A stretch of DNA of 64,000 bases from an uncultured Acetobacteraceae bacterium (GTDB taxonomy: Bacteria; Pseudomonadota; Alphaproteobacteria; Acetobacterales; Acetobacteraceae): contig CAXTVM010000002.1 in assembly GCA_964247725.1 (NCBI GenBank), positions 30,876 to 94,875 on the forward strand, given 5' to 3'. The position numbers and the translations under genes are program-made. The notes beneath the pieces were generated by a model that worked only from the letters and a program-made list of their open reading frames with translations, had not been told where the DNA came from and ran no database searches. Positions 1-64,000 of this stretch are shown here, piece by piece. The first letter of the stretch is position 1. Each line of letters starts with the position of its first letter.

Positions 1-1238
1 CGGATCAGCACATGCTGCTTGCGCCCGGCCGAGAGCTTGATCGCGCCCTCGACCAGGTCGGCGCCGGTCACCAGCCGGCTCTCGTCCGACACCGGCCGGT
101 CGTTGATCCGGGCACCGCCGCCGCGCACCAGCCGGCGCGCCTCGCCGTTGCTGGCCGCGAGCCCGCTCTCCGCCAGCAGTCGAAAGATCGGGATGCCGCA
201 CGCGAGATCGGCGGCCGGGACGTCGCGCGACGGCAGTGCCGCCTGCACCAGCTCGCCCTCCTCATAGCTGCGGCGTGCGCTCTCGGCGGCGGCCTCTGCC
301 GCGGCGCGGCCGTGGCAGAGCGCGGTCGCCTCGGTGGCCAGCACCTTCTTCGCCTCGTTGATCTTGGCACCCGTCAGTGCTGCCAGCCGGTCGCACTCGG
401 GTAGGGGCAGGTCGGTGAACAGGCGCAGGAATCGGCCGACGTCGGCATCCTCGGTGTTGCGCCAGAACTGCCAGTAGTCGAACGGCGACACCCGGTCCGC
501 CGACAGCCAGACCGCGCCCGCGGCGGTCTTGCCCATCTTGGCGCCGGACGCGGTGGCGATCAGCGGCGTGGTCAGGCCGTAGACCTGCCGCCGGTCGGTG
601 CGGCGCACCAGGTCCACGCCGGAGACGATGTTGCCCCATTGGTCGGAGCCACCCATCTGCAGCGAGACGCCGTGGCGCCGTCCCAGCTCGCGGAAGTCGT
701 AGCTCTGCAAGATCGAGTAGTTGAACTCGAGGAAGCTGAGGCCCTGCTCGCGCTCCAGGCGCAGCCGCACGCTGTCGAACGACAGCATCCGGCTCACCGG
801 CACGTGGGGACCCACCTCGCGCAGCAGCTCGATGTAGCCGAGGCGGTCGAGCCAGTCGGCGTTGTCGGCGATGATCGTCCCGGTCGGGCCGTCGTCCGCG
901 CGCACGAAGCGTCGCACGATCCCCAGGATGGCCTCGCCGTTGGCGGCGATCCGTTCCGGGGTCAGCAGCTGCCGCGCCTCCTCCTTGCCGGACGGGTCGC
1001 CAATCTTGGTGGTGCCGCCACCGAGCAGCAGCACCGGACGATGGCCGTGGCGCTGCAGCAGGCGCAGCAGCATGATCTGCACCATGGAGCCGACATGCAG
1101 GCAGTCGGCGGTGAGGTCGAAGCCGATATAGCCTGAGATCGGCCCCGCTTGCAGCGCGGCGTCGAGGCCGTCGCGGTCGGTGCACTGGTGGACGAAGCCG
1201 CGTGCTTCGGCCTCCATGAGAAAGTCGCTACGGGGCAT
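1..1238 (-). CDS. tyrS: Tyrosyl-tRNA synthetase (3' end runs off the window)
   Basis: Manual translation from ATG at 1238: MPRSDFLMEAEARGFVHQCTD...AYIGFDLTADCLHVGS (HIGH-like), LQMGGSDQWGNI, KMGKT (KMSKS-like). Not in the ORF track because the stop lies outside the window. Confidence 0.95.
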   Translation of the reverse strand, partial: MPRSDFLMEAEARGFVHQCTDRDGLDAALQAGPISGYIGFDLTADCLHVGSMVQIMLLRLLQRHGHRPVLLLGGGTTKIGDPSGKEEARQLLTPERIAANGEAILGIVRRFVRADDGPTGTIIADNADWLDRLGYIELLREVGPHVPVSRMLSFDSVRLRLEREQGLSFLEFNYSILQSYDFRELGRRHGVSLQMGGSDQWGNIVSGVDLVRRTDRRQVYGLTTPLIATASGAKMGKTAAGAVWLSADRVSPFDYWQFWRNTEDADVGRFLRLFTDLPLPECDRLAALTGAKINEAKKVLATEATALCHGRAAAEAAAESARRSYEEGELVQAALPSRDVPAADLACGIPIFRLLAESGLAASNGEARRLVRGGGARINDRPVSDESRLVTGADLVEGAIKLSAGRKQHVLI

Positions 1239-1252
1239 GAGCTACGGCCTTC

Positions 1253-1373
1253 AAGGCCAGGGCTCTGCCCTGGACCGCGCCCGAGGGCCCACGGCCCTCG
1301 GAACCCGACTCTTAAGGATTGGTTTCCAAAGGCTCCGCCTCTGACGGGGTCCAGGTGCAGAGCCCTTGGCCTT
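1253..1373. repeat. Palindromic miniature repeat, copy A
   Basis: Terminal inverted repeats AAGGCCAGGGCTCTGCCCTGGACC...GGGGTCCAGGTGCAGAGCCCTTGGCCTT; internal GGTTTCCAAAGG motif and CGAGGGCC/GGCCCTCG hairpin. Confidence 0.9.
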
Positions 1374-1376
1374 CCT

Positions 1377-2042
1377 TCAATCGGCAGCGAGCGCCATCGT
1401 CTTGCGGGCGACGATCTTGCCGACATAGTCCTCGACGGCGTCCGATACCGGCTCGGCGTGGTTGGCGAACACGTGGTCGGCGCCCGAGAAGATGCGATAG
1501 TCGACGGTTACGCCCTTCTGGGTGTTCAGCTTGTCGACCAGCTTGCGCACCGCAGGCTCCGGGACGAGTTCGTCGGCATCGCCGTGCAGCAACAGACCGC
1601 CGCAGGGGCAGGGGGCCAAGAAGCCGAAATCGTAGTGGTTGGCGGGCGGCGCCACGCTGATCCAGCCGGAGATCTCCGGGCGGCGCATCAGCAGCTGCAT
1701 GCCGACGAAGGCGCCGAACGAGTAGCCGGCGATCCACAGCCCGCCGGAGTTCGGGTTGACCATCTGCATCCAGTCGAGGGCGGCGGCGGCGTCCGAGATC
1801 TCGCCGATGCCGCCGTCATAGCGGCCCTGGCTGCGGCCGACGCCACGGAAGTTGAAGCGCATGACCGAGAAGCCGAGCCGCTCGAAGCTGCGGTACATCG
1901 TGTAGGTGATGCGGTTGTTCATGGTGCCGCCGTGCATCGGATGCGGCTGCAGGATCAGGGCGAGCGGTGCATTGCTCTCTCCGGAGTGGTGGTAGCGTCC
2001 CTCGAGCCGGCCGTCGGGGCCGGCGAACATCACCTCAGGCAT
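1377..2042 (-). CDS. Alpha/beta hydrolase of the family usually adjacent to alphaproteobacterial isc/nifS genes
   Basis: HPHPxxGGTMNN-like (QPHPMHGGTMNN), FNFRGVGRSQG, nucleophile GYSFG; divergent from the cysteine desulfurases. Confidence 0.88.
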   Translation of the reverse strand: MPEVMFAGPDGRLEGRYHHSGESNAPLALILQPHPMHGGTMNNRITYTMYRSFERLGFSVMRFNFRGVGRSQGRYDGGIGEISDAAAALDWMQMVNPNSGGLWIAGYSFGAFVGMQLLMRRPEISGWISVAPPANHYDFGFLAPCPCGGLLLHGDADELVPEPAVRKLVDKLNTQKGVTVDYRIFSGADHVFANHAEPVSDAVEDYVGKIVARKTMALAAD

Positions 2043-2312
2043 AATGTCCCGCGATTCTCATGGGCTGTCTCCGGTGGCATGGATCCCAGCGTGTTACGAC
2101 GCAATCATACCCGGCGATGCCCCGCCTGGTCTGGTTCTCATCAGGTGGCGCGCGGACCAGATCCGTGGTCCTGACCATACGATGGCACGGCACGTGAAAC
2201 CGGACGCCACGAACCTGCCATATGGCCCGATATCCGAGCCGCATGAAAGTGCCGGCAGGTCACGCGTGCGTCCGGCGCGTGGCTGCCACCGCCAAGGCCG
2301 GGGGCGGTGTGA

Positions 2313-2340
2313 TTGACTTCGGGGGCGCCCTGCACATTCT
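2313..2340 (+). promoter_or_regulatory. Candidate sigma70 promoter for the desulfurase operon
   Basis: TTGACT-N16-CATTCT about 140 nt upstream of the ORF at 2482. Confidence 0.35.
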
Positions 2341-2481
2341 CAGTCTCCGATCCGGCCGCGACGCCGGGCGACCAGCGCCTATACCTCTATAACGAGACGG
2401 TTCCAGCGTTTACAATGGAATACCGCTTCAGGACGACACGGTATCCCATGTCTTGCTACACGGAACCGTGAGGATCACGGC

Positions 2482-3654
2482 ATGACCGACCAAGTGGCCA
2501 TCGCCCAATGGTCGCCGCCCCCAAGGGCTGGCGTGACGACGTCCCGCGCCTATCTCGATGCCAATGCCAGCGAGCCGCTGCGTCCCTCGGCGCGCGATGC
2601 GGCCAGGGACGCGTTCGAGCAGCCCGGCAACCCGGCCTCGGTGCACGCGCACGGCCGGCAGGCGCGCCGGTTGCTGGAGGAGGCGCGCGAGCGGATCGCG
2701 CGCTGCTTCGGCGCCGATCCGGCCGGGCTGGTGTTCACCTCCGGCGGCACAGAGAGCGACGCGCTGGCGATCCAGGCGCTCGGCGAGGGCCGCCGGCTGC
2801 TGGTTGGCGCCACCGAGCACGACGCGGTTCGGGCGGCGGCGTCGGGTGCTGCAATGCTGCCGGTGCTGGCCGACGGTACGCTCGACCTCGACGCGCTGGA
2901 GTCGCGGCTGGCGGCGCCGGGTGGTCCTGCCCTGGTGTGCCTGATGCATGCCAACAACGAGACCGGGGTGCTGCATCCGATCGAGGCCGCCGCCGCCCTG
3001 TGCCGACGCCACGGCGCGCTGCTGCACGTCGATGCTGTGCAATCGGCAGGCCGGCTGGCCTGGTCGCTGGCGGAGCTCGGCGCCGACAGCGTAGCTCTAT
3101 CCGGCCATAAGCTGGGCGGGCCACAGGGCGCCGGCGCCCTGCTGCTCGGGCCTGCGGTTGACGGGTTCCGGCTGCGGCCGGTGGTCGAGGGCGGGGGCCA
3201 GGAGCGCGGCCGGCGCGGTGGCACCCCGTCGCTGCCGGCGATTGCCGGGTTCGCCGCGGCCTGCGAGGCGGCGCGGCGGGAACCGGAGCGGCAGCCGGCA
3301 CTGGCGGCGCTGCGCGACCGCATCGAGCGCCGGGCGGTGGCATTGGGTGCCATCGCCTGCGGTGCCACGGCGCCGCGGCTTGCCAACACCACCTGCCTGG
3401 CGCTGCCCGGCCGCCGCGCCGAGAGCCAGCTGATCGCGCTCGACCTGGCCGGGATGTCGGTCTCGGCCGGGGCCGCCTGCTCGTCCGGCAAGGTGGCGCG
3501 CTCGCACGTGCTGGACGCGATGGGGCTGTCGGCGCTGGCCGGCTCGGCGATCCGGGTCTCGCTGCCCTGGAGCGTGCGCGACGAGGAGGTCGACCGCTTC
3601 CTGGACGCCTATGCGGCGCTGGCCGGGGGCATCGCGGCCGGGCGGGCGGCGTGA
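2482..3654 (+). CDS. Cysteine desulfurase (NifS/IscS-like), copy 1; true start may be the GTG near 2533
   Basis: YLDANAS, GNPAS, FTSGGTESD, ANNETG, PLP-Lys motif SGHKLGGP, catalytic Cys in SAGAACSSG. Confidence 0.92.
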   Translation: MTDQVAIAQWSPPPRAGVTTSRAYLDANASEPLRPSARDAARDAFEQPGNPASVHAHGRQARRLLEEARERIARCFGADPAGLVFTSGGTESDALAIQALGEGRRLLVGATEHDAVRAAASGAAMLPVLADGTLDLDALESRLAAPGGPALVCLMHANNETGVLHPIEAAAALCRRHGALLHVDAVQSAGRLAWSLAELGADSVALSGHKLGGPQGAGALLLGPAVDGFRLRPVVEGGGQERGRRGGTPSLPAIAGFAAACEAARREPERQPALAALRDRIERRAVALGAIACGATAPRLANTTCLALPGRRAESQLIALDLAGMSVSAGAACSSGKVARSHVLDAMGLSALAGSAIRVSLPWSVRDEEVDRFLDAYAALAGGIAAGRAA

Positions 3655-4832
3655 TCTACCTAGACAACCAGGCGACCACGCCTTGCGATCCGCGCGTGGT
3701 CGCCGCCATGCTGCCCTGGTTCGCCGAGGAGTTCGGCAACCCCCATAGCGCCGAGCACGCGATGGGACGCCGCGCGGCCGAGGCGGTCGAGGGCGCGCGC
3801 GGGCACCTGGCCACGCTGCTGGGGGTCGAGCCGCGCGAGCTGGTGTTCACGTCGGGCGCCACCGAGAGCAACAACCTGGCGATCCAGGGTGCGGCGCGCC
3901 AGGCACTTCGGACCGGCGACCCGCGACGGCGGCTGGTCACCGTGGCGACCGAGCACCCGTGCGTGCTGGAAACCGTGCGCGACCTGGCGGCGGACGGCTT
4001 CGAGCCGGTGGTGCTGCTGGTGGGGCGCGATGGCCGGCTCGATCCGGAGCGGTTGCATGATGCGCTGGCCGTGCCGACCCTGCTGGTCAGCATCATGGCG
4101 GTGAACAACGAGACCGGGCTGATCCAGGACCTGCCGCGACTGGCGCCGATCGTGCGTGCGGCGGGCGCGTTGCTGCACAGCGACCTGGCGCAGGCGGTGG
4201 GCAAGGTGCCGCTCGACCTGCGGGCGCTGGAACTCGACCTCGCCTCGGTCAGCGGCCACAAATTCTATGGGCCCAAGGGGGTCGGTGCGCTGTTCGTGCG
4301 CCGGCGGCCGCGGGTGCGGCTGCGGCCGCTGTTCTCCGGTGGCGGCCAGGAGCGCGGACTGCGCGCGGGCACGCTGCCGACGCCGCTGATCGTCGGCCTC
4401 GGCGAGGCGGCGCGGCTGGCCGGGCTGGAACGGGAGGACGAGGCGGCGCGCCTGCTGGCGTTGCGCGACCGGCTGCTGCACCGGCTGTGGACGCTGGTCC
4501 CGGGGCTGGAGCTCAACGGCGATCTCGACGATCGCATCCCGGGCAATCTCAACCTGCGCTTTCCCGGGCGCCGGGCGCTGGACGTGATCGCGGCAGCGCC
4601 GGAGCTGTGCCTATCGACCGGCTCGGCTTGCTCGGCGGCCGACCTGGCGCCGTCGCACGTGCTGTCGGCGATGGGGCTGGCGCCGGAGCAGGTGGCCCGC
4701 AGCTTGCGCCTGGCCCTCGGACGCTTTACCTCCGCCGCCGAGGTGGAAGCGGCGGCATTGTCTCTTGCGCGCGCAGGAAGGCCAGAGGCTCTGCCCCTGG
4801 ACCCCGCCAAAGGCGAGCCTTTGGAAACCTAA
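3651..4832 (+). CDS. iscS: Cysteine desulfurase IscS-like, copy 2
   Basis: IYLDNQATTP, FTSGATESNN, VNNETG, SGHKFYGPKG, STGSACS; GTGA overlap with the upstream gene. Confidence 0.9.
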   Translation: MIYLDNQATTPCDPRVVAAMLPWFAEEFGNPHSAEHAMGRRAAEAVEGARGHLATLLGVEPRELVFTSGATESNNLAIQGAARQALRTGDPRRRLVTVATEHPCVLETVRDLAADGFEPVVLLVGRDGRLDPERLHDALAVPTLLVSIMAVNNETGLIQDLPRLAPIVRAAGALLHSDLAQAVGKVPLDLRALELDLASVSGHKFYGPKGVGALFVRRRPRVRLRPLFSGGGQERGLRAGTLPTPLIVGLGEAARLAGLEREDEAARLLALRDRLLHRLWTLVPGLELNGDLDDRIPGNLNLRFPGRRALDVIAAAPELCLSTGSACSAADLAPSHVLSAMGLAPEQVARSLRLALGRFTSAAEVEAAALSLARAGRPEALPLDPAKGEPLET

Positions 4833-4896
4833 CTTCAAGGAATCGGGTCCTAGGGCCGCCCGCCCTAGCGGGGTCCAGGGGCAACGCCCCCGACTT
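4778..4896. repeat. Palindromic miniature repeat, copy B (overlaps the 3' end of the second desulfurase)
   Basis: AAGGCCAGAGGCTCTGCCCCTGGACCCCGCCAAAGGCGAGCCTTTGGAAACC...CTAGGG/CCCTAG...GGGGTCCAGGGGCAACGCCCC. Confidence 0.9.
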
Positions 4897-4916
4897 TCAC
4901 GGAGAACGAACCGACG

Positions 4917-5231
4917 ATGCCGACCATGACCTTCATCGAGCGCGACGGCCGCAAGCGGCGCATCGAGGCGCCGGACGGGCTGTCGGTGCTGGAGATCGCG
5001 CATCGCCACGGCATCGACCTCGAGGGGGCGTGCGAGGGCTCGCTCGCCTGCGCCACCTGCCACGTCGTGGTCGATCCGGCCTGGGCCTCGAGGCTGCCGT
5101 CGCCTACCGAGGACGAGGAGGACATGCTCGACCTCGCCTTCGGGCTGCAGAAGACCTCGCGGCTCGGCTGCCAGATCGTCGTCGGCGCGGCGCTCGACGG
5201 GCTGGTCGTGCGCCTGCCCAAGACCGGCTGA
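4917..5231 (+). CDS. fdx: [2Fe-2S] ferredoxin, adrenodoxin/ISC type
   Basis: [14 protein letters not shown]...SRLGCQI cysteine pattern. Confidence 0.95.
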
Positions 5232-5234
5232 GCG

Positions 5235-6287
5235 ATGCGCATCCTTGCCGCGATGTCGGGCGGCGTCGACAGCAGCGTCACGGCCGGGTTGCTGGTGGAG
5301 CAGGGCCACGAGGTGCTCGGCGCCACGTTGCAGCTCTACGACCACGGCGCCGCGGCGAAGCGCCGAGGCGCCTGCTGCGCCGGCGACGACATCCACGACG
5401 CGCGGCGGGTGGCGGACCGGCTCGGCATCCCGCACTACGTGATCGACGCCGAGCGCCGCTTCCATGACGGCGTGATCCAGCCATTTGCCGATGCCTACGC
5501 GGCCGGCGAGACCCCGGTGCCATGCATCGCCTGCAACCAGGGCGTCAAGTTTACCGACCTGCTCGGGCTGGCGCGCGAGCTCGGCTGCGGCGCGATGGCG
5601 ACCGGGCACTACGTCCGCCGCGTCGAGGGCGCCGGCGGCCCGGAGCTGCATCGCCCGGCCGATGCCGGCCGCGACCAGAGCTGGTTCCTGTTCGGCACCA
5701 CCCGCGATCAGCTCGACTACCTGCGCTTTCCGCTCGGCGACATGCCGGACAAGCAGCACGTGCGTGACGAGGCCGACCGGCTGGGCCTGGCGGTGGCGCA
5801 CAAGCCGGACAGCCAGGACATCTGCTTCGTGCCCGAGGGCTCCTATGCCGAGCTGGTCACGCGGCTGCGCCCGGCGACGGCCGAGCCGGGCGAGATCGTC
5901 GACGCGGCCGGCGTCGTGCGCGGCCGGCATCGCGGGCTCGCGCACTACACGGTCGGGCAGTCGCGGCGGCTCGGCGACGCCGCCCGGCTCGGCGGGCTGC
6001 GGCAGCGGGTGGTGGCGCTCGATCCGGCGACGCGGCGCGTGGTGATCGGGCCGCGCGACGCCTCCGGCTGCGAGGTGGTGGCGTTGCGCGACGTGAATTG
6101 GCTGATCGAGCCGCCGGTGGCGCCGCTGCCGTGCCAGGTGCAGCTCCGCGCCCGCGAGGCGCCACGGCGCGCCGTGGTCGAGGGCGACCGGGTGCGGCTG
6201 GAGGAGCCGGCGCTGCCGGCACCGGGCCAGGCCTGCGTAGTTTACGACGGCAGCCGCATCCTGGGCGGCGGGTTCATCCGCCGCTGA
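5235..6287 (+). CDS. mnmA: tRNA 2-thiouridine synthase MnmA
   Basis: AMSGGVDSS, PCIACN, ATGHY, RDQSWFL, KPDSQDICF, PGQACVVY. Confidence 0.96.
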   Translation: MRILAAMSGGVDSSVTAGLLVEQGHEVLGATLQLYDHGAAAKRRGACCAGDDIHDARRVADRLGIPHYVIDAERRFHDGVIQPFADAYAAGETPVPCIACNQGVKFTDLLGLARELGCGAMATGHYVRRVEGAGGPELHRPADAGRDQSWFLFGTTRDQLDYLRFPLGDMPDKQHVRDEADRLGLAVAHKPDSQDICFVPEGSYAELVTRLRPATAEPGEIVDAAGVVRGRHRGLAHYTVGQSRRLGDAARLGGLRQRVVALDPATRRVVIGPRDASGCEVVALRDVNWLIEPPVAPLPCQVQLRAREAPRRAVVEGDRVRLEEPALPAPGQACVVYDGSRILGGGFIRR

Positions 6288-6859
6288 TGTCTGGCTGCCT
6301 CGGGATCCAGCTCCCGGCCGGGAACGGCATTGACCCAGCGCTCTGGCTTGCGGCGGGGTGGTCGGTACTCGAGCTCCTGAAAGGGGCGACCTGTCGTTTC
6401 ATCGGCAGATCGTTCGACTACGCTGTCGATGGAGAAGCCCGCCAGGTCGGTGGCCTGGTGAGGCGTTTGTTACCGTCGGTCATGCGGATGGCGGTAGCTA
6501 TCAGGCCGCAGCCAAGGGAGCGATCGTCACCATTGCGGCTGGTCGTCTGGTCGCTGCTCTGCTGGATCGGCGAGGTGCTGGCACTCCTCGTCATGGCGGC
6601 GGTCTCGGCGCACGGACCATCGGCATTCGGGATGATCTTCGCCCTTCTGGCGCTCATGCCGCTGGCCATGGCGATCGTGCCCCGGCTCGTCCGCCACTTG
6701 CCCGGTGGTGCAGCATGGCCTGGCAGTTTTCTCGATGTCATCGCGCTGAGCCAGTTCTCTGCGATTCTATCCTGGCTGTATCTGATGCTGCTGATCCGCC
6801 TCGTGATTCCCATCGGGATGGTGCTCGATCGACTGACCGTCTCGCTGCGGCCGATCTGA
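6287..6859 (+). CDS. Hypothetical membrane protein
   Basis: ATG overlaps the mnmA stop (TGATG); several long hydrophobic segments; no family recognised. Confidence 0.45.
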   Translation: MSGCLGIQLPAGNGIDPALWLAAGWSVLELLKGATCRFIGRSFDYAVDGEARQVGGLVRRLLPSVMRMAVAIRPQPRERSSPLRLVVWSLLCWIGEVLALLVMAAVSAHGPSAFGMIFALLALMPLAMAIVPRLVRHLPGGAAWPGSFLDVIALSQFSAILSWLYLMLLIRLVIPIGMVLDRLTVSLRPI

Positions 6860-6927
6860 CCATCCGGCGTTTGCCGACCATCGGTGGGCGCTCTAGTGAG
6901 AACGCCGGTCCATACCGGAGCAATCAG

Positions 6928-7590
6928 ATGCCCACGGGTACCCTCTTGATCGGCACCAGACGCTACTCGTCCTGGTCGTTGCGCGGCTGGCTGATGGTCC
7001 GGCTGGCGGGGCTGGAGGTCGAGGAGCGGGTGGTGGCGCTGTCGGACGGCCCGACTACGGAGATCGTCCGGCTGTCGCCGAGCGGACTGGTGCCGTATCT
7101 CGAGCATGACGGCAACCAGATCTGGGACAGCCTGGCGATCGGCGAGTACTGCGCCGAGCTGGCCCCCAGGCTGTGGCCGGCGTCGCGTCCGGCGCGCACG
7201 CGGGCGCGGGTGCTGTCGGCCGAGATGCATGCGGGCTTCCGGGCGCTGCGCATGGCGATGCCGATGAACCTCGGACGCCACCGGGCGCTGGGGCAGGGCA
7301 TCGATGGCGCGGTACAGGCCGACATCGACCGGATCGAGCGGATCTGGACCGAGGCGGGGGATGGATACGGCGTCGGCGGCGCATACCTGTTCGGGGCGGA
7401 CTTCACCATCGCCGACGCGATGTTCGCGCCGGTGGTGGCGCGGCTGCTGTGCTATCGGGTCCGGCTGGGGCCGGTCGCGGCGGCCTACCGCGACGCCGTG
7501 TGGGCGCATCCGCTGCTGGAGCGATGGGTCGCCGACGCGGCGGCGGAACCGGCGGCGTGGCGGCTCCCCCGCTACGAGGACATCCCCTGA
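6928..7590 (+). CDS. Glutathione S-transferase family protein
   Basis: LLIGTRRYSSWSLRGW, SPSGLVPYL, IWDSLAIGEY, LFGADFTIADAMFAPV. Confidence 0.93.
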   Translation: MPTGTLLIGTRRYSSWSLRGWLMVRLAGLEVEERVVALSDGPTTEIVRLSPSGLVPYLEHDGNQIWDSLAIGEYCAELAPRLWPASRPARTRARVLSAEMHAGFRALRMAMPMNLGRHRALGQGIDGAVQADIDRIERIWTEAGDGYGVGGAYLFGADFTIADAMFAPVVARLLCYRVRLGPVAAAYRDAVWAHPLLERWVADAAAEPAAWRLPRYEDIP

Positions 7591-8708
7591 TCCTGCCCGA
7601 CCCGGCGCCGGTCGCGATCGTGCTGCCGCCGCGCGAGGGATTCTCGGCCGACGCAGTCGGCGCGGTCGGCCTGCTGGTGCGGCGGCTGGCGCGGCCGGAC
7701 GAGCTGGTGATCGGCCGCCGGATCGCGGAGGCGCCGTTCGACGACCAACGCTACCTGCCGGTGCCGCCGGGCGGATGGCGGCCGGGCCGCGCGGCCAGCC
7801 GCTACGCCGCCGGGGTGGCGGCTCTCCTGCGCCGGCAGCCGGTCCGGCTGATCGAGGTGCACAACCGGCCGGACGTGGCCGCCGCGCTGGCCCGGCGATT
7901 CCCGCACACGCCGATGCTGCTGGTGCTGCACAACGATCCGCGCACCATGCGCCTCGCGCGCACGCCGCGCTCGCGGGAGGCGCTGGCGCGGGCGATGGGG
8001 ATCGCCACCGTGTCGGCCGACCTGCGCGAGCGGTACCTGGCCGGCACCGCCGGCCTTGACGTGGCGGTGCTGCCGAACTGCCTGGACCTGGCAGCGCTGC
8101 CGCCGGCGTGCCCGGCCGCCGAGCGGGAGCCGACGATCCTGTTCGCCGGCCGGCTGGTGGCGGACAAGGGCGCCGACAGCTTCGTCGCCGCCTGCGCGCT
8201 GGCGCTGCCGGCGCTGTCGGGATGGCGCGCGCTGATGATCGGCGCCGACCGGTTCCGCCCCGGCATCGACGAGACGCCGTTCCTGGCGGCGCTGCGTCCG
8301 ACGGCGGCCCGCGCCGGGGTCGAGCTTGCCGGCTACCGGCCGCACGCCGCGGTGCTGGCGGCGATGGCGCGGGCTGCGATCGTCGTGGTGCCGAGCCGGT
8401 GGCCGGAGCCGTTCGGGCTTACCGCCCTGGAGGCGATGGCGAGCGGCGCCGCCCTGGTCTGCTCCGGCCGCGGCGGCCTCGGCGCGCTGGTGCGGGAGGC
8501 GGCGGCGATCGTGGATCCGGACCGTCCCGCGGAGATCGCGGCCACGCTGCGCCGCCTGGCCGCGGACCCGCTGGAGCGGACACGGCTCAGCGCTGCCGGC
8601 AGGATGCGAGCGGCAACCTACGACCTGCCAGCGGCGCGCGCCCGGCTGGACGCGTTGCGGGACCGCTTGATCCGCCAGACCGCGGTTTCGCCGCGGTCCC
8701 GGGGATGA
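7587..8708 (+). CDS. Glycosyltransferase family 4 (GT-B); start uncertain, probably CTG at 7587
   Basis: ILFAGRLVADKG, VVPSRWPEPFGLTALEAMASG. Confidence 0.88.
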   Translation: MILPDPAPVAIVLPPREGFSADAVGAVGLLVRRLARPDELVIGRRIAEAPFDDQRYLPVPPGGWRPGRAASRYAAGVAALLRRQPVRLIEVHNRPDVAAALARRFPHTPMLLVLHNDPRTMRLARTPRSREALARAMGIATVSADLRERYLAGTAGLDVAVLPNCLDLAALPPACPAAEREPTILFAGRLVADKGADSFVAACALALPALSGWRALMIGADRFRPGIDETPFLAALRPTAARAGVELAGYRPHAAVLAAMARAAIVVVPSRWPEPFGLTALEAMASGAALVCSGRGGLGALVREAAAIVDPDRPAEIAATLRRLAADPLERTRLSAAGRMRAATYDLPAARARLDALRDRLIRQTAVSPRSRG

Positions 8709-10087
8709 TGAGGGCCGCCCGGGCGTGGCAGGCCGCCGCCCTTCGGGCGATGACGGTGTTGGCGCTGGCCTGTCCGCTGTTCCTGCTGCACGGGCGCGGC
8801 ATTGCCGAGGCGGTGATCGACCTCGTCGCCGGCCTGTTTCTGGGATGGTCGTGGCTCGGCCGCGACTGGAGCTGGCTGCGGCTGGGCTGGATGCGGTGCG
8901 CGCTGGCCTGGTGGGGCTGGCTGGTGGTGTGCTCGGTGCCGGTTGGGCCGCTCGGCATCGGCGGCTGGGCCGGGCTGCTGCAGGCGGTGGCGGTGCTGCG
9001 GCTGCCGCTGTTCGTGGCGGCGCTGCAGCACTGCGTGCTGGCGCAGGCGGCGCCGCGTCGATGGATGCGCGGCCTGCTGGCGGCGGCCTGCCTCTATCTG
9101 CTGGCGCAGATGCTGCTGCAGGCGGTGACCGGCGCCAACCTGTTCGGCATGCCCCGGTTCCCGGACGGCACCCTGACCGGGCCGTACGACAAGCCGCGCG
9201 CCGCGGCGCCGCTGTCGCGGCTGCTGCTGCCGGTGATGCTGGTGGCCGCGACCTGGCTGCTGCAGCGGGCGGGGCGCGCCCGCCCCGAGGCCTGGCGCTG
9301 GCTCCTGCGCGTCGTGTCGCCTCTGCCGCTGCTGCTCGGGCTCGCCGCCATGGTGTTGGCCGGGCAGCGCATGCCGCTGCTGCTGACCCTGCTCGGGCTG
9401 CTGGTGGCCGGCCTGCTGCTGCCGCGGCTGCGCGTGCCGCTGCTGGCCGCGCTGACCTCAGCGCCGCTGCTGGTGGCGGCCTCGGCGCTGGTGGCCCCGG
9501 CCGGTTTCCACCACCTGGTGATCCTGTTCGACCGGCAGATCACGCATTTCGGCCACAGCTCGTACGGTCTGATCTACACCCGCGCGCTGTCGATCGCGGC
9601 CGCCGACCCATGGACCGGGCTCGGCTTCGACGGCTTCCGCCACGGCTGTCCGGACCCCGCCTACTTCCACGACTGGCGGCCGTTCGGTCGGCCCGCGGGG
9701 CTCGGCGGCGGCGCGGCCATCTGCGTGCAGCACGCCCACAACCACTATCTGCAGGCGTTGACCGATGCCGGCGTGCTCGGGTTGGCGCTGTTCTGCGCGA
9801 TGGTGGCCGCCTGGCTCGTCGCTCTGTCGCGCGGCCTGGCGGGCCCTGCGCGCGATGCTGCCGGGGGGGCGCTGCTTGCCTGGCGGGTCGGGCTGTTCGC
9901 CTCGGTCTTCATCCACGAATGGCCGATCGCCTCGTCGAGCGCGTTCACCAACATGCCGCTCGGCGGCTGGTTCTTCCTGCTGCTGGGCATGGGGCTGGCC
10001 GAAGCGGGCGCGGCTCCCATATCCCAGCCGATTCGAGGGGCAAGGCCCCCGTCCACGACCTGCCGGAGCGAGACCGACCATGGCTGA
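8705..10087 (+). CDS. O-antigen ligase/polymerase-like (Wzy_C/WaaL) membrane protein
   Basis: Many TM segments, QRMP, IYTRALSIAAADPWTGLGFDGFR, HAHNHYLQ motif; ATGA overlap with the GT4. Confidence 0.82.
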   Translation: MMRAARAWQAAALRAMTVLALACPLFLLHGRGIAEAVIDLVAGLFLGWSWLGRDWSWLRLGWMRCALAWWGWLVVCSVPVGPLGIGGWAGLLQAVAVLRLPLFVAALQHCVLAQAAPRRWMRGLLAAACLYLLAQMLLQAVTGANLFGMPRFPDGTLTGPYDKPRAAAPLSRLLLPVMLVAATWLLQRAGRARPEAWRWLLRVVSPLPLLLGLAAMVLAGQRMPLLLTLLGLLVAGLLLPRLRVPLLAALTSAPLLVAASALVAPAGFHHLVILFDRQITHFGHSSYGLIYTRALSIAAADPWTGLGFDGFRHGCPDPAYFHDWRPFGRPAGLGGGAAICVQHAHNHYLQALTDAGVLGLALFCAMVAAWLVALSRGLAGPARDAAGGALLAWRVGLFASVFIHEWPIASSSAFTNMPLGGWFFLLLGMGLAEAGAAPISQPIRGARPPSTTCRSETDHG

Positions 10088-11054
10088 CCCAGCGACCGCC
10101 GACCTGGTGCCGGTGACCGTGCTGACCGGCTATCTCGGCGCCGGCAAGACCACGCTGCTGAACCATATCCTCACCGCGCAGCACGGTCGCAAGTATGCGG
10201 TCGTAATCAACGAGTTCGGCGAGCTCGGCGTGGACAACGACCTCGTCGTCGATGCCGACGAGGAGGTGTTCGAGATGAACAACGGCTGCATCTGCTGCAC
10301 CGTGCGCGGCGACCTGATCCGCATCTTGGGCGCGCTGATGAAACGGCGCGCGCGGTTCGACGGCATCATCGTCGAGACCACCGGCCTCGCCGACCCGGCG
10401 CCGGTGGCGCAGACCTTCTTCGTCGACGAGGAGGTCCGCTCGAAAACCAGGCTGGACGCGGTGGTGACCGTGGTCGACGCCCTCAACCTGCCGGCGCGGC
10501 TCGCCGACAGCGCCGAGGCGCGCAACCAGATCGCGTTCGCAGACGTGATCGTGCTGAACAAGACCGACCTCGTCTCCGAGGCGGACCTCGCGGCGCTGGA
10601 GGCGCGCATCCGCCGGATCAACCGCCACGTGCGGCTGCATCAGGCGGTGCGCGGCCGCGTGGCCCTGGCCGACGTGCTCGACCAGGGCGGCTTCGACCTG
10701 GCACGGGCGCTGGAGGTGGCGCCGGACTTTCTCGAGGACGACAGTCACGGCCACGACGAGGATGTCGGCAGCCTCTCCTTCACGGTGTCGGAACCGCTCG
10801 ACCAGTCGCGGTTCCAGGCCTGGATCGGCGCGCTGCTGCAGGAGCAGGGCCAGGACATCCTGCGCTCGAAGGGCATCCTCGACTTCGCCGGCGATGGGCG
10901 CCGATACGGGTTCCAGGCGGTGCACATGATGGCGGACGGCAATTTCATCGGGCCGTGGCGGGCGGACGAGCCGCGCGGCTCCCGGATCGTGTTCATCGGC
11001 CGCAACCTCAACCGGTCGCGGCTGCGTCGCGGCTTCGAGAGCTGCCGCGCCTGA
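10080..11054 (+). CDS. COG0523 / CobW-family metallochaperone GTPase
   Basis: LTGYLGAGKTT, NEFGE, GCICC, ETTG, NKTD, short His stretch, C-terminal RSKG. Confidence 0.93.
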   Translation: MADPATADLVPVTVLTGYLGAGKTTLLNHILTAQHGRKYAVVINEFGELGVDNDLVVDADEEVFEMNNGCICCTVRGDLIRILGALMKRRARFDGIIVETTGLADPAPVAQTFFVDEEVRSKTRLDAVVTVVDALNLPARLADSAEARNQIAFADVIVLNKTDLVSEADLAALEARIRRINRHVRLHQAVRGRVALADVLDQGGFDLARALEVAPDFLEDDSHGHDEDVGSLSFTVSEPLDQSRFQAWIGALLQEQGQDILRSKGILDFAGDGRRYGFQAVHMMADGNFIGPWRADEPRGSRIVFIGRNLNRSRLRRGFESCRA

Positions 11055-12133
11055 TGGCGGGGCCGGGGGCCGCGATGCCGGCAGCACTTGCCGATCCGGA
11101 CCAGCTGCTGCGCGGCCGCGGCGACAGCCGGACCGTCGACGGGCACGTCATCGCGTGCGCCGCCTCGCGGGACGGCCGACTGGCCGCGTTCGCCACCGGC
11201 GAGGGCGAGCTGCATCTGGCGTCGCTGCAGCCGGGCGAGGATGGCTGGCGCTGCATCGCCGTGCATGACGGCGCGCTGCTGTCGCTCGCCGCCGACGTCC
11301 GGCCCGGCGGCTTCGTCACCGGCGGCGACGACAACGCGCTCCGCCGCATCGACGGCGACACCGGCGCGGTCGTCCGGCTCGGCCAGGGGCGGCGCTGGGT
11401 CGAGCACGTCGCGAGCCACGCGGACGGCCGGCACCCTGGGCGCGGGCTGATCGCCGCCGCGGCTGGCCGGCAGGTCGAGCTGCGCGACGCCGACGGCATC
11501 CTGCTGAAGACGCTCGATCACGACAGCACGGTGTCGGGCCTCGCCTTCGATGCCAAGGGCAAGCGCCTCGCCGCTTCGCACTACGGCGGTGCCTCGCTGT
11601 GGTTCACCGCGTCGACGAGCAGCAGCCTGCGCCGCCTGGAGTGGAAGGGCAGCCATGTCGGCGTGGTCCTGCATCCGGACGGCGAGGCGCTGGTGACGGC
11701 GATGCAGGAGAACGAGCTGCACGGCTGGCGCCTCGCCGACGGCCACACCATGCGCATGAGCGGCTATCCGCAGAAGACGCAGTCGCTGGCGTTCTCGCGC
11801 AATGGCCGCTGGCTCGCCAGCAGCGGCGCCGAGGCGGTGGTGCTGTGGCCGTTCCACGGCGGCGGCCCGATGGGCCGGGCACCCACGGAGCTGGCCGGGG
11901 TGGCGAACTCGGTCTGCACCCGGGTTGCCTGTCATCCTCAGCACGACATCGTCGCCGCCGGCTTCGACGACGGCACCGTGCTGATGTCCGACATCGCGAC
12001 GCGCCGGGTGTTGCCGGTCTGCGACGCGGGCGGGGGGGCGGTGACGGCGCTGGCGTTCGGCGGCGGCGGATCGTGGCTGGTGTTCGGGACCGCCGCCGGC
12101 CGCATCGCGCGGATCGATCTGTCGGCACGCTGA
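11054..12133 (+). CDS. WD40/beta-propeller repeat protein
   Basis: Repeats such as VSGLAFDAKGKRLAAS, SLAFSRNGRWLASSG, VAAGFDDG; TGATG-coupled to the COG0523 gene. Confidence 0.85.
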   Translation: MAGPGAAMPAALADPDQLLRGRGDSRTVDGHVIACAASRDGRLAAFATGEGELHLASLQPGEDGWRCIAVHDGALLSLAADVRPGGFVTGGDDNALRRIDGDTGAVVRLGQGRRWVEHVASHADGRHPGRGLIAAAAGRQVELRDADGILLKTLDHDSTVSGLAFDAKGKRLAASHYGGASLWFTASTSSSLRRLEWKGSHVGVVLHPDGEALVTAMQENELHGWRLADGHTMRMSGYPQKTQSLAFSRNGRWLASSGAEAVVLWPFHGGGPMGRAPTELAGVANSVCTRVACHPQHDIVAAGFDDGTVLMSDIATRRVLPVCDAGGGAVTALAFGGGGSWLVFGTAAGRIARIDLSAR

Positions 12134-12344
12134 CGCTGGAAAACGACCGGCAGCGTATTTCGTTACTGAAAATCTCATGAACACGCTACGGTCTCAAATA
12201 TTAGCTGCTTTTCAAGTTTGTTTTATTGTTCTTTAATAACTTGGTAGAAGTTCAGGGAGAACGGGGGACACACTGGTGGCGCTGTATGGATGACCGATGA
12301 CCGGTCTCGCAAAAGCGCGACAGCCCAACAATCAGGACCGCACC

Positions 12345-13319
12345 ATGACCTTCATCAGCAACCGGACGAGGCGGATCGACCAGGCTGGCCTCGGTTCAGC
12401 GGAGAATGCTTCCCATCGACCGGTGTCGGACCGGCCGGCCCAGGCCATGGAGCTTCGTCACCTCGACTACTTTCAGAACAACTACGAAGCCGACATGCGG
12501 ATCTTCTGGAGCATGATCCAGCTCCGGCACGGCAACGCGCGCATGACGGTGCCATTCCTGCACGACGTGCTGGCGATCCAAGGCATGGTTGCGCAGCTTC
12601 GGACCGAGCAGATCACGCTCGGACGTGATCCCGTACAATACGTCGTCTTCGGCTCGGACATTCCCGGCATCTACAGCCTCGGCGGCGATCTCGCGCTGTT
12701 CGCAGACCGTATCCGTATGCGAGATCGCGACGCTCTTGCGGCGTATGCCCATCTCTGCATCGACGTCGTCTACACCAATCACGTGGCGTTCGATCTGCCA
12801 ATCGTCACCATCGGCCTGGTGCAGGGCGATGCGCTCGGTGGCGGCTTCGAGGGCGCGCTGTCCTACGATGTCCTGGTAGCCGAGCGCAGCGCCAAGCTCG
12901 GGTTGCCGGAAGTGCTGTTCAACCTGTTCCCCGGGATGGGCGCCTACAGTTTCCTCTCGCGCAAGCTGGGCTCGGCCGGTGCGGAGGCGATGATCATGTC
13001 GGGCCGGATCTACACCGGCGCCGAGCTGCATGCGATGGGCGTGGTCGACGTGCTCGCCGAGGATGGCGAGGGCGAGGATGCGGTCAGGGATTACGTGGCT
13101 CGTAACAACCGCAAGTTCAACACCCAACAGGCGCTGCTGCGGACGCGCCGACGGGTCGCGCCGATCACCGACGCCGAGTTGCGGGACGTGGTCGAGATCT
13201 GGGTCGATGCGGCGATGCGTCTGGGCGAGGCGGATCTGCGCAAGATGGACCGGCTGATGTCGGCGCAACGACGTCGATTGGCTGCGATGGAGCCTGCGCA
13301 TGCGGTGGCGGCCGAGTAG
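12345..13319 (+). CDS. rpfF: RpfF-type crotonase (diffusible signal factor synthase); alternative start 12297
   Basis: YSLGGDLALF, LVQGDALGGGFEGALS (first catalytic Glu), LPEVLFNLFPGMGAYSFL (second catalytic Glu), ELRDVVEIWVDAA. Confidence 0.88.
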   Translation: MTFISNRTRRIDQAGLGSAENASHRPVSDRPAQAMELRHLDYFQNNYEADMRIFWSMIQLRHGNARMTVPFLHDVLAIQGMVAQLRTEQITLGRDPVQYVVFGSDIPGIYSLGGDLALFADRIRMRDRDALAAYAHLCIDVVYTNHVAFDLPIVTIGLVQGDALGGGFEGALSYDVLVAERSAKLGLPEVLFNLFPGMGAYSFLSRKLGSAGAEAMIMSGRIYTGAELHAMGVVDVLAEDGEGEDAVRDYVARNNRKFNTQQALLRTRRRVAPITDAELRDVVEIWVDAAMRLGEADLRKMDRLMSAQRRRLAAMEPAHAVAAE

Positions 13320-13360
13320 GTCCGCTGGCTTGATCCGCCGGCCGCGGAGTAAGCACGGGT

Positions 13361-15940
13361 TCAGTGTCGCCGGAAGCTGGACTGGAGCCGATCCGGTTGA
13401 GCTTTCGGAGGCATCGTGGCCATCGAGGTCGTGCTGCTCCGGAGCCGACGCAGCTCATCCGACAGGCGTCCGGCCAGGGCGACACCACGGCTGGACAGCT
13501 CGGTCGCGCGGACGTCGCGACAGGCGCTGCACAGCTCCTGGATGGCGGCTGCGCCGATGTTCGCGGCGCAGCTTCTCAGCGCATGGGTTTGGTTGCGGAA
13601 CTCCGCGAGATCCGTCCCGCGCGCGGCGTCCGCGATGCCGGCTATGAGCTCTCCGGCATCGATGGCGAAACTTTCTACGAGCTCATCCAGGAATTCGCGG
13701 CCTCCCAGATCCGTGAGGTTCTGCATGATCTGCTGATCGAACACCGGATGCAGATCGGACGTCAGGTCGCGGGACACCTCATCCCGATCGGGCGTGACCG
13801 GCCGGGCGGTCTTTTGCGCGAGCCGCTCCAGGGTCGCTGCGAGCGTGAAGACCTGGACCGGCTTGGTCAGGCACATGGTCATCCCGGCCTCGTGACACGC
13901 CTGCTCCATCTCGGGCGTCGCGTCCGCAGTCAGGGCGACGATTGGGATGGCAGGTTCGCCCAGCTCGGCGAAGCGATACAGCTTGGTGGCCTCGATACCC
14001 GACATGACGGGCATGTTCACGTCCATCAGGACGATGTCGAAGCGTTCCTGTTCGAGCGCGTCGAGGACGGCCGATCCGTCCTTGACCAGCCGCATCGTAT
14101 GGCCAGCCCGTTCCAGCACGCGTGCTACCACGCGCAGGTTGATGTCGTTGTCGTCGGCGACCAGCACATGTAGAGGACCCACGGCGACCGCCGGCGTAGG
14201 AGGCGACGCATCCGTCCCATCGCGCAGCTCCGGCCGTCCCGCAACCGTGCGCACGGCGAGGCGCAGCTCGGCGTCGCTGGCCTGGCGGTCGAGCCAGGTC
14301 CCGACACGGCGCCGGAACGACATCTCCGCAGGCCGCCTGCCAAGCCCTGCCGCGTCGACGACGGCGATCACCGGATGGTCGCCAAACGATCCCAGGAAGT
14401 CGTCGGTCGCCGGGTCCAGCGTCATGTCCGGTGTCACCCGCTCGCGCTGCAGCAGCAGCAGTGACCGCACCGACGATCGCGGCGGATTATGCAATCGGAA
14501 CAGGGCGTCCTGCTCGTCCTCGGCTTGCTCGGCGGCCAGGCCGAGCGCATCCATCCGCCGCCGCATGCGGCTGACCAGGAGCGCGTCCTCGAACAGGAGC
14601 ACGATTCGGATGTCGCTGATCGAGCGGTCGGGCCGGCCGGCCGCTTCGGCGTCGTCCCCGGCTGTTGTGCCGGTCTCGCACTCGATGTCAAACCAGAACG
14701 TGCTGCCGCTGCCGGGCAAGCTGTCGACGGCGATCTCGCCGCCCATCAGCGTCACCAGCTGACGGGCGATCGACAGGCCGAGGCCGGTGCCGCCGAAACG
14801 GTCGATGATGGTCGGCTCGGCCTGCGTGAAGCTGTCGAAGATGCGCTCGCGCGCTTCCGGCGCGATGCCGATGCCGGTGTCGGCGACCTCGAAGCGCAGG
14901 CGCTGTCGCGCGGCACCGATCTCGTGGGCATCGACGGACACGGTGACCTGGCCGTCCGACGTGAACTTGATCGCGTTGCTGACGAGGTTGAGCAGCACCT
15001 CGTAGAGGTGGCGCCGGTCCGAGACGATCACCGGCGCCACCCGCGGCGTGACGTGGAACCGCAGCCGCAGCACCTTCAGGCGCGCCTGCGGCGCCAGCAG
15101 CTCGCGGATGTCGGCGAGCAGGTCCGGCAGGTCGAGCGGCTCCAGCCGCACCGGCATCCGGTTGGCCTCGATCCGGGAGAGATCCAGGACGCCGCCGATC
15201 AGCGACAGCAGGGCCCGCGTGCCGACGCCGAGCGCGTCGGTCAGTTCGCGCTGCTCCGGCCCCAGCTGCGTGCCGCGCAGCAGCGAGGTCGAGCCGACGA
15301 TGGCGTTCAGCGGCGTGCGCAGCTCGTGGCTGACGTTGGCAAGGAACCGGCTCTTTGCTCGATTGGCCTCCTCGGCAACGCGCTTGGCTTCGGACAGCTT
15401 GCGGATCAGGCTGCCGGCATAGGCGGGCAGGATCAGCAGGGCCAGCAGCAGGCCGGTCGAGAGCAGCGGCTGCTGCCGCCAATAGACGGTCGACCCGATG
15501 ACCAGCCCAAAGCCCGCAAGCGCGATGCTCATGGCAATGAACAGGTAGGCCAGTCCAAAACGGAAGCCGTTGCCGAAGATGATCCACAGGTAGATGGGAT
15601 AGAACACGGCGTTGGTCTGGCCGTTCAGGTGCAGCTCGATGGAGAGCGCCGCGAGGTCGGCGACGAGAGCCAAGATCCGGCGGGGATGACTGGCAGCCGG
15701 CCAGAGCTGGACCGCGGCAACCGTCAGGATGCCGAACAGGCCGTAGGCGATGCACATGATCTTCGTCAGGACGGGTTCCGGCTGCGGCGTGAGGCCGAGA
15801 TAGACCGCGATCAGTCCGAAGAAGGCGAGCCGGTTGAGCGCCGTCTCGTGCTCGAGGTCCGGGCGCGCGTCCAGGCGGCCGCGCACGCGGAGCCGCAGCG
15901 CCTGCAAGGCCACACGGAGCGTGGACCGGGCGTCAGCCAA
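13361..15940 (-). CDS. rpfC: RpfC-like hybrid sensor kinase (multi-TM, HisKA, HATPase, degenerate REC-like region, REC, HPt)
   Basis: N-terminal DLEHETALNRL and YLWIIFGNGFRFG resemble the RpfC sensor region as I recall it; H-box SHELRTPLNAI; GGTGLGLSI; REC LMDVNMP; HPt HALRSCAANIGA; convergent with rpfF. Confidence 0.85.
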   Translation of the reverse strand: MADARSTLRVALQALRLRVRGRLDARPDLEHETALNRLAFFGLIAVYLGLTPQPEPVLTKIMCIAYGLFGILTVAAVQLWPAASHPRRILALVADLAALSIELHLNGQTNAVFYPIYLWIIFGNGFRFGLAYLFIAMSIALAGFGLVIGSTVYWRQQPLLSTGLLLALLILPAYAGSLIRKLSEAKRVAEEANRAKSRFLANVSHELRTPLNAIVGSTSLLRGTQLGPEQRELTDALGVGTRALLSLIGGVLDLSRIEANRMPVRLEPLDLPDLLADIRELLAPQARLKVLRLRFHVTPRVAPVIVSDRRHLYEVLLNLVSNAIKFTSDGQVTVSVDAHEIGAARQRLRFEVADTGIGIAPEARERIFDSFTQAEPTIIDRFGGTGLGLSIARQLVTLMGGEIAVDSLPGSGSTFWFDIECETGTTAGDDAEAAGRPDRSISDIRIVLLFEDALLVSRMRRRMDALGLAAEQAEDEQDALFRLHNPPRSSVRSLLLLQRERVTPDMTLDPATDDFLGSFGDHPVIAVVDAAGLGRRPAEMSFRRRVGTWLDRQASDAELRLAVRTVAGRPELRDGTDASPPTPAVAVGPLHVLVADDNDINLRVVARVLERAGHTMRLVKDGSAVLDALEQERFDIVLMDVNMPVMSGIEATKLYRFAELGEPAIPIVALTADATPEMEQACHEAGMTMCLTKPVQVFTLAATLERLAQKTARPVTPDRDEVSRDLTSDLHPVFDQQIMQNLTDLGGREFLDELVESFAIDAGELIAGIADAARGTDLAEFRNQTHALRSCAANIGAAAIQELCSACRDVRATELSSRGVALAGRLSDELRRLRSSTTSMATMPPKAQPDRLQSSFRRH

Positions 15941-18098
15941 CGTCGGCGTACCGCGGCTCGTGGCGCAGCATCTCGATCAGCTCGGCCAGCTGCAGCGGCC
16001 GGCTGAAGTAGAAGCCCTGGATCTCGTCGCAGCCCTCACCGGCTAGGTGAGTCAGCTGCTCGACGGTCTCGACGCCCTCGGCCACCACCGTCATCTGCAG
16101 CTCGTGGGCAAGGCTGATGATCGCCTTCACGATCGCGGCGTCGTTGGGATCGGTCAGCAGGTTGCGGACGAAGGACTGGTCGATCTTGAGCCGGTTGACC
16201 GGCAGGTTCTTCACGTGGCTCAGAAACGAGTAGCCGATACCGAAATCGTCGATCGCGACGCGCACGCCGAGCAGCCGCAGCTCCTTCAGCACCGCGGCGG
16301 CGGCGGCCAGGTCATCCACCAACTCGTGCTCGGTCAGCTCCAGCTCGAGTAGGGATGGGTCGAGCCTGGTCTCGGCCAGTACCGCGGTGATCATCTGACG
16401 GGTGCGCTCGGTGCCGACATGGACCGGCGACAGGTTGACGCCGACCTGGACCGGGGCAAGCCCGGGCCGTTGCCATTGCAGCGCATCGGTGCAGGCGCGC
16501 CGCAACGCCCAGGCGTCGATCTCCGCGATCAGCCCCTCGGCCAGCGGCAGGAACGCGCCCGGCCCCAGCAGCCCGTCGGTCGGGTGGTTCCATCGGATCA
16601 GGGCCTCGACGCCGGCGATGCGGCCGGTCGCCAGGTTCATCTGCGGCTGGTAGTACAGCACGAGTTCGTCCCGGCGCAGCGCCTGGCGGAGCTGCTGGCG
16701 CAGATGCAGGGTGCGGCTGACGCGCGTGTTCATGTCGTTGACGAAGAAGCGGTAGCTGTTCCGGCCGTCGAGCTTGGCCTGGTACATCGCGAGGTCGGCG
16801 TTGCGCAGCAGCTCTTCGGGCTCGGTGCCGTCGCCCGGCGACAGGGTGATGCCGATGCTGCCGCTGATAGAGATCTCCTGGCCGCCGTGCAGCGACGGCT
16901 GGCTGATGCGCTCGATGATGGCGGCGGCGAGCTGGGCGGCTTGGTCGGGGTGTTCGATCTGGGTTTGCAGGATCGCGAACTCGTCTCCGCCGATGCGGGC
17001 GACGGTGGCGTTGCCGTCGACGCTGGCCACCAGCCGGGCTCCGACCTCCTTCAGCAGCATGTCGCCGAAATGGTGGCCCATCTGGTCGTTGACCGCCTTG
17101 AAGCGGTCGAGGTCGAGGAAGTGCAGTGCCAACGACCGGCCGTTGCGACCATGGCGTGCCAGGCGGTGCTGCAGCCGCTCGCGCAGCAGCAGGCGGTTCG
17201 GCAAGTCGGTCAGCCCGTCATGGCTGGCGACATGCTGCAGGTGCCGCTCGGCGAGCTTGCGGTCGGTGATGTCGAGCGAGGTGGTCAGCACGCTGGCGAC
17301 GGTGCCGGCGCCGTCCCGCAGCGGCGACTTCGTGGTCAGCAGGATGCGGCGATCCCCACGCGGGTCGACCACCTCCTGCTCGAACGCCGGCAGCGGCTTG
17401 CCGCTGCGGAACACCAGCAGGTCGAGCGAGCGGCTGCGCCGTTGGTAGTCGTCGCCGAACACCGGGCAGCCGTTGACGGGCGCCGACGCCGGCCGGGGCC
17501 GCGTCATTAGCGGGGCCTGGAGCGAGGTCTGGAGCGAGGCCTGAGACGCATTGACGAACACGATCTCGCCGTCCCGGTCGGTGGCGCTGATGAAGGCGGG
17601 CACGGTGTCGATCACCTGCGCCAGCGCCTCACGGCTGTCACGCACCAGCTTCTCGCGCGACAGCTCGCTGTTCTGCAGCTCGAGCTCAAGCTCGCGGGCG
17701 CGTGCCTGGATGATGCGGTGCTGGCGGTGCATGCGCAGCAGGTTGCGGCCGCGGGTCGTGAACTCGGCGTGGTCGATCGGGCTGCGCAGGAAGTCGGTGG
17801 CTCCCGCCTCCAGCGCCTGCAGGCGGAACGAGCGGTCGTCGTAGGCGGTGATGACGACGACCGGGATATCCACGCATTTCGGCTGCAAGCGCAGGCTGCG
17901 GGTGAACTCGGCGCCGTCCAGATGGGGCATCTTGAAGTCGGTGATGACGAGGTCAGCCTCATTTGCGGCGAGCCAGGCCAGTGCCGCCCGCGGATCGTCG
18001 AAGGTGACGACGCCGGCGCCGGTCTCGAGCGACTCCGACAACCGGGCATAGATGTTCCGATTGGTCAGGCGGTCATCGAGGATGACGATCAGGGACAT
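15933..18098 (-). CDS. Response regulator REC-PAS-GGDEF-EAL (c-di-GMP turnover)
   Basis: Start MSLIVILDD at 18098; ITDFKMP; PAS/PAC TTKSPLRD; GGDEF intact; VEALIRW and IDDFGIGYS; overlaps the rpfC start by 8 nt. Confidence 0.92.
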   Translation of the reverse strand: MSLIVILDDRLTNRNIYARLSESLETGAGVVTFDDPRAALAWLAANEADLVITDFKMPHLDGAEFTRSLRLQPKCVDIPVVVITAYDDRSFRLQALEAGATDFLRSPIDHAEFTTRGRNLLRMHRQHRIIQARARELELELQNSELSREKLVRDSREALAQVIDTVPAFISATDRDGEIVFVNASQASLQTSLQAPLMTRPRPASAPVNGCPVFGDDYQRRSRSLDLLVFRSGKPLPAFEQEVVDPRGDRRILLTTKSPLRDGAGTVASVLTTSLDITDRKLAERHLQHVASHDGLTDLPNRLLLRERLQHRLARHGRNGRSLALHFLDLDRFKAVNDQMGHHFGDMLLKEVGARLVASVDGNATVARIGGDEFAILQTQIEHPDQAAQLAAAIIERISQPSLHGGQEISISGSIGITLSPGDGTEPEELLRNADLAMYQAKLDGRNSYRFFVNDMNTRVSRTLHLRQQLRQALRRDELVLYYQPQMNLATGRIAGVEALIRWNHPTDGLLGPGAFLPLAEGLIAEIDAWALRRACTDALQWQRPGLAPVQVGVNLSPVHVGTERTRQMITAVLAETRLDPSLLELELTEHELVDDLAAAAAVLKELRLLGVRVAIDDFGIGYSFLSHVKNLPVNRLKIDQSFVRNLLTDPNDAAIVKAIISLAHELQMTVVAEGVETVEQLTHLAGEGCDEIQGFYFSRPLQLAELIEMLRHEPRYADVG

Positions 18099-18288
18099 GG
18101 AAGGCGGGCATCTCGCGGATGGACAGGACGATGGCGGCTGCGGCGAGCCGGCACGATCCCGGTTCCACGCCGCGAGCGTATCGCGTCTCCGTTCAAGGTC
18201 CCAAACCATTCACGCCGGGGATCGTGCCCACGACGGTGTGGCGGAGGGCATCCGAGCCTTGAAACCCAACGCACCGCAAGCTCGACAT

Positions 18289-18303
18289 GTTCCCTATCCG
18301 TTC
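18289..18303 (+). promoter_or_regulatory. Alphaproteobacterial LexA (SOS) box abutting a TTGACG -35 element
   Basis: GTTC-CCTATCC-GTTC exactly matches GTTC-N7-GTTC; followed immediately by TTGACG at 18304. Confidence 0.75.
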
Positions 18304-18372
18304 TTGACGGGAATCGGGTTGGCCCTCTAGCGTGCCGGTGGCGATCGCCATCGGTCGCCGGGGGAGTTCAGC

Positions 18373-19479
18373 ATGTTGCAGCAGCTGCCGTCCGCCTCCG
18401 GCCAGCCGCCGCCGACGCGCAGGGGCCGGAGCGTCTCCGGCAATCCGGGCAACCGGTTCGAGGCGCTGGCGACGCAACCCTACGACGACGGTTGGGACAG
18501 CATCGCGGCGGAGCAGCTGCTGCCGCCGCCGGTCGCCACCACGCTGACGCGGGACCACAGCCGCAGCGTCATCGCCCGCAACGACAGCCCCGACCTTGGC
18601 TTCGACCGCTCGATCAACCCGTATCGTGGCTGCGAGCACGGCTGCGTCTACTGCTATGCCCGCCCGAGCCACGCTTTCCTGGGCTATTCGCCCGGCCTCG
18701 ATTTCGAGACCAGGCTGACCTTCAAGCCGGACATCGCCGCCCTGCTCGACGCCGAGCTGCGCCGCCCGGGCTACCAGCCGCGGCCGATCGCGCTCGGCTC
18801 CAACACCGATCCGTATCAGCCGGTCGAGCGGACGCTGCGCCTGACCCGCCAGGTGCTGGAAGTGCTGGAGCGCTTCGGCCATCCGGTCAGCATCGTGACC
18901 AAGTCGGCCGGCGTGGTGCGCGACCTCGACATCCTGGAGCGGATGGCCGGGCGCGGGCTGGTGCGGGTTTGGCTGTCGGTCACCACGCTGGACGTGGAGC
19001 TGGCCCGGCGCATGGAGCCGCGCGCGGCGGTCCCGGAGCGCCGGCTGGCGAGCCTCGCACGCCTCGCGGCGGCCGGCATTCCGGCCGGCGTGCTGGCCGC
19101 GCCGATGATCCCGGGCCTCAACGACCACGAGCTTGAGCGCATCCTGGCTGCGGCGGCCGCGGCCGGTGCCGGGGGCGCCGCCTACACGCTGCTGCGGCTG
19201 CCGCTCGAGCTCCGGCAGATGTTCGAGACGTGGCTGCATCAGCATCATCCCCAGCGCGCTGCCCGCGTCCTCGCCTTGATACGCGAAACGCGTGAAGGAG
19301 AGCTTAATGACAGCCGCTTCGGCCAGCGTTTCAGGGGCCAGGGGCCCTATGCGGACATGCTGGCGCAGCGCTTCCAGCGTGCCGCCGCCCGACACGGGCT
19401 CGGCCATCCCGCCCCGCTGGAGATGCGGCATTTCGCGGTGCCGACATCGACGCGGCATGGGCAGATGGCGCTGTTCTGA
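18373..19479 (+). CDS. PA0069/Rv2578c-family radical SAM protein (spore photoproduct lyase-like)
   Basis: SINPYRGCEHGCVYCYARP (CxxxCxxC), GSNTDPYQPVE, IVTKS, MIPGLND, C-terminal QMALF. Confidence 0.92.
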   Translation: MLQQLPSASGQPPPTRRGRSVSGNPGNRFEALATQPYDDGWDSIAAEQLLPPPVATTLTRDHSRSVIARNDSPDLGFDRSINPYRGCEHGCVYCYARPSHAFLGYSPGLDFETRLTFKPDIAALLDAELRRPGYQPRPIALGSNTDPYQPVERTLRLTRQVLEVLERFGHPVSIVTKSAGVVRDLDILERMAGRGLVRVWLSVTTLDVELARRMEPRAAVPERRLASLARLAAAGIPAGVLAAPMIPGLNDHELERILAAAAAAGAGGAAYTLLRLPLELRQMFETWLHQHHPQRAARVLALIRETREGELNDSRFGQRFRGQGPYADMLAQRFQRAAARHGLGHPAPLEMRHFAVPTSTRHGQMALF

Positions 19480-19621
19480 AGGCCAGGGGCTCTGCCCCTG
19501 GACCCTGCCAAAGGCGGAGCCTTTGGAAACCGTTCTATAAGAGCCGGGTCCTAGGACTGTCACGCGAAGCGTGCTGCGCACGGCGGTCCTAGCAGGGTTC
19601 GGGGGCAGCGCCCCTGGCCTT
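19479..19621. repeat. Palindromic miniature repeat, copy C (extended inner hairpin)
   Basis: AAGGCCAGGGGCTCTGCCCCTGGACCCTGCCAAAGG...CCTTTGGAAACC...CTAGGAC/GTCCTAG...GGGGCAGCGCCCCTGGCCTT; shares the final A of the upstream TGA. Confidence 0.9.
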
Positions 19622-19637
19622 CTGCTACATCCTCCCC

Positions 19638-20984
19638 ATGGACCTCCGCGACCGTTCGATCCTGGGCACCTTTATCCATGCGCCGGTGATGGGCGAGGTT
19701 GCCGTGCTGCGCGAGGCGCTGGTGGGGATCGACGGTCGTGGCGTCATCGCCGCGGTGCACGCGCGGTCGGACCAGTCCTGGAAGGGCGCCGTGGAGGGTG
19801 CCCGGACGGCGGGACTGCTGGTGCGGCCGGACGGCATCCTGCTGCCGGGCTTCGTCGACCTGCACCTCCACGCCCCCCAATATCCGCAAACCGGCCGCGC
19901 GCTCGACCTGCCGCTGCAGGACTGGCTCCAGCATCACACCTTCCCCCTGGAAGCCCGCTATGCCGATCTCGGCCACGCGGTCCGGGTCTACGACGCGTTG
20001 GTCCGCGACCTGCTCGCCGGCGGCACCACCACCGCTGTCTATCACGGCACCATCCACGGCCCGGCGACGCGGCTGCTGGCCGAGATCTGCGTCGAGCGGC
20101 GGCAGCGGGCGCTGGTCGGACGGGTGGCGATGGACCATCCCGGGCTCTGTCCCGCCTGGTATCGCGACGCCGATACCGCCGCGGCCCTGGACGGCACCCG
20201 CGCCCTTTTGGCCGAGGTGCGCGCCCTGCCTGGCAATGACGGGCTGGTACAGCCGGTGGTGACGCCGCGCTTCGTGCCGGCCTGCACCGACGGGCTGCTG
20301 GAGGGGCTGGGCGAGCTGGCCCGGGACGAGGGCTGCGCGGTGCAGACGCACTGCTCGGAGAGCGATTGGGCGCACCGGCACGTGCTGGATCGGTTCGGCC
20401 GCAGCGACGCCGAGGTGCTGGACCGGTTCGGGCTGCTGACGCGGCGGACGGTGCTGGCGCACGGCAACTTCCTGTCGGACGCCGACATGGATCTGGTGGC
20501 ACGGCGCGGCGGCGGGGTCGCGCACTGCGCGCTCTCGAACGCATATTTCGCCGGCGCGGTGTTCCCGCTGCGTGCCGCGTTGGCGCGGGGCGTCCGGGTC
20601 GGGCTCGGCACCGACGTCGCCGGCGGTCCCACCGGCTCGATGTTCGAGGCGGTGCGCAGCGCGGTGGCGTCGTCGCGGATGCTGGAGAGCGGGGTCGATC
20701 CGGCGCTGCCGGCCGAGCGGCGCGGTCGTCCGGTCTCGCGGATCGGCATCGGCGAGGCGTTCCACCTGGCGACCGCCGGCGGCGCCGACGTGCTCGGGTT
20801 GCCGGTCGGGCGGTTCGCGCCGGGCCAGGCCTTCGACGCCATGCTGGTCGATCCGGCGGCACCGGGCGGGACCATCCGGCTGTGGGGCGGCGAGACCGAC
20901 GGCGACCTGCTGGCGACGCTGCTCTACGGCGCATCGCGGGCCAACATCGCCTCGGTCTGGACCGCGGGACGCGAGGCCGGGTGA
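19638..20984 (+). CDS. guaD: Guanine deaminase (amidohydrolase family)
   Basis: PGFVDLHLHAPQYP, VTPRFVPACT, QTHCSES, VLAHG, GLGTDVAGG. Confidence 0.88.
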   Translation: MDLRDRSILGTFIHAPVMGEVAVLREALVGIDGRGVIAAVHARSDQSWKGAVEGARTAGLLVRPDGILLPGFVDLHLHAPQYPQTGRALDLPLQDWLQHHTFPLEARYADLGHAVRVYDALVRDLLAGGTTTAVYHGTIHGPATRLLAEICVERRQRALVGRVAMDHPGLCPAWYRDADTAAALDGTRALLAEVRALPGNDGLVQPVVTPRFVPACTDGLLEGLGELARDEGCAVQTHCSESDWAHRHVLDRFGRSDAEVLDRFGLLTRRTVLAHGNFLSDADMDLVARRGGGVAHCALSNAYFAGAVFPLRAALARGVRVGLGTDVAGGPTGSMFEAVRSAVASSRMLESGVDPALPAERRGRPVSRIGIGEAFHLATAGGADVLGLPVGRFAPGQAFDAMLVDPAAPGGTIRLWGGETDGDLLATLLYGASRANIASVWTAGREAG

Positions 20985-22363
20985 GGGGGCGGCTGAGGCA
21001 GGACGAGGTTGAGCAGGATCGCCGAGCCGGCGCCGACCGCGGTCGAGGAGCCGAGCAGCTCGCGGGCCAGCAGCGGCCAGGTGGCGAGCAGCCCGGGCGG
21101 CAGCAGCACGGCGCCGAGCCCGAGCAGGATCGGCAGGCCGGCCACCATGATGCCGCGCTCGTCGAGGCCGGCCTGGCCCGGACCCGACCGGGCCAGGATG
21201 CCCAGGCCGCTCATCAGGATCACCACGCACAGCACGCCGAACAGCCCGCCGATCACCGGCGCCGGCACGCAGGCGATGCAGGCGGCGAGCTTGCCGCACA
21301 GCCCGAAGCCGACCAGGAACAGGGCGGCGGCCAGGAATACGCGCCGGCTGGCGACGCCGGTCAGCGCGATCAGCCCACCGTTGGCGGAATAGCCGGTGAC
21401 CGGCACGCTGCAGAGCAGCGCCGACAGCAGGCAGCCGAGCCCCTCGCCCAACGCGCCGCGGTCGGCGTCGCGGCGCGCGAACGCGTGGCCGGTCACGGCG
21501 GAGATCACCAGCCAGGTGCCGGTGGTCTCGGCCAGCACCACGGCATAGACCAGCAGCATGGTCAGAACGGCGGGAGCCGAGAGGTGCAGCGTGATGTCGA
21601 GGCCGGCGAGCGGGGGGCGCTGTAACCAGTGCGCGCGGGCGACGGGCGACAGGTCGAGCCGGCCCATCGGGACTGCCAGCAGGCTGCCGCCGGCCAGCGC
21701 CGCCAGCACCGAGCCTGAGCGCAGCGCCCGGCCCCAGCGCCGTGCGGCACCACCGGTGCCGCGGCCGAGCGCGGTGCCGGTCAGGCTGGCCACGACCAGG
21801 ATGGCCGCCGACGCCAGAGCCAGCACCAGGTTGCCGTCCAGCCGTGCCGGCGGCCCGGACAGCACGTCGCCTTGGAGTCCCACCGGGATCAGCGTGATGC
21901 CGACCACCACGATGATGGCGCCGCCCACCAGCGGCGGCACCAGGCGCTCGATCAGGCGGTGGAACAGACGCAGTGGCCATCCCAGCGCCGCCAGCAGCAC
22001 CGCGCCCGGGATCAGCGCGCCGAACACGGTGCCGAGCCCGGCGGTGCCGCCGCCGCTGTCGGCGGCGATGGCGACCACCGCGCCGATCGGCACGTAGGAC
22101 GGGCCCTGCATCACCGGCATGCGCAGGCAGAGCTGCGACTGCAGCAGGCTGGCGAGGCCGGCGGCGACGAAGCCGGCGGCGATCAGGGTAGCGAGCTCGC
22201 CGGCGGACAGGCCGAGCGCTGCGCCGATCAGGAACGGCACCACGTAGACGTCCATCGACAGCGCGTGCTGCAGGCCCAGCAGGACGGCAGACGGCCACGG
22301 CAGCGTCCGGTCGGGCGGGGACGGCGACAGGGTCAGACCGCGCCGGCGGCGGCCGGCACGCAA
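20924..22363 (-). CDS. NCS2 xanthine/uracil permease family protein
   Basis: LGLQH, RMPVMQGPSY, PPLVGG, signature-like SANGGLIALTGVASR, PAPVIGG; TTG start with GGAGG 7 nt upstream. Confidence 0.88.
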   Translation of the reverse strand: MRAGRRRRGLTLSPSPPDRTLPWPSAVLLGLQHALSMDVYVVPFLIGAALGLSAGELATLIAAGFVAAGLASLLQSQLCLRMPVMQGPSYVPIGAVVAIAADSGGGTAGLGTVFGALIPGAVLLAALGWPLRLFHRLIERLVPPLVGGAIIVVVGITLIPVGLQGDVLSGPPARLDGNLVLALASAAILVVASLTGTALGRGTGGAARRWGRALRSGSVLAALAGGSLLAVPMGRLDLSPVARAHWLQRPPLAGLDITLHLSAPAVLTMLLVYAVVLAETTGTWLVISAVTGHAFARRDADRGALGEGLGCLLSALLCSVPVTGYSANGGLIALTGVASRRVFLAAALFLVGFGLCGKLAACIACVPAPVIGGLFGVLCVVILMSGLGILARSGPGQAGLDERGIMVAGLPILLGLGAVLLPPGLLATWPLLARELLGSSTAVGAGSAILLNLVLPQPPPHPASRPAVQTEAMLARDAP

Positions 22364-23334
22364 ACGGCATCCTCCTCGGCCGCAACGGCCAGGGCGCAGG
22401 AGCCATCCTCGCTGACCTCCACCTGGAAGGTGGCGTGGCCGATGCCGTAGCGGTGCGCCAGCGTCGCCGCCGCCTGCCGCAGCAGGTCGTCGTCCGGCGG
22501 CAGGCCGGGGCGCACCAGGTGGGCGGTGAGGGCCGTCTCGGTAGTGCTCATGCCCCAGATGTGCAGGTGGTGCAGGTCGACGACGCCGGGCAGCGTGCGC
22601 AGGAAATCCTCCACCGCCGCGTGGTCGATGCCCGCCGGCACCGCGTCCAGCGCCAGCGCCGCCGACTGCCGTAGCAGCGACCAGCTGCCGGCGACGATCA
22701 CCGCCGCCACCGCCAGGCTCAGCACGGGGTCGATGCGCGACCAGCCGGTCAGCACGATCAGCAAGCCGCCCGCCACCACGACGGCGGCGGTGGCGGCATC
22801 CCCCGCCATGTGCAGGACGATGGCGCGGATGTTGAGGTCGTGGCGGCGGCCGGACATGAACAGCAGTGCCGTGACGCCGTTCACGGCGATACCCGCGGCC
22901 GCCACCACCATCACCAGCCGCCCGGCGACCGCCCCCGGGTACAGCAGGCGCCGGATCGCCTCGGAGGCGATTCCGCCAGTGACGACCAGCAGCAGGGTGG
23001 CGTTGAACAGGGCGGACAGGATCGAGGCGCGCCGCAGCCCATAGGTGAAGCGCGCGGTCGGTCGCCGGCGGCCGAGCGAGGTGGCGAGCCAGGCGGCCGC
23101 CATGGCGAGCACGTCGCCGGCATTGTGGCCGGCATCCGCCAGCAGCGCCACCGAGCCGGCGATCACGCCGTATGCCGCCTCGGCGCCGACATAGGCGAGG
23201 TTCAGCGCCATGCCGATCGCGAATGCGGCGCCGAAGCGGGCCGGCACGTGCGCATGGCCGTGATGGTGGGCATGGTCTGAAATAGGTGGCCTCCGTAGGT
23301 CGGGCTGGGGTCGCCGCACCGGGCGCGCTTGCAC
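22333..23334 (-). CDS. Cation diffusion facilitator (CzcD/ZitB-like) metal efflux pump; start uncertain (GTG 23334 or ATT 23283)
   Basis: His-rich N-terminus, LLADAGHN, RFTYGLRR, HDLNIRAIVLHMAGDA, HHLHIW, HATFQVE. Confidence 0.92.
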   Translation of the reverse strand: MQARPVRRPQPDLRRPPISDHAHHHGHAHVPARFGAAFAIGMALNLAYVGAEAAYGVIAGSVALLADAGHNAGDVLAMAAAWLATSLGRRRPTARFTYGLRRASILSALFNATLLLVVTGGIASEAIRRLLYPGAVAGRLVMVVAAAGIAVNGVTALLFMSGRRHDLNIRAIVLHMAGDAATAAVVVAGGLLIVLTGWSRIDPVLSLAVAAVIVAGSWSLLRQSAALALDAVPAGIDHAAVEDFLRTLPGVVDLHHLHIWGMSTTETALTAHLVRPGLPPDDDLLRQAAATLAHRYGIGHATFQVEVSEDGSCALAVAAEEDAVCVPAAAGAV

Positions 23335-23406
23335 GGCCCCGATGCTAGGCCGATATCGGCGGTCCCGTCATCGGCCGCATCCCCCTCCTGGCCCTGGGCT
23401 CCCCCC

Positions 23407-25044
23407 ATGCTGCGTCTCGCTGAACTCAAGCTGCCGCTCGACCACCCGCCGGACGCGCTGCCCGCGGCGGCGGCGGCGCGCCTCGGCGTCGCGGCGGCCG
23501 ACATCCTGTCGCACGCGGTGTTCCGGCGCGGCTACGACGCCCGCCGCCGCGACGGGATCAGCCTGGTCTACAGCCTGGACGTCGCCGTGCGCGACGAGGC
23601 GGTGGTGCTGGCGCGCCTCTGCGGCCACGACCAGGTGCAGCCGACCCCGGACATGGGCTATCGCGCCGTGCTGGCCGACGGCGCCGCACGCGCATCGCGG
23701 CCGGGCTATCGCCGCCCGGTGGTGATCGGCGCCGGGCCGTGTGGTCTGCTGGCCGGGCTGATCCTGGCGCAGATGGGGCTGCGGCCGCTGATCCTGGAAC
23801 GCGGCCGCGCGGTCCGCGCGCGCACCGTCGACACCTTCGCGCTGTGGCGCCGCTCCGAGCTTGAGCCCGAGAGCAACGTGCAGTTCGGCGAGGGCGGCGC
23901 CGGCACCTTTTCCGACGGCAAGCTCTACAGCCAGGCCAGCGACCGTCAGCATTACGGCCGCAAGGTGCTGCACGAGTTCGTCCGCGCCGGCGCGCCGGAG
24001 GAGATCCTGGTGGTCTCCAAGCCGCATGTCGGCACCTTCCGGCTGGTGACGATGGTCGAGAGCATCCGCGCGCAGATCGAGGTGCTGGGCGGCGAATACC
24101 GCTTCGGCAGCCGCGTGACGAGGTTCGAGATAGGGCTCGGCCGGGACGGCGGCCGCCGCATCGAAGGTGTCGCGCTGGCCGACGGCAGCGCGGTCGAGGC
24201 GCGCCACGTGGTGCTGGCGATCGGCCACAGCGCCCGCGACACCTTCGAGGCGCTGCTAGCGGCCGGCGTGTCGATGCACGCCAAGCCGCTGTCGATCGGG
24301 GTCCGCATCGAGCACCCGCAATCGCTGATCGACCGCGCCCGCTTCGGCGAGCATGCCGGCCATGCGCTGCTGGGGGCGGCCGACTACAAGCTGGTGCACC
24401 ACGCCAGCAACGGCCGCGGCGTCTACAGCTTCTGCATGTGCCCGGGCGGCACCGTGGTGGCCGCCACCTCGGAACCGGGGCGGGTGGTGACCAACGGCAT
24501 GAGTCAGTACTCGCGCAACGAGCGCAACGCCAACGCCGGCATCGTGGTTGGGCTGACGCCGGCCGACTTCGCGCCGTTCGGCGACGGGCCGCTGGCTGGC
24601 GTCGCGTTCCAGCGCCATTGGGAATCCCGCGCCTTCGAGGCCGGCGGCGGGCACTACCGGGCGCCGGCGCAGCGGGTCGGCGACCTGCTGGCAGGGCGCG
24701 CCTCGACGATGCTAGGCGACGTGGTGCCCTCCTACACCCCGGGCGTGACGCCGACCGACCTCGCGCACTGCCTGCCGGACTACGCGATCCCGGCGATCCG
24801 CGAGGCGCTGCCGCGGTTCGGCCGGCAGATCCGCGGCTTCGACATGGCGGATGCGGTGATGACCGGCGTCGAGACCCGCACCTCGTCGCCGGTGCGCATC
24901 ACCCGCGGCGCCGACCTGCAGAGCCTGAACACGCGCGGGCTGTACCCGGCCGGCGAGGGCTGCGGCTACGCCGGCGGCATCATGACCGCCGGCATCGACG
25001 GCATCCGCGTGGCGGAAGCGCTGGCGCTCGACCTTGCGGGTTGA
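23407..25044 (+). CDS. FAD/NAD(P)-dependent oxidoreductase (uncharacterised COG2509-like)
   Basis: VIGAGPCG, QFGEGGAGTFSDGKL, AIGHSARDT, FCMCPGG, GVETRTSSP, YPAGEGCGYAGGI. Confidence 0.88.
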   Translation: MLRLAELKLPLDHPPDALPAAAAARLGVAAADILSHAVFRRGYDARRRDGISLVYSLDVAVRDEAVVLARLCGHDQVQPTPDMGYRAVLADGAARASRPGYRRPVVIGAGPCGLLAGLILAQMGLRPLILERGRAVRARTVDTFALWRRSELEPESNVQFGEGGAGTFSDGKLYSQASDRQHYGRKVLHEFVRAGAPEEILVVSKPHVGTFRLVTMVESIRAQIEVLGGEYRFGSRVTRFEIGLGRDGGRRIEGVALADGSAVEARHVVLAIGHSARDTFEALLAAGVSMHAKPLSIGVRIEHPQSLIDRARFGEHAGHALLGAADYKLVHHASNGRGVYSFCMCPGGTVVAATSEPGRVVTNGMSQYSRNERNANAGIVVGLTPADFAPFGDGPLAGVAFQRHWESRAFEAGGGHYRAPAQRVGDLLAGRASTMLGDVVPSYTPGVTPTDLAHCLPDYAIPAIREALPRFGRQIRGFDMADAVMTGVETRTSSPVRITRGADLQSLNTRGLYPAGEGCGYAGGIMTAGIDGIRVAEALALDLAG

Positions 25045-25175
25045 TGGGTCAAGGATCGGACTTGTCTGGTCGACGGGAAATGGAAGACGATTGACGTCTT
25101 CCGAAAACTGGCCGGCCTTGTGACTTCTTTCCTTCTGCGAGTTGCTGATTGGTCCGAATTCGTTCCAGTATCGGG

Positions 25176-25579
25176 ATGATGGCCTTCGTGCTTGGCGCCA
25201 CCGGTTCGATGGCCCGACCGGCTCCGCCCATGGCCGGAACCTGCGACGGTACGTATCGATGCTCTCAAGGCTCGACCGTCCTGCATCTCGTCGTCGACAC
25301 GGCGCCGGACGGCGCCCTCACCGCGGTGTTCGATTTCTCGAGCCTGCCTTTCGGACGCGTTGTGCCTTCGGGCAGCTTTCGAATGCAGGGCACCTTCGAC
25401 TCGTCGACCGACAGGGTCGTATTGAACCGGATGCTTGGTTGCTGCAGCCGCCCGGCTTCGTCATGGTTGGCCTCAACGGAGTTCTGCAGTGTTCGAACAC
25501 GCAGTTGCGGGGTCGCTTGAGATGGAACCTGACCGGTATCGTCCGGGACGCCCCGGTTCCAGCAGATCTGTTGCGGTAA
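25176..25579 (+). pseudogene. Frameshifted small putative exported protein
   Basis: Hydrophobic N-terminus and GTYRCSQGST...GSFRMQGTFD...RVVL in one frame continues as EPDAWLLQPPGFVMVGLNG in another; junction at 25422-25424. Confidence 0.45.
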
Positions 25580-27044
25580 GAGATTGACTGGTTGAGGCCG
25601 ATGTCGGCTGGATCTTCGCCGCGCGATCAAACATCGTCGCCTGCACGGCCTGGATCGCCCGCTCGACTGCCGGCCTCCGATAGTTCCAGATCGGATCGAG
25701 TGGCGGCGGGGCGATGATCATCGCGCCACTGGCCTCGAACAGCAGCAATCGGCCGTTGGCGGCCGGCGCGAAGTCGACGCCGGCATAGTCCAGCTCCAGC
25801 GCCGCCGCAATCGTGCCGAGGGCCGACATCGCGGTCACCGCCAAGATCCCGGGCATTAGCCAGGAACCGCGCCTCCTCCGCCTGGTGTGCTGCATCCGTC
25901 ATGCCGGCCATGTAGTGGTGGACCTTCCAGTCGATGGAGATCGCCAAGTGCAGCGGCAGGATCTCACCCTTGATCAGCATCACGCGATACTTGCGGAACA
26001 GGCCGTCCGCACCTGCGGCGTCGAGGGCCTCGATCGCCAGCAGCCGTTCGCCCGGCAGCGCAGCCAGGGCCGCCGGCAGGTCAGCCGCGCGGTCGATCCG
26101 CACGAAGTGCTGCCCGGTATGGTGCCCCGGGCTGCGCAGCGGGAACGGCGGCACGAAGCCCTCGGGCACCCCGGCCGAGATAGCCGCGCGTGGCAGCGAT
26201 ACGGTGCGCGGCGCCACTACCCCGGGCACGCCGGCCAGCCGGCGCATGACCTCGAGATGCGTCGTCCGCGCGACCCGCGACGGCGGGTTAAGCACCGGCT
26301 GGCCGGTGCCGAACAGCAGCCGCTTGGCGGCGGCCAGCGCCTCGGCGCAGCGATCGGCGTGGCCGATGGCGTTGAACACCAGGTCATGCGGCGGCAGCGG
26401 CGGGGCTGGATCCGCGTACTTGGCGACCAGGGTGTGGGTGAGGAACAGCCGGTCGTCGAGCGGGGGGCGCGTCGGCAGGTTGCCGCCGTGGGCCGAGACC
26501 AGCTGCAGAACCACCACCGGCGCCGCCCCGCGATAGGGGCGGTGCTGAGCGGCCAGCTGGCGAAGCCCAGCGCGCGGTGATGCGCTGCACCCGCCTGGTC
26601 GATCCCGTCCAACAGCGCGGCCATGCCCTGATGCGCGCCCGCATGGGACGGATCGAGTGCCAGCGCCGCGTCGTAATGCCGCCGAGCCATCGCCGGCTGG
26701 TCGGCGCGGTGCAGCAGCCGGGCCAGGCGCACGTGCGCCGCCGGATCCTCGGGATGCGCCTCCACGGCCTGACCGAACACGGTCAGCGCGACGCTGGTGT
26801 GGCCGGCCGCGGCGAGCAGGTGCCCGAGATTGGCCAGCGCCCCAGCATGGCGGAAGTCGCGCGCCAGCATGTCGAGATAGGCCTGTCGCGCCGGATCGCC
26901 GAGGCCGAGCCGGTCGAGCAGGCAGCCTCGGTCGAACAGCAGGTCGACCTCGTCGGGCGCCGTGACCAGCGCCCGCTCGACCCGTTCCAGCGCCTGCTCG
27001 GCGGCGCGATGGGTCGGCGATGCCGCCGGCCGATCAAGGGTCAC
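25473..27044 (-). pseudogene. TPR + ATP-grasp(RimK)-like protein split by two frameshifts
   Basis: TPR helices (26217-27044 ORF), DLVFNAIGHAD...FPLRSPGHHTG...RKYRV (25627-26517 ORF) and LDYAGVDF...LLLFEA (25473-25895 ORF) form one colinear protein; the last ORF probably reads past its natural end near 25620. Confidence 0.75.
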
Positions 27045-27081
27045 GGATGAAGGCCATCAAATGAGGTCGTTCCGAGCAGGC

Positions 27082-27155
27082 AAGGCCAGGGCGCTGCCCT
27101 GGACCCATTGGGGCCGCGGGCCCCAGTGGGGTCCAAGGGTAAAACCCCTGGCCTT
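27082..27155. repeat. Palindromic miniature repeat, copy D (short form)
   Basis: AAGGCCAGGGCGCTGCCCTGGACCC-TTGGGGCC/GGCCCCAG-GGGGTCCAAGGGTAAAACCCCTGGCCTT; lacks the CCAAAGG module. Confidence 0.8.
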
Positions 27156-27171
27156 CTTGCAGACTAGACGA

Positions 27172-27900
27172 TCAGACGCAGAGACCGACCACGGCGGCGG
27201 CGGCGATGCGGGGATCGGGCAGCGAGGCGGCCGTCTCGCCCGGCATTGCCTGCGCGCGTAGCCGGGTCGCGGTCGGGCCCGGATCAAACAGCGAGATCCG
27301 CAGCGTCTCGTGCGCGCGCATCTCCTCCTGCCACGTGTGTACCAGCGCCTCCATGCCGGCTTTCGAGGCGGCCATCAGGCTCCAGAAGGCACGCGGAGTG
27401 GCGGCGACGGCGTCGGTCAGGAACACCGCGCGACCGGACGGGGCGACGGTCAGCAGTGGCGCCAGGGTGCGGATCAGCCGCCAGGCGGCCGTCAAGTTGA
27501 CGGCGATCGCCGCGTCCCAGTCTCGCACTTGGATGTGCGGCACCGGCGTCAGCGCGCCCAGTTCGGCGGCGGCATGGACCAGCACGTCGAGACGGCCGAA
27601 GCGCTGCGCCAAAGTAGGACCGAGCAGGTCGATCGCGCCGCCGTCGGCCAGGTCGAGCGGCAGCAGGGTAGCGCTGCCGCCCGCGGCGCGGATCAGGTCG
27701 TCGGTGTGGTCGAGGCCGCCCTGGGTGCGTGCCAGCAACACGCAGTGCAGACCGGCTGCGGTTAGGGCGGTGGCGGTCGCCTGACCGATACCGCGGCCGG
27801 CGCCGGTGATCAGCGCGACGCGGGAAGGCCAGGGACGCCATCCCCGGACCCCGCTAGGACCGGCGGCCCTAGGACCTGATTCCGTCAGTGTGGTTTCCAA
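27172..27900 (-). CDS. Short-chain dehydrogenase/reductase (YciK-like) downstream of purF; 5' end lies in a repeat element
   Basis: VALITGAGRGIG, DVLVHAAA, SKAGMEALV, LFDPGPTATRLRAQAMPGE. Confidence 0.85.
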   Translation of the reverse strand: METTLTESGPRAAGPSGVRGWRPWPSRVALITGAGRGIGQATATALTAAGLHCVLLARTQGGLDHTDDLIRAAGGSATLLPLDLADGGAIDLLGPTLAQRFGRLDVLVHAAAELGALTPVPHIQVRDWDAAIAVNLTAAWRLIRTLAPLLTVAPSGRAVFLTDAVAATPRAFWSLMAASKAGMEALVHTWQEEMRAHETLRISLFDPGPTATRLRAQAMPGETAASLPDPRIAAAAVVGLCV

Positions 27901-27944
27901 AGGCTCGGCCTTTGACGGGGTCCAGGGGCAGAGCCCTTGGCCTT
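27825..27944. repeat. Palindromic miniature repeat, copy E
   Basis: AAGGCCAGGGACGCCATCCCCGGACCCC...GGTTTCCAAAGG...GGGGTCCAGGGGCAGAGCCCTTGGCCTT; overlaps the purF TAA. Confidence 0.9.
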
Positions 27945-29481
27945 ACCTTGCATCCGACAGCAGGCTCGGCCGAGCCCGGCTGTCCTCGTTGAGGTCGGCG
28001 AGACCGATAGGATACTCGCCGGTGAAGCAGGCGTCACAATAGAACGGCCGCGCCGGGTCGCGGCCCTCCGGCCGGCCCAGCGCCCGGTAGAGCCCATCCA
28101 GAGAGATGAAGGCCAGGCTGTCGGCGCCGATCAGCCGCGCCATCTCGGCGGTGTCGTGGTTGGCGGCCAGCAGCTTGCCGCGCTCCGGCGTATCGATGCC
28201 GTAGAAGCAGCTGTGCGTGGTCGGCGGCGAGGAGATCCGCATGTGCACCTCGGAGGCGCCGGCGGCGCGCACCATCTCGACGATCTTGCGGCTGGTGGTG
28301 CCGCGCACGATCGAGTCGTCCACCAGGATCACCCGCTTGCCGGCGATCATCGCCCGGTTGACGGAGTGCTTCAGCTTGACGCCGAGGTTGCGGATCTGGT
28401 CGGTCGGCTCGATGAAGGTGCGGCCGACATAGTGGTTGCGGATGATGCCGAGCTCGTACGGGATGCCGCCCTCGACCGCGTAGCCCATCGCCGAAGGCAC
28501 GCCGGAATCCGGCACCGGCACCACCACGTCGGCGTCGACCGGGCTTTCGCGAGCGAGCTCGATGCCGATCCGCTTGCGCGCGGCATACACGCCGTGTCCG
28601 TCCAGCACCGAGTCCGGGCGCGCGAAGTAGATGTACTCGAACACGCAGAACCGTGCCGGCTTGTCGCCGAACGGGCGGATCGAGCGCACGCCGGCATCGT
28701 CGATGATGACGATCTCGCCCGGCTCGACGTCGCGCACGAACTCGGCGCCGACGATGTCGAGCGCGCAGGTCTCGCTGGCCAGCACCCAGGCCGGCTTGGC
28801 TGCGTCGGACTGCCCGGCATCCCGGGCCGGATCGATGCGGCCCAAGATCAGCGGGCGCACGCCGAGCGGGTCGCGCACGCCGATCAGCGCCTCCTGGCTC
28901 AGCACCACCAGCGAGTAGGCGCCGATCACCTGCTTCAGCGCGTCGGTCAGCCGGTCGACCACCGAGGTGTAGAGGCTGATCGCGATCAGGTGGATGAACA
29001 CCTCGCTGTCGGTAGTCGACTGGAAGATGCAGCCGCGCCGCACCAGGGCGCGGCGGAGCGAGGTGGCGTTGGTGAGGTTGCCGTTGTGGCTGACCGCAAG
29101 GCCGCCGAACTCGAACTCGGCGTAGAGCGGCTGCACGTTGCGGATCACGGTGGCGCCGGTGGTGGCGTAGCGGTTGTGGCCGACCGCCGCACTGCCCGGC
29201 AGGCCGCCGATGATGCGGGCGTCACCGAACACGTCGCCGACCAGCCCCAGCCCCTTGTGGGTGTGGAAGCGCACATCCGGCCCGGTGGTTGAGAACGAGA
29301 CGATGCCGGTCGCTTCCTGGCCGCGATGCTGCAGCGCGTGCAGCCCGAGTGCCGTCATGGCGCCGGCGTCGTGCGCGTTCCAGATTCCGAACACGCCGCA
29401 TTCCTCGTGCGGCTTGTCGTCGTCATGGGGTCCCGAGGGGTCGGGCAGGCTGTTACCGGGAAGGCCGGGGGCGGCGGTCAT
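27943..29481 (-). CDS. purF: Amidophosphoribosyltransferase
   Basis: EECGVFG, LQHRGQE, GHNRYAT, CVFEYIYFARPDS, VPDSG, LVDDSIVRGTT, CFYGIDTP. Confidence 0.97.
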   Translation of the reverse strand: MTAAPGLPGNSLPDPSGPHDDDKPHEECGVFGIWNAHDAGAMTALGLHALQHRGQEATGIVSFSTTGPDVRFHTHKGLGLVGDVFGDARIIGGLPGSAAVGHNRYATTGATVIRNVQPLYAEFEFGGLAVSHNGNLTNATSLRRALVRRGCIFQSTTDSEVFIHLIAISLYTSVVDRLTDALKQVIGAYSLVVLSQEALIGVRDPLGVRPLILGRIDPARDAGQSDAAKPAWVLASETCALDIVGAEFVRDVEPGEIVIIDDAGVRSIRPFGDKPARFCVFEYIYFARPDSVLDGHGVYAARKRIGIELARESPVDADVVVPVPDSGVPSAMGYAVEGGIPYELGIIRNHYVGRTFIEPTDQIRNLGVKLKHSVNRAMIAGKRVILVDDSIVRGTTSRKIVEMVRAAGASEVHMRISSPPTTHSCFYGIDTPERGKLLAANHDTAEMARLIGADSLAFISLDGLYRALGRPEGRDPARPFYCDACFTGEYPIGLADLNEDSRARPSLLSDAR

Positions 29482-29517
29482 GGTGGGCTCTCCTGCCGGC
29501 GCGGGCGGGTGCGGCGG

Positions 29518-30045
29518 TCAGATGGCGTGGTCGGCCTGCGGCGTCGTGACCACAGGCCCAAGGTCGGGGCGGAACCGGGGCGGCAGCCGCGCGGCGACGA
29601 ACGCGGCGCCCCGATCCACGAACGGCAGGCTCCGGCTGCTGCGGAGCGCCCACGGCCACTCCGCCACCGGCAGCAGCGGCGCCACCACCAGAAAAGCGAT
29701 CACCAGCACCGCGAACCCGCGCAGCAACCCGAACGCGAACCCCGCCAGCCGATCGATGCCGCTCAGCAGCGAGCCGCGCACCAGCGTGCCGAGAGCGCCC
29801 GCGGTCAGCAGGAAGGCGATCAGCAATACCACGAACACGACCACGAACGCCACCGGATCGGCCACCGCGTCGTCGCCGATCATACGCCGTGAGAATGGCA
29901 GCAGCTGGCCGTACAGCCGCTCCGCTAGGATGGCGGCCCCCACCCAGGCGCACAGGCCCAGAGCCTCCCGAACGAAGCCGCGCATCAGCCCGACCAGCGC
30001 CGACAGCAGCAGGATCGCCAGCACGACGAGATCGATCCAGCTCAT
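29518..30045 (-). CDS. cvpA: CvpA family membrane protein
   Basis: WIDLVVL...GLMRGFVREAL, LSGIDRLAGFAFGLLRG; directly upstream of purF. Confidence 0.92.
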   Translation of the reverse strand: MSWIDLVVLAILLLSALVGLMRGFVREALGLCAWVGAAILAERLYGQLLPFSRRMIGDDAVADPVAFVVVFVVLLIAFLLTAGALGTLVRGSLLSGIDRLAGFAFGLLRGFAVLVIAFLVVAPLLPVAEWPWALRSSRSLPFVDRGAAFVAARLPPRFRPDLGPVVTTPQADHAI

Positions 30046-30138
30046 GCCGCGCTATATCGCGCCGTCGCGACGGAAAGCCAAGGCCGGGGCACCCGGCCAC
30101 GCGACGCCGCTGCCGCGGGCGGGACGCCGGCCGCTTGA

Positions 30139-30178
30139 GGCAGCTTGGTGCCGTCGATCCGCCAGAGCTTCGGCAGCC
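30139..30178. repeat. 40-bp imperfect direct repeat, left copy
   Basis: GGCAGCTTGGTGCCGTCGATCCGCCAGAGCTTCGGCAGCC; 36/40 identical to 35101-35140 by manual alignment. Confidence 0.85.
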
Positions 30179-30474
30179 CGTACGGCACCCTGCTCGCCGG
30201 GACTGCGCGGCCACGTGGCGTCGGCAACTCGGATGGTCCCGGTCGGCCGGCGGGTTGCGCGCACGACATCGTGTCGATGGAGCCTCGATGCGCAGCTGAG
30301 GCGATCGCTGCCTCGACGTCGCCTGCGGCGGGCGGCGTCCGACCATCCGTACCCCTGGAGCCTGCTTATGCTTCGGCAGACTGTTAAGGGTCCTGAAACG
30401 ATGTGCATTGTAATTTAGGTAAACGGCATGAAAACAATCTCAAATGTCACCATGACCGGAAGCGGGAGGTCGAT

Positions 30475-31212
30475 TTGTCCAGTCGGATTCTTGTCGTCGA
30501 AGATGATTTGATACAGCAACAAGTCCTTGAGCGGTTTCTCGTGTCTCATGGATACTACGTCGCGACTGCCGCAACCGGATTGGAGGCGATCAAAAAGATA
30601 CGCGATGACCGGTTCGATGTCATCATCCTTGATTATGCCATGCCGGGCTTCGATGGTGTCGACGCCGCGAAGTGGATTAGGAGAGAGATGACGGGCGTCA
30701 TCCAACCCTACCTGATCGCACTCAGCGCGAACATTCAGGACATGCTCAGCAACGAGTTGGAGGCCGAGACGGTCTTCGACCACGTCCAGCAGAAGCCCTG
30801 GAACCCGAAGGCGCTGATCACGGTCCTGCAAGGTCTTCAGAACGATCGGAGCCTGGCGCACTTCAAGCAGGCCCGTGATGGCGATCCGCGCGGCGGACTG
30901 ATCCCGCAAGGCGCCTCTCCGAGTTGCGCGTTGGAAGACGATGATGCCGACGCACCTCTGCTGCGGGTCACGACTTGCCTAGAGAAGGTGAAGGTGCTCA
31001 TCGTGGATGAAGAGGAGTCGGTCCTCTCCGCGTTCAGGGTTTCTCTGGAAGAAGCCAATTACGACGTGAGCCTGGCGATCAGCATGGCGGAGGCGATTAG
31101 GGCTCTAGAAAACGGGACTTTCGACATCGTGTTCGCCGACTACTTCGGAACGAGTAAGTTCTGTGGGAGTCCAACGGCTTTTCTGAAGCGAGCACGCCAA
31201 CACAACGCTTGA
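30475..31212 (+). CDS. Response regulator with tandem receiver domains (second apparently truncated), no output domain
   Basis: GGGAGG then TTG at 30475; RILVVEDD...IILDYAMP...QKPW; second REC KVLIVDEE...IVFADY ends abruptly. Confidence 0.75.
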   Translation: MSSRILVVEDDLIQQQVLERFLVSHGYYVATAATGLEAIKKIRDDRFDVIILDYAMPGFDGVDAAKWIRREMTGVIQPYLIALSANIQDMLSNELEAETVFDHVQQKPWNPKALITVLQGLQNDRSLAHFKQARDGDPRGGLIPQGASPSCALEDDDADAPLLRVTTCLEKVKVLIVDEEESVLSAFRVSLEEANYDVSLAISMAEAIRALENGTFDIVFADYFGTSKFCGSPTAFLKRARQHNA

Positions 31213-31477
31213 TGTCCCGTTCGGATCCGCCGAAGGGTAGGAAGTGGATGATCCGGTCGGGTTGAACTACCAGAGCCAGGTCGGAGCTGCAGGCCGGGTC
31301 GTCTATGCTCCCGTCGACGAGTTCCCAGCTCATGAGGGAACTCCAACTGCTGCCGGACGAACGGTCAGCGATTGAGAATGAACACCAGCCGATCAAATTC
31401 GCTTGCTGATGGCTGGTAGACTCACGGAGACGTGCTCGCGCACCATAACTCGGGCCACGCGACCCTCTGCGATCCCG

Positions 31478-34400
31478 TTATCGGGACATCACCGGAGAAG
31501 GAATCCGACCCTTCAACTCCCTGACTAGGAAATCAAGATTGGTCGACAGGCCGTCGACCAGCAGTCGGGTCACCGGTTTACCCGCCTTGATCACGTGATC
31601 GAGTAGCTGCGCGGCCGCAGCAAGTTGCTCAAAACCGAACATGCCGGCGCTGCCAGCCAGGATATGGGCCGCCGAGCCCAGCGTATGATCGGGGCATGCG
31701 GGAACATCCAACCCCTGTAGCGCCCGCAGCAGCTCTTCACCGCGGTCCTTGATTGTCGACAGATAAGACTCGATCGCCTCGGGTGAGAGAATGGCAGTCA
31801 TGCTGTCAAACGTGGCAATGTTAAGCGGTACAGGTCGGCCGTCCGTCTGCGCATCGAGAGCGGATATGGGGAGACACTGCGTATTACCGGCATGAGCGGG
31901 ACTAATCTTCCCCACATCCGGCTCGACCGTTACGGGCCCAGCCCGGCCGGACGTGCTGCGAGAGGCGAGAAGACGCTCCAACGAGGCGAGCAGAGCGGCT
32001 TGCTTGAACGGCTTCGCCAGATGAGCGTCCATACCGGCTGCGTAGCACTCCTCGATCTGCTCGCTGAAGGCCTGTGCCGTCAGGGCGACGATCGGCACCC
32101 TGCCCCTTGGGCCTGAGAGCAGGCGGATCCGACGTGTCGCCTCAAGGCCATCTATTCCAGGCATCTGAACGTCCATGAGGATAACGTCGAAATCGTCCAC
32201 CGAGGCCGTATCGACGGCTTCGGAGCCGCCCTCCGCCAGCGTGACCTCATGGCCGGAGGACTGAAGGAACGAGGCTGTGATGTCCCGGTTCATCGCAATA
32301 TCGTCAACCACCAGGATCCGGGACCGCTCCAGGAGCCCCGTCCTCTCGCTCCCGGACGAAGCTCGTTCCATGCTGGGATTGACAGTTGGGGATACGTCCG
32401 GAGCCGAGGACAAGTCCAGCCAGAACACGCTTCCTCCGTCTGGTCCGTTTCGATGTTCTATGCGAGCCTTCAGCATGGCGGCAATCTGCGCCGAGAGCGC
32501 CAGACCTAGACCGGCCCCCTCGACCGTTGAATCGTTGAAGCCAAGACGCTCGAACTTCTGGAAGAGGCGCGGCTTAAGCTCGATCGGGATGCCGGGCCCG
32601 GTGTCGGCGACCTCGATCCGGACGCAGAGGCTCGCGATGGGCTGAAGACGCAGTTCGACGGAGCCGTGAGCGGTAAACTTTATGGCGTTGCCGAGCAGGT
32701 TTAGCAGGATCTGCCGCAGCCTGCCGGCATCGGTGACGATCCAGCTAGGCGTCCCCGGAGCGATGACCAGACCAAGCCTCAAGCCCTTCGCTTTCGCGAC
32801 CGGTTCGACAAGGTCGGCACATGCACGTGCTAACAGGGGCAGGTCTACCTCGCTGAGCTTCAACTCGACGGTTTCCGCCTCGATCGCGGAAAGGTTGAGC
32901 ACCCTGTTTATCATCTGGAGAAGGTGCTCGCCGGCCTCCAGCATGGCCGAAACCCAGTGAACCTGCTTGTTATTGAGCTCACCTCCCAACTTCAGCAGCT
33001 CGGCGTAGCCGAGGATGCCGTTCAAGGGTGTCCGCAACTCGTGGCTCATTCCCGCAAGGAAGCGTGACTTGGCCTGATTGGCCCGTTCCGCCTGATCCTT
33101 GGCGCGCGCCAGGTGGCGAGCGAGACGGTTCAGCTCCACGTTTGCCGTCCGCAGCTCCTCAGCCTGCGCATAACGCTCCGAGATGTCACGGAGGGAGAAG
33201 ATCAGCGACGTGGCACCTCCGGCCGGAGAGGCCTGCACGGCGTCGACCGTCGCCTCGATCCAGACCCAGAGCCTGGTTACATGTCGAACACGGTAGGTGA
33301 CGCAGGCGCGCCCGCACGCGTCCGTCAGGAGAGGCTGGACCGCCTTGATGATCTCTCCGGCATCCTCGGGGTGCATCGTGTCTTCCAGCCTGACGCCGAG
33401 CATCTGCTCCGGCTCGCGACCAAACACGGTTCGGCAGGCTGGCGAGCAGTATGTGCACCTGAAATGCTGATCGAGGCACATGATCACTTCGCTCGTGCTG
33501 TCCGCGAGCATGCGGTACCGCTCTTCGCTGTCATGCAGCACGGCCTCAACCGCGCGACGGTCCGTGATGTCGCGCACGTTGGCGATGACCTGCATATCCT
33601 CGTCGCCGTGTTGCAGCAGCCGCGCACGCGTCTCCACCCAGAGCAGCGACCCGTCCTTGCAGATATAGCGGAAGCACGACGTGACCTGGGCGGCACCGGC
33701 CAGCAGGGCTGGTACGATGTCCGCCAGCATCTGCCTGTCGTCGGGGTGGACGATATCGGCCGATCTTCTGGTGACGGCCTCCTCGACGCTCCATCCGGTG
33801 AGCCCGGTGAACGCGGGCGACGCGTAGCTTCGCGAACCGTCCAGCGTCATGCAGACGATGGCGTCGCTCGAATTCTCCGACAGCAGGCGGTAGCGATGTT
33901 CGGCCTGCTGCCTGATCCGGACCTGGCGGGCGAAGCGGCTGCCCGCCAGCGCCAGGGCGAGCGACACGAGGAGGCTGACCGCCAGGTGAAGCTCGGCGTC
34001 GGCGCGCCAGCCGGCCAGCACCTCGTCGAGCGCGTGGGCCACGACGATGAAGAGCGGGTAGTCGCCGACCATGCGGAAGCTGCCCAGGCGCGTGATGTCG
34101 TCGAACGGCGAAGGGTTGTCGAAGCTGCCCGAGACCTGCCCGGCGCTGATCCTGGAGAATACCGCTCCGGAGGATATGACCTCGGCGATCTTGGTATGTT
34201 TGCCGGTGCGCGCGATGACGAATCCCCGGGTGGAGGCAAGCGTGATCGCGCCCTGCGGACCGATCGCGAAGCTGCCGTAGTACTTCAGAAGGACCGCCAC
34301 CGAGATCCTCGCGCGCACGACCCCGGCGAAGTGGCCCTGCGGATCGTCGAGGCGACGCGACACCGTGATGCTCAACTGCCCGTCGGCGCGCGAGCGGATG

Positions 34401-34867
34401 ACGTCCCCGACCAGGACGCCGCGGTCGGCGTGGCCTCGATGATACGCGAAGTAGGCACGGTCTCCGACCGCGAGCGCGCCGCCCGCGGCGTTCCGCTCGC
34501 CGGCAACCTCGGCTCCCGCGGCGTCGAACACGGCCAGGCCGGAAAGCGCCGGCACCATCGGCAGGCGCGTCGCGATCAGCCGCTCCAGTCCGGCCTTGTG
34601 TTCCGCCGAAAGCGGTCCCGCCTCGACCCGCTCCCGGAGGCCGAGCGTGAGCAGGTCGGCGACGGCGAAGGTGTCGTGGGCATGCTCGGCGAGCGAGCGG
34701 GTCAGGTTCGCGGTTTCGATCTTGTCCGCCGCGATCGTCGCCTCGCGCATCTGCCAGGTGCGCCAGCCGTCAAGCACCAGGAGCAGCAGGCACATGAAGA
34801 GCACCGCGGCGATGATGCCGACATGCAAGGGAATGCGGCGTCGCCGGAGTGAGAGTGTCAGCCGCAT
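31478..34867 (-). CDS. Hybrid sensor kinase (TM-Cache-like-TM, PAS, PAS, HisKA, HATPase, REC, HPt)
   Basis: Periplasmic ITVSRRL; two PAS/PAC (WVETRA, WVWIEA); SHELRTPLNGI; GAGLGLAL; LMDVQMP; HILAGSAGMFG. Confidence 0.9.
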   Translation of the reverse strand: MRLTLSLRRRRIPLHVGIIAAVLFMCLLLLVLDGWRTWQMREATIAADKIETANLTRSLAEHAHDTFAVADLLTLGLRERVEAGPLSAEHKAGLERLIATRLPMVPALSGLAVFDAAGAEVAGERNAAGGALAVGDRAYFAYHRGHADRGVLVGDVIRSRADGQLSITVSRRLDDPQGHFAGVVRARISVAVLLKYYGSFAIGPQGAITLASTRGFVIARTGKHTKIAEVISSGAVFSRISAGQVSGSFDNPSPFDDITRLGSFRMVGDYPLFIVVAHALDEVLAGWRADAELHLAVSLLVSLALALAGSRFARQVRIRQQAEHRYRLLSENSSDAIVCMTLDGSRSYASPAFTGLTGWSVEEAVTRRSADIVHPDDRQMLADIVPALLAGAAQVTSCFRYICKDGSLLWVETRARLLQHGDEDMQVIANVRDITDRRAVEAVLHDSEERYRMLADSTSEVIMCLDQHFRCTYCSPACRTVFGREPEQMLGVRLEDTMHPEDAGEIIKAVQPLLTDACGRACVTYRVRHVTRLWVWIEATVDAVQASPAGGATSLIFSLRDISERYAQAEELRTANVELNRLARHLARAKDQAERANQAKSRFLAGMSHELRTPLNGILGYAELLKLGGELNNKQVHWVSAMLEAGEHLLQMINRVLNLSAIEAETVELKLSEVDLPLLARACADLVEPVAKAKGLRLGLVIAPGTPSWIVTDAGRLRQILLNLLGNAIKFTAHGSVELRLQPIASLCVRIEVADTGPGIPIELKPRLFQKFERLGFNDSTVEGAGLGLALSAQIAAMLKARIEHRNGPDGGSVFWLDLSSAPDVSPTVNPSMERASSGSERTGLLERSRILVVDDIAMNRDITASFLQSSGHEVTLAEGGSEAVDTASVDDFDVILMDVQMPGIDGLEATRRIRLLSGPRGRVPIVALTAQAFSEQIEECYAAGMDAHLAKPFKQAALLASLERLLASRSTSGRAGPVTVEPDVGKISPAHAGNTQCLPISALDAQTDGRPVPLNIATFDSMTAILSPEAIESYLSTIKDRGEELLRALQGLDVPACPDHTLGSAAHILAGSAGMFGFEQLAAAAQLLDHVIKAGKPVTRLLVDGLSTNLDFLVRELKGRIPSPVMSR

Positions 34868-35096
34868 GCCGAGAGGTCCCTTCTCTGTTGGACCACTCAA
34901 CCAGCAATGTCTTTACGAGGCGTTGAGCACCGCTCGATCTCCCGCTTGAACGGTGCGCGTGCGTTGCGCCGGCTCGATCGCGACCCGTGATCCCGAACCC
35001 GCTGCGGCCGGATGGCGAGATCGCCCGCAAGACCGCGCGATCGTCGAAACGACCTGACCGACGTCCGATGTCGGGCGTATCGAGCAGCTCGGCCGT

Positions 35097-35560
35097 TCAG
35101 GGCAGCTTGGTGCTGTCGATCCGCCAAGGCTTCAGCAGCCGGCGCGGCGCCTGTCCCGGCGCCTGGTTGAGCTGCATCAGCAGGCTGCCGAGCTGCTCGC
35201 GCTTGTGCAGCTCGATCCAGATCTCTTCCGGCGACAGCCCGCAGGCGGCCCAGAGCGACAACAGGGTCTGCAGCAACGAGGCGCTGGACTGCACCAGGGC
35301 GGCGGGCTGGTCGTTGATCGTGTCGGCGACGCCCTGCAGGGCGTGTTGTCCGAATTCCTGCGCCAGGCGGCGGACCCGCGCCGCCGGCTCCGCTGCCGCC
35401 GGACCGGCGGCGGCCTCGACCGCGGCCCGATCCCACAGCGCCGGGAACGCAGAGGCGGCACTGGCCTGCCTCACCCGCCGGCGCCAGACGGCCGTAGCGT
35501 CCCAAAGGCGGCGCCGGCGCCGGCGGGCGGCGCGGGCCGGATTGGCGGCCAGGGTGTGCG
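35097..35560 (-). CDS. Degenerate HisE (phosphoribosyl-ATP pyrophosphatase)-like protein; start uncertain
   Basis: RLAQEFGQHAL...LVQSSASLLQTLLSLWAACGLSPEEIWIELHKRE follows the HisE pattern but lacks the acidic residues. Confidence 0.5.
35101..35140. repeat. 40-bp imperfect direct repeat, right copy (3' end of the HisE-like gene)
   Basis: GGCAGCTTGGTGCTGTCGATCCGCCAAGGCTTCAGCAGCC. Confidence 0.85.
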
Positions 35561-35674
35561 CATGAGGGGGTCGCCTTATCCGCGGAGGGTGGCCCGGGCG
35601 GGCGCGCCGTGATCGGCCGGCTTCATGGGCGCGCATCGACGCGGTCGGCGCAAGCGCCGCCGAGCCGCTCCGCC

Positions 35675-37345
35675 TCAGGCCGCCAGCCTGAGCTCGTCTG
35701 GATAGAGCATGGTGCCGGCGACATGGATGTCGAGGAAGGTCTCGCCGCCGGCGCAAGGCAGGTCGAGGGCGGCGTCGCCGTCGGTCCAGCGCAGGGGGCC
35801 CTCGCTGTCGTGCCAGCCGCTCATCGCGAGCTCGCTCGCCGGCACCACCTGCTCCCGCAGCCCGGTCCACAGCACCAGACGCTCGACTGCGACGCCGAGC
35901 CGGCGGCGGTCGTCCATGAATGGCCCCACCGCCTGCGCCGGCACCGCCGCCCGCGACAGCAGGCGAGTCGGCCGGGCGCCGCGCGGTACGTGGAACATGT
36001 GGCGCTGCCGGTTGTGCCAGCAGGCGGCGAGCTCGCGCCCGTCATCAAGCAGCAGCCGGAGGTCAGGCTGGTCGGTCAGCGCCGCCATCGCCGGCACCGG
36101 ACCGAGCCCGAGGCCTGCCGCGCGCTCGGCCAGCCGGGTCCAGATCGGCTCCACCGCGTCGCGCGCCACCGCCAGCGGGGCCGCGGTGCGGAGGCCGGGT
36201 CGGGGTGCTGCGCCGCCGGCGCCGTCCTGAAACATCGCGCGGTTGCCGGTGTCGAGGTAGCTCTCAGTGCTGAGTCCCTCCGACAGCAGGATGCCATGCC
36301 GCCCGAGCTCGACATGGTGGTAGTCGTACTCGGCCAGGCTGCGGTCGACCAGCACCGAGGTGCCGTTGACCAGCATGCGCGCGGGGACCAGGCCGGCCTC
36401 GGTGAGGATGCAGTGCTCGGGCGTCACCAGCAGGTCGCGGTGCGGCACGTTCATGGCAAAGGCGTGCCGGACGATGCGGACCGGGTAGGCGTCGTCGCGG
36501 TCGGCGTGCTCGTGCACGCGCATCCGGCGGCCGCCGACCCAGGTCACCGGCCGCGCCACCGGGCCGCCATCCTCGAGCGTCGTGACCAGGTCGCCAGAGC
36601 GCAGAGCTTCGACCGCGACCTCGCCGGCGGGGGTGGCGATCATGGTGCCGCGCAGGAAGCAGGTCGCGTAGTCGATGACCAGGTCGTTTGCGTAGGAGCT
36701 GGCGTTGCCGCCTTCGACCGCGGCTCCGCTGGTCAGCACGAAGTTCGCCGCCGACCCGCCGCCTGCGATGTCGAGGCCGTAGGTGATGCCATTGTTCCGG
36801 AAGGTCAGCACGCCGTTGCTGTAGCCGAGGATGGCGGCATTCAGATCGACGATCCCGTTCAGCACGACCTGGTCGCCGGCCTGGTTGAAGCCGGTGAGCG
36901 GGATCGACGTGGCTGCCGCGGGGCTGTCCAGCACCAGCGTGTTGTCGATGCCCTTGAACGTCACGCCGTCGCCGGTGGCGGTTAGGAACGTGCCGCCGAG
37001 TTCCAGGGTGCCGTAGCCCTCGTAGCTCTCCGCCGGACCGGCGGTGCCGGTCGTGAGCGAGCCCGCCGCTTTCGTATAGGTAGAGCTCGTCGCGGCGGCG
37101 GTCGAGAATCCGACGTCGAACGTCGTCGCAAAGCTCTGCGGGCCGACCTGACTGTCGATGACATGCGAGTAGTAGCCCGCATCGGCGGTCACGGCGCCGG
37201 GTGCCGCCGCGGTGATCGCGAGCGAGACGATGTTGGTACCCGACGTGCCGAAGGCCGCCAGGGTGAAATCATACTGCAGCGAGCCGGTGAAGCTGTCGCT
37301 GTAGCTGTAGGTGAACTCGGCACTGGTGCCCGTCAAATCGGCCAT
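35675..37345 (-). CDS. Hint (Hedgehog/intein, BIL-type) domain protein with Ser/Thr/Gly-rich N-terminal region
   Basis: ATCFLRGTMIATPAGEVAVEALRSGD, PVRIVRHAF, LLVTPEH, YHHVEL, GILLSEGLSTESY. Confidence 0.9.
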   Translation of the reverse strand: MADLTGTSAEFTYSYSDSFTGSLQYDFTLAAFGTSGTNIVSLAITAAAPGAVTADAGYYSHVIDSQVGPQSFATTFDVGFSTAAATSSTYTKAAGSLTTGTAGPAESYEGYGTLELGGTFLTATGDGVTFKGIDNTLVLDSPAAATSIPLTGFNQAGDQVVLNGIVDLNAAILGYSNGVLTFRNNGITYGLDIAGGGSAANFVLTSGAAVEGGNASSYANDLVIDYATCFLRGTMIATPAGEVAVEALRSGDLVTTLEDGGPVARPVTWVGGRRMRVHEHADRDDAYPVRIVRHAFAMNVPHRDLLVTPEHCILTEAGLVPARMLVNGTSVLVDRSLAEYDYHHVELGRHGILLSEGLSTESYLDTGNRAMFQDGAGGAAPRPGLRTAAPLAVARDAVEPIWTRLAERAAGLGLGPVPAMAALTDQPDLRLLLDDGRELAACWHNRQRHMFHVPRGARPTRLLSRAAVPAQAVGPFMDDRRRLGVAVERLVLWTGLREQVVPASELAMSGWHDSEGPLRWTDGDAALDLPCAGGETFLDIHVAGTMLYPDELRLAA

Positions 37346-37509
37346 CGTCGCGCTCCCGCACCGGACGGCTCGCGACGCCGCGAACCTGGGCACCACGCTT
37401 AGTCGCAGGTTGCCGCCGCCTGCAATCGAAAGTTAACGATTTGTTGATCTCTAGTTTGTCACTCGGCGATGCGACTTCCGCCAAGTCTCAAACTCCGAGA
37501 CTGACGATG

Positions 37510-40500
37510 TCAGACAGAGAAATATTTCGCGTCGGGATTGAAAATGACCAGCGCGCTCGTCGACTGTTCCGGATGCAGCTGCCAGCCGTCCGACAGGCTG
37601 ACGCCGATGCGGTCGGCGCCGAGCAGGCGCAGCAGCGGCTCCTGGTCCTCCAGCCGCGGGCAGGCCGGATAGCCGAACGAGTAGCGCGAGCCGCGATAGC
37701 CCTGGGACAGCAGCCGGTCCATGTCGCGGTCGTCTTCGGCGGCATGGCCGAGCTCGGCGCGCATGCGCTTGTGCGCGTACTCGGCCATCGCCTCGGCCAT
37801 CTCCACCGACAGCCCGTGCAGGTAGAGGTAGTCCTGGTAGCGGTTGGCCTCGAACCAGATCCGGGCGACGTCGGAGGCCTTCTGCCCCACCGTCACCACC
37901 TGCAGCCCGACCACGTCGCGGCGCTCGTCGTCGACGTCGCGCACGAAGTCGGCGATGCAGGCGCCGTCGGCACGCGGCTGGCGCGGCAGCGCGAACCGAG
38001 CGGCCTCGGTGCGGCCGTCGGGCTCGAACAGGATCAGCTCGTTGCCCTGACCGGCCGCTTTCCAGTAGCCGGTGACGGCCTGCGGCCGCAGGATGTCCTC
38101 GTCCGCGCACAGCGCCAGCATGCGGCGCATCACCGGACGCAGCTCCTGCCGAGCCCAGCTCAGGAACTCGTCCAGCGAGCGGCCCTGCTTGCGGAAGCCC
38201 CACTGGAATTGATACAGGCTGCGCTCGTTCAGGAACGGGATCACCGCCTTCGGCGCGGCCTCGATCACGCGGGCACCCCAGAACGGCGGCTCGGACACCG
38301 GCAGGACCTCGTTGAGCCGCCGCCGTCGGGCCTGCGCGCCCGCCAGGTCGACCGTCTGGTAGCCGCGCGTCTCCGCCTGCTCCGGCGCCCTCTTCGTGAT
38401 GCGCGCCTTGGCCCCCCCCCGCCGGGACTGGATCGCGCCGAGGTAGGAATTGAGCTCGCCGCCGGCCAGCTTGTCCATCAGCGAGAGCCCGTCGAACGCG
38501 TCGCGCGCATAGGCCACCCGGCCGCCGTTGTAGGCCGCGACGCATTCCTCCTCGACGTAGTTGCGGGTGAGCGCCGCCCCCCCCAGCAGCACCGGCACCT
38601 GCAGCCCCTGGCGCGCCATCTCCTCGAGGTTCTCGCGCATCACCACGGTCGACTTCACCAGTAGCCCGGACATGCCGATGGCGTCCGCCTTGTGCTCGCG
38701 CACCGCGGCCAGCATGTCGGCCAGCGGCACCTTGATCCCGAGGTTGCAGACCCGGTATCCGTTGTTGGTCAGGATGATGTCGACCAGGTTCTTGCCGATG
38801 TCGTGCACGTCGCCCTTGACGGTGGCCAGCACGATGGTGCCGCGGGTCTGGCCCTCGGCGCGCTCCATGTGCGGCTCCAGGTGCGCCACTGCGGCCTTCA
38901 TGGTCTCGGCTGACTGCAGCACGAACGGCAGCTGCATCTTGCCCGAGCCGAACAGCTCGCCCACCGTCTTCATGCCGTCGAGCAGCACCGTGTTGATGAT
39001 GTCGAGCGGGGGCATCCGCGCCATCGCCTCGTCAAGCTCGGCCTCCAGCCCCTTGCGGTCGCCGTCGACTATGCGGTCGCGCAGCCGCCCCTCGACGGTG
39101 TCGGCGCGGACCTTCTTGACCGCGTCCGCCAGCTTGCGCTCGGCGAACATCGCCAGCACCGTCTGCAGCGGATCGTAGCCCTCGGCGCGGCGGTCGAAGA
39201 TCAGGTCCTCCATGACCCGGACCTCCTCGGGCGGGATCAGGTGCAGCGGCCGGATCTTGCTGACGTGCACGATCGCCGCCGTCATGCCGGCGCGCACCGC
39301 ATGGTCGAGGTACACCGAGTTCAGCACCGCGCGCGCGGCCGGGTTCAGGCCGAAGCTGACGTTGGAGAGGCCGAGCACGATCTGCACGTCGGGAAAGCGG
39401 TCGCGGATGGCTTTGATGCCCTCCAGCGTCCACTGGCCGAGCTTGCGGTCGTCCTCCATGCCGGTGGCGATGGTCAGCACCAGCGGGTCGATCATCAGGT
39501 CGGAGTGCGGCAGCCCGTGCCGGTCGCAGGCGAACGCGACCAGGCGCTCGGCGATGGCGAGCTTGCGGTCTGCCGTCTTCGCCATGCCCTCCTCGTCGAT
39601 GGTGCCCGCGACGATGACGGCGCCAAACTTCCGTGCCAGCACCAGGCGCTCGGTCGCGATGTGCTCGCCGTCCTCGAAGTTGATCGAGTTGATGATCGGC
39701 TTGCCGCCGTGCAGCTTGAGCGCGCTCTCGATCACCGGCGTCTCGGTGCTGTCGATCACCAGCGGCGCGTTCACCGAGCTGGTGAAGCGGCGGATCACCT
39801 CGTCCATCTCCGCGGTCTCGTCGCGGCCGACGAAGGCGGTGCAGACGTCGAGCGCGTTGGAGCCCTCGGCCGCCTGCTCGCGCCCGACCACGACGCAGCC
39901 GTCCCAGTCGCCGCCTTCCTGCAGCTCGCGCCACTTCCGCGAGCCGTTGGCGTTGCAGCGCTCGCCGATCGAGAAGTAGCTGTTCTCCTGGCGCAGCGGC
40001 GTCTGGCTGTAGAGGCTGGCGACCGACGGGATCCAGACCGGGCGGCGGGCCACCGGGGCCGGCCGGTGCCCGGCCTCGGTCCGGCGGCGCAGCATCGCGT
40101 CCAACGCCTCTATATGAGGAGTGGAGGTGCCGCAGCAGCCGCCGACCAGGTTCAGCCCGTCCTCGACGATGAAGCGCTCGATCCAGCTCGCCATCTCGGC
40201 CGGCGTCAGCGGGTAGTGGGTGCGGCCGTCGACCAGCTCGGGCAGGCCGGCGTTGGGCTGCACCGACAGCAGGCGCGGCCAGTTGGTGGCGAGCCAGCGC
40301 ACGTGCTCGGCCATCTCCTGCGGCCCGGTGGCGCAGTTGAGGCCGATCAGCGGCACGTCGAGGGCGTGGATGGCGGTGGCGGCGGCGGCGATGTCCGGCC
40401 CCACCAGCAGCGTGCCGGTGGTCTCGACCGTGACCTGGACGAAGATCGGCGTGTCGGTACCGGCCTGGTGCCGTGCCAGCTTGGCGCCGTTGACGGCGGC

Positions 40501-41004
40501 CTTGATCTGCAGCGTGTCCTGGCAGGTCTCGATCAGCAGCGCGTCGACGCCGCCGGCGATCAGGCCGCGGCACTGCGCGGCGAGTGCGGCCTCCAGCGGA
40601 TCGTAGGCGACGTTGCCGAGCGAGGGCAGCTTGGTGCCGGGCCCGATCGAGCCCACCACGTAGCGGTGCCGGCCGTCGCAGAACCCGTCCGCCGCCTCGC
40701 GGGCGAGCTCGGCCGCCACCCGGTTGATCTCGTGGGTGCGGCCGTCCAGGTCGAACTCGGCCAGCGTGATCGGCGAGCCGCCGAAGCTGTTGGTCTCGAC
40801 CATGTCGGCGCCGGCGGCGAAGTAGCCGCGATGGATCTCGCGCACCAGCTCCGGCCGCGACAGGTTCAGCACCTCGGTGCAGTTCTCCTGGCCCCAGTAG
40901 TCGCGTTCGACCTCGAGGTCGAGCATCTGCACCCGCGAGCCCATGCCGCCGTCGCAGAGCAGGACCTGGTCCCGGAGGGCGTCGAGGAGGTGAGGGCGGG
41001 TCAT
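37510..41004 (-). CDS. metH: Cobalamin-dependent methionine synthase
   Basis: LCDGGMG, GLNCATG, GGCCG, IGERCNANGS, TVKGDVHDIGKN (DxHxxG), GSRYSFGYPACP, PEQSTSA. Confidence 0.97.
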   Translation of the reverse strand: MTRPHLLDALRDQVLLCDGGMGSRVQMLDLEVERDYWGQENCTEVLNLSRPELVREIHRGYFAAGADMVETNSFGGSPITLAEFDLDGRTHEINRVAAELAREAADGFCDGRHRYVVGSIGPGTKLPSLGNVAYDPLEAALAAQCRGLIAGGVDALLIETCQDTLQIKAAVNGAKLARHQAGTDTPIFVQVTVETTGTLLVGPDIAAAATAIHALDVPLIGLNCATGPQEMAEHVRWLATNWPRLLSVQPNAGLPELVDGRTHYPLTPAEMASWIERFIVEDGLNLVGGCCGTSTPHIEALDAMLRRRTEAGHRPAPVARRPVWIPSVASLYSQTPLRQENSYFSIGERCNANGSRKWRELQEGGDWDGCVVVGREQAAEGSNALDVCTAFVGRDETAEMDEVIRRFTSSVNAPLVIDSTETPVIESALKLHGGKPIINSINFEDGEHIATERLVLARKFGAVIVAGTIDEEGMAKTADRKLAIAERLVAFACDRHGLPHSDLMIDPLVLTIATGMEDDRKLGQWTLEGIKAIRDRFPDVQIVLGLSNVSFGLNPAARAVLNSVYLDHAVRAGMTAAIVHVSKIRPLHLIPPEEVRVMEDLIFDRRAEGYDPLQTVLAMFAERKLADAVKKVRADTVEGRLRDRIVDGDRKGLEAELDEAMARMPPLDIINTVLLDGMKTVGELFGSGKMQLPFVLQSAETMKAAVAHLEPHMERAEGQTRGTIVLATVKGDVHDIGKNLVDIILTNNGYRVCNLGIKVPLADMLAAVREHKADAIGMSGLLVKSTVVMRENLEEMARQGLQVPVLLGGAALTRNYVEEECVAAYNGGRVAYARDAFDGLSLMDKLAGGELNSYLGAIQSRRGGAKARITKRAPEQAETRGYQTVDLAGAQARRRRLNEVLPVSEPPFWGARVIEAAPKAVIPFLNERSLYQFQWGFRKQGRSLDEFLSWARQELRPVMRRMLALCADEDILRPQAVTGYWKAAGQGNELILFEPDGRTEAARFALPRQPRADGACIADFVRDVDDERRDVVGLQVVTVGQKASDVARIWFEANRYQDYLYLHGLSVEMAEAMAEYAHKRMRAELGHAAEDDRDMDRLLSQGYRGSRYSFGYPACPRLEDQEPLLRLLGADRIGVSLSDGWQLHPEQSTSALVIFNPDAKYFSV

Positions 41005-41150
41005 CGTGATCCTTTGGCTGGCGGGCCTGCGTCCGCCTCCGTCCGGCAAGCCTGGGAGGCCGGACTTGCCAGATGGGGTCCCGACGCGCTTCTCACAAAG
41101 CCGGGCGCGGCTGTCCAGCGTCCGGCGTGCAACCGACGGAGCGACAGGAC

Positions 41151-41540
41151 ATGCGGCTCGACCCCCGGATCCCGCTGCGGCTGCAGACGCCGCCGCCGCC
41201 GCCCGATCCGGACGGGGTGCTGCTGCTGGTGGGTGCGGCCGGCCAAGATGGCGATGTCGATGGCGGCGCCGACGGCTGGGGCGCGGTCAGGCGCCTGCCC
41301 GGCGAGTTGGTCCGGCCCGGGCTGCGGGCGCACGTGACGGGCTGCGCCTGCTGCGGCGGGCGCTCGGGGCTGGCGATCGGGTTGTCGGAGCTGTTCCGGC
41401 AGGGTGCCGGCGGTGCGCTGGGGCCGTTCCGGCAGGTGGTGCTGGCGGTGCCGACGGCCGACCTCGCGACCGCCCGGCGCCTGCTCGCCGCCGATCTCCT
41501 GGTGACGGCCCGCTATCGCGTTGCGCCGGCGTTAGGATAA
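41151..41540 (+). CDS. Small hypothetical protein with HxxGCACC motif
   Basis: AGGA then ATG at 41151; HVTGCACCGGRSGLAIGLSELF; divergent from metH. Confidence 0.65.
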   Translation: MRLDPRIPLRLQTPPPPPDPDGVLLLVGAAGQDGDVDGGADGWGAVRRLPGELVRPGLRAHVTGCACCGGRSGLAIGLSELFRQGAGGALGPFRQVVLAVPTADLATARRLLAADLLVTARYRVAPALG

Positions 41541-41658
41541 AATCCATCACCTGTGGGATATTGCGTGCTAGGTTCCGGCGGCTGGTCGCGCCGATGGCGG
41601 CTTTGCGTCACGCGCCGGGGACGTCCTTGACCCGATGCGTCCTGTTGAAGGAAATCCC

Positions 41659-43929
41659 GTGGATCAACGCAACGACAACGCCGGCGACTTCGGACTTACG
41701 CCGGAGCGCCCCGCTGCCGGTCAGGGTGCGAAGGCGCCCGACCCGTTGACCATCCGGCTTCGCGCCGCGATGGCCGCCGCCAAGTACCACGGCGTCGAAC
41801 TGGATCCGAAGACCTTCCAGGCCGAGCCGAACGAGCCGTCGCCGTCGCCGGCGACGCTGGTGCGCTGGATGGACGACCAGGGCATGATCGCGCGCGGCAT
41901 GCACCTGAAGTGGCGCTACCTGGTGAAGATGCACAATACCCCGCCGATCGTCCTGATGTTCAAGGACGGCTCGGCCGGGCTGTTCATCTCCGCCGAGCCG
42001 CATCGCGGCATCGTCTGGCTGCGCGACCCGATGGCCGGCGAGAGCGAGCCGATGGTCGCGGTCGACGAGCTGCGGCTGAGCCAGGTCTGGACCGGCGACG
42101 TGCTGCTGGTGCGCCGGGCGCGGTCGGAGTCCGAGGCCGAGACGCCGGTGGACGTGCGCTGGCTGAGCCGCGTGGTAATGCGCGAGCGCGCGTCGCTGCG
42201 CGACATCATGCTGTCCTCGATGGTGCTGTCGGTGCTGACGATCCTGCCGGCGCTGATCATCATGCAGGTGATCAACAAGGTGGTCGGCGAGCATTCGCTG
42301 GCGACGCTGTTCTCCATCACCATGATCCTGGTGGTCATCTCCTTCTACGAGACGCTGCTCACCTACGCGCGGCGCGAGCTGGTGCTGGTGATGACGGCCC
42401 GGGTCGACAGCCGCATCAGCATCCACGTGTTCAACCGGCTGCTGGCGCTGCCGCTCGAGTATTTCGAGCGCCAGCAGGCCGGCAACGTGATCGGCCGCGT
42501 AATGGCCATCTACAAGGTCCGCGACTTCATGACGGGATCGCTGCTGCGCACCTTTCTCGACATGTTCACCTTGGTGCTGATCCTGCCGTTCCTGTTCTTC
42601 CTGAGCTCGACCCTGGCGTGGATGGTGCTGGCGGCCGCCGGCGCGATCGGCCTGATCGTGGTCATCTTCATGGGACCGGTCGGCTACTACATCGGCCGTG
42701 TCACCAACGCTGAGGTCGAGCGCGGATCGGTGCTCTACGAGTCGATCGCCGGCATCCGCACCTTGAAGACGCTGGCGCTGGAGCCGATGCGCCGACAGGA
42801 ATGGGACGAGAAGACTGCCGAGGTCACGCGCTGGAAGCTCGCCGCCGGCCGGATGGCCAACTGGCCACAGACCATCATCATGCCGGTCGAGCTGTTCATC
42901 AGCCGCGGCGTCATGCTGGTCGGCGCCTACCTGGCGCTCGAGGACACCACCGGGACCGGCACGATCACCGCCGGCAGCCTGGTCGCGTTCATGATGCTGG
43001 GCGGCCGAGTCGCCCAGCCGCTGGTCGGCTTCGCCCGCTTGCTGGAGGACTTCACCGAGGTGCGCACGGCGCTCGGCGAGGTCGGCTCGGTGCTGAACCA
43101 GCCGACCGAGACCAAGGCGCTCACCACCGGCATGCGTCCTAAGATCCTGGGCGCGCTGTCCTTCCTTGACGTCAACTTCGCCTACCCAGGCTCCCCGACC
43201 AAGGCGCTGGACGGGGTCAACTTCGAGATCCCGGCCGGCACCTCGCTGGGCGTGGTCGGCCGAAGCGGCTCGGGCAAGTCGACCATCACCCGCCTGCTAC
43301 AGGGCGTCAGCCGGAGCTACACCGGCTACCTGAAGCTCGACGGCGTCGACATGCGGGAGATCAACCTCAACCACCTGCGCCGCTCGTTCGGGGTCGTGCT
43401 GCAGGACAACTTCCTGTTCCGCGGCACCATCCGCGACAACATCACCGCCGGCCGCCCGGGACTGACGCTGGATGACGTGGTGCGGGCGGCCCGCCTCGCC
43501 GGTGCGGAGGAGTTCATCGAGCGGATGCCGGCCGGCTACGAGACCTTCATCGAGGAAGGCTCGACCAACGTCTCCGGTGGTCAGAAGCAGCGCCTGGCGA
43601 TCGCCCGCGCGCTGATCTCCGACCCCAAGCTGCTGATCCTGGACGAGGCGACCTCGGCGCTCGATCCGGAGAGCGAGGCACTGGTCAACGCCAACCTGGC
43701 GCGGATGGCCAAGGGACGCACGATGGTCCTGGTCTCGCACAGGCTGTCGTCGCTGGTGGATTGCGACCTGATCCTGGTGATGGAGCAGGGCAAGGTGAAC
43801 GACATCGCGCCGCATAACGTGCTGGTCGAGCGCTGCGCGATCTACCGCCAGCTCTGGCTGCAGCAGAACCGGCACATGAACGCCGAGCGCAATGCGGGTC
43901 CGGCGCCGATGCTGGCCGAGGGGGATTGA
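41659..43929 (+). CDS. Type I secretion ABC transporter (HlyB-like, N-terminal C39-like domain)
   Basis: GTG start after AAGGAA; TM domain; Walker A GRSGSGKST, VSGGQKQR, LILDEATSALD; no catalytic Cys visible in the C39-like domain. Confidence 0.93.
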   Translation: MDQRNDNAGDFGLTPERPAAGQGAKAPDPLTIRLRAAMAAAKYHGVELDPKTFQAEPNEPSPSPATLVRWMDDQGMIARGMHLKWRYLVKMHNTPPIVLMFKDGSAGLFISAEPHRGIVWLRDPMAGESEPMVAVDELRLSQVWTGDVLLVRRARSESEAETPVDVRWLSRVVMRERASLRDIMLSSMVLSVLTILPALIIMQVINKVVGEHSLATLFSITMILVVISFYETLLTYARRELVLVMTARVDSRISIHVFNRLLALPLEYFERQQAGNVIGRVMAIYKVRDFMTGSLLRTFLDMFTLVLILPFLFFLSSTLAWMVLAAAGAIGLIVVIFMGPVGYYIGRVTNAEVERGSVLYESIAGIRTLKTLALEPMRRQEWDEKTAEVTRWKLAAGRMANWPQTIIMPVELFISRGVMLVGAYLALEDTTGTGTITAGSLVAFMMLGGRVAQPLVGFARLLEDFTEVRTALGEVGSVLNQPTETKALTTGMRPKILGALSFLDVNFAYPGSPTKALDGVNFEIPAGTSLGVVGRSGSGKSTITRLLQGVSRSYTGYLKLDGVDMREINLNHLRRSFGVVLQDNFLFRGTIRDNITAGRPGLTLDDVVRAARLAGAEEFIERMPAGYETFIEEGSTNVSGGQKQRLAIARALISDPKLLILDEATSALDPESEALVNANLARMAKGRTMVLVSHRLSSLVDCDLILVMEQGKVNDIAPHNVLVERCAIYRQLWLQQNRHMNAERNAGPAPMLAEGD

Positions 43930-43931
43930 GC

Positions 43932-45383
43932 ATGAGCGACTCGACCGAGATCGTCCCGCACGGCGAGGCCGGCGGGCTGCGCCCGAAGCGCGGCTCCCGC
44001 CGCGTCGCCGCCAGCAACGACGACATGCCGCCCGCCCTGCTGGAGTTCCATTCCCCGAGCGCTGCCATGGCGGCGATGCCGCCTACGCCGTCGGCCCGCT
44101 ACATCACCTGGATCGTGTCCTCAATGTCGATCGCGGGGCTGCTGATGATGGCGCTGTTCCCGATCAACCGGGTGGTGACGGTGCCCGGCGCCCTGGTGGC
44201 GACGGAGCCGACCATCGTCATCCAGCCGCTCGAAACCTCCATCATCCGCTCGATCGACGTGCGTGAGGGCGACGCGGTCCGCAAGGGCCAGGTGCTGGCG
44301 CATCTCGACCCGACCATCAGCAACGCGGATGTCAAGAACCTCCGGAGCCAGACCCTGAGCCTGCAGGCGGAGGTCAACCGGCTCACGGCCGAGGCATCCG
44401 ACAAGGACTACGCGGTCGATCCCTCGAGTCCGGACTCGACCCAGCAGGCGGCGCTCTTCCTGCAGCGGAAGAACCAATATGCCTTCAAGCTGAACAACTA
44501 CCAGCAGCAGATCTCGGCGCTGCAGAACCAGCTGGTCGGCTACCAGGCCAGTGCCGCGCTCTTTGCCGGCCGGGTCAAGGTGGCCGCCAACGTTCGCGAC
44601 ATGCGGGTCGAACTGCAGCGCGACCAGGTCGGCAGCCGCCTAAACTCGCTCGCCTCGCAGGATGACCTGATGGAGGTCGAGCGCTCGCAGATTGGCGCGC
44701 AGCAGGATGCGGCGGCGGCCCGCGACAAGCTGAGCGCCCTCATCGCCGAGCGCGACGGTTATGTCCAGGGGAGCAAGGCGGAGACCTACCAGTCGCTGAC
44801 CGAGGCCCAGCGCAAGCTGTCGGAGGCGACCAGCGACTACCAGAAGGCGACGGTGTCGAACGGGCTGCTGGTGATGAAGGCGGACCGCAACGCAATCGTG
44901 CTGAACATCGCGCACGTCTCGGTTGGCTCGGTGATCACGTCGGCGCAGCAGTTCATGACGCTGACCCCCACTGACGTGCCGCTCGACATCGAGGCGCGGC
45001 TGCAGGCTGCCCAGGCCGGCTTCGTACAGCTCGGCGACAAGGCGCAGGTCAAGTTCGAGACCTTCCCCTACATCCAATACGGCGGCGCCAACGCAACGGT
45101 CGTCAACATCAGCTCGGACAGTTTCTCGGAGGAAGGTGCCCAGGCCGCCATCGCCAGCGCTCCAGCCAACGGCCTCGCCACTCCCGGCGGCGCCGGCGCC
45201 GCGTTCTACCGCATCCGCCTGCGGGTCGACGGCTACACGCTGCATGACGTGCCGAACTACTTCAAGCCGGCGGCGGGCATGATGGTCAGCTCCGACATCA
45301 ACGTCGGCAAGCGGACGATCCTGCAGTATCTGCTGAGCTCGATCGTGCCGACCCTCACCGAGGGCATGCGCGACCCGAGCTGA
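43932..45383 (+). CDS. HlyD-family type I secretion membrane fusion protein
   Basis: Single TM, IQPLETSIIRSIDVREGDAVRKGQVL, long coiled coil, KFETFPYIQYG, GMMVSSDINVGKRTILQYLL. Confidence 0.93.
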   Translation: MSDSTEIVPHGEAGGLRPKRGSRRVAASNDDMPPALLEFHSPSAAMAAMPPTPSARYITWIVSSMSIAGLLMMALFPINRVVTVPGALVATEPTIVIQPLETSIIRSIDVREGDAVRKGQVLAHLDPTISNADVKNLRSQTLSLQAEVNRLTAEASDKDYAVDPSSPDSTQQAALFLQRKNQYAFKLNNYQQQISALQNQLVGYQASAALFAGRVKVAANVRDMRVELQRDQVGSRLNSLASQDDLMEVERSQIGAQQDAAAARDKLSALIAERDGYVQGSKAETYQSLTEAQRKLSEATSDYQKATVSNGLLVMKADRNAIVLNIAHVSVGSVITSAQQFMTLTPTDVPLDIEARLQAAQAGFVQLGDKAQVKFETFPYIQYGGANATVVNISSDSFSEEGAQAAIASAPANGLATPGGAGAAFYRIRLRVDGYTLHDVPNYFKPAAGMMVSSDINVGKRTILQYLLSSIVPTLTEGMRDPS

Positions 45384-45492
45384 GCCGTGCGGCCGGCGTG
45401 ACGATCGACCAGGCTGTCCCGGCTGCGTGCGGCGCCGGGACGGACCATCGCCCGGCCACCGGTCGGGCCTCGCGGGAGTGTTGCAAGGTCCG

Positions 45493-47277
45493 ATGGCGAA
45501 CTTCCTGACCCAGCGCGCCGCCGCGATGTTCTCGCCGCGTGCGAAGCTGCGCTACGCGCTCAGCCTTATTGAAGCCGGCGAGGTCGGGCGCGCCTTCGCC
45601 CCCTTGAGCGCCGCCGCCACCGCTGGGATCCCGGAAGCCCAGTTCCGCGTCGGACGCGCCTATCTCGATGGTGCCGGGGTTCCGGTCAGCCGCGAGGAAG
45701 GGGCACGCTGGATCGAGCGGGCGGCGGAGACCGGCTGGGTCGAGGCGCAGGTGGTGCTAGCCACCCTGCACCTGTTCGGGCTGGTGGTGGGGTCCGCGTC
45801 CGGCACCGCGATGTTCGGCGGTGTCGCGCCGCAGGACGCCAAGCCCGACTACGAGGGTGCGGCCGCCTGGGCTCGGCGCGCGTCCGACGCCGGATCGCCG
45901 GACGGGCAGGCGCTGCTGGGCTACCTGCTCACCTCCGGTCCTGCGGAGCTCCGCGACCTCGATGCCGCCGACGCCTGGTATGAGAAGTCGGCCGCCGCCG
46001 GCTGTCCGCAGGGGCACCTTGGCATCGCCCTTGCGCAGCTGCGCAACGCGCTCGACGCCGAAGGGCAGCAGCGCGCCGCCAGCAGCCTCGCCAAGGCGGC
46101 CGCGGGCGGCCTCGGCACCGCGCTCTACCTGCTCGGCGTGATGACCGAGCGCGGCGCCGGCGTGAAGCAGGACATTGCCGCCGCCACCGACCTCTACCGC
46201 CAGGCGGCCGAGCGCCACGTCCGCTCCGGGCAGGCCCGCTACGGTCTGGCCCTGCTGGAGGGGCGCGGCGTCGAACGCAATCCCGCCCGCGGCGAGTCTT
46301 GGCTGCGCCGCGCCGCCCTGGCGGGAGACGCCGAGGCCGCCGCCCTGATCGGCGACATCTATTCGCGCGGTGGCGAGCTGCCGCCGAACTACACCGAGAG
46401 CGCCACCTGGTACGGCCGCGCCGCCGCCGCCGGCCACGCCGCCTCGGCGCGGGCGCTCGGCCTGCTCTACCTCACCGGCGCCGGCGTACAGCGCGACCCG
46501 GAGGAGGCGGCCCGCTGGTTCCGCCATTCCGCGGAACGCGGCGACCAGCTGGCACACGTCGATCTCGGCAACCTGGTGCTGGCCGGTGCCGGCGGCGAGG
46601 AGGATCGCATTGCCGCCCGCGAGCGGTTCGAGCAGGCGGCGGAGACCGGCGACCTGGTGGCCGCCTTCAATTTCGGCGTGTGCCTGGCGGAGGGCGTCGG
46701 CATCGAGCGCAACGACCGCCAGGCTGCCCTGTGGCTGCGCCGCGCTGCCGACGGGGTGGTAAACGCGCAGTATTGGTATGGCCGGATGCTGGCCGAGGGG
46801 CGCGGCGTCGAGGTCGATCTCAAGGAGGGCCGCGCCTGGATCGCCAAGGCGGCCGAGGCCGGGTTGCCGGACGCCGAGATGGCCTACGCGGAGATGCTGC
46901 TGGCCGGCCGCGGCGGCCCGCGCGACCATCCCGCGGCACTCGAGATGTTCGAGCGCGCCGCGCGGCAGGGCCATGTGAACGCGATCTTCTCGGTGGCGGC
47001 GATGCATGGCGGCGGTCACGAGGTGCCGGAGGATCGGCCGCAGGCGCAGGTGTTCTTCCGCCAGGCGGCCGAGCGCGGCCACGCCATGGCGCAGCTTATG
47101 CTCGGCCGCTACCTGGTGCGCGGGCTCGCCGGCGAGACCAACCCGGCCGAGGCAAGGCTGTGGTTGCAGCGCGCCCGCGCGCAGGGGATCAGCCAGGCGG
47201 ATGCCGAGCTGGCCCGGCTCGGCACCCGTCCACCGGCGCCGCCGGCGCCCGTGGCGCGCGCCGTCAACCAGCACTGA
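45493..47277 (+). CDS. Sel1-repeat (SLR) protein
   Basis: About a dozen repeats of the form AQFRVGRAYLDGAGV...A.W...AA. Confidence 0.92.
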   Translation: MANFLTQRAAAMFSPRAKLRYALSLIEAGEVGRAFAPLSAAATAGIPEAQFRVGRAYLDGAGVPVSREEGARWIERAAETGWVEAQVVLATLHLFGLVVGSASGTAMFGGVAPQDAKPDYEGAAAWARRASDAGSPDGQALLGYLLTSGPAELRDLDAADAWYEKSAAAGCPQGHLGIALAQLRNALDAEGQQRAASSLAKAAAGGLGTALYLLGVMTERGAGVKQDIAAATDLYRQAAERHVRSGQARYGLALLEGRGVERNPARGESWLRRAALAGDAEAAALIGDIYSRGGELPPNYTESATWYGRAAAAGHAASARALGLLYLTGAGVQRDPEEAARWFRHSAERGDQLAHVDLGNLVLAGAGGEEDRIAARERFEQAAETGDLVAAFNFGVCLAEGVGIERNDRQAALWLRRAADGVVNAQYWYGRMLAEGRGVEVDLKEGRAWIAKAAEAGLPDAEMAYAEMLLAGRGGPRDHPAALEMFERAARQGHVNAIFSVAAMHGGGHEVPEDRPQAQVFFRQAAERGHAMAQLMLGRYLVRGLAGETNPAEARLWLQRARAQGISQADAELARLGTRPPAPPAPVARAVNQH

Positions 47278-47352
47278 CCGGTCCTGCGGCGGCAGGAGCC
47301 GGGTCCATGTCCGTCCGTCTGTCGCCGGGGCAGCTGGCCCGACCGGATTGCG

Positions 47353-50300
47353 ATGCACGCGCCGATGTCCGCACCGCCTGATCCGCTGCCGGCCGGACGC
47401 ATCACCGAGGCCGATCGGGCGCAGTGGCACATCTGGGCCGAGGCGCGCGCGCAGGACGCGTTCCGGCGCGGCCGCCAAGCCGCAGACCGCGGCCAGGCCG
47501 GCGACGCGCTGCGCTGGCTGGAGCGGGCGCACCGCCTGGCGCCTACCGCGGCCAACGTCACCTTCCCGCTGGCCATGGCCCGGATGTCCTCGGGCGATCC
47601 GCACGGCGCGGTGCGGCTGCTGCAGGGGCTGTTGCAGCGCCACGATTTCCGCGAGGGCTGGATCGCGCTGGCGGCGGCGCGCCGCGCCGCGGGCTCGCCC
47701 GACGAGGCCGCCGCCGCGGTCGGCGAGGCGCTGGCGCGGCATGCGCCGGACCCTGCCGTCGTTGGGCTGATCGGCGAGATCGCCCGCGGCGCCGGCTGGC
47801 CCGGCTGGTGCGGCCTGTCCGGCGACGGCCGCCTGCACCTGGATCGCGGCGCCGGCCGCGACCCGCTGCTGGTGCGGCTGGACGGCGTGCCGATCCGGCC
47901 GCGGGCGAGCGGCGGCGTGTCGCGGCTGCCGCGCGGCTGGTCGCAGGGCCGGCGGCTCGACGTGTCGCGCGGCGGCCGCGCGCTGCTCGGCAGCCCGCTC
48001 GACATCCGGGCGATCCTCCGCGTCGAGGGCTTCGTCGAGGTGGCCGACGGGCGGCTGACCGGCTGGGTCTGGCATCCCGGCGAGCCTGAGCGCGTGCCCG
48101 TGGTGACGCTGCGGTCGGCCTGCGGCGCTAGCCTCACCGTCACCATGGAGCGCTTCGCCGACCACATCACCAGCGAGGTGCCGCTGGCCCGGCCCCGGCT
48201 GCTGTGCCTGCCTCCGGAGGCGGCGGCGCTGGAGCGGGACGGCGTGGTCCGGCTGCTGGGCGACGACGGGCGCGACCTGCTCGGCAGCCCGCTGGACCCC
48301 GGTCTGGAAGGCCGGGCCGCCGTTGCGGTCGCCTTGCTGCAGGCGCGGCACAGCACGCAGAGCCGCCTGCCGCCGGCGGCGCGCGGGCGGACCCTGGCGG
48401 CGGCCGGCGAGCTGCCGCCGTTCCTGCCGGTCTCGGCCTGGATCGCGGGACAGGCGCCGGAGGTCGGCGCCGCCGCACCGGTCGACGTGGTGGTGCCGGT
48501 CTATCGCCACCTTCGCCGCACGATCGAATGCCTGGAGAGCGTGCTGGCCAACGTCCCGGCCGGCACCCGCCTGGTGGTGGTGGAGGACGCCTCGCCGGAC
48601 GAGGCGTTGGTGCAGGCGCTGGTGACGCTGCGCGAGGCCGGCCGTATCCACCTGCTGCGCCACGCCGCCAACCGCGGCTTCCCGGCCAGCGCCAACGACG
48701 GCATCGCGTCCTGCCCCGGTCGCGACGTCGTGCTGCTGAACAGCGACACGCTGGTGGCGCCGGGCTGGCTCGAGGCGCTGCGCCGGGCGGCCTACGCGGC
48801 ACCCGACATCGGCACCGCGACGCCGTTCAGCAACGACGGCAGCATCCTCAGCTATCCCGATCGGCAGGTGCGCAACCCGATGCCCGACCTCGCCGGCACC
48901 CGCCGGATGATGGCGCTGGCGGCGGCGACCAACGGCGATGCGGTGCACGACATCCCGACCGGCAACGGCTTCTGCCTGTACCTGCGGCGCGACTGCCTCG
49001 ACCAGGTCGGGCTGCTGCGCGAGGACCTGTTCGCGCAGGGCTACGGCGAGGAGAACGATCTCTGCCTGCGCGCGCGCCACCTCGGCTGGCGGCACGTCGC
49101 CGCACTCGGCGTCTACGTCGCCCATGCCGGCCAGGTCTCGTTCGGCGCGGCGCGCACCGACCTGATGCGCCGCAACCTCGAGGTCATCAACCGGCTGCAT
49201 CCGGGCTACGACGCGCTGATCCTGGCCCACATCGCCGCTGACCCGCTGGCGCCGGCGCGACGCGCGCTCGACCTCGCGCGGTGGGGGCAGGCGCGGCGGG
49301 CGCGGGCGGCACGCGACATGGCGCCGCGCGCGGCGCTGCTGATCACCCACGCTCAGGGCGGCGGCGTCGAGCGCGTGGTGCAGGAGCGCGCCCGCCAGCT
49401 GCGGGCGCAAGGGCTACGCCCGATCGTGCTGCGGCCGGACGGCGACGGGGTGCTGGTCTCGGACGCGGCGCTGGAGGAGGGCTTCCCCAACCTCCGCTAC
49501 GCGCTGCCGGGGGAGTTCGAGGCGCTGGTGGCGATGCTGGTCCCGGAGGGCGTGCTGCATGCCGAGTGGCACCACCTGCTCGGCCACCACCCGCTGCTGC
49601 GCACGCTCTGCCGCCGCCTCGGCGTGCCCTACGACGCCTTCATCCACGACTATGCCTGGTTCTGTCCGAGGATCGCGTTGATCGGGCCGGGCGGGCGCTA
49701 TTGCGGGGAGCCGGATGTCGGCGGCTGCGAGGCCTGTATCGCGATCCAGGGCAGCAGCCTCGACGAGCCGATCGCGGTCAGGGCGCTGCTGGCCCGCTCG
49801 GCGGCGGAGCTGCGGGCGGCGCGCCGGGTGATGGCGCCGTCGCAGGATGCGGCGGCCCGCATCGCGCGGCATTTCGCGAAGGTCCGCGCGGAGGTAGTGC
49901 CGTGGGAGGACGACCGCCCGGACCTGTCCCTGGAGCGGCTGGCGGCGGTGTCGTCGCTGGCGCCGCGGCCGACGCTGGAGCGCCCGGGCCACCGCGGCCA
50001 GCCCGGCGGCATCGGACGGATCGCCGTGATCGGCGGTATCGGCCGCGAGAAGGGCTACGACGTGCTGCTGGCCTGCCTGGTCGAGGTCCGTGCCCGGGCC
50101 TTGCCGCTGGAGTTCGTGGTGGTCGGTCATACGCCGGACGACGCGGCGCTGATGGAGGCCGGGTGCCGCTTCGTCACCGGCGAGTATCGCGAGGACGATG
50201 CGGTGGCGCTGATCCGGTCGCAGGAGGCGGACCTGGCATTGCTGCCGTCGATCTGGCCGGAGACCTGGTGCTTCACGCTGAGCCTGGCCTGGCGCGCCGG

Positions 50301-50439
50301 GCTCGCGGTGGCGGCGTTCGACCTCGGCGCCCCGGCCGAGCGGATCCGCCGCACCCGTCGCGGCACGGTGCTGCCGCTGGGGCTGCCGGTTCCGCAACTC
50401 GTCATGCAGTTGCTGCGGCTTTGCCATTCCGGCGCCTGA
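47353..50439 (+). CDS. Multidomain glycosyltransferase: TPR, unknown domain, GT2, GT4-like
   Basis: N-terminal TPR helices; DVVVPVY, VVEDASPD, NRGFPASANDG, LLNSDT (GT2); IGREKG, LPSIWPETW (GT-B). Confidence 0.88.
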   Translation: MHAPMSAPPDPLPAGRITEADRAQWHIWAEARAQDAFRRGRQAADRGQAGDALRWLERAHRLAPTAANVTFPLAMARMSSGDPHGAVRLLQGLLQRHDFREGWIALAAARRAAGSPDEAAAAVGEALARHAPDPAVVGLIGEIARGAGWPGWCGLSGDGRLHLDRGAGRDPLLVRLDGVPIRPRASGGVSRLPRGWSQGRRLDVSRGGRALLGSPLDIRAILRVEGFVEVADGRLTGWVWHPGEPERVPVVTLRSACGASLTVTMERFADHITSEVPLARPRLLCLPPEAAALERDGVVRLLGDDGRDLLGSPLDPGLEGRAAVAVALLQARHSTQSRLPPAARGRTLAAAGELPPFLPVSAWIAGQAPEVGAAAPVDVVVPVYRHLRRTIECLESVLANVPAGTRLVVVEDASPDEALVQALVTLREAGRIHLLRHAANRGFPASANDGIASCPGRDVVLLNSDTLVAPGWLEALRRAAYAAPDIGTATPFSNDGSILSYPDRQVRNPMPDLAGTRRMMALAAATNGDAVHDIPTGNGFCLYLRRDCLDQVGLLREDLFAQGYGEENDLCLRARHLGWRHVAALGVYVAHAGQVSFGAARTDLMRRNLEVINRLHPGYDALILAHIAADPLAPARRALDLARWGQARRARAARDMAPRAALLITHAQGGGVERVVQERARQLRAQGLRPIVLRPDGDGVLVSDAALEEGFPNLRYALPGEFEALVAMLVPEGVLHAEWHHLLGHHPLLRTLCRRLGVPYDAFIHDYAWFCPRIALIGPGGRYCGEPDVGGCEACIAIQGSSLDEPIAVRALLARSAAELRAARRVMAPSQDAAARIARHFAKVRAEVVPWEDDRPDLSLERLAAVSSLAPRPTLERPGHRGQPGGIGRIAVIGGIGREKGYDVLLACLVEVRARALPLEFVVVGHTPDDAALMEAGCRFVTGEYREDDAVALIRSQEADLALLPSIWPETWCFTLSLAWRAGLAVAAFDLGAPAERIRRTRRGTVLPLGLPVPQLVMQLLRLCHSGA

Positions 50440-50551
50440 GCGGCCGCTCCGGCCGTGCTGGCGCCCATTGCAGGCGGGCGCACGTCGTCGCACCATCCTC
50501 GCCAACAACGATAACCTGCCCGGCCGTGGTCGGCATGAACGGAACCCGACG

Positions 50552-51652
50552 ATGTCGCAGACCAGTCCGACACCGAACCAGAGGCTGGTGACGGAGCTCA
50601 AGGTTTCGGCCCACCTGATGCTGCTCGATCCAGGACTGTTCTGCGTCTTCCACAGCCCCGGCACGCCGCTGCCGGACCCGGCGACCGGCCTGCCCGGGGT
50701 GCGGATCAGCCGGCCGCCGACCACGGCCGACGCCATGCTGTCGATCAGCACCTTCAACGCCGACGGCTGGCTCGGCGGCGAGGGCAACGCGGCGCTGGTG
50801 CGGGTAGCGTCGCAGCCGTCGCAGGTGCTGATCACGATCTACCAGGCGGCCGGCAGCACCGTGGAGGCGCCGAAGCTGCAGGTGCTCCGCCTGAGCGAGA
50901 CCGCCCCCGCCCGGGTCGCGCCGCCGCAGGAGCAGATGGCCGCACCATCCGCCGGCGACCGTCGCGGAAGCGAGACCCCGGCGGCGGGCGCGGTCCCGGC
51001 GGGGACCAAACTGGAGGTGGCAGCGCACGTGCAGCGCCGCGGCGACGTGCTGTCGCGGCTCGGCGAGTGGATGGGCAACCGGGGCAGCCAGAACTGGATC
51101 GAGGGCTTCGGCATCTCGCCGAACAGCCTGGTCGACCCGAGCGAGATCGAATACCAGGCGGTGCTCGGCAAGGGCTGGCTGTCGCCCTGGGCGGAGGGCG
51201 GCAACTACTGCGGCAGCCGCGGCATGGCGCTGCCGATCCTGGGCTTGCGCGTACGCCTGAAGGGCCAGGCGGCCGAACGGTTCGACGTCCGCGTCAGCGC
51301 CAGCTTCACCGACGGCAGCCAGGTCGGGCCGGTCGACGGCACCCACACGGCGGAGTCGCCGGACCTGGCGCCGCTAGAGGCGTTCCTGGTCGAGATCGTG
51401 CCGCGCGACGACCTGGCGTCGGACGGCGCCGAGCCCGAGCAGGCGGTGAAGACCCGGGCGGCGCCCCGCCCGGCCGCGAAGCCGTCGCGCGGGGCGCCGG
51501 AGCCGGTGAAGCCGAAGGTCGCGGCGCTGAAGCGCGGCGTCCGCCCGCCACTGGACAAGCCCAGCTTGAAGCCGATGCGGGGTGGGGCCGGTGCCATGCC
51601 GGCGCGGCACAACGGTCCGGCCGGCAAGGCCGGCAGCAAGGGCCGGCGCTGA
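50552..51652 (+). CDS. Hypothetical protein with two ChW (hydrophobic Trp)-like repeats and a basic low-complexity tail
   Basis: AHVQRRGD...GEWMGNRGSQNWIEGFGI and YQAVLGKGWLSPWAEGGNYCGSRGMALPILGLRVRL. Confidence 0.75.
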   Translation: MSQTSPTPNQRLVTELKVSAHLMLLDPGLFCVFHSPGTPLPDPATGLPGVRISRPPTTADAMLSISTFNADGWLGGEGNAALVRVASQPSQVLITIYQAAGSTVEAPKLQVLRLSETAPARVAPPQEQMAAPSAGDRRGSETPAAGAVPAGTKLEVAAHVQRRGDVLSRLGEWMGNRGSQNWIEGFGISPNSLVDPSEIEYQAVLGKGWLSPWAEGGNYCGSRGMALPILGLRVRLKGQAAERFDVRVSASFTDGSQVGPVDGTHTAESPDLAPLEAFLVEIVPRDDLASDGAEPEQAVKTRAAPRPAAKPSRGAPEPVKPKVAALKRGVRPPLDKPSLKPMRGGAGAMPARHNGPAGKAGSKGRR

Positions 51653-51819
51653 CGCGACGTCGTGGCCGGACGGCCACGGTGCCGGATAGTGGCCTTATCG
51701 GATCGTCAAGCTGTTGCCTGGCATGATGCGGCGATGCACACCCTCCGTTCCTCCGCCCGTGCGCCGAGGGCTCAGCGGCCTCGCTGGGCCGTCCGCGTCG
51801 AGACGATGGCGAGCTTGTC

Positions 51820-53043
51820 TTGAGATACCTGTTCATCCACCAGAACTTCCCGGGGCAGTTCCTGCACCTGGTGCGCCACCTGACCCGACAGGGCGGCCAT
51901 GAGGTGGTGTTCATCAGCGAGCCGAACGCCAACGTCCTGCCGGGGGTCCGCAGGATCTTCTACAAGATGAGGCGAAGTGCGTCGGCCGAGACGCATCCGG
52001 CGGCGCAGGAGTTCGAGGTGGCGATGCTGCGCGCCGAGATGGTAGCGCAGACCGCCCGGAACCTGAAGAACCTCGGTTTCGAGCCCGACATCATCATCGG
52101 CCACCATGGCTGGGGCGAGCTGCTCAACATCCGCGACGTGTACCCGGACACGCCGATGCTGGGCTACCTCGAGTTCTATTATCACGTCGACAAGTTCGAC
52201 GTCGGCTTCGATCCCGAATTTCCGAACGACCCCGCGCTGCACGCGCGCGTCCGGGCCAAGAACGCGGTCAACCTGATCGCGCTCAACATCGCCGGGCAGG
52301 GCCAGACGCCGACCCTGTTCCAGAAGTCGACCTATCCCGAATGGGCGCAGGACCGCATCGCGATGCTGCGGGAGGGCGTCGACCTGCAGGCCTGCGCGCC
52401 CGATCCGTCGCTGGCGAAGCGGGACTTCGTGCTGCGCAACGTGCTGGTGCGCGCGCACGAGAAGCTGGTGACCTACGTCTCGCGCGACCTCGAGCCGTAT
52501 CGCGGCTTCCACAGCGTGATGCGGGCGCTGCCGCACATCCTGGACGAGCGGTCCGATGCGCAGGTGGTCCTGGTCGGCGGCGACGGCGTCAGCTACGGCG
52601 CGCGGCTGGCCGAAGGCTGCTGGCGCGAGGTGCTGACTGCGGAGCTCGGCAGCCGGCTCGACCTGTCGCGCGTGCACTTCGTCGGCAAGCTCGACTACCA
52701 GAGCTACGCCGACCTGCTGAAGCGGTCGGACGCGCACGTCTACCTGACCTACCCGTTCGTCGCCTCATGGTCGTTGCGGGAGGCGCTGGCCTCGGGCTGC
52801 GCCATTGTCGGCAGCGATACCGCGCCGGTGCAGGAGTTCATCCGCCATGGCAAGAACGGCCTGCTGGCGCCGTTCCACGACCCCGCCGGCATCGCCGATG
52901 CGGTGCTCGAGCTGTTGGAGAACAAGGCGCTGGCGCAGCGCCTGCGCCGCGCCGCGCGCAAGGACGCCGAGCGCACGCTCTCGATGGCGGACTACCTCAC
53001 GAACTACGAGGCGCTGATCGAGGAGACCATCGCGGCCGCATAA
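51820..53043 (+). CDS. Glycosyltransferase family 4 (HQNFPGQF subgroup)
   Basis: FIHQNFPGQF, IIGHHGWGE, RDLEPYRGF, YLTYPFVASWSLREALASG. Confidence 0.92.
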   Translation: MRYLFIHQNFPGQFLHLVRHLTRQGGHEVVFISEPNANVLPGVRRIFYKMRRSASAETHPAAQEFEVAMLRAEMVAQTARNLKNLGFEPDIIIGHHGWGELLNIRDVYPDTPMLGYLEFYYHVDKFDVGFDPEFPNDPALHARVRAKNAVNLIALNIAGQGQTPTLFQKSTYPEWAQDRIAMLREGVDLQACAPDPSLAKRDFVLRNVLVRAHEKLVTYVSRDLEPYRGFHSVMRALPHILDERSDAQVVLVGGDGVSYGARLAEGCWREVLTAELGSRLDLSRVHFVGKLDYQSYADLLKRSDAHVYLTYPFVASWSLREALASGCAIVGSDTAPVQEFIRHGKNGLLAPFHDPAGIADAVLELLENKALAQRLRRAARKDAERTLSMADYLTNYEALIEETIAAA

Positions 53044-53161
53044 GGCCAGGGGCCCTGCCCCTGGACCCCGCCAAAGGCTCGCCTTTGGAAACCCTTACTT
53101 GAAGAATCGGGTCCTAGGGCCGCCGGCCCTAGCGGGGTCCAGGGGCAGCGCCCATGGCCTT
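53042..53161. repeat. Palindromic miniature repeat, copy F (between convergent genes)
   Basis: AAGGCCAGGGGCCCTGCCCCTGGACCCCGCCAAAGG...CCTTTGGAAACC...CTAGGGCC/GGCCCTAG...GGGGCAGCGCCCATGGCCTT; overlaps the upstream TAA. Confidence 0.9.
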
Positions 53162-53163
53162 GC

Positions 53164-53691
53164 CTATGCCGTCTTCACGGCCGCCAACGCCTCCCGGATG
53201 ACCTGCCCCGCCTCCTCTCGGCCGGCCCAGCCGGTGACCTTCACCCACTTCCCCTTCTCGAGGTCCTTGTAGCGGGTGAAGAAGTGCTCGATCGCCTGGC
53301 GGGTGATCTCGGGCAGCTGCATCACCTCCTGGATCTCGGTGAACTGGGTGTGCATCTTGTCGTGCGGCACGCAGACGATCTTCTCGTCCATGCCGCTCTC
53401 GTCTTCCATCTTCAGCATGCCGATCGGGCGGGCGCGGATCACGGCACCCGGCACCATCGGCGCCGGCGCCAGCACCAGCGCGTCGGCCGGATCGCCGTCG
53501 GCGGCGAGCGTCCCGGGGATGAAGCCGTAGGCGGCCGGGTAGGCCATCGGCGTGAACAGGAAGCGGTCGACGAACACCGCGCCGCTCTCCTTGTCGATCT
53601 CGTACTTGACCGAGGAGCCGGCCGGGATCTCGATGACGACGTTGATGTCCCATGGGACGTCCTTGCCGGGGCTGATCTTGGAGACGTCCAT
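53164..53691 (-). CDS. ppa: Inorganic pyrophosphatase (family I)
   Basis: VKYEIDKESG, YGFIPGTLAADGDPAD, MEDESGMDEKI, FFTRYKDLEKGKW. Confidence 0.96.
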   Translation of the reverse strand: MDVSKISPGKDVPWDINVVIEIPAGSSVKYEIDKESGAVFVDRFLFTPMAYPAAYGFIPGTLAADGDPADALVLAPAPMVPGAVIRARPIGMLKMEDESGMDEKIVCVPHDKMHTQFTEIQEVMQLPEITRQAIEHFFTRYKDLEKGKWVKVTGWAGREEAGQVIREALAAVKTA

Positions 53692-53810
53692 CGTGCGGTC
53701 TTCCTGCGGATTGGCGAGAGGTGCCGGGACCGTATCGGCGCCGCCCGGCTTTGCCAAGCAGACCCGCCTTGCCAACCCAGCCGAGTTGGGCGATCTGATC
53801 GCAGGCCTGT

Positions 53811-53883
53811 GCGCCCGTAGCTCAATGGTCAGAGCGGGCCGCTCATAACGGCTTGGTTGCGGGTTCGAGTCCTGCCGGGCGCA
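53811..53883 (+). tRNA. tRNA with CAT anticodon, most likely tRNA-Ile2 (lysidine); CCA not encoded
   Basis: Acceptor GCGCCCG/CGGGCGC, D arm GCTC-AATGGTCA-GAGC, anticodon loop CTCATAA, T loop GGTTCGAGTCC, discriminator A followed by CGT. Confidence 0.92.
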
Positions 53884-53930
53884 CGTCCTCGTTCCGCCCT
53901 ACCCCACACGCCTATGTCGGGAGCTTCGCC

Positions 53931-55610
<1,680 letters not shown>

Positions 55611-55646
55611 CAGCCGGCTCGAGTCTGGCCGCCCCGAGTCTGGCCG

Positions 55647-56162
55647 CTGAGTCGGGCGGCGATCGGCCGTGTCATCCGCACCGCGCGCCTGGTGCTGGCG
55701 CCGGTCGGCTGGCGCGATGTGGACGACATGGCCGCGCTCAAGAGCGATGCCGGCGCGTTCGCGCTGATGCTGGGCGGCGTGCGCGGCCGCGCGCAGGCGG
55801 AGGCGGAGATGGCCGAGGACCTCGCCTTCTGGGCTCGACGCGGCCTCGGCATCTTCACGATCCGCGAGGCTGGCCTGTTCCAGGGCATGACCGGCCTGCA
55901 TGACCGTCCGGACGGGCTGGGGGTGGGCCTGCGGTTCGCGCTGTTCCCCCGCGCACGCGGTCACGGCGTCGCCCGCGAGGCGGCGGCGGCGGCGCTCCGG
56001 TTCGCGCACGATGCCGGGGAGGCGCGCGTGGTCGCGGTCGCACGGGAGAGCAACTTCGGCTCGCGCACGGTCCTGGGCGGCATCGGCATGACCGTCTGCG
56101 GTCACTTCGAGCGCGACGGCGACCGCATGCTGGTCTACGAGAGCGTGCGCCGGCCGGCCTGA
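55647..56162 (+). CDS. GNAT (RimJ/RimL-like) acetyltransferase; start uncertain
   Basis: VIRTARLVLAP, RGHGVAREAA, NFGSRTVLGGIGM. Confidence 0.75.
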   Translation: MSRAAIGRVIRTARLVLAPVGWRDVDDMAALKSDAGAFALMLGGVRGRAQAEAEMAEDLAFWARRGLGIFTIREAGLFQGMTGLHDRPDGLGVGLRFALFPRARGHGVAREAAAAALRFAHDAGEARVVAVARESNFGSRTVLGGIGMTVCGHFERDGDRMLVYESVRRPA

Positions 56163-56177
56163 TCCCCGCCCGGTCGC

Positions 56178-56816
56178 TCAGGACGGGCGCGAGACCTGCC
56201 GGGTCAGCGCGTTGATCAGCGCCTGCACGCTGTTGCCGTTGTGTGCGAGGTAGCTCGCATAGTCGCTGCGCTGGGTCAGGCTCAGGCTGACGCCCTCGGC
56301 GACGATGTCGACCACCTTGGGCGAGCCGCTGGCGTTGCTGATCTTCCACTGCACGTTGGCGGGCGCCTGGCCCGGCCGGTCGATGACCGTGGCCACCATG
56401 CTGTCGCCGTCTTCCGTCGTCGCCTGCCCGACCAAGATGCTGACGCCTCTGTAGTCGCCGAGCTTGCCGGTGATGGAGTTGACCAGCACCTGGTGGAACA
56501 GGGCGAGGTACTGCTGCTGCTGCGCCGGCGTGGCCTGGCGCCAGAAGCGACCCAGGCAGAAGCGTCCGATCGCCTCCACGTCGACGTCCTGGTTGAGGAT
56601 CGGCAGCACCGCAGCCTTCTTCTCGGCGGTGCTGCCCGAGCCGTTGACGATCGCGGTCAGCCGGTTGCCGAGCGACTGCAGGAACGCCGTGTCCGACTGC
56701 TGCGCGTGCGCGACGGCGATCGGCGACAGTCCCAGCGGCGCCAGCGCGGCGCCTGCGGGCAGGGCGGCCGCGAGCGCCAGGGCGGGCAGGCGAGCGCGGA
56801 TGATGGTCTTCAGCAT
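56178..56816 (-). CDS. mlaC: MlaC/Ttg2D phospholipid-binding periplasmic protein
   Basis: Signal peptide, IGRFCLGRFWRQAT, KVVDIVAEGVSLSLTQRSDY. Confidence 0.9.
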   Translation of the reverse strand: MLKTIIRARLPALALAAALPAGAALAPLGLSPIAVAHAQQSDTAFLQSLGNRLTAIVNGSGSTAEKKAAVLPILNQDVDVEAIGRFCLGRFWRQATPAQQQQYLALFHQVLVNSITGKLGDYRGVSILVGQATTEDGDSMVATVIDRPGQAPANVQWKISNASGSPKVVDIVAEGVSLSLTQRSDYASYLAHNGNSVQALINALTRQVSRPS

Positions 56817-56833
56817 GGCGATCCTGCCCCGGG

Positions 56834-57625
56834 TCATTGGGAATACCAGTCCGGAACCGTCATCCGGTGGTCGTCGCGCACCGCCTTGACCTCGGCGTTG
56901 CGGTGCTGCCGGTAGAGACTGCGTATCGTCGCGTACGGGTCTAGCGCATTCCTCTTGATCTGGTCGAGGTCGCCCAGCACCTCGGAGCGGGCGTCGATCA
57001 CGTCGGCGGCGTAGCGTGCGTCATCCAGGGTGAGCAGCCCATAGCCGCGCGGGACGTAGGTGAACGGCGACAGGCCGATGTCGATCGCGAACCCGGTGGA
57101 GTCCCGCGCGGTCGACGGTCCCAGCACCGGCAGGAACAGATATGGCCCCTGCGGCACGCCCCAGACCGCCAGCGTGATGCCGCCGTCGGTGTCGTGGAAC
57201 GGGTAGCCCCAGCCGGACGCGACGTCGAGGATGCCGCCGATGCCGACGGTCGAGTTGATCAGCAGGCGCATGAAGGTGTCGCCGGCGCGGCGCGGCTTGC
57301 CCTGGAACACGTCGTTGAAGAAGCGCGGCCCGGTGGACAGGTTGGTCAGCACGTTGTGGATGCCGGTGCGGCCGGGCAGCGGCACCAGCCAGACATAGGC
57401 TTGGGCCACCGGCTTCAGGGTGTAGGCGTCGAGCGTGTTGTCGACCCGGTAGAAGAACCGGTTGGCCGGCTCGTACGGATCGTTGGCCTGATCGAAGTCG
57501 GCGCGTGCGGATGGATCGGTCGGCTTGGTCGCGCAGCCGGCGAGGCCGAGCAGACATGCGACGACGCCGCCAAGCCCGGCGAACCGGTTTCGGCGCGGCC
57601 GATTGAGAAGGGTATGCAGGCGCAT
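56834..57625 (-). CDS. mlaA: MlaA/VacJ outer-membrane lipoprotein
   Basis: Lipobox LAGC, NDPYEPANR, INSTVGIGG, GPYLFLPVLGPST, DPYATIRSLY. Confidence 0.93.
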   Translation of the reverse strand: MRLHTLLNRPRRNRFAGLGGVVACLLGLAGCATKPTDPSARADFDQANDPYEPANRFFYRVDNTLDAYTLKPVAQAYVWLVPLPGRTGIHNVLTNLSTGPRFFNDVFQGKPRRAGDTFMRLLINSTVGIGGILDVASGWGYPFHDTDGGITLAVWGVPQGPYLFLPVLGPSTARDSTGFAIDIGLSPFTYVPRGYGLLTLDDARYAADVIDARSEVLGDLDQIKRNALDPYATIRSLYRQHRNAEVKAVRDDHRMTVPDWYSQ

Positions 57626-57897
57626 CGATCGACCTCGGCTCGTCCTGCCGGGCGTGGCGTCCCGGACGGCTCCGGGCAGGCGGCGACGCCGACCTGTCCC
57701 GGATCCGTTGCTTCATCTTCCTAACATGGCCTGGTAGCGGCGCAAGGCGGCGCTCCCCCGGGACGAAATACCCGTTTGCCGGTCCGGCGGCTTCCCCCTA
57801 GGCTTGGCCGACCCATATGCGGGCGTGATAGGTCGCAGCAGGCGTCGGGCCAGCACTTGCCGGCGGCCCTGCATCGATCTCGAGCTTCCGGACCAGC

Positions 57898-58923
57898 ATG
57901 AGCGATCTCCAGGACGACATCACGGCGCGGCAGGACAGGCGCCGCGACGACGGCGCCGGCGGGCGGGAGCCGGCCCGTTCGGCCATGCCGGTCCTGGAAC
58001 GCTGGCTGACCGGACCGCGCGTGGCGGGGCTGCCCGAGGTGAGCGCCGACCGCGCGCCGCCGGTGCTGTCGTTCGAGTTCTTCCCGCCGCGGACCGAGGC
58101 GCTGGAGCAGCAGCTCTGGGCCTGCATCCGCCGGCTGGAGACGCTGCGGCCGAGCTTCGTCTCGGTCACCTACGGCGCCGGCGGCTCGACCCAGGCGCGG
58201 ACTCACGACACGGTGACGCGACTGGTGCGCGAGACCGCTCTGGTGCCGGCGGCGCACCTGACCTGCGTCGGCGCCAGCCGCGGCGCCGTCGACGACGTCG
58301 CCCGGCGTTACTGGGACGAGGGGGTGCGGCACATCGTGGCGCTGCGCGGCGACCCCGCGGTCAAGGGCGAGCGGTTCGAGGCGCATGCGGACGGCTACGC
58401 CAGCGCCGCCGAGCTGGTGGCCGGGCTCCAGCGCATCGCCCCGTTCGAGATCTCGGTCGCGGCCTATCCGGAGGTGCATCCGGAGGCGGCGGACGCGCAG
58501 GCCGATCTCGACAACCTCAAGCGCAAGCTCGACGCCGGCGCCACGCGGGCGATCACACAGCTGTTCTTCGACGCCGGGACCTTCCTGCGCTTCATCGACC
58601 GCTGCCTGGCTGCAGGTATCACCGCGCCGGTGGTGCCCGGGATCATGCCGGTCTCGAACTTCGGCGCCGCACGGCGCTTTGCGGAGGCCTGCGGCACGCA
58701 GATGCCGGACTGGCTGGTGCGCATGTTCGCCGGCACCGAGACCGATCCGCAGACCCGGCACATGGTCGGCGTGGTGGTTGCGGCCGAGCAGGTCCGGCTG
58801 CTGCAGGCGAACGGCATCGACGAGTTCCACTTCTACACGCTGAACCGGCCTGACCTTACCTACGCGGTCGCCCACATCCTGGGCGTCCGGCCCGACCCGT
58901 CGGTCGAGGCGACGACGGCTTGA
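57898..58923 (+). CDS. metF: 5,10-methylenetetrahydrofolate reductase
   Basis: SFEFFPPRT, VTYGAGGST, AHLTCV, ALRGD, AYPEVHP, ITQLFFD, HFYTLNR. Confidence 0.96.
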   Translation: MSDLQDDITARQDRRRDDGAGGREPARSAMPVLERWLTGPRVAGLPEVSADRAPPVLSFEFFPPRTEALEQQLWACIRRLETLRPSFVSVTYGAGGSTQARTHDTVTRLVRETALVPAAHLTCVGASRGAVDDVARRYWDEGVRHIVALRGDPAVKGERFEAHADGYASAAELVAGLQRIAPFEISVAAYPEVHPEAADAQADLDNLKRKLDAGATRAITQLFFDAGTFLRFIDRCLAAGITAPVVPGIMPVSNFGAARRFAEACGTQMPDWLVRMFAGTETDPQTRHMVGVVVAAEQVRLLQANGIDEFHFYTLNRPDLTYAVAHILGVRPDPSVEATTA

Positions 58924-58935
58924 GCCGGCCTGCGG

Positions 58936-59238
58936 TCAGGCCTGAAGGCTGAGCCGGCTGCCCGGCGCGCTGGCCTGCGACCCGCCGCCGTCGCTGTCGC
59001 CGCCGACGGTGCTGACCGAGACGACGTTGCCGTTGGAGTCGCTGACGGTCGTGGTCACGGAGCCGTCGGCGTTGGTGGTGGCGCTGCTGGTCGTGCTCGA
59101 GGCGGCGGGGCTGCCGCCACCGGACGCACCGCCGCCGGACACGGTTCCCGAAGATGGGGCGGCGGGCCGGGCGCCGCCCGAGACGGAGGCCAGCAGCGAG
59201 GTCGTGGAGCTGGAGGCTAAGCTGATGCTGCCGCTCAT
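58936..59238 (-). CDS. Small Ser/Thr/Gly-rich hypothetical protein
   Basis: MSGSISLASSS...TTNADGSVTTTVSDSNGNVVSVST...GSRLSLQA. Confidence 0.6.
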   Translation of the reverse strand: MSGSISLASSSTTSLLASVSGGARPAAPSSGTVSGGGASGGGSPAASSTTSSATTNADGSVTTTVSDSNGNVVSVSTVGGDSDGGGSQASAPGSRLSLQA

Positions 59239-59286
59239 GGTCTGGTTCCGGTTGTTGAAGATTGCAGTCACCGTGACCGCCAAACC

Positions 59287-59301
59287 CTAACCGCCGGTTA
59301 A
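59287..59301 (-). promoter_or_regulatory. CtrA-box-like site upstream of the small S/T/G-rich gene
   Basis: Minus strand TTAA-CCGGCGG-TTAG, one mismatch to TTAA-N7-TTAA, about 50 nt upstream of the ATG. Confidence 0.4.
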
Positions 59302-59320
59302 GCCCCGACCCGGCCTGCCG

Positions 59321-61993
59321 TCATTCCGTCCGCACCGGCGGCACGTGCCAGGCGAGGTTGTGGATCAGGAGTGCGACCAGCCCGGACCAGCCGGTCTGGT
59401 GCGATGCGCCGACCCCCCTGCCGGTATCGCCGTCATAGTACTCGTAGAACAGCAGCAGGTCGCGGAAGGCGGGGTCCTCCTGCAGCAGCGTCACGTCGCC
59501 ATGCACCGGGCGGCGACCGTCGGCGCCGCGGGTGAACAGCCCGACCAGCCGCCGCGAGATCTGCTCGGCCACCTCGCGCAGCGTCGCCTGGTGGTCCGAG
59601 CCGGTGGGCAAGGCGATCCGATAGCCGTCGCCGTAGTAGCTATGGAGCCGGAGCAGGCTCTCGACCAGCAGGTAGTTGACCGGCATCCAGACCGGCCCGC
59701 GCCAGTTCGAGTTGCCGCCGAACAGCCGCGACGTGCTCTCGGCCGGCTCGTAATCGAGCTCGAAGCCGGCGCCGTTCCAGTCGAAGCGATACGGCGCCGC
59801 CTTGTGCGCGCGCGAGACGGCGCGGATGCCGTTCGGCGACAGGAACTCCTGCTCGTCGAGCATGCGCCGGAGCGTGCAGGTCATGCGGTGGGTGCGCAGC
59901 AGTGACATCAGGACGGTCCCGCCCTGGCCGGTGCGCTCCCAGGACGAGACCAGGTCGGCGAGATCGGGTCGGTGGCGCAGGAACCAGCGCATGCGTCCGG
60001 CGAACGCCGGCAGCCGCTCGATCTCGTCCTGGCGCAGCACGGTCACCGCGTTGAGCGGGATCAGGCCCACCATCGAGCGGGCGCGCAGCGGCACCTTCCG
60101 GCCGTCCGGCAGGACCAGCGCATCGTAGAAGAAGCTGTCCTGGTCGTCCCAGAGCGCCTGTCCGTCGGCGGCGGCGATCAGCAGGAAATGCTCGAAGAAC
60201 TTGGTGGCGACGTCCTCGTAGACCGGGTCCTGCAGGGCGAGCTCGAGCGCGATGTGCAGCATCGCCAGCGCGTACATCGCCATCCAGGCGGTGCCGTCCG
60301 ACTGCGACAGCGTGCCGCCGGTCGGCAGGGCGGCCGAGCGGTTGAAGATCGCGATGTTGTCGAGGCCGAGGAAGCCGCCCTGGAAGATGTTGCGGCCGTG
60401 CTCGTCCTTGCGGTTCACCCACCAGGTGAAGTTCATCGACAGCTTGTTGAACACGCGCTTTAGGAAGGCGTGGTCGGGCCTGCCGCACAGCGCGCGGTCG
60501 GTCTCGAACACGCGCCAGGCGGCCCAGGCGTGCAGGGGCGGGTTGGCGTCGCTGAACGACCACTCGTATGCCGGCAGTGCCGCATTCGGGTGCATGTAGC
60601 CCTCGCGGGTCAGCAGCAACACCTGGTCCTTGGCGAAGTCCGGGTCGACCAGCGCCAGCACCATGCTCTGCAGGGCGAGGTCCCAGGAGGCGAACCAGGG
60701 ATATTCCCACTTGTCCGGCATCGAGATGATGTCGGCGACGCTGAAATGCTCCCAATCGGCGTTGCGGCCGTCGCGGCGCGCGGCGGGCGGCGCTGGCTCG
60801 CCCGGGTCGCCGTCCAGCCAGCGATGCACGTCGTAGCAGTAGAACTGCTTCGACCACAGCATGCCGGCGAAGGCTTGGCGCTGCACCAGCCGGCTGTCGG
60901 CATCGGCGATCGGCCGCTGCAGAACGGCGTAGAACGCGTCGGCCTCGGCCGCGCGGGCGTCGAACACGCCGTCGAAGTCGGCGAACGCGTCGCCGGCATC
61001 GGGCGCCGCGGCTCGGAACCGCAGCCGCATCACGTGCTCGGCCCCGGCGGCGATCTCCACCCGGTGCAGGACCGCGCACTTGGTCCCGATGCGCGCCGGG
61101 TTCACCGCGCCGGCGCGGCCGCCGACGACGTGGTCGTTGATCCCGTCCTTGAAGAACCCACCCTGGGCCTGCCCGCCCAGGCGATCGACGTTGGTGTCGT
61201 TGTCGCAGAACAGCGGCGTGGCCTCGCCCTCGACCGACAGCCGCCACTCTCCCGGGATCAACGGGTGGACCGCCTCGATCTCGTTGTTCGACAGCGCGCG
61301 CAGCACCGGCCGGGGGCTACCCTCCGACCACGACCAGATGTTGCGCGACCAGAGCTGCGGCAGCAGCCAGAGCGTGGCGGCATCAGGACCGCGATTGACC
61401 ACCCGCAGCCGCATCAGGATGTCGTCCGGGGCGGCCTTGGCGTACTCGACGAACACGTCGTGGTAGCGGTTCTCCGCCAGCGCGCCAGTGTCCAACAGCT
61501 CGTATTCCGGCTGGTCCTGGCCGCGACGCGCGTTCTCCCGGACCAGCTCCGAATAGGGATAGGCTCCTTGCGGATACTTGTAGAGCATGCGGGCATAGGA
61601 ATGGGTCGGCGTGCTGTCGAGGTGGTAGTAGAGCTCCTTTACGTCCTCGCCGTGGTTGCCCTCCGCGTTGGCGAGCCCGAACAGCCGCTCCTTCAGGATC
61701 GGATCGCGGCCGTTCCACAACGCCACCCCCAGGCACCAGCGCAGGCGCCGGTCGCCGAAGCCTCCGATGGCGTCCTCGCCCCAGCGGTAGGCGCGGCTGC
61801 GCGCGTGGTCGTGCGGGAACGAGGTCCAGGCCTCGCCGTCGGCGCTGTAATCCTCCCGCACCGTGCCCCACTGGCGATCGCTGAGATACGGCCCCCATTC
61901 CTTCCAGCTGCCGTCCACCCGGTCGGCCAGCAGGCGGCCGCCCTCGAGAGTGTCGAAAATCGCGGGCGCCGCGACGGCGTCCGTGGGACTCAA
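59321..61993 (-). CDS. Glycoside hydrolase family 63 / MGH1-like glucosidase
   Basis: WGPYLSDRQWGTVREDYS, MPDKWEYPWFASWD, FYEYYDGDTGRGVGASHQTGW; TTG start overlapping the amidase TGA. Confidence 0.88.
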   Translation of the reverse strand: MSPTDAVAAPAIFDTLEGGRLLADRVDGSWKEWGPYLSDRQWGTVREDYSADGEAWTSFPHDHARSRAYRWGEDAIGGFGDRRLRWCLGVALWNGRDPILKERLFGLANAEGNHGEDVKELYYHLDSTPTHSYARMLYKYPQGAYPYSELVRENARRGQDQPEYELLDTGALAENRYHDVFVEYAKAAPDDILMRLRVVNRGPDAATLWLLPQLWSRNIWSWSEGSPRPVLRALSNNEIEAVHPLIPGEWRLSVEGEATPLFCDNDTNVDRLGGQAQGGFFKDGINDHVVGGRAGAVNPARIGTKCAVLHRVEIAAGAEHVMRLRFRAAAPDAGDAFADFDGVFDARAAEADAFYAVLQRPIADADSRLVQRQAFAGMLWSKQFYCYDVHRWLDGDPGEPAPPAARRDGRNADWEHFSVADIISMPDKWEYPWFASWDLALQSMVLALVDPDFAKDQVLLLTREGYMHPNAALPAYEWSFSDANPPLHAWAAWRVFETDRALCGRPDHAFLKRVFNKLSMNFTWWVNRKDEHGRNIFQGGFLGLDNIAIFNRSAALPTGGTLSQSDGTAWMAMYALAMLHIALELALQDPVYEDVATKFFEHFLLIAAADGQALWDDQDSFFYDALVLPDGRKVPLRARSMVGLIPLNAVTVLRQDEIERLPAFAGRMRWFLRHRPDLADLVSSWERTGQGGTVLMSLLRTHRMTCTLRRMLDEQEFLSPNGIRAVSRAHKAAPYRFDWNGAGFELDYEPAESTSRLFGGNSNWRGPVWMPVNYLLVESLLRLHSYYGDGYRIALPTGSDHQATLREVAEQISRRLVGLFTRGADGRRPVHGDVTLLQEDPAFRDLLLFYEYYDGDTGRGVGASHQTGWSGLVALLIHNLAWHVPPVRTE

Positions 61994-62715
61994 CGGACGA
62001 GGCCCGCAACCGCCTCGATGCGGCGGCGGGTGCCGGCATCGGCCTGCCCGTTCACCGTCTCCGGACGCCAGTGCCGCTGGAACGCGGTCAGCACCACCGC
62101 CAGCGGCGTGTCCAGGGCACCCGCCTTGGCGACGTCGTAGCCGATCCGCCGCAGCTGCGCGCGCAAAACCGCCATTGTCCCGGCATCCGAGCAAGGGTCG
62201 CCGGTGCCGGCGTCCGGGACGTCGCCCGGATAGGCGCCGATGCCGGCGGCGGCGAGCCGGGCCCAGGGAAACAGCTCGCCCGGGTCCTGCTTGCGGTCCG
62301 GGGCCACGTCGCTGTGCGCGACCACGCGCAGCGGCGGGATCGGATGGCGCGACAGCACCGCACGGCAGAGGTCCTGGACGGCGTCGAGCTGAGCTTCGGG
62401 GAACGGGCGGTAACCCCATTCATGGCCGGGGTTCACGATCTCGATGCCTATCGAGCTGTCGTTCAGCATCGAGCGGCCCTGCCAAAACGAGATGCCGGCA
62501 TGGGCGGCGCGCAGCGCCTCCGGCACCAGCCGGAACACCCGCCCGTCCTCCTCGACCACGTAATGCGCGGACACCTGCGCCTGGCTGTCGCGCAGGCGAT
62601 CGAGCGCCGCCCGGCCCGACTGCATGCCGGTGTAGTGCAGCACCAGCGTGTCGACCACCGCGCCTGCGTCTCTCGCGCGGCAGTTCGGGCTGGGCAGATC
62701 GATGACATCTTCCAT
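61990..62715 (-). CDS. N-acetylmuramoyl-L-alanine amidase (Amidase_2, AmpD/AmiD-like) with PG-binding tail
   Basis: LVLHYTGM, VSAHYVV, AAHAG, SIGIEIVNPG, AHSDVAPDRKQDPG, AFQRHW. Confidence 0.93.
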   Translation of the reverse strand: MEDVIDLPSPNCRARDAGAVVDTLVLHYTGMQSGRAALDRLRDSQAQVSAHYVVEEDGRVFRLVPEALRAAHAGISFWQGRSMLNDSSIGIEIVNPGHEWGYRPFPEAQLDAVQDLCRAVLSRHPIPPLRVVAHSDVAPDRKQDPGELFPWARLAAAGIGAYPGDVPDAGTGDPCSDAGTMAVLRAQLRRIGYDVAKAGALDTPLAVVLTAFQRHWRPETVNGQADAGTRRRIEAVAGLVR

Positions 62716-62718
62716 GCG

Positions 62719-63561
62719 TCAGAGCCCCCGGTCGCGCTTGATGCGGTCCCAGGCCGCGTTGACGCGCGCCACCCGGTCCGAGGCGCCGTGGATGTCGGCC
62801 GGCTTGGCGCCGCGCGCCGCCAGCGAGTCCGGATGGATCTCGCGCATCAGCCGGCGCCATGTGGACCGCACCTCCTCGTCGCTGGCGTTGCGTGCGACGC
62901 CCAGTACGGCATAGGCGTCCGGCTCGTTCGCCGCCGGGCGCGCGGCATTGGTCTCGGCGCGGTCCCAGGCGCCATGGCCCAGCCCGAACGCGTGGTGGAC
63001 GCGGCCGAGGAAATCGAGCTCGGCGCGGTTGGGCTGGCCGTCGGCGCGGGCGATCTGGAACAGCGCGGCCAGCACCTCCTCCAGCACCGTGGGCTGGTCG
63101 GCGAAGGTGCGGCCCAGCTCCTCGGCGAACGGCATGTAGTCGTCGGTGCGGGTGCGGGCCTGGTCGAACAGCCGGCCGACCTCGCTGGTCGACTCGAGCG
63201 GAATGCGGAAGCTGCGCTTGAAGCTGTCGATCTCGCGCCGGTTCACCGGCGCGTCGCACTTCGCGAGCTTGGCCGACAGCACTACGACCACGATTGCGAA
63301 CAGCTGGTCGCGCTTGCCGGTCACCGCAGCGACCTTGGCGGCCACCCGCAGCGCCGCGTTGTTCGGGTCGGGCGTCAGCCGGTCGCGCGGCTCGGCACCG
63401 AGGAAACCGGTGCCGCCCCATGACCCCCAGCCTCCGGCCGGCGGGTCCAGCAGGGCGCCGCGATCCGCGGCATGGCCGAGCGCCGTGCCGAGCACGGCGC
63501 CGAGCGGGCCGCCCATCGCGAACCCCGTCACGCCCCCGAACAGCTTGCCCCAAATGGCCAT
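62719..63561 (-). CDS. djlA: DjlA-like TerB + J-domain co-chaperone
   Basis: N-terminal GFAMGGPLGAVLG membrane anchor, LSAKLAKCDAPV (TerB-like), AYAVLGV...HPD J domain. Confidence 0.88.
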   Translation of the reverse strand: MAIWGKLFGGVTGFAMGGPLGAVLGTALGHAADRGALLDPPAGGWGSWGGTGFLGAEPRDRLTPDPNNAALRVAAKVAAVTGKRDQLFAIVVVVLSAKLAKCDAPVNRREIDSFKRSFRIPLESTSEVGRLFDQARTRTDDYMPFAEELGRTFADQPTVLEEVLAALFQIARADGQPNRAELDFLGRVHHAFGLGHGAWDRAETNAARPAANEPDAYAVLGVARNASDEEVRSTWRRLMREIHPDSLAARGAKPADIHGASDRVARVNAAWDRIKRDRGL

Positions 63562-63623
63562 GTCCTTCCCGTATCACACCCGGGTCAGATACGCAGGGCT
63601 TGGGTCATCGTTCGTGGGCGAGG

Positions 63624-63772
63624 AAGGCCAGGGCTCCGCCGTGGACCCGCCAAGGGCCGGTGGCCCTTGGATCCCGACTCAGAAAAAAGAGGGTGTTGTG
63701 GCTCCACACTTGTCGAAGGGATTTCAGAGGCTCCGCCTTTGATGGGGTTCAAGGGGCAAAGCCCCTTGCTTT
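63624..63772. repeat. Palindromic miniature repeat, copy G (diverged)
   Basis: AAGGCCAGGGCTCCGCCGTGGACCC-CCAAGGGCC/GGCCCTTGG...GGGGTTCAAGGGGCAAAGCCCCTTG. Confidence 0.8.
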
Positions 63773-63780
63773 CCTTGCAC

Positions 63781-63963
63781 CTAGCGGCGGCCGGGACGAT
63801 CGTTGCACACGGTGTGCGCGAGGCGCAGCAGCCGGGTGGCGCTGGCGGGCAGGCCGGCGCGGTGCGCTTCCTCGGCGAGCGAGAGCAGCTGGTGCGACAG
63901 CATCAGCGGGCTGACGACGGTGCCCTGGCGGTCGGCGAAGGCGGTGGGGCTGGTGATGTGCAT
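63781..63963 (-). CDS. Small hypothetical protein (60 aa)
   Basis: SD-like AGGAAG upstream; amphipathic helical LSHQLLSLAEEAHRAG...LLRLAHTV. Confidence 0.55.
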   Translation of the reverse strand: MHITSPTAFADRQGTVVSPLMLSHQLLSLAEEAHRAGLPASATRLLRLAHTVCNDRPGRR

Positions 63964-64000
63964 CGGAGTTCTTCCTGTCTGGTGGCGCCGTCCTGGTGCC

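Follow-up and report, generated by a model that had tools for sequence, protein, structure and literature searches.

Which regulator answers to an RpfC-type kinase when its operon encodes no RpfG? The question is raised by a 64,000-nucleotide stretch of DNA (the window) from an uncultured Acetobacteraceae bacterium. RpfG is the established partner of RpfC. To our knowledge, what has been established about DSF signalling comes almost entirely from Xanthomonadaceae, with RpfC/RpfG, and from Burkholderia and Cronobacter, with RpfR. Our comparisons suggest that the present locus is probably an RpfF/RpfC-type module for DSF-family cell-cell signalling, in which RpfG would be replaced by a homologous receiver fused to PAS-GGDEF-EAL.

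The three-gene locus occupies positions 12345-18098 (Table 1). The gene of an RpfF-type crotonase, on the plus strand, converges on a two-gene unit on the minus strand that encodes a REC-PAS-GGDEF-EAL response regulator and then an RpfC-type hybrid kinase. The stop codons of rpfF and of the kinase gene are 41 nt apart. The stop of the regulator gene and the TTG start of the kinase gene share 8 nt (GTTGGCTGA). This layout agrees with the first-pass annotation, which had also placed an AT-rich region before rpfF. There, the GC content falls to a minimum of 30% at 12180-12239, for surroundings at about 70%. A simple scan found no sigma-70 consensus site 5' of rpfF, and scans of the three intergenic regions for promoter and terminator consensus and for inverted repeats gave nothing above chance. 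rpfB is absent from the 64-kb window. The sequence runs that hold the window sequence are DNA runs only.

Table 1. Features of the DSF-type locus, in positions of the window.
Feature	Position	Strand	Basis
AT-rich intergenic stretch, presumed promoter region, 5' of rpfF	12150..12270	+	GC 30-42% per 60-nt window vs ~70% in flanks
RpfF-type crotonase, putative DSF-family signal synthase, 324 aa	12345..13319	+	Pfam ECH_1, ECH_2
RpfC-type hybrid sensor kinase, 859 aa, TTG start	13361..15940	-	Pfam HisKA, HATPase_c, Response_reg, Hpt
Kinase input domain, aa 1-185: short N-terminal sensor peptide and membrane helices	15386..15940	-	RpfC/RpfH identity
Extra degenerate receiver-like domain of the kinase, aa 428-588	14177..14659	-	Profile matches to receiver structures
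Kinase receiver (aa 592-703, D640) and HPt (aa 753-835, H786)	13436..14167	-	Pfam
REC-PAS-GGDEF-EAL response regulator, 721 aa	15933..18098	-	Pfam
Regulator receiver domain	17754..18089	-	41% identity to RpfG receiver
Regulator PAS_4 domain	17256..17609	-	Pfam PAS_4 1.4e-8
Regulator GGDEF (aa 291-447) and EAL (aa 468-701)	15996..17228	-	Catalytic motifs intact

Sequence comparison places the crotonase in the RpfF clade. Both catalytic glutamates are kept, E169 in GGGFE and E189 in LPEVLF. The functional residues of RpfF comprise Glu141, Glu161 and the pocket residues G85, L136, G137, G138, M170, W258 and L276 (PMC9864630). All nine are found here with a constant offset of +28 relative to the Xcc enzyme (G113, L164, G165, G166, E169, E189, M198, W286 and L304 for G85, L136, G137, G138, E141, E161, M170, W258 and L276), and they are invariant across the alignment of the crotonase family. 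Identity to a Xanthomonas-type RpfF reaches 45% over 212 aa. The PDB matches are led by RpfF 3m6m (8e-51) and 5fus/6dgn (1e-49), the next crotonase family following at 5e-19; Bcam0581 (1e-49) and Xcc RpfF (8e-51) are equally close to the enzyme. With NCBIfam models, the crotonase passes PRK08788 (354 bits for a cut-off of 177) and does not pass the RpfF equivalog NF053515 (210 bits for a cut-off of 550); a Xanthomonas-type RpfF scores 428 and 599 bits, respectively. NF053515 is a narrow model, since a betaproteobacterial RpfF adjoining RpfC and RpfG also stays below its cut-off, at 225 bits.

The kinase shows every feature listed in the first-pass annotation, namely an EH-containing N-terminus, a WxxxGNGxRxG motif, a receiver and an HPt. 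Its Pfam domains are HisKA (195-259), HATPase (308-420), REC (592-703) and HPt (753-835), with the key phosphorelay and receiver residues H205, D640, K693 and H786 present. Alignment with a Xanthomonas-type RpfC gives 38% identity over aa 19-424 (E 4e-83); the REC-HPt part is 36% identical. The input domain matches no Pfam family; over aa 19-185 it shows 33% identity to that of RpfC (E 2e-21) and to RpfH (E 1e-20). A PDB search with the kinase receiver only returned the RpfC REC domain as best match (3m6m_D, 9e-23). As judged from these alignments, the kinase is RpfC-like throughout, input domain included, and collinear with the Xanthomonas-type protein.

The DSF-binding residues of RpfC, R15, D17, S18, E19 and Q22, have been defined experimentally (PMC5391125). 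The N-terminus of the window kinase reads R26-P-D-L-E-H-E-T33, in which R26, D28 and E30 match R15, D17 and E19 of the Xcc kinase, and S18 and Q22 give way to L29 and T33. Two of the five contact positions therefore differ from Xcc, and L29 also departs from the S/T consensus of the family. The family sensor motif is R-P-D-S-E-H-E-M/Q, compared with R-A/P-D-S-E-H-A-Q in Xanthomonadaceae. The transmembrane motif is W119-IIFGNGFRFG, and its pattern W-x3-GNGxRxG is invariant in 96 sequences. An extra region of 133-173 aa separates the catalytic domain from the true receiver in all 62 aligned alphaproteobacterial-type kinases, versus 22-54 aa in Xanthomonadaceae RpfC. In the window kinase this region (aa 428-588) has no Pfam match. 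Its profile matches receiver structures (7c1j, 5.7e-7; 5tqj, 4e-6). The kinase carries here a degenerate receiver-like domain, about 150 aa long, that is lacking from Xanthomonas RpfC. NCBIfam was dropped as a membership test for RpfC and RpfG: genuine Xanthomonas-type proteins match only the generic TorS/BarA and NosR/PhoB models, so that no specific model exists.

In 721-aa numbering, the regulator is composed of REC (4-115), PAS_4 (164-281), GGDEF (291-447) and EAL (468-701) domains according to Pfam; HD and HD_5 gave no match. The receiver is 41% identical to that of a Xanthomonas-type RpfG over 131 gapless residues (102 bits), and the reciprocal comparison agrees. The resemblance noted in the first-pass annotation stands for the domain as a whole. 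It does not stand for the string FTTRGRNLL cited there as an example, which belongs to the window regulator; Xanthomonas-type RpfG has LRARCSNLL at this point. The best receiver in the PDB, PleD REC1, scores 71 bits, below the RpfG receiver. At the level of families, the PAS-type receivers are 44% identical to betaproteobacterial RpfG-type receivers, which are themselves 44.5% identical to those of Xanthomonas.

The acidic pocket of the regulator receiver is kept, with D8, D9, D54 and T84 invariant. This invariance argues for kept phosphorylation chemistry. Position 106, the equivalent of CheY K109, carries a serine at the place of the conserved lysine. All 61 PAS-type partners have S or T there and all 32 HD-GYP partners have K, whereas 118 of 119 database homologues have S. 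The conserved lysine takes part in the coordination of the phosphoryl group and in activation. Simple RpfG-like activation by phosphorylation is therefore not assured, and phospho-signalling through the Lys-less receiver may be altered or absent.

Downstream of the receiver, the catalytic motifs GGDEF (370-374) and EAL (498) are both intact. None of the 47 family members deviates at the EAL catalytic residues E498, R502, N555, E587, E590, D617, D618, K638, E674, E677 and Q694, and the GGDEF motif is nearly invariant. The I-site position reads DGNA, in agreement with the earlier remark that no RxxD is obvious; RxxD is found in about 45% of relatives. The closest match of the GGDEF-EAL part is MorA (4rnh, 7e-110). 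Orthologues of the regulator form more than 120 clusters of about 715 aa, at 53-86% identity. The AlphaFold2 model of the PAS domain has a PAS fold (pLDDT 77). Searches for a relationship with RpfR detected no similarity. phmmer found nothing significant between the PAS domain and the BDSF-binding PAS domain of RpfR. Neither the FI nor the PAS domain of RpfR was listed in PDB searches with the regulator, whether by single sequence or by profile, and the best 60 PDB matches of a REC-PAS profile were receivers only, without an RpfR entry. A Foldseek search with the PAS model was not discriminating, returning generic PAS/LOV matches with RpfR outside the top 50. We also considered whether RpfR might descend from such a regulator, with FI as a degenerate receiver; this was rejected, since FI is described as PAS-like (PMC6361424) and the 60 best matches of the REC-PAS profile include no RpfR entry.

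Neighbourhoods of rpfF were then compared in reference genomes. The counts apply to the 80 closest loci only, because the scan listed best matches and its patterns were biased towards the alphaproteobacterial type. Eight loci were too short to judge. Variant regulator classes were confirmed by Pfam where scanned; the tblastn queries for GGDEF, EAL and PAS were shifted by 37 aa (numbering of a 758-aa ORF), with domain cores still covered. Of the 72 judgeable loci, 47 (plus one frameshifted) contain the full triad of rpfF, kinase and REC-PAS-GGDEF-EAL regulator. Other REC-PAS regulators are found at 14 of the 80, and REC-HD-GYP occupies the same position at 4 of the 80, all in Beta- or Gammaproteobacteria. 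At 63 of the 80 closest loci (8 too short to judge), rpfF is followed by a convergent kinase gene, an arrangement far beyond chance. At six rpfF-like loci, neither a kinase nor a regulator gene occurs within 8 kb. A search starting from the regulator found the full triad at 5 of 6 homologues.

The triad ranges over Acetobacteraceae, Hyphomicrobiales, Inquilinus, Sphingomonadales and one Burkholderiales MAG, and is also present in Gluconacetobacter liquefaciens. It is not specific to the host of the window and is the common alphaproteobacterial form among the loci surveyed. Across the variants, a REC(Ser/Thr)-PAS_4 cassette is conserved and the outputs vary (GGDEF-EAL, HisKA-HATPase, none, or GAF-PAS). 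The output-domain swap proposed in the first-pass annotation is supported by this comparative evidence, because the receivers are homologous, the triad is conserved and HD-GYP appears at the Beta- and Gammaproteobacterial loci. Among the papers searched, none describes an RpfF/RpfC/REC-PAS-GGDEF-EAL wiring. The triad is a real and widespread variant of the DSF-type system, apparently uncharacterised.

Direct homology was assessed with a Xanthomonas-type rpf cluster as reference. Xanthomonas rpfF/rpfC-(rpfH)-rpfG has the same convergent rpfF and kinase operon, the RpfF residues and the RpfC-type domains have their counterparts here, and the output acts on c-di-GMP in both. The differences include the HD-GYP output and receiver lysine of RpfG, for PAS-GGDEF-EAL and serine in the window, and the presence of rpfH and rpfB, neither of which accompanies the window locus. 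The RpfF/RpfR pair of Burkholderia cenocepacia and Cronobacter also links an RpfF-type synthase with a c-di-GMP enzyme of PAS-GGDEF-EAL architecture whose motifs are intact. However, RpfR begins with a PAS-like FI domain and does not need a kinase (PMC6361424), whereas the window regulator begins with a receiver and its gene adjoins that of a membrane kinase. By description, the nearest precedent for the proposed action of the regulator is PdeK/PdeR, together with RavS/RavR of X. campestris. In Xanthomonas oryzae, the phosphodiesterase activity of PdeR (REC/GGDEF/EAL) is triggered by the kinase PdeK (PMC6637768). Like PdeR, the window regulator has an acceptor aspartate and the GGDEF and EAL catalytic residues, the serine in place of the receiver lysine being atypical; neither an RpfF synthase nor an RpfC-type sensor is linked with PdeK/PdeR. 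A kinase with an RpfC-like input domain is also used with a non-RpfG regulator in Pseudomonas aeruginosa (PA1396; PMC4504480). As described, PA1396 has no HPt, no adjoining synthase and a DNA-binding partner, and senses foreign DSF.

On this basis, the locus could work as follows. The crotonase would produce a cis-2-unsaturated fatty acid from 3-hydroxyacyl-ACP, as its conserved catalytic and pocket residues suggest. By homology with RpfC and RpfH, the kinase would sense this signal through its N-terminal peptide and its membrane input domain. The kinase would autophosphorylate at H205, and the phosphoryl group would pass to D640, H786 and finally D54 of the regulator, a route suggested by the conservation of the operon and of the acidic pocket. 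The phosphorelay would shift the balance between the two intact c-di-GMP enzymes of the regulator, most probably towards higher phosphodiesterase activity of the EAL domain, as the analogy with RpfG, RpfR and PdeK/PdeR suggests.

The regulator might instead receive the signal itself. Its PAS_4 domain would bind the fatty acid. The Lys-less receiver would not be a classical phospho-switch but would have a docking or modulatory role towards the HPt or RpfF, with a second input added or gated by the kinase. Loss of the lysine across the clade and the conservation of the REC(Ser/Thr)-PAS_4 pair while the output varies favour such a scheme, and it has precedents: RpfR has an established cytoplasmic DSF-binding PAS domain, and so does RpfS, there of the PAS_4 type (PMC4504480, PMC6361424), and the REC domain of RpfC is known to bind RpfF (PDB 3m6m). 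The invariant receiver pocket argues against it, as do the absence of detectable sequence similarity to the RpfR PAS domain and the generic outcome of the fold search, and we regard it as unlikely.

A reading without cell-cell signalling seems improbable to us. The crotonase would then have a metabolic or membrane-lipid function, the kinase-regulator pair would sense another membrane or fatty-acid cue such as lipid stress, and the linkage would reflect a shared physiological theme. It would fit the crotonase score under the equivalog cut-off, the six loci without kinase or regulator, the absence of rpfB nearby and the fact that no signal has been reported in the literature for any alphaproteobacterial member of the family. 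It hardly explains why RpfF, RpfC, RpfH and the RpfG receiver all find specific, collinear homology here within a Xanthomonas-like convergent layout, the conservation of all RpfF functional residues, or a sensor peptide that keeps most of the DSF-contact motif. Finally, the phosphorelay might end on a response regulator encoded elsewhere in the genome, with the GGDEF-EAL protein as a sink for phosphate or as an enzyme in its own right. For Xanthomonas, signalling that branches from RpfC has been proposed (PMC4504480), and the receiver is atypical in its missing lysine. Still, the kinase and regulator genes overlap, their adjacency is kept in dozens of genera of several orders, and the receiver shares homology with that of RpfG, the established partner of RpfC; this possibility appears very remote. 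The phosphorelay to the adjoining regulator is the reading we prefer.

If the triad functions in this way, DSF-type communication would extend to a large part of the Alphaproteobacteria, including Acetobacteraceae such as Gluconacetobacter liquefaciens, Inquilinus limosus and many Hyphomicrobiales (Microvirga, Ancylobacter, Xanthobacter, Bosea and Rhizobium sp.). It would also link two known solutions, Xanthomonas-like sensing and RpfR-like PAS-GGDEF-EAL output. Varied outputs on one homologous receiver offer a natural experiment in the exchange of two-component output domains, and the clade-wide loss of the lysine raises a testable question on receiver chemistry. A broader and quite tentative proposal is that Alphaproteobacteria widely use an unstudied DSF-type pathway, in which a pseudo-receiver-bearing RpfC-like sensor would talk to a clade of Lys-less REC-PAS_4 proteins. 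This cassette would have varied outputs (GGDEF-EAL, histidine kinase or none), perhaps integrating phosphorelay and direct fatty-acid binding. The window locus would be its commonest form, and RpfG a sister branch that kept the lysine and took HD-GYP.

As to the host, the best named homologues come from Lichenicola and uncultured Acetobacteraceae. These matches place the organism within Acetobacteraceae, near Lichenicola; it is not a classical vinegar bacterium.

The locus encodes an RpfF-type crotonase, an RpfC-type hybrid kinase and a REC-PAS-GGDEF-EAL response regulator, in three genes that fill positions 12345-18098 of the window. The kinase gene is convergent with the crotonase gene and lies 41 nt past its stop. 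The regulator gene is directly upstream of the kinase gene on the same strand, and its TGA stop overlaps the TTG start of the kinase within GTTGGCTGA. Upstream of the crotonase, GC content falls to 30% at 12180-12239, against a background of about 70%. Gene calls and the Pfam domains of all three proteins agree with the first-pass annotation, whose description of the sequence, including the gene boundaries, was therefore correct. The nearest named homologues are from Lichenicola and uncultured Acetobacteraceae. The sequencing runs in which this sequence occurs are all DNA runs.

Features of the three-gene locus, in window coordinates
Feature	Position	Strand	Description
Crotonase (rpfF-like)	12345-13319	+	324 aa; Pfam ECH_1
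Hybrid histidine kinase	13361-15940	-	859 aa; Pfam HisKA-HATPase_c-Response_reg-Hpt
Extra degenerate receiver-like domain	14177-14659	-	kinase aa 428-588, ~150 aa
Response regulator	15933-18098	-	721 aa; Pfam Response_reg-PAS_4-GGDEF-EAL

A 2015 review lists RpfC/RpfG, RpfS, RpfR, BCAM0227 and PA1396 as routes of DSF perception (PMC4504480). The wiring of the window locus matches none of these. No description of an RpfF/RpfC pair wired to a REC-PAS-GGDEF-EAL regulator was found in the freely accessible full-text literature searched, and the term “uncharacterised” applies to that literature.

The best PDB matches of the crotonase are RpfF of Xanthomonas campestris pv. campestris (3m6m, 8e-51), Cronobacter RpfF (6dgn), Burkholderia Bcam0581 (5fus, 1e-49) and a related crotonase (7zq7); the next crotonase family reaches merely 5e-19. 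Nine residues are implicated in catalysis or substrate binding in RpfF: Glu141, Glu161, Met170, Trp258, Leu136, Gly137, Gly138, Gly85 and Leu276 (PMC9864630). All nine are kept in the window protein with a constant offset of +28, and they are invariant in an alignment of the crotonase with ten relatives. The protein scores 354 bits with PRK08788 (cut-off 177; 428 for a Xanthomonas-type RpfF). With the narrow NCBI RpfF equivalog it scores 210 bits, below the cut-off of 550. A betaproteobacterial RpfF encoded beside RpfC and RpfG likewise falls below this cut-off, and the failure therefore reflects the breadth of the model and not a different family. Judged by its sequence, the crotonase is an RpfF-type enzyme. 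The family is widespread and carries the JGI label “DSF synthase”.

As a reference for the kinase we used a Xanthomonas-type rpf cluster on a metagenome contig (L083), from which rpfB, rpfF, rpfC, rpfH, rpfG and lysS were read. The RpfF of this cluster shares 97% identity with the 3m6m sequence. The N-terminus of its RpfC, MKSPLPWLKRRLSGRADSEHAQ, has exactly R15, D17, S18, E19 and Q22, the residues experimentally established to bind DSF (PMC5391125). The window kinase is 38% identical to this RpfC over aa 19-424 (E 4e-83) and 36% over the REC-HPt part. Its input domain by itself shows 33% identity to RpfC (E 2e-21) and 33% to RpfH (E 1e-20). The W-x3-GNGxRxG motif of these kinases is invariant, and the predicted phosphorelay residues H205, D640 and H786 are all present. 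Homology thus places the protein in the RpfC family from end to end.

The consensus of the sensor motif among 58 alphaproteobacterial kinases is R-P-D-S-E-H-E-M/Q, and the window peptide (15842-15865, minus strand, aa 26-33) reads R26-P-D-L-E-H-E-T33, so that three of the five DSF-contact residues are kept. Leu29 stands at the Ser18 equivalent and Thr33 at the Gln22 equivalent, where the family has Ser/Thr and Met/Gln, respectively. These deviations may indicate a different ligand or weakened sensing. Catalytic domain and receiver are separated by 133-173 aa in each of the 62 alphaproteobacterial-type kinases, and by 22-54 aa in Xanthomonadaceae. A Pfam scan of this extra segment gave no match, but its profile matches receiver structures (7c1j, 5.7e-7; 5tqj, 4e-6). 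The segment therefore represents a degenerate receiver-like domain, which Xanthomonadaceae RpfC lacks. Read by eye, the window copy (SLLLLQRE) has a Gln where relatives have an acceptor-like Asp. A second hybrid histidine kinase without an RpfC-type input domain is encoded at ~31900-33124 (minus strand); its kinase core and its receiver each share 40% identity with the corresponding parts of the RpfC-like kinase.

The receiver of the regulator aligns ungapped with that of a Xanthomonas-type RpfG over 131 residues (41% identity, 102 bits). PleD REC1, the best PDB receiver in phmmer and family-profile searches, reaches 71 bits, and the reciprocal comparison also puts the regulator nearer to RpfG. 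The resemblance to RpfG proposed in the first-pass annotation thus stands on overall identity, but not on the FTTRGRNLL string cited for it, which belongs to the window regulator; RpfG reads LRARCSNLL. We aligned the receivers of 93 partner regulators, 61 of PAS type and 32 of HD-GYP type, and built a neighbour-joining tree. The PAS-type receivers form a single clade. Their mean identity is 44% to betaproteobacterial RpfG-type receivers, 34% to PleD and 25% to the receiver of the kinase itself; for comparison, RpfG receivers from betaproteobacteria and from Xanthomonas share 44.5% identity. Given these identities and the shared genomic position, homologous receivers carry different outputs, in agreement with the suggested swap of output domain. 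The domain composition puts the window locus outside the RpfG and RpfR families; the defining domains of both are missing.

MorA and DibA are the closest matches of the GGDEF-EAL part, which is generic in type. As first described, both motifs are intact: the regulator has the GGDEF motif together with the GTP/Mg residues, and the EAL catalytic residues are invariant in 47/47 family members. Both domains look catalytically competent from these residues. The RxxD I-site is indeed missing; the regulator reads DGNA there, and RxxD occurs in ~45% of relatives.

All 93 partner receivers keep D8, D9 and T84 as well as D54, the acceptor. The position of the conserved receiver lysine (Ser106; 17781-17783, minus strand) is Ser in 58 and Thr in 3 of the 61 PAS-type partners, and Lys in all 32 HD-GYP partners. 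Database homologues of the regulator have Ser there in 118 of 119 cases. We also searched the window receiver against 1.84 billion representative proteins. Among the ~100 receivers nearest to it (47% identity or more), nearly all carry Ser, Thr or Ala at this position, and Lys appears in more distant ones. Pfam assigned PAS_4 to 53, GGDEF to 30, HisKA to 20 and EAL to 14 of the 101 closest receiver proteins, many of which are fragments. The loss of the lysine and the co-occurrence with PAS_4 thus define a distinct Lys-less REC-PAS_4 cassette. In receivers, this lysine (K109 in CheY) touches the phosphoryl group and is required for activation. Phospho-signalling through the regulator may therefore be unusual.

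The homologies and the linkage of the three genes are observed directly; from them we infer the following biochemical steps. The crotonase would produce a cis-2 fatty acid, which the kinase would sense through its RpfC-like input domain. Phosphate would then pass from H205 to D640, H786 and finally D54 of the regulator. The regulator would alter c-di-GMP turnover, probably towards degradation, by the example of RpfG and RpfR (PMC4504480, PMC6361424) and of PdeK/PdeR (PMC6637768). It is mainly the lost lysine that holds down our confidence in a simple RpfG-like relay. In the chief alternative, which we consider less likely, the fatty acid would be bound directly by the PAS_4 domain, and the Lys-less receiver would act as a docking module. 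Support for it came neither from sequence and profile searches, which found no similarity between the regulator PAS and the PAS of RpfR, nor from a fold search with the regulator PAS, which was non-discriminating.

To return to the proposed relay, its components are conserved together. Orthologues of the regulator (more than 120 clusters, ~715 aa, 53-86% identity) come from Acetobacteraceae and Hyphomicrobiales. An RpfF-alignment scan covered one genome per species, with search patterns biased towards the alphaproteobacterial type; among the matches listed, the 80 closest loci (44-69% identity) were compared. A convergent RpfC-like kinase follows rpfF in 63 of these, 8 being too short for judgement. 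REC-PAS-GGDEF-EAL is the architecture of the neighbouring regulator in 47 loci and in one more with a frameshift; in 4 loci (Methylophilaceae, Sulfuriferula, Sedimenticolaceae and one mislabelled MAG) it is REC-HD-GYP. The GGDEF-EAL form occurs, among others, in Inquilinus limosus, Gluconacetobacter liquefaciens, Microvirga, Ancylobacter, Xanthobacter, Aureimonas, Bosea and Rhizobium spp., as well as Roseomonas relatives, one Sphingomonadales MAG and one Burkholderiales MAG. In the reverse direction, from regulator homologues to their contigs, the full triad was recovered in 5/6 cases; an insertion sequence and the end of the contig truncate the sixth.

Fourteen of the 80 loci have other REC-PAS partners, Pfam-confirmed where scanned: REC-PAS alone, REC-PAS-HisKA-HATPase or REC-PAS-GAF-PAS. 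The second architecture is a receiver-kinase and suggests a further relay. Homologous REC-PAS proteins with other outputs or none were seen at loci L028, L031, L043, L046, L050, L057, L061, L063, L067, L071 and L079. In six loci (L014, L016, L024, L066, L076, L081), an RpfC-like kinase, a homologous receiver and a GGDEF-EAL gene are all missing within 8 kb of rpfF; these genes encode orphan synthases or are paired with another receptor.

One of the contigs reached from a regulator homologue (L125) shares with window positions 8108-19479 the order Wzy_C membrane protein, cobW, WD40 beta-propeller, rpfF, kinase, regulator and radical SAM, although the two regulators have just 58% identity. From this, the module has a stable chromosomal setting and is not part of a mobile element. 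The sole RNA gene in the window is a tRNA-Met (CAT) at 53811-53884, plus strand (ARAGORN, Rfam).

Some loci deviate in layout. The partner is on the opposite side of rpfF in Skermanella (L050, L063) and in L079. An additional ~2 kb lies between kinase and regulator in I. limosus (L008) and in L019, a record titled Mycobacterium sp. KBS0706 that has an Inquilinus-like layout and is probably mislabelled. The MAG titles Terriglobia (L024), Thermoplasmata (L049) and Enterobacteriaceae (L072) look like binning errors. Two loci look decayed: in Caldovatus aquaticus (L124), nothing but a REC-HPt fragment is called in the kinase region, which adjoins a transposase at the contig end, and a frameshift divides the regulator of L023.

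Follow-up and report, generated by a model that had tools for sequence, protein, structure and literature searches.

A conserved six-gene block of Acetobacteraceae joins a HlyB-like type I secretion pair to soluble glycosyltransferases and may be related to EPS II-type systems

The galactoglucan (EPS II) exp cluster of Sinorhizobium encodes a type I secretion system, a secreted calcium-binding protein and soluble glycosyltransferases, with no Wzx/Wzy, and genetics tie its pump to polysaccharide production (PMC1403797). The product of the pathway that includes ExpC is a free polysaccharide (PMC1403797). In S. meliloti the exp/wg cluster has an ABC and HlyD-family pair (ExpD1/ExpD2), a PF12000-type GT4 and further soluble GT2 and GT4 enzymes, and no Wzx/Wzy, Wzm/Wzt, PCP or OPX protein is annotated in the 33-kb exp locus. 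This poorly understood system is the nearest studied relative of the locus described here, a six-gene block within a window of 64 kb (the whole stretch of DNA that was analysed), and is a precedent for a gene combination that the original prediction had regarded as uncharacterised.

Two other kinds of export pathway are relevant. The substrates of type I systems are usually encoded beside their own pump, and C39-like domains such as that of HlyB are protein-substrate binding modules. Proteins can also be glycosylated in the cytoplasm before export, examples being the serine-rich-repeat adhesins (GtfA/B, accessory Sec) and the flagellins modified by the TPR-glycosyltransferase FlmG.

The block (41635-53043, + strand) consists of six co-oriented genes, coding in order for an ABC transporter, a HlyD-family adaptor, a Sel1-repeat protein, a TPR-GT2-GT-B enzyme, a ChW-like protein and a GT4. 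All six ORFs were confirmed, with the codon-position GC of real genes (GC3 0.88-0.93). The six genes occur in identical order and orientation in 72 of 84 related loci and the remaining 12 are cut by contig ends; every Acetobacteraceae locus long enough to show the block has all six in order (72/72), an arrangement that is far beyond chance. The ChW-like gene was found in approximately 393 species genomes. Members of the block in Acetobacteraceae are annotated merely as "hypothetical" or "glycosyltransferase", and a literature search returned no experimental datum for any of them. In a hydropathy scan, no protein of the block other than ABC and HlyD had a predicted transmembrane segment, the other four having neither a signal peptide nor a transmembrane segment. 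Judged from its genes, the block is composed of two modules joined in one predicted operon, namely an ABC-HlyD-Sel1 trio and a glycan module.

The first gene (41635..43929, + strand) encodes a HlyB-like ABC half-transporter, as shown by Pfam and NCBIfam matches, with a C39-like domain, a TMD and an NBD in that order (ABC_membrane, PF00664; ABC_tran, PF00005). Its residues 49-742 align with residues 18-703 of E. coli HlyB (7sgr, E 2e-107), including the N-terminal C39-like domain (about 41767-42159, + strand). The catalytic Cys and His of this domain are missing, both positions being substituted in the N-terminal alignment; there are no Cys residues in the first 500 positions and Pfam Peptidase_C39 gave no match at E<0.01. 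The protein reaches the cutoff of neither the HlyB subfamily (TIGR01846, 521 against 725 bits) nor the LssB subfamily (457 against 693 bits), and on these scores is classed as a distinct subfamily. Its median identity is 70% across 74 loci. The gene for the HlyD-family periplasmic adaptor (43926..45383, + strand) begins in an overlap with the ABC stop codon, and its product scores 321 bits on TIGR01843 (cutoff 209) and has one N-terminal transmembrane segment (residues 59-91). In these features the pair resembles the HlyB/HlyD/TolC systems. However, it differs from them in having no linked cargo or TolC, in the ABC score below the HlyB cutoff and in its fixed Sel1 gene.

The Sel1-repeat protein (45493..47277, + strand) lies in an ORF which opens at 45427, the conserved start being placed at the Met at 45493 by alignment with relatives. 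It is composed end to end of at least nine Sel1 repeats (Pfam Sel1, E 1e-70) and is 50% identical to a Mesorhizobium plasmid protein. The ABC-HlyD-Sel1 trio is present in the same order in Azospirillum (L097), Mesorhizobium (L098), Bradyrhizobium (L102) and both a plasmid (L099) and the chromosome (L103) of Gluconacetobacter diazotrophicus. The two G. diazotrophicus copies, whose ABC proteins are 68-70% identical to that of the block, have no glycosyltransferases and adjoin acidic RTX-like proteins (pI 4.1-4.5), with a TolC-family (OEP) gene also beside the chromosomal copy, as in RTX-exporting type I systems. Such cargo-like neighbours of the trios without glycosyltransferases are small, acidic and Ser/Thr-rich, and lack signal peptides. 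No described type I system with a Sel1-repeat gene as fixed third operon member was found in a literature search, and the fixed trio suggests an undescribed accessory component in a subclass of these systems.

The fourth gene (47353..50439, + strand) encodes a soluble multidomain glycosyltransferase with Pfam TPR, GT2 and GT4-like matches (AF2 pLDDT 86). It comprises, all on the + strand, a TPR domain (about 47407-47790), a beta domain (about 47800-48282), a GT-A (GT2) domain (about 48481-49152) and a GT-B (GT4-like) domain (about 49331-50427), the latter containing a four-Cys cluster in invariant alignment columns. Residues 198-1008 share 45% identity with a 1396-residue enzyme of Azospirillum, and the protein is 30-40% identical to glycosyltransferases in polysaccharide clusters of E. 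coli, R. rubrum and Niveispirillum. Its GT2-GT-B module has 30-47% identity over about 615-850 residues to large glycosyltransferases of Wzm/Wzt and rfb clusters, such as the O-antigen clusters of an E. coli IncF plasmid (rfbBADC-wzm-wzt-GT) and of Azospirillum brasilense Sp7 plasmid p5; the large enzyme of the Azospirillum cluster also includes TPR and ChW-like parts. Unlike these ABC-transporter-dependent O-antigen pathways, whose polymerases are likewise multidomain, the block is not accompanied by Wzm/Wzt, a terminator methyltransferase or rfb genes, either in the window or within approximately 10 kb in the 84 loci.

The ChW-like accessory protein (50552..51652, + strand) is encoded in an ORF opening at 50468, alignments placing the conserved start at 50552. 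In its AF2 model a disordered linker connects two domains of beta-sandwich fold (about 50600-50896 and 51017-51406, + strand), and there is a variable, disordered tail rich in Lys, Arg and Pro (51407-51649, + strand) which ends in RR; the protein has a pI of 9.5. The match to ChW (PF07538) is single and marginal (24.8 bits, cutoff 22 bits), a second repeat being visible only by eye in the alignment, and no PDB match was obtained by fold or by sequence. Unlike secreted or wall-associated ChW proteins, it has no signal peptide, its N-terminus not being hydrophobic in the hydropathy scan. In Azospirillum the ChW-like part is the C-terminal domain of the 1396-residue TPR-GT2-GT-B enzyme and is without the tail, which tells against reading it as a free accessory or cargo protein. 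Free-standing relatives adjoin glycosyltransferase genes in Niveispirillum, Bradyrhizobium and Aureimonas.

The last gene (51820..53043, + strand) encodes an ExpC-type GT4 with PF12000 (E 5e-58) in its N-terminal half and a Glycos_transf_1 domain. Its full length shares 39-40% identity with a GT4 of the Sinorhizobium exp cluster whose gene adjoins that of the MarR regulator; this Sinorhizobium GT4 carries no named annotation, and we take it from the published gene order to be ExpC. It is also 44-46% identical to GT4s in clusters of Azospirillum, Polaromonas, Bradyrhizobium and Aureimonas.

Searches for homologues of RTX, Wzm, rfbB, methyltransferase and TolC gave none in the whole 64-kb window, nor any within approximately 10 kb of the block in the 84 related loci, and neither the window nor the flanks contain a cluster of RTX motifs; Wzt matches in both are generic NBD matches. 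The TolC partner is probably unlinked. The window also has no dTDP-sugar genes, pyruvyl transferases or MarR regulator. Neither the block nor any of the 84 flanks codes for an acceptor protein, and the block has no linked gene for a priming transferase, flippase, polymerase or ligase.

There are further differences between the block and the exp cluster. ExpD1 is a 588-residue PrtD-like ABC protein without the C39-like domain present in the block ABC, and the ABC proteins of the block and Sinorhizobium are of different subtypes (25-27% identity). A Sel1 partner, a TPR-GT2-GT-B enzyme and a ChW-like protein are all absent from the exp cluster, in which only a weak GT2 match was obtained, and that cluster possesses, unlike the block, pyruvyl transferases, ExpE1 and ExpG, a MarR regulator.

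Relatives of the block occur in other genera. Genes for the glycosyltransferase, the ChW-like protein and the GT4 are again grouped in Azospirillum (with ChW fused to the glycosyltransferase), Niveispirillum, Bradyrhizobium and Aureimonas, and in the first three the trio shares a region with this glycan module, the two travelling together mostly on plasmids. An ExpE1-like RTX gene, its product 35-37% identical to the Sinorhizobium calcium-binding protein, is present in the regions of all four genera. A methyltransferase and rfbABCD are present as well, except in Aureimonas, where the region is partly annotated; these genes and the ExpE1 homologue are shared with the EPS II cluster. Azospirillum and Niveispirillum retain Wzm/Wzt alongside the trio. 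The Bradyrhizobium set shows none within 44 kb.

These results bear out much of what had been read from the locus at the outset. The co-oriented gene set was upheld in its ORFs and domain calls, as was its expected conservation as one unit, and the HlyB alignment agrees with the Cys-less C39-like domain that had been proposed. The four accessory proteins do lack signal peptides and transmembrane segments. The absence of linked TolC, RTX cargo, Wzm/Wzt and sugar-nucleotide genes holds in the window (for RTX, TolC, Wzm and rfbB also in the 84 flanks). The neighbours of the G. diazotrophicus trios support a protein-type pump, and the linkage of secretion and glycosyltransferase genes was seen across at least four alphaproteobacterial families.

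The explanation we favour, tentatively and at a little short of an even chance, is that the block specifies an EPS II-like pathway for a surface or extracellular glycan; this pathway would require type I secretion, and its RTX-like cargo would be encoded by an unlinked gene. The ABC protein with its inactive C39-like domain, HlyD and a dedicated cytoplasmic Sel1 partner would form one module, served by a TolC encoded elsewhere. The TPR-GT2-GT-B enzyme, the ChW-like beta-sandwich accessory and the ExpC-type GT4 would form a soluble glycan-assembly set, whose three glycosyltransferase domains would assemble the glycan, presumably a polysaccharide, in the cytoplasm, drawing on nucleotide sugars whose synthesis is encoded elsewhere. 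The protein exported by the pump would be small, acidic and RTX-like and would either bind this glycan or be required for it, and the Sel1, TPR and C39-like domains may mediate the coupling. The gene for such a protein lies beside the system in relatives and would be unlinked in Acetobacteraceae, where the cargo is hypothetical because no RTX-like gene occurs in the window or the 84 flanks, a point that counts against this explanation. Also counted against it are the C39-like domain, lacking in ExpD1, and the GT2-GT-B enzyme, which has no clear exp counterpart. Counted in its favour are the conservation of the unit, the recurrence of the trio and of the glycan module, the ExpE1-like genes, the approximately 40% identity of the GT4 and the homology of the GT2-GT-B enzyme. 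The exit route of the glycan is a further point against the explanation: with priming transferase, flippase, Wzm/Wzt, polymerase and ligase genes all missing from the linked set, this route is unexplained, as it is in EPS II.

It is possible, though doubtful, that what passes through the pump is a glycoconjugate. In that case a physical bridge made up of the Sel1 protein, the TPR domain and the C39-like domain, which is inactive, would hand over to the pump either the growing polysaccharide or an RTX-like cargo that had received its glycan in the cytoplasm.

It is rather unlikely that, as the original model in its general form has it, the TPR-glycosyltransferase and the GT4 glycosylate a type I cargo in the cytoplasm, with Sel1 and TPR repeats selecting or holding it before its export as a glycoprotein by the pump; candidates for this cargo would be Hint proteins or dispersed proteins of an acidic Ser/Thr-rich or RTX-like kind. 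The layout resembles the cytoplasmic O-glycosylation and export systems in that soluble glycosyltransferases, one with TPR, share an operon with an export machine, a likeness of layout only; unlike the serine-rich-repeat and FlmG systems, the block has no acceptor protein and its export machine is a type I system. The proteins beside the trio-only copies, being Ser/Thr-rich, acidic and without signal peptides, would suit such a cargo, as would the four non-membrane proteins of the block the cytoplasmic step. Likewise, the Azospirillum RTX gene sits immediately upstream of the TPR-GT-ChW gene, a PF12000 GT4 in Polaromonas overlaps the end of an RTX-ABC-HlyD-TolC operon, and the Bradyrhizobium set shows no Wzm/Wzt within 44 kb. 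The best PDB sequence match of the GT-A domain, a weak one (E 2.5e-6, 105 residues), is GalT1 (5hea) of a serine-rich-repeat glycosylation pathway. Fold matches to ppGalNAc-transferases are generic for GT-A, the similarity seen to protein glycosyltransferases being weak or generic, and homology to polysaccharide clusters is far stronger (30-47% over more than 600 residues). The GT4 is homologous to ExpC, from a free-polysaccharide pathway (PMC1403797), and the 84 loci have no acceptor in or near the block. A Hint gene was present in the flanks of just 1 of the 84 loci, and relatives carry ExpE1/NodO-like RTX genes instead, so that the original proposal of Hint proteins as cargo is not upheld. 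Protein glycosylation is also displaced as the default reading, the closest glycosyltransferase relatives lying in polysaccharide clusters (Wzm/Wzt in E. coli plasmids and Azospirillum; Sinorhizobium EPS II).

Export of the glycan itself by ABC/HlyD and TolC in place of Wzm/Wzt, with Sel1 and TPR tethering the polymerase to the C39-like domain, is improbable. It would account for the lack of any other export gene linked to the glycosyltransferase module in Acetobacteraceae, with none seen in the Bradyrhizobium region. An ABC/MFP pair is also the only export-type gene set in EPS II (PMC1403797), and an MFP and TolC route is reported for mixed-linkage beta-glucan secretion (PMC13438883). The block ABC scores on lipid-linked-glycan and glucan exporters such as PglK and NdvA too, though lower than on HlyB. 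Against this, the 68-70% identical ABC proteins without glycosyltransferases have RTX-like and TolC-family neighbours, the signature of a protein exporter, and Azospirillum and Niveispirillum keep Wzm/Wzt beside the trio. C39-like domains, moreover, bind protein substrates in HlyB.

Very improbable is a cargo within the block, perhaps glycosylated first, which would be the Sel1 protein or else the ChW-like protein, the variable, disordered tail of the latter serving as signal. Although these are the sole genes for neither enzyme nor pump, lack signal peptides and lie next to the pump as type I substrates usually do, the ChW-like protein is in Azospirillum the tailless domain of a Cys-rich cytoplasmic enzyme and is basic where the RTX-like proteins beside sister pumps are acidic, and the Sel1 protein, repeats end to end and conserved like the enzymes (up to 50% to Mesorhizobium), better suits a machine part.

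Of the original interpretation, the conserved unit, the protein-type pump and the secretion-glycosyltransferase linkage stand, and the Hint cargo, protein glycosylation by default and the claim that the combination was uncharacterised are not supported; nor is a reading of the ChW-like protein as a free accessory or as cargo. The block would be a variant related to known EPS II-type systems.

The block is found in acetic acid bacteria and in bacteria related to them. All its genes carry generic annotation only, and it is present in hundreds of Acetobacteraceae species, among them vinegar and sorbose production strains and symbionts of insect guts and plants. How acetic acid bacteria form pellicles, withstand acid and colonise their hosts is governed by surface glycans and secreted proteins, and the block is therefore a candidate determinant of these traits. 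If the pump does translocate a glycoconjugate, there would be a type I route for glycans or glycoproteins across the acetic acid bacteria and on plasmids of Azospirillum and Bradyrhizobium. It is an old question why polysaccharide production in the EPS II system of Sinorhizobium should be under the control of a type I secretion pair with its small RTX protein, and the six-gene form may offer an EPS II-type system reduced to its minimum in genetically tractable hosts.

The window has a high GC content (approximately 70%), and among named relatives it matches Lichenicola and Lichenicoccus best. Six co-oriented plus-strand genes (41635-53043), all of coding-type codon composition, lie between metH (37510-41286, minus strand) and a gene for inorganic pyrophosphatase (53164-53775, minus strand), and the original prediction described both their arrangement and their domain make-up accurately. 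The first encodes an ABC protein with transmembrane and nucleotide-binding domains, residues 49-742 of which align with residues 18-703 of E. coli HlyB, the C39-like N-terminus included. This C39-like domain is devoid of cysteine, with its catalytic Cys and His positions substituted. It is followed by an HlyD adaptor scoring above the curated cutoff for type I HlyD proteins and by a Sel1 protein, which has repeats over its whole length and no signal peptide. The remaining genes encode a 1028-aa glycosyltransferase (TPR-GT), a ChW-like protein and a PF12000-type GT4. Only the ABC and HlyD proteins possess transmembrane segments. The sequencing runs containing the region are DNA runs only.

The model of the TPR-GT enzyme (pLDDT 86) comprises TPR, a beta domain, GT-A and GT-B, the last with an invariant four-cysteine cluster. 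These residues, C771, C784, C792 and C795 (window 49663-49737), belong to a segment inserted into the GT-B domain, with the motif FCPR...YCGEP...CEAC, are invariant in 41 homologues and probably form a zinc site. A fold search with the enzyme gave generic GT-A matches only, so protein and glycan acceptors are not separable by fold.

Elsewhere in the window, an ABC-F type protein with two ABC_tran domains and ABC_tran_Xtn (53853-55610, plus strand) is encoded just downstream of the pyrophosphatase gene, a position kept in Lichenicola (locus L004). An O-antigen-ligase-like (Wzy_C) membrane protein (8060-10087, plus strand) and a CobW-family GTPase (9762-11054, plus strand) lie in a stretch of strongly negative AT skew and are unlinked to the block. 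A 1140-aa hybrid histidine kinase (Cache, PAS, HisKA, receiver and Hpt domains) is encoded in a stretch of lower GC content (30000-34900; 0.61-0.64 versus approximately 0.70).

A pattern scan covering one genome per species identified a ChW-like relative in 393 genomes. Almost every one of the best 80 carries an Acetobacteraceae label, and Acetobacter, Gluconobacter, Neokomagataea, Tanticharoenia, Lichenicola and Lichenicoccus are among them. Comparison of these 80 with four loci fetched earlier showed that the block is conserved as a unit, a check proposed with the original prediction: all six genes are present in the same order and orientation in 72 of the 84 loci, the other 12 ending at contig ends and showing the expected subset of genes. 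Median identities to the window proteins are 70% for the ABC protein, 64% for GT4, 59% for Sel1, 57% for the ChW-like protein, 55% for HlyD and 49% for TPR-GT. The flanks vary: 37 loci have metH as the neighbour, and Gluconobacter has SelO. The six genes thus travel together as one unit. The absence of RTX cargo and TolC proposed originally holds beyond the window, as no gene for an RTX protein, Wzm, rfbB, a methyltransferase or TolC was found in the window or in any flank of the 84 loci.

In translated searches of annotated plasmids, the block resolved into two gene sets, each recurring elsewhere. The first is the trio ABC-HlyD-Sel1, which keeps its order in relatives, where the ABC protein is annotated as peptidase domain-containing. 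It is present beside polysaccharide genes on Mesorhizobium ciceri plasmids (55%, 41%, and 50% identity for ABC, HlyD, and Sel1, respectively), as well as on plasmid p5 of Azospirillum brasilense Sp7 and pS11L-4 of Bradyrhizobium japonicum. Gluconacetobacter diazotrophicus PAl5 has it twice, on plasmid pGDIA01 (L099) and on the chromosome (L103), with ABC proteins 68-70% identical and no glycosyltransferases with either copy. The proteins encoded beside these trios are acidic (pI 4.1-4.5 for those on the plasmid), Ser/Thr-rich and without signal peptide, one being annotated as a hemolysin-type calcium-binding protein, and the chromosomal copy has a TolC-family gene nearby. Neighbours of this kind are typical of a type I system that exports proteins, and Sel1 appears to be its constant third part. 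An IS element also lies beside the copy that adjoins the TolC-family gene, and the RTX-like acidic proteins have only three homologues in a collection of 5.8 billion proteins. The ABC protein of the Bradyrhizobium trio (L102:15576-17810) keeps Cys and His at the C39 catalytic positions and may be an active peptidase, unlike those of the Acetobacteraceae, Mesorhizobium and Azospirillum, which lack these residues.

The second set, the glycan module of TPR-GT, ChW-like protein and PF12000 GT4, shares one region with the trio in Azospirillum, Niveispirillum and Bradyrhizobium, where genes for a small RTX protein and a methyltransferase are added along with rfbABCD. Wzm/Wzt pairs are also found in the Azospirillum and Niveispirillum regions, while none is annotated within the 44 kb inspected in Bradyrhizobium. 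That the two modules came to lie together independently is unlikely, since the operon is conserved in 72 of 72 complete loci and the sets repeatedly occur together in three other families. The GT2-GT-B module shares 30% identity with the large glycosyltransferase encoded in the rfbBADC-wzm-wzt clusters of E. coli plasmids; identity is 40% with a Rhodospirillum rubrum plasmid glycosyltransferase whose neighbours are a type I pump and an RTX protein. An RTX-ABC-HlyD-TolC operon of Polaromonas ends in overlap with a PF12000 GT4 gene. The Azospirillum and Bradyrhizobium versions (L085, L097, L102) repeatedly include large GH99-like (WbsX-type) proteins of approximately 1250-1300 aa, the Bradyrhizobium gene lying directly after that for Sel1. 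DUF6447-family genes are present near type I secretion genes in plasmid clusters of R. rubrum and Pseudosulfitobacter (L087, L093), adjoining the RTX protein in R. rubrum.

The Sinorhizobium exp cluster for EPS II holds an ABC/HlyD pair, a calcium-binding protein, GT2 and GT4 enzymes, a methyltransferase, pyruvyl transferases and rfbACBD. Along its whole length, the window GT4 shares 39-40% identity with the GT4 encoded after the MarR regulator in this pSymB cluster, which we take to be expC from the gene order of the published map, and the RTX proteins of Azospirillum and Niveispirillum share 35-37% identity with its calcium-binding protein. A review reports that ExpD1 (ABC) and ExpD2 (MFP) are needed for secretion of the calcium-binding ExpE1. 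There is thus a genetic precedent for a type I pump joined with soluble glycosyltransferases in the absence of Wzx/Wzy. Our tentative preference, at a little short of an even chance, is for an EPS II-like glycan pathway dependent on type I secretion. The glycosyltransferase module would build the glycan, and the pump with Sel1 would export a small RTX-like protein needed for, or binding, the glycan and, in the Acetobacteraceae, encoded elsewhere.

Glycosylation of the cargo itself would fit the Ser/Thr-rich character of the cargo-like neighbours and the adjacency of RTX and glycosyltransferase genes; however, the homologies of the glycosyltransferases are of polysaccharide type, and this appears unlikely. 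That the pump exports the glycan is suggested by the lack of any other exporter, but the sister trios free of glycosyltransferases have RTX neighbours, making this quite improbable.

In its model, the ChW-like protein consists of two beta-sandwich domains joined by a disordered linker, and its basic tail is variable. No significant match was found in the PDB by fold or by sequence, so its structure gives no functional reading. The tail (51407-51649; see also L074:10001-11146) varies in length and sequence, ends nearly always in RR, is preceded in Acetobacter by a strongly acidic helical stretch and is absent from a fused form in Azospirillum. There, a single annotated protein of 1396 aa holds TPR, GT2, GT4-like and ChW-like parts (45% identity to TPR-GT residues 198-1008 and 28% to ChW-like residues 14-285), with a methyltransferase and a GT4 (46% identical to that of the window) encoded downstream. 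Stand-alone relatives adjoin glycosyltransferases in Niveispirillum, Bradyrhizobium and Aureimonas. The fusion speaks for a ChW-like protein that acts with the enzyme inside the cell and not as exported cargo; together with the basic, Pro/Lys-rich tail and the high conservation, this makes a cargo within the block, whether ChW-like or Sel1, very unlikely.

Hint-domain proteins, put forward originally as cargo, gained no support, a Hint gene being found in just 1 of the 84 flanks, a negative that applies mainly to the downstream side since upstream flanks end inside metH and a gene beyond it, as in the window, is not visible. The window's Hint_2-domain protein (35675-37396, minus strand), separated from the block by metH, is acidic (pI 5.0), without signal peptide or RTX repeats. 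A Hint-domain gene, a GT2 and a 555-aa protein without family match also lie upstream of an additional, incomplete glycan module on Acetobacter aceti plasmid pAAJCM20276_1 (L096; ChW-like 60%, GT4 64% identical), which IS66 and IS5 elements interrupt. The lack of Cys and His in the C39-like domain ruled out a small leader-peptide cargo encoded upstream of the ABC gene. A single ORF is present there, between that gene and metH (41148-41540, plus strand, approximately 130 aa, with a GCACC motif), and has no Pfam or other family match; it is 33-52% identical in 17 of the 84 loci, all of a Lichenicola-like clade, while Acetobacter and Gluconobacter lack it.

The annotations and literature searched assign no function to the block or the trio, and nothing specific was found on this gene combination in Acetobacteraceae, on Sel1 with type I secretion or on the Azospirillum plasmid; cluster names of the A. 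pasteurianus orthologues are just 'hypothetical protein' and 'glycosyltransferase'. The block belongs among the known glycan clusters associated with type I secretion; what sets it apart is a C39-like ABC protein, a constant Sel1 partner, a TPR-GT2-GT-B enzyme accompanied by a ChW-like accessory, and the lack of linked cargo.
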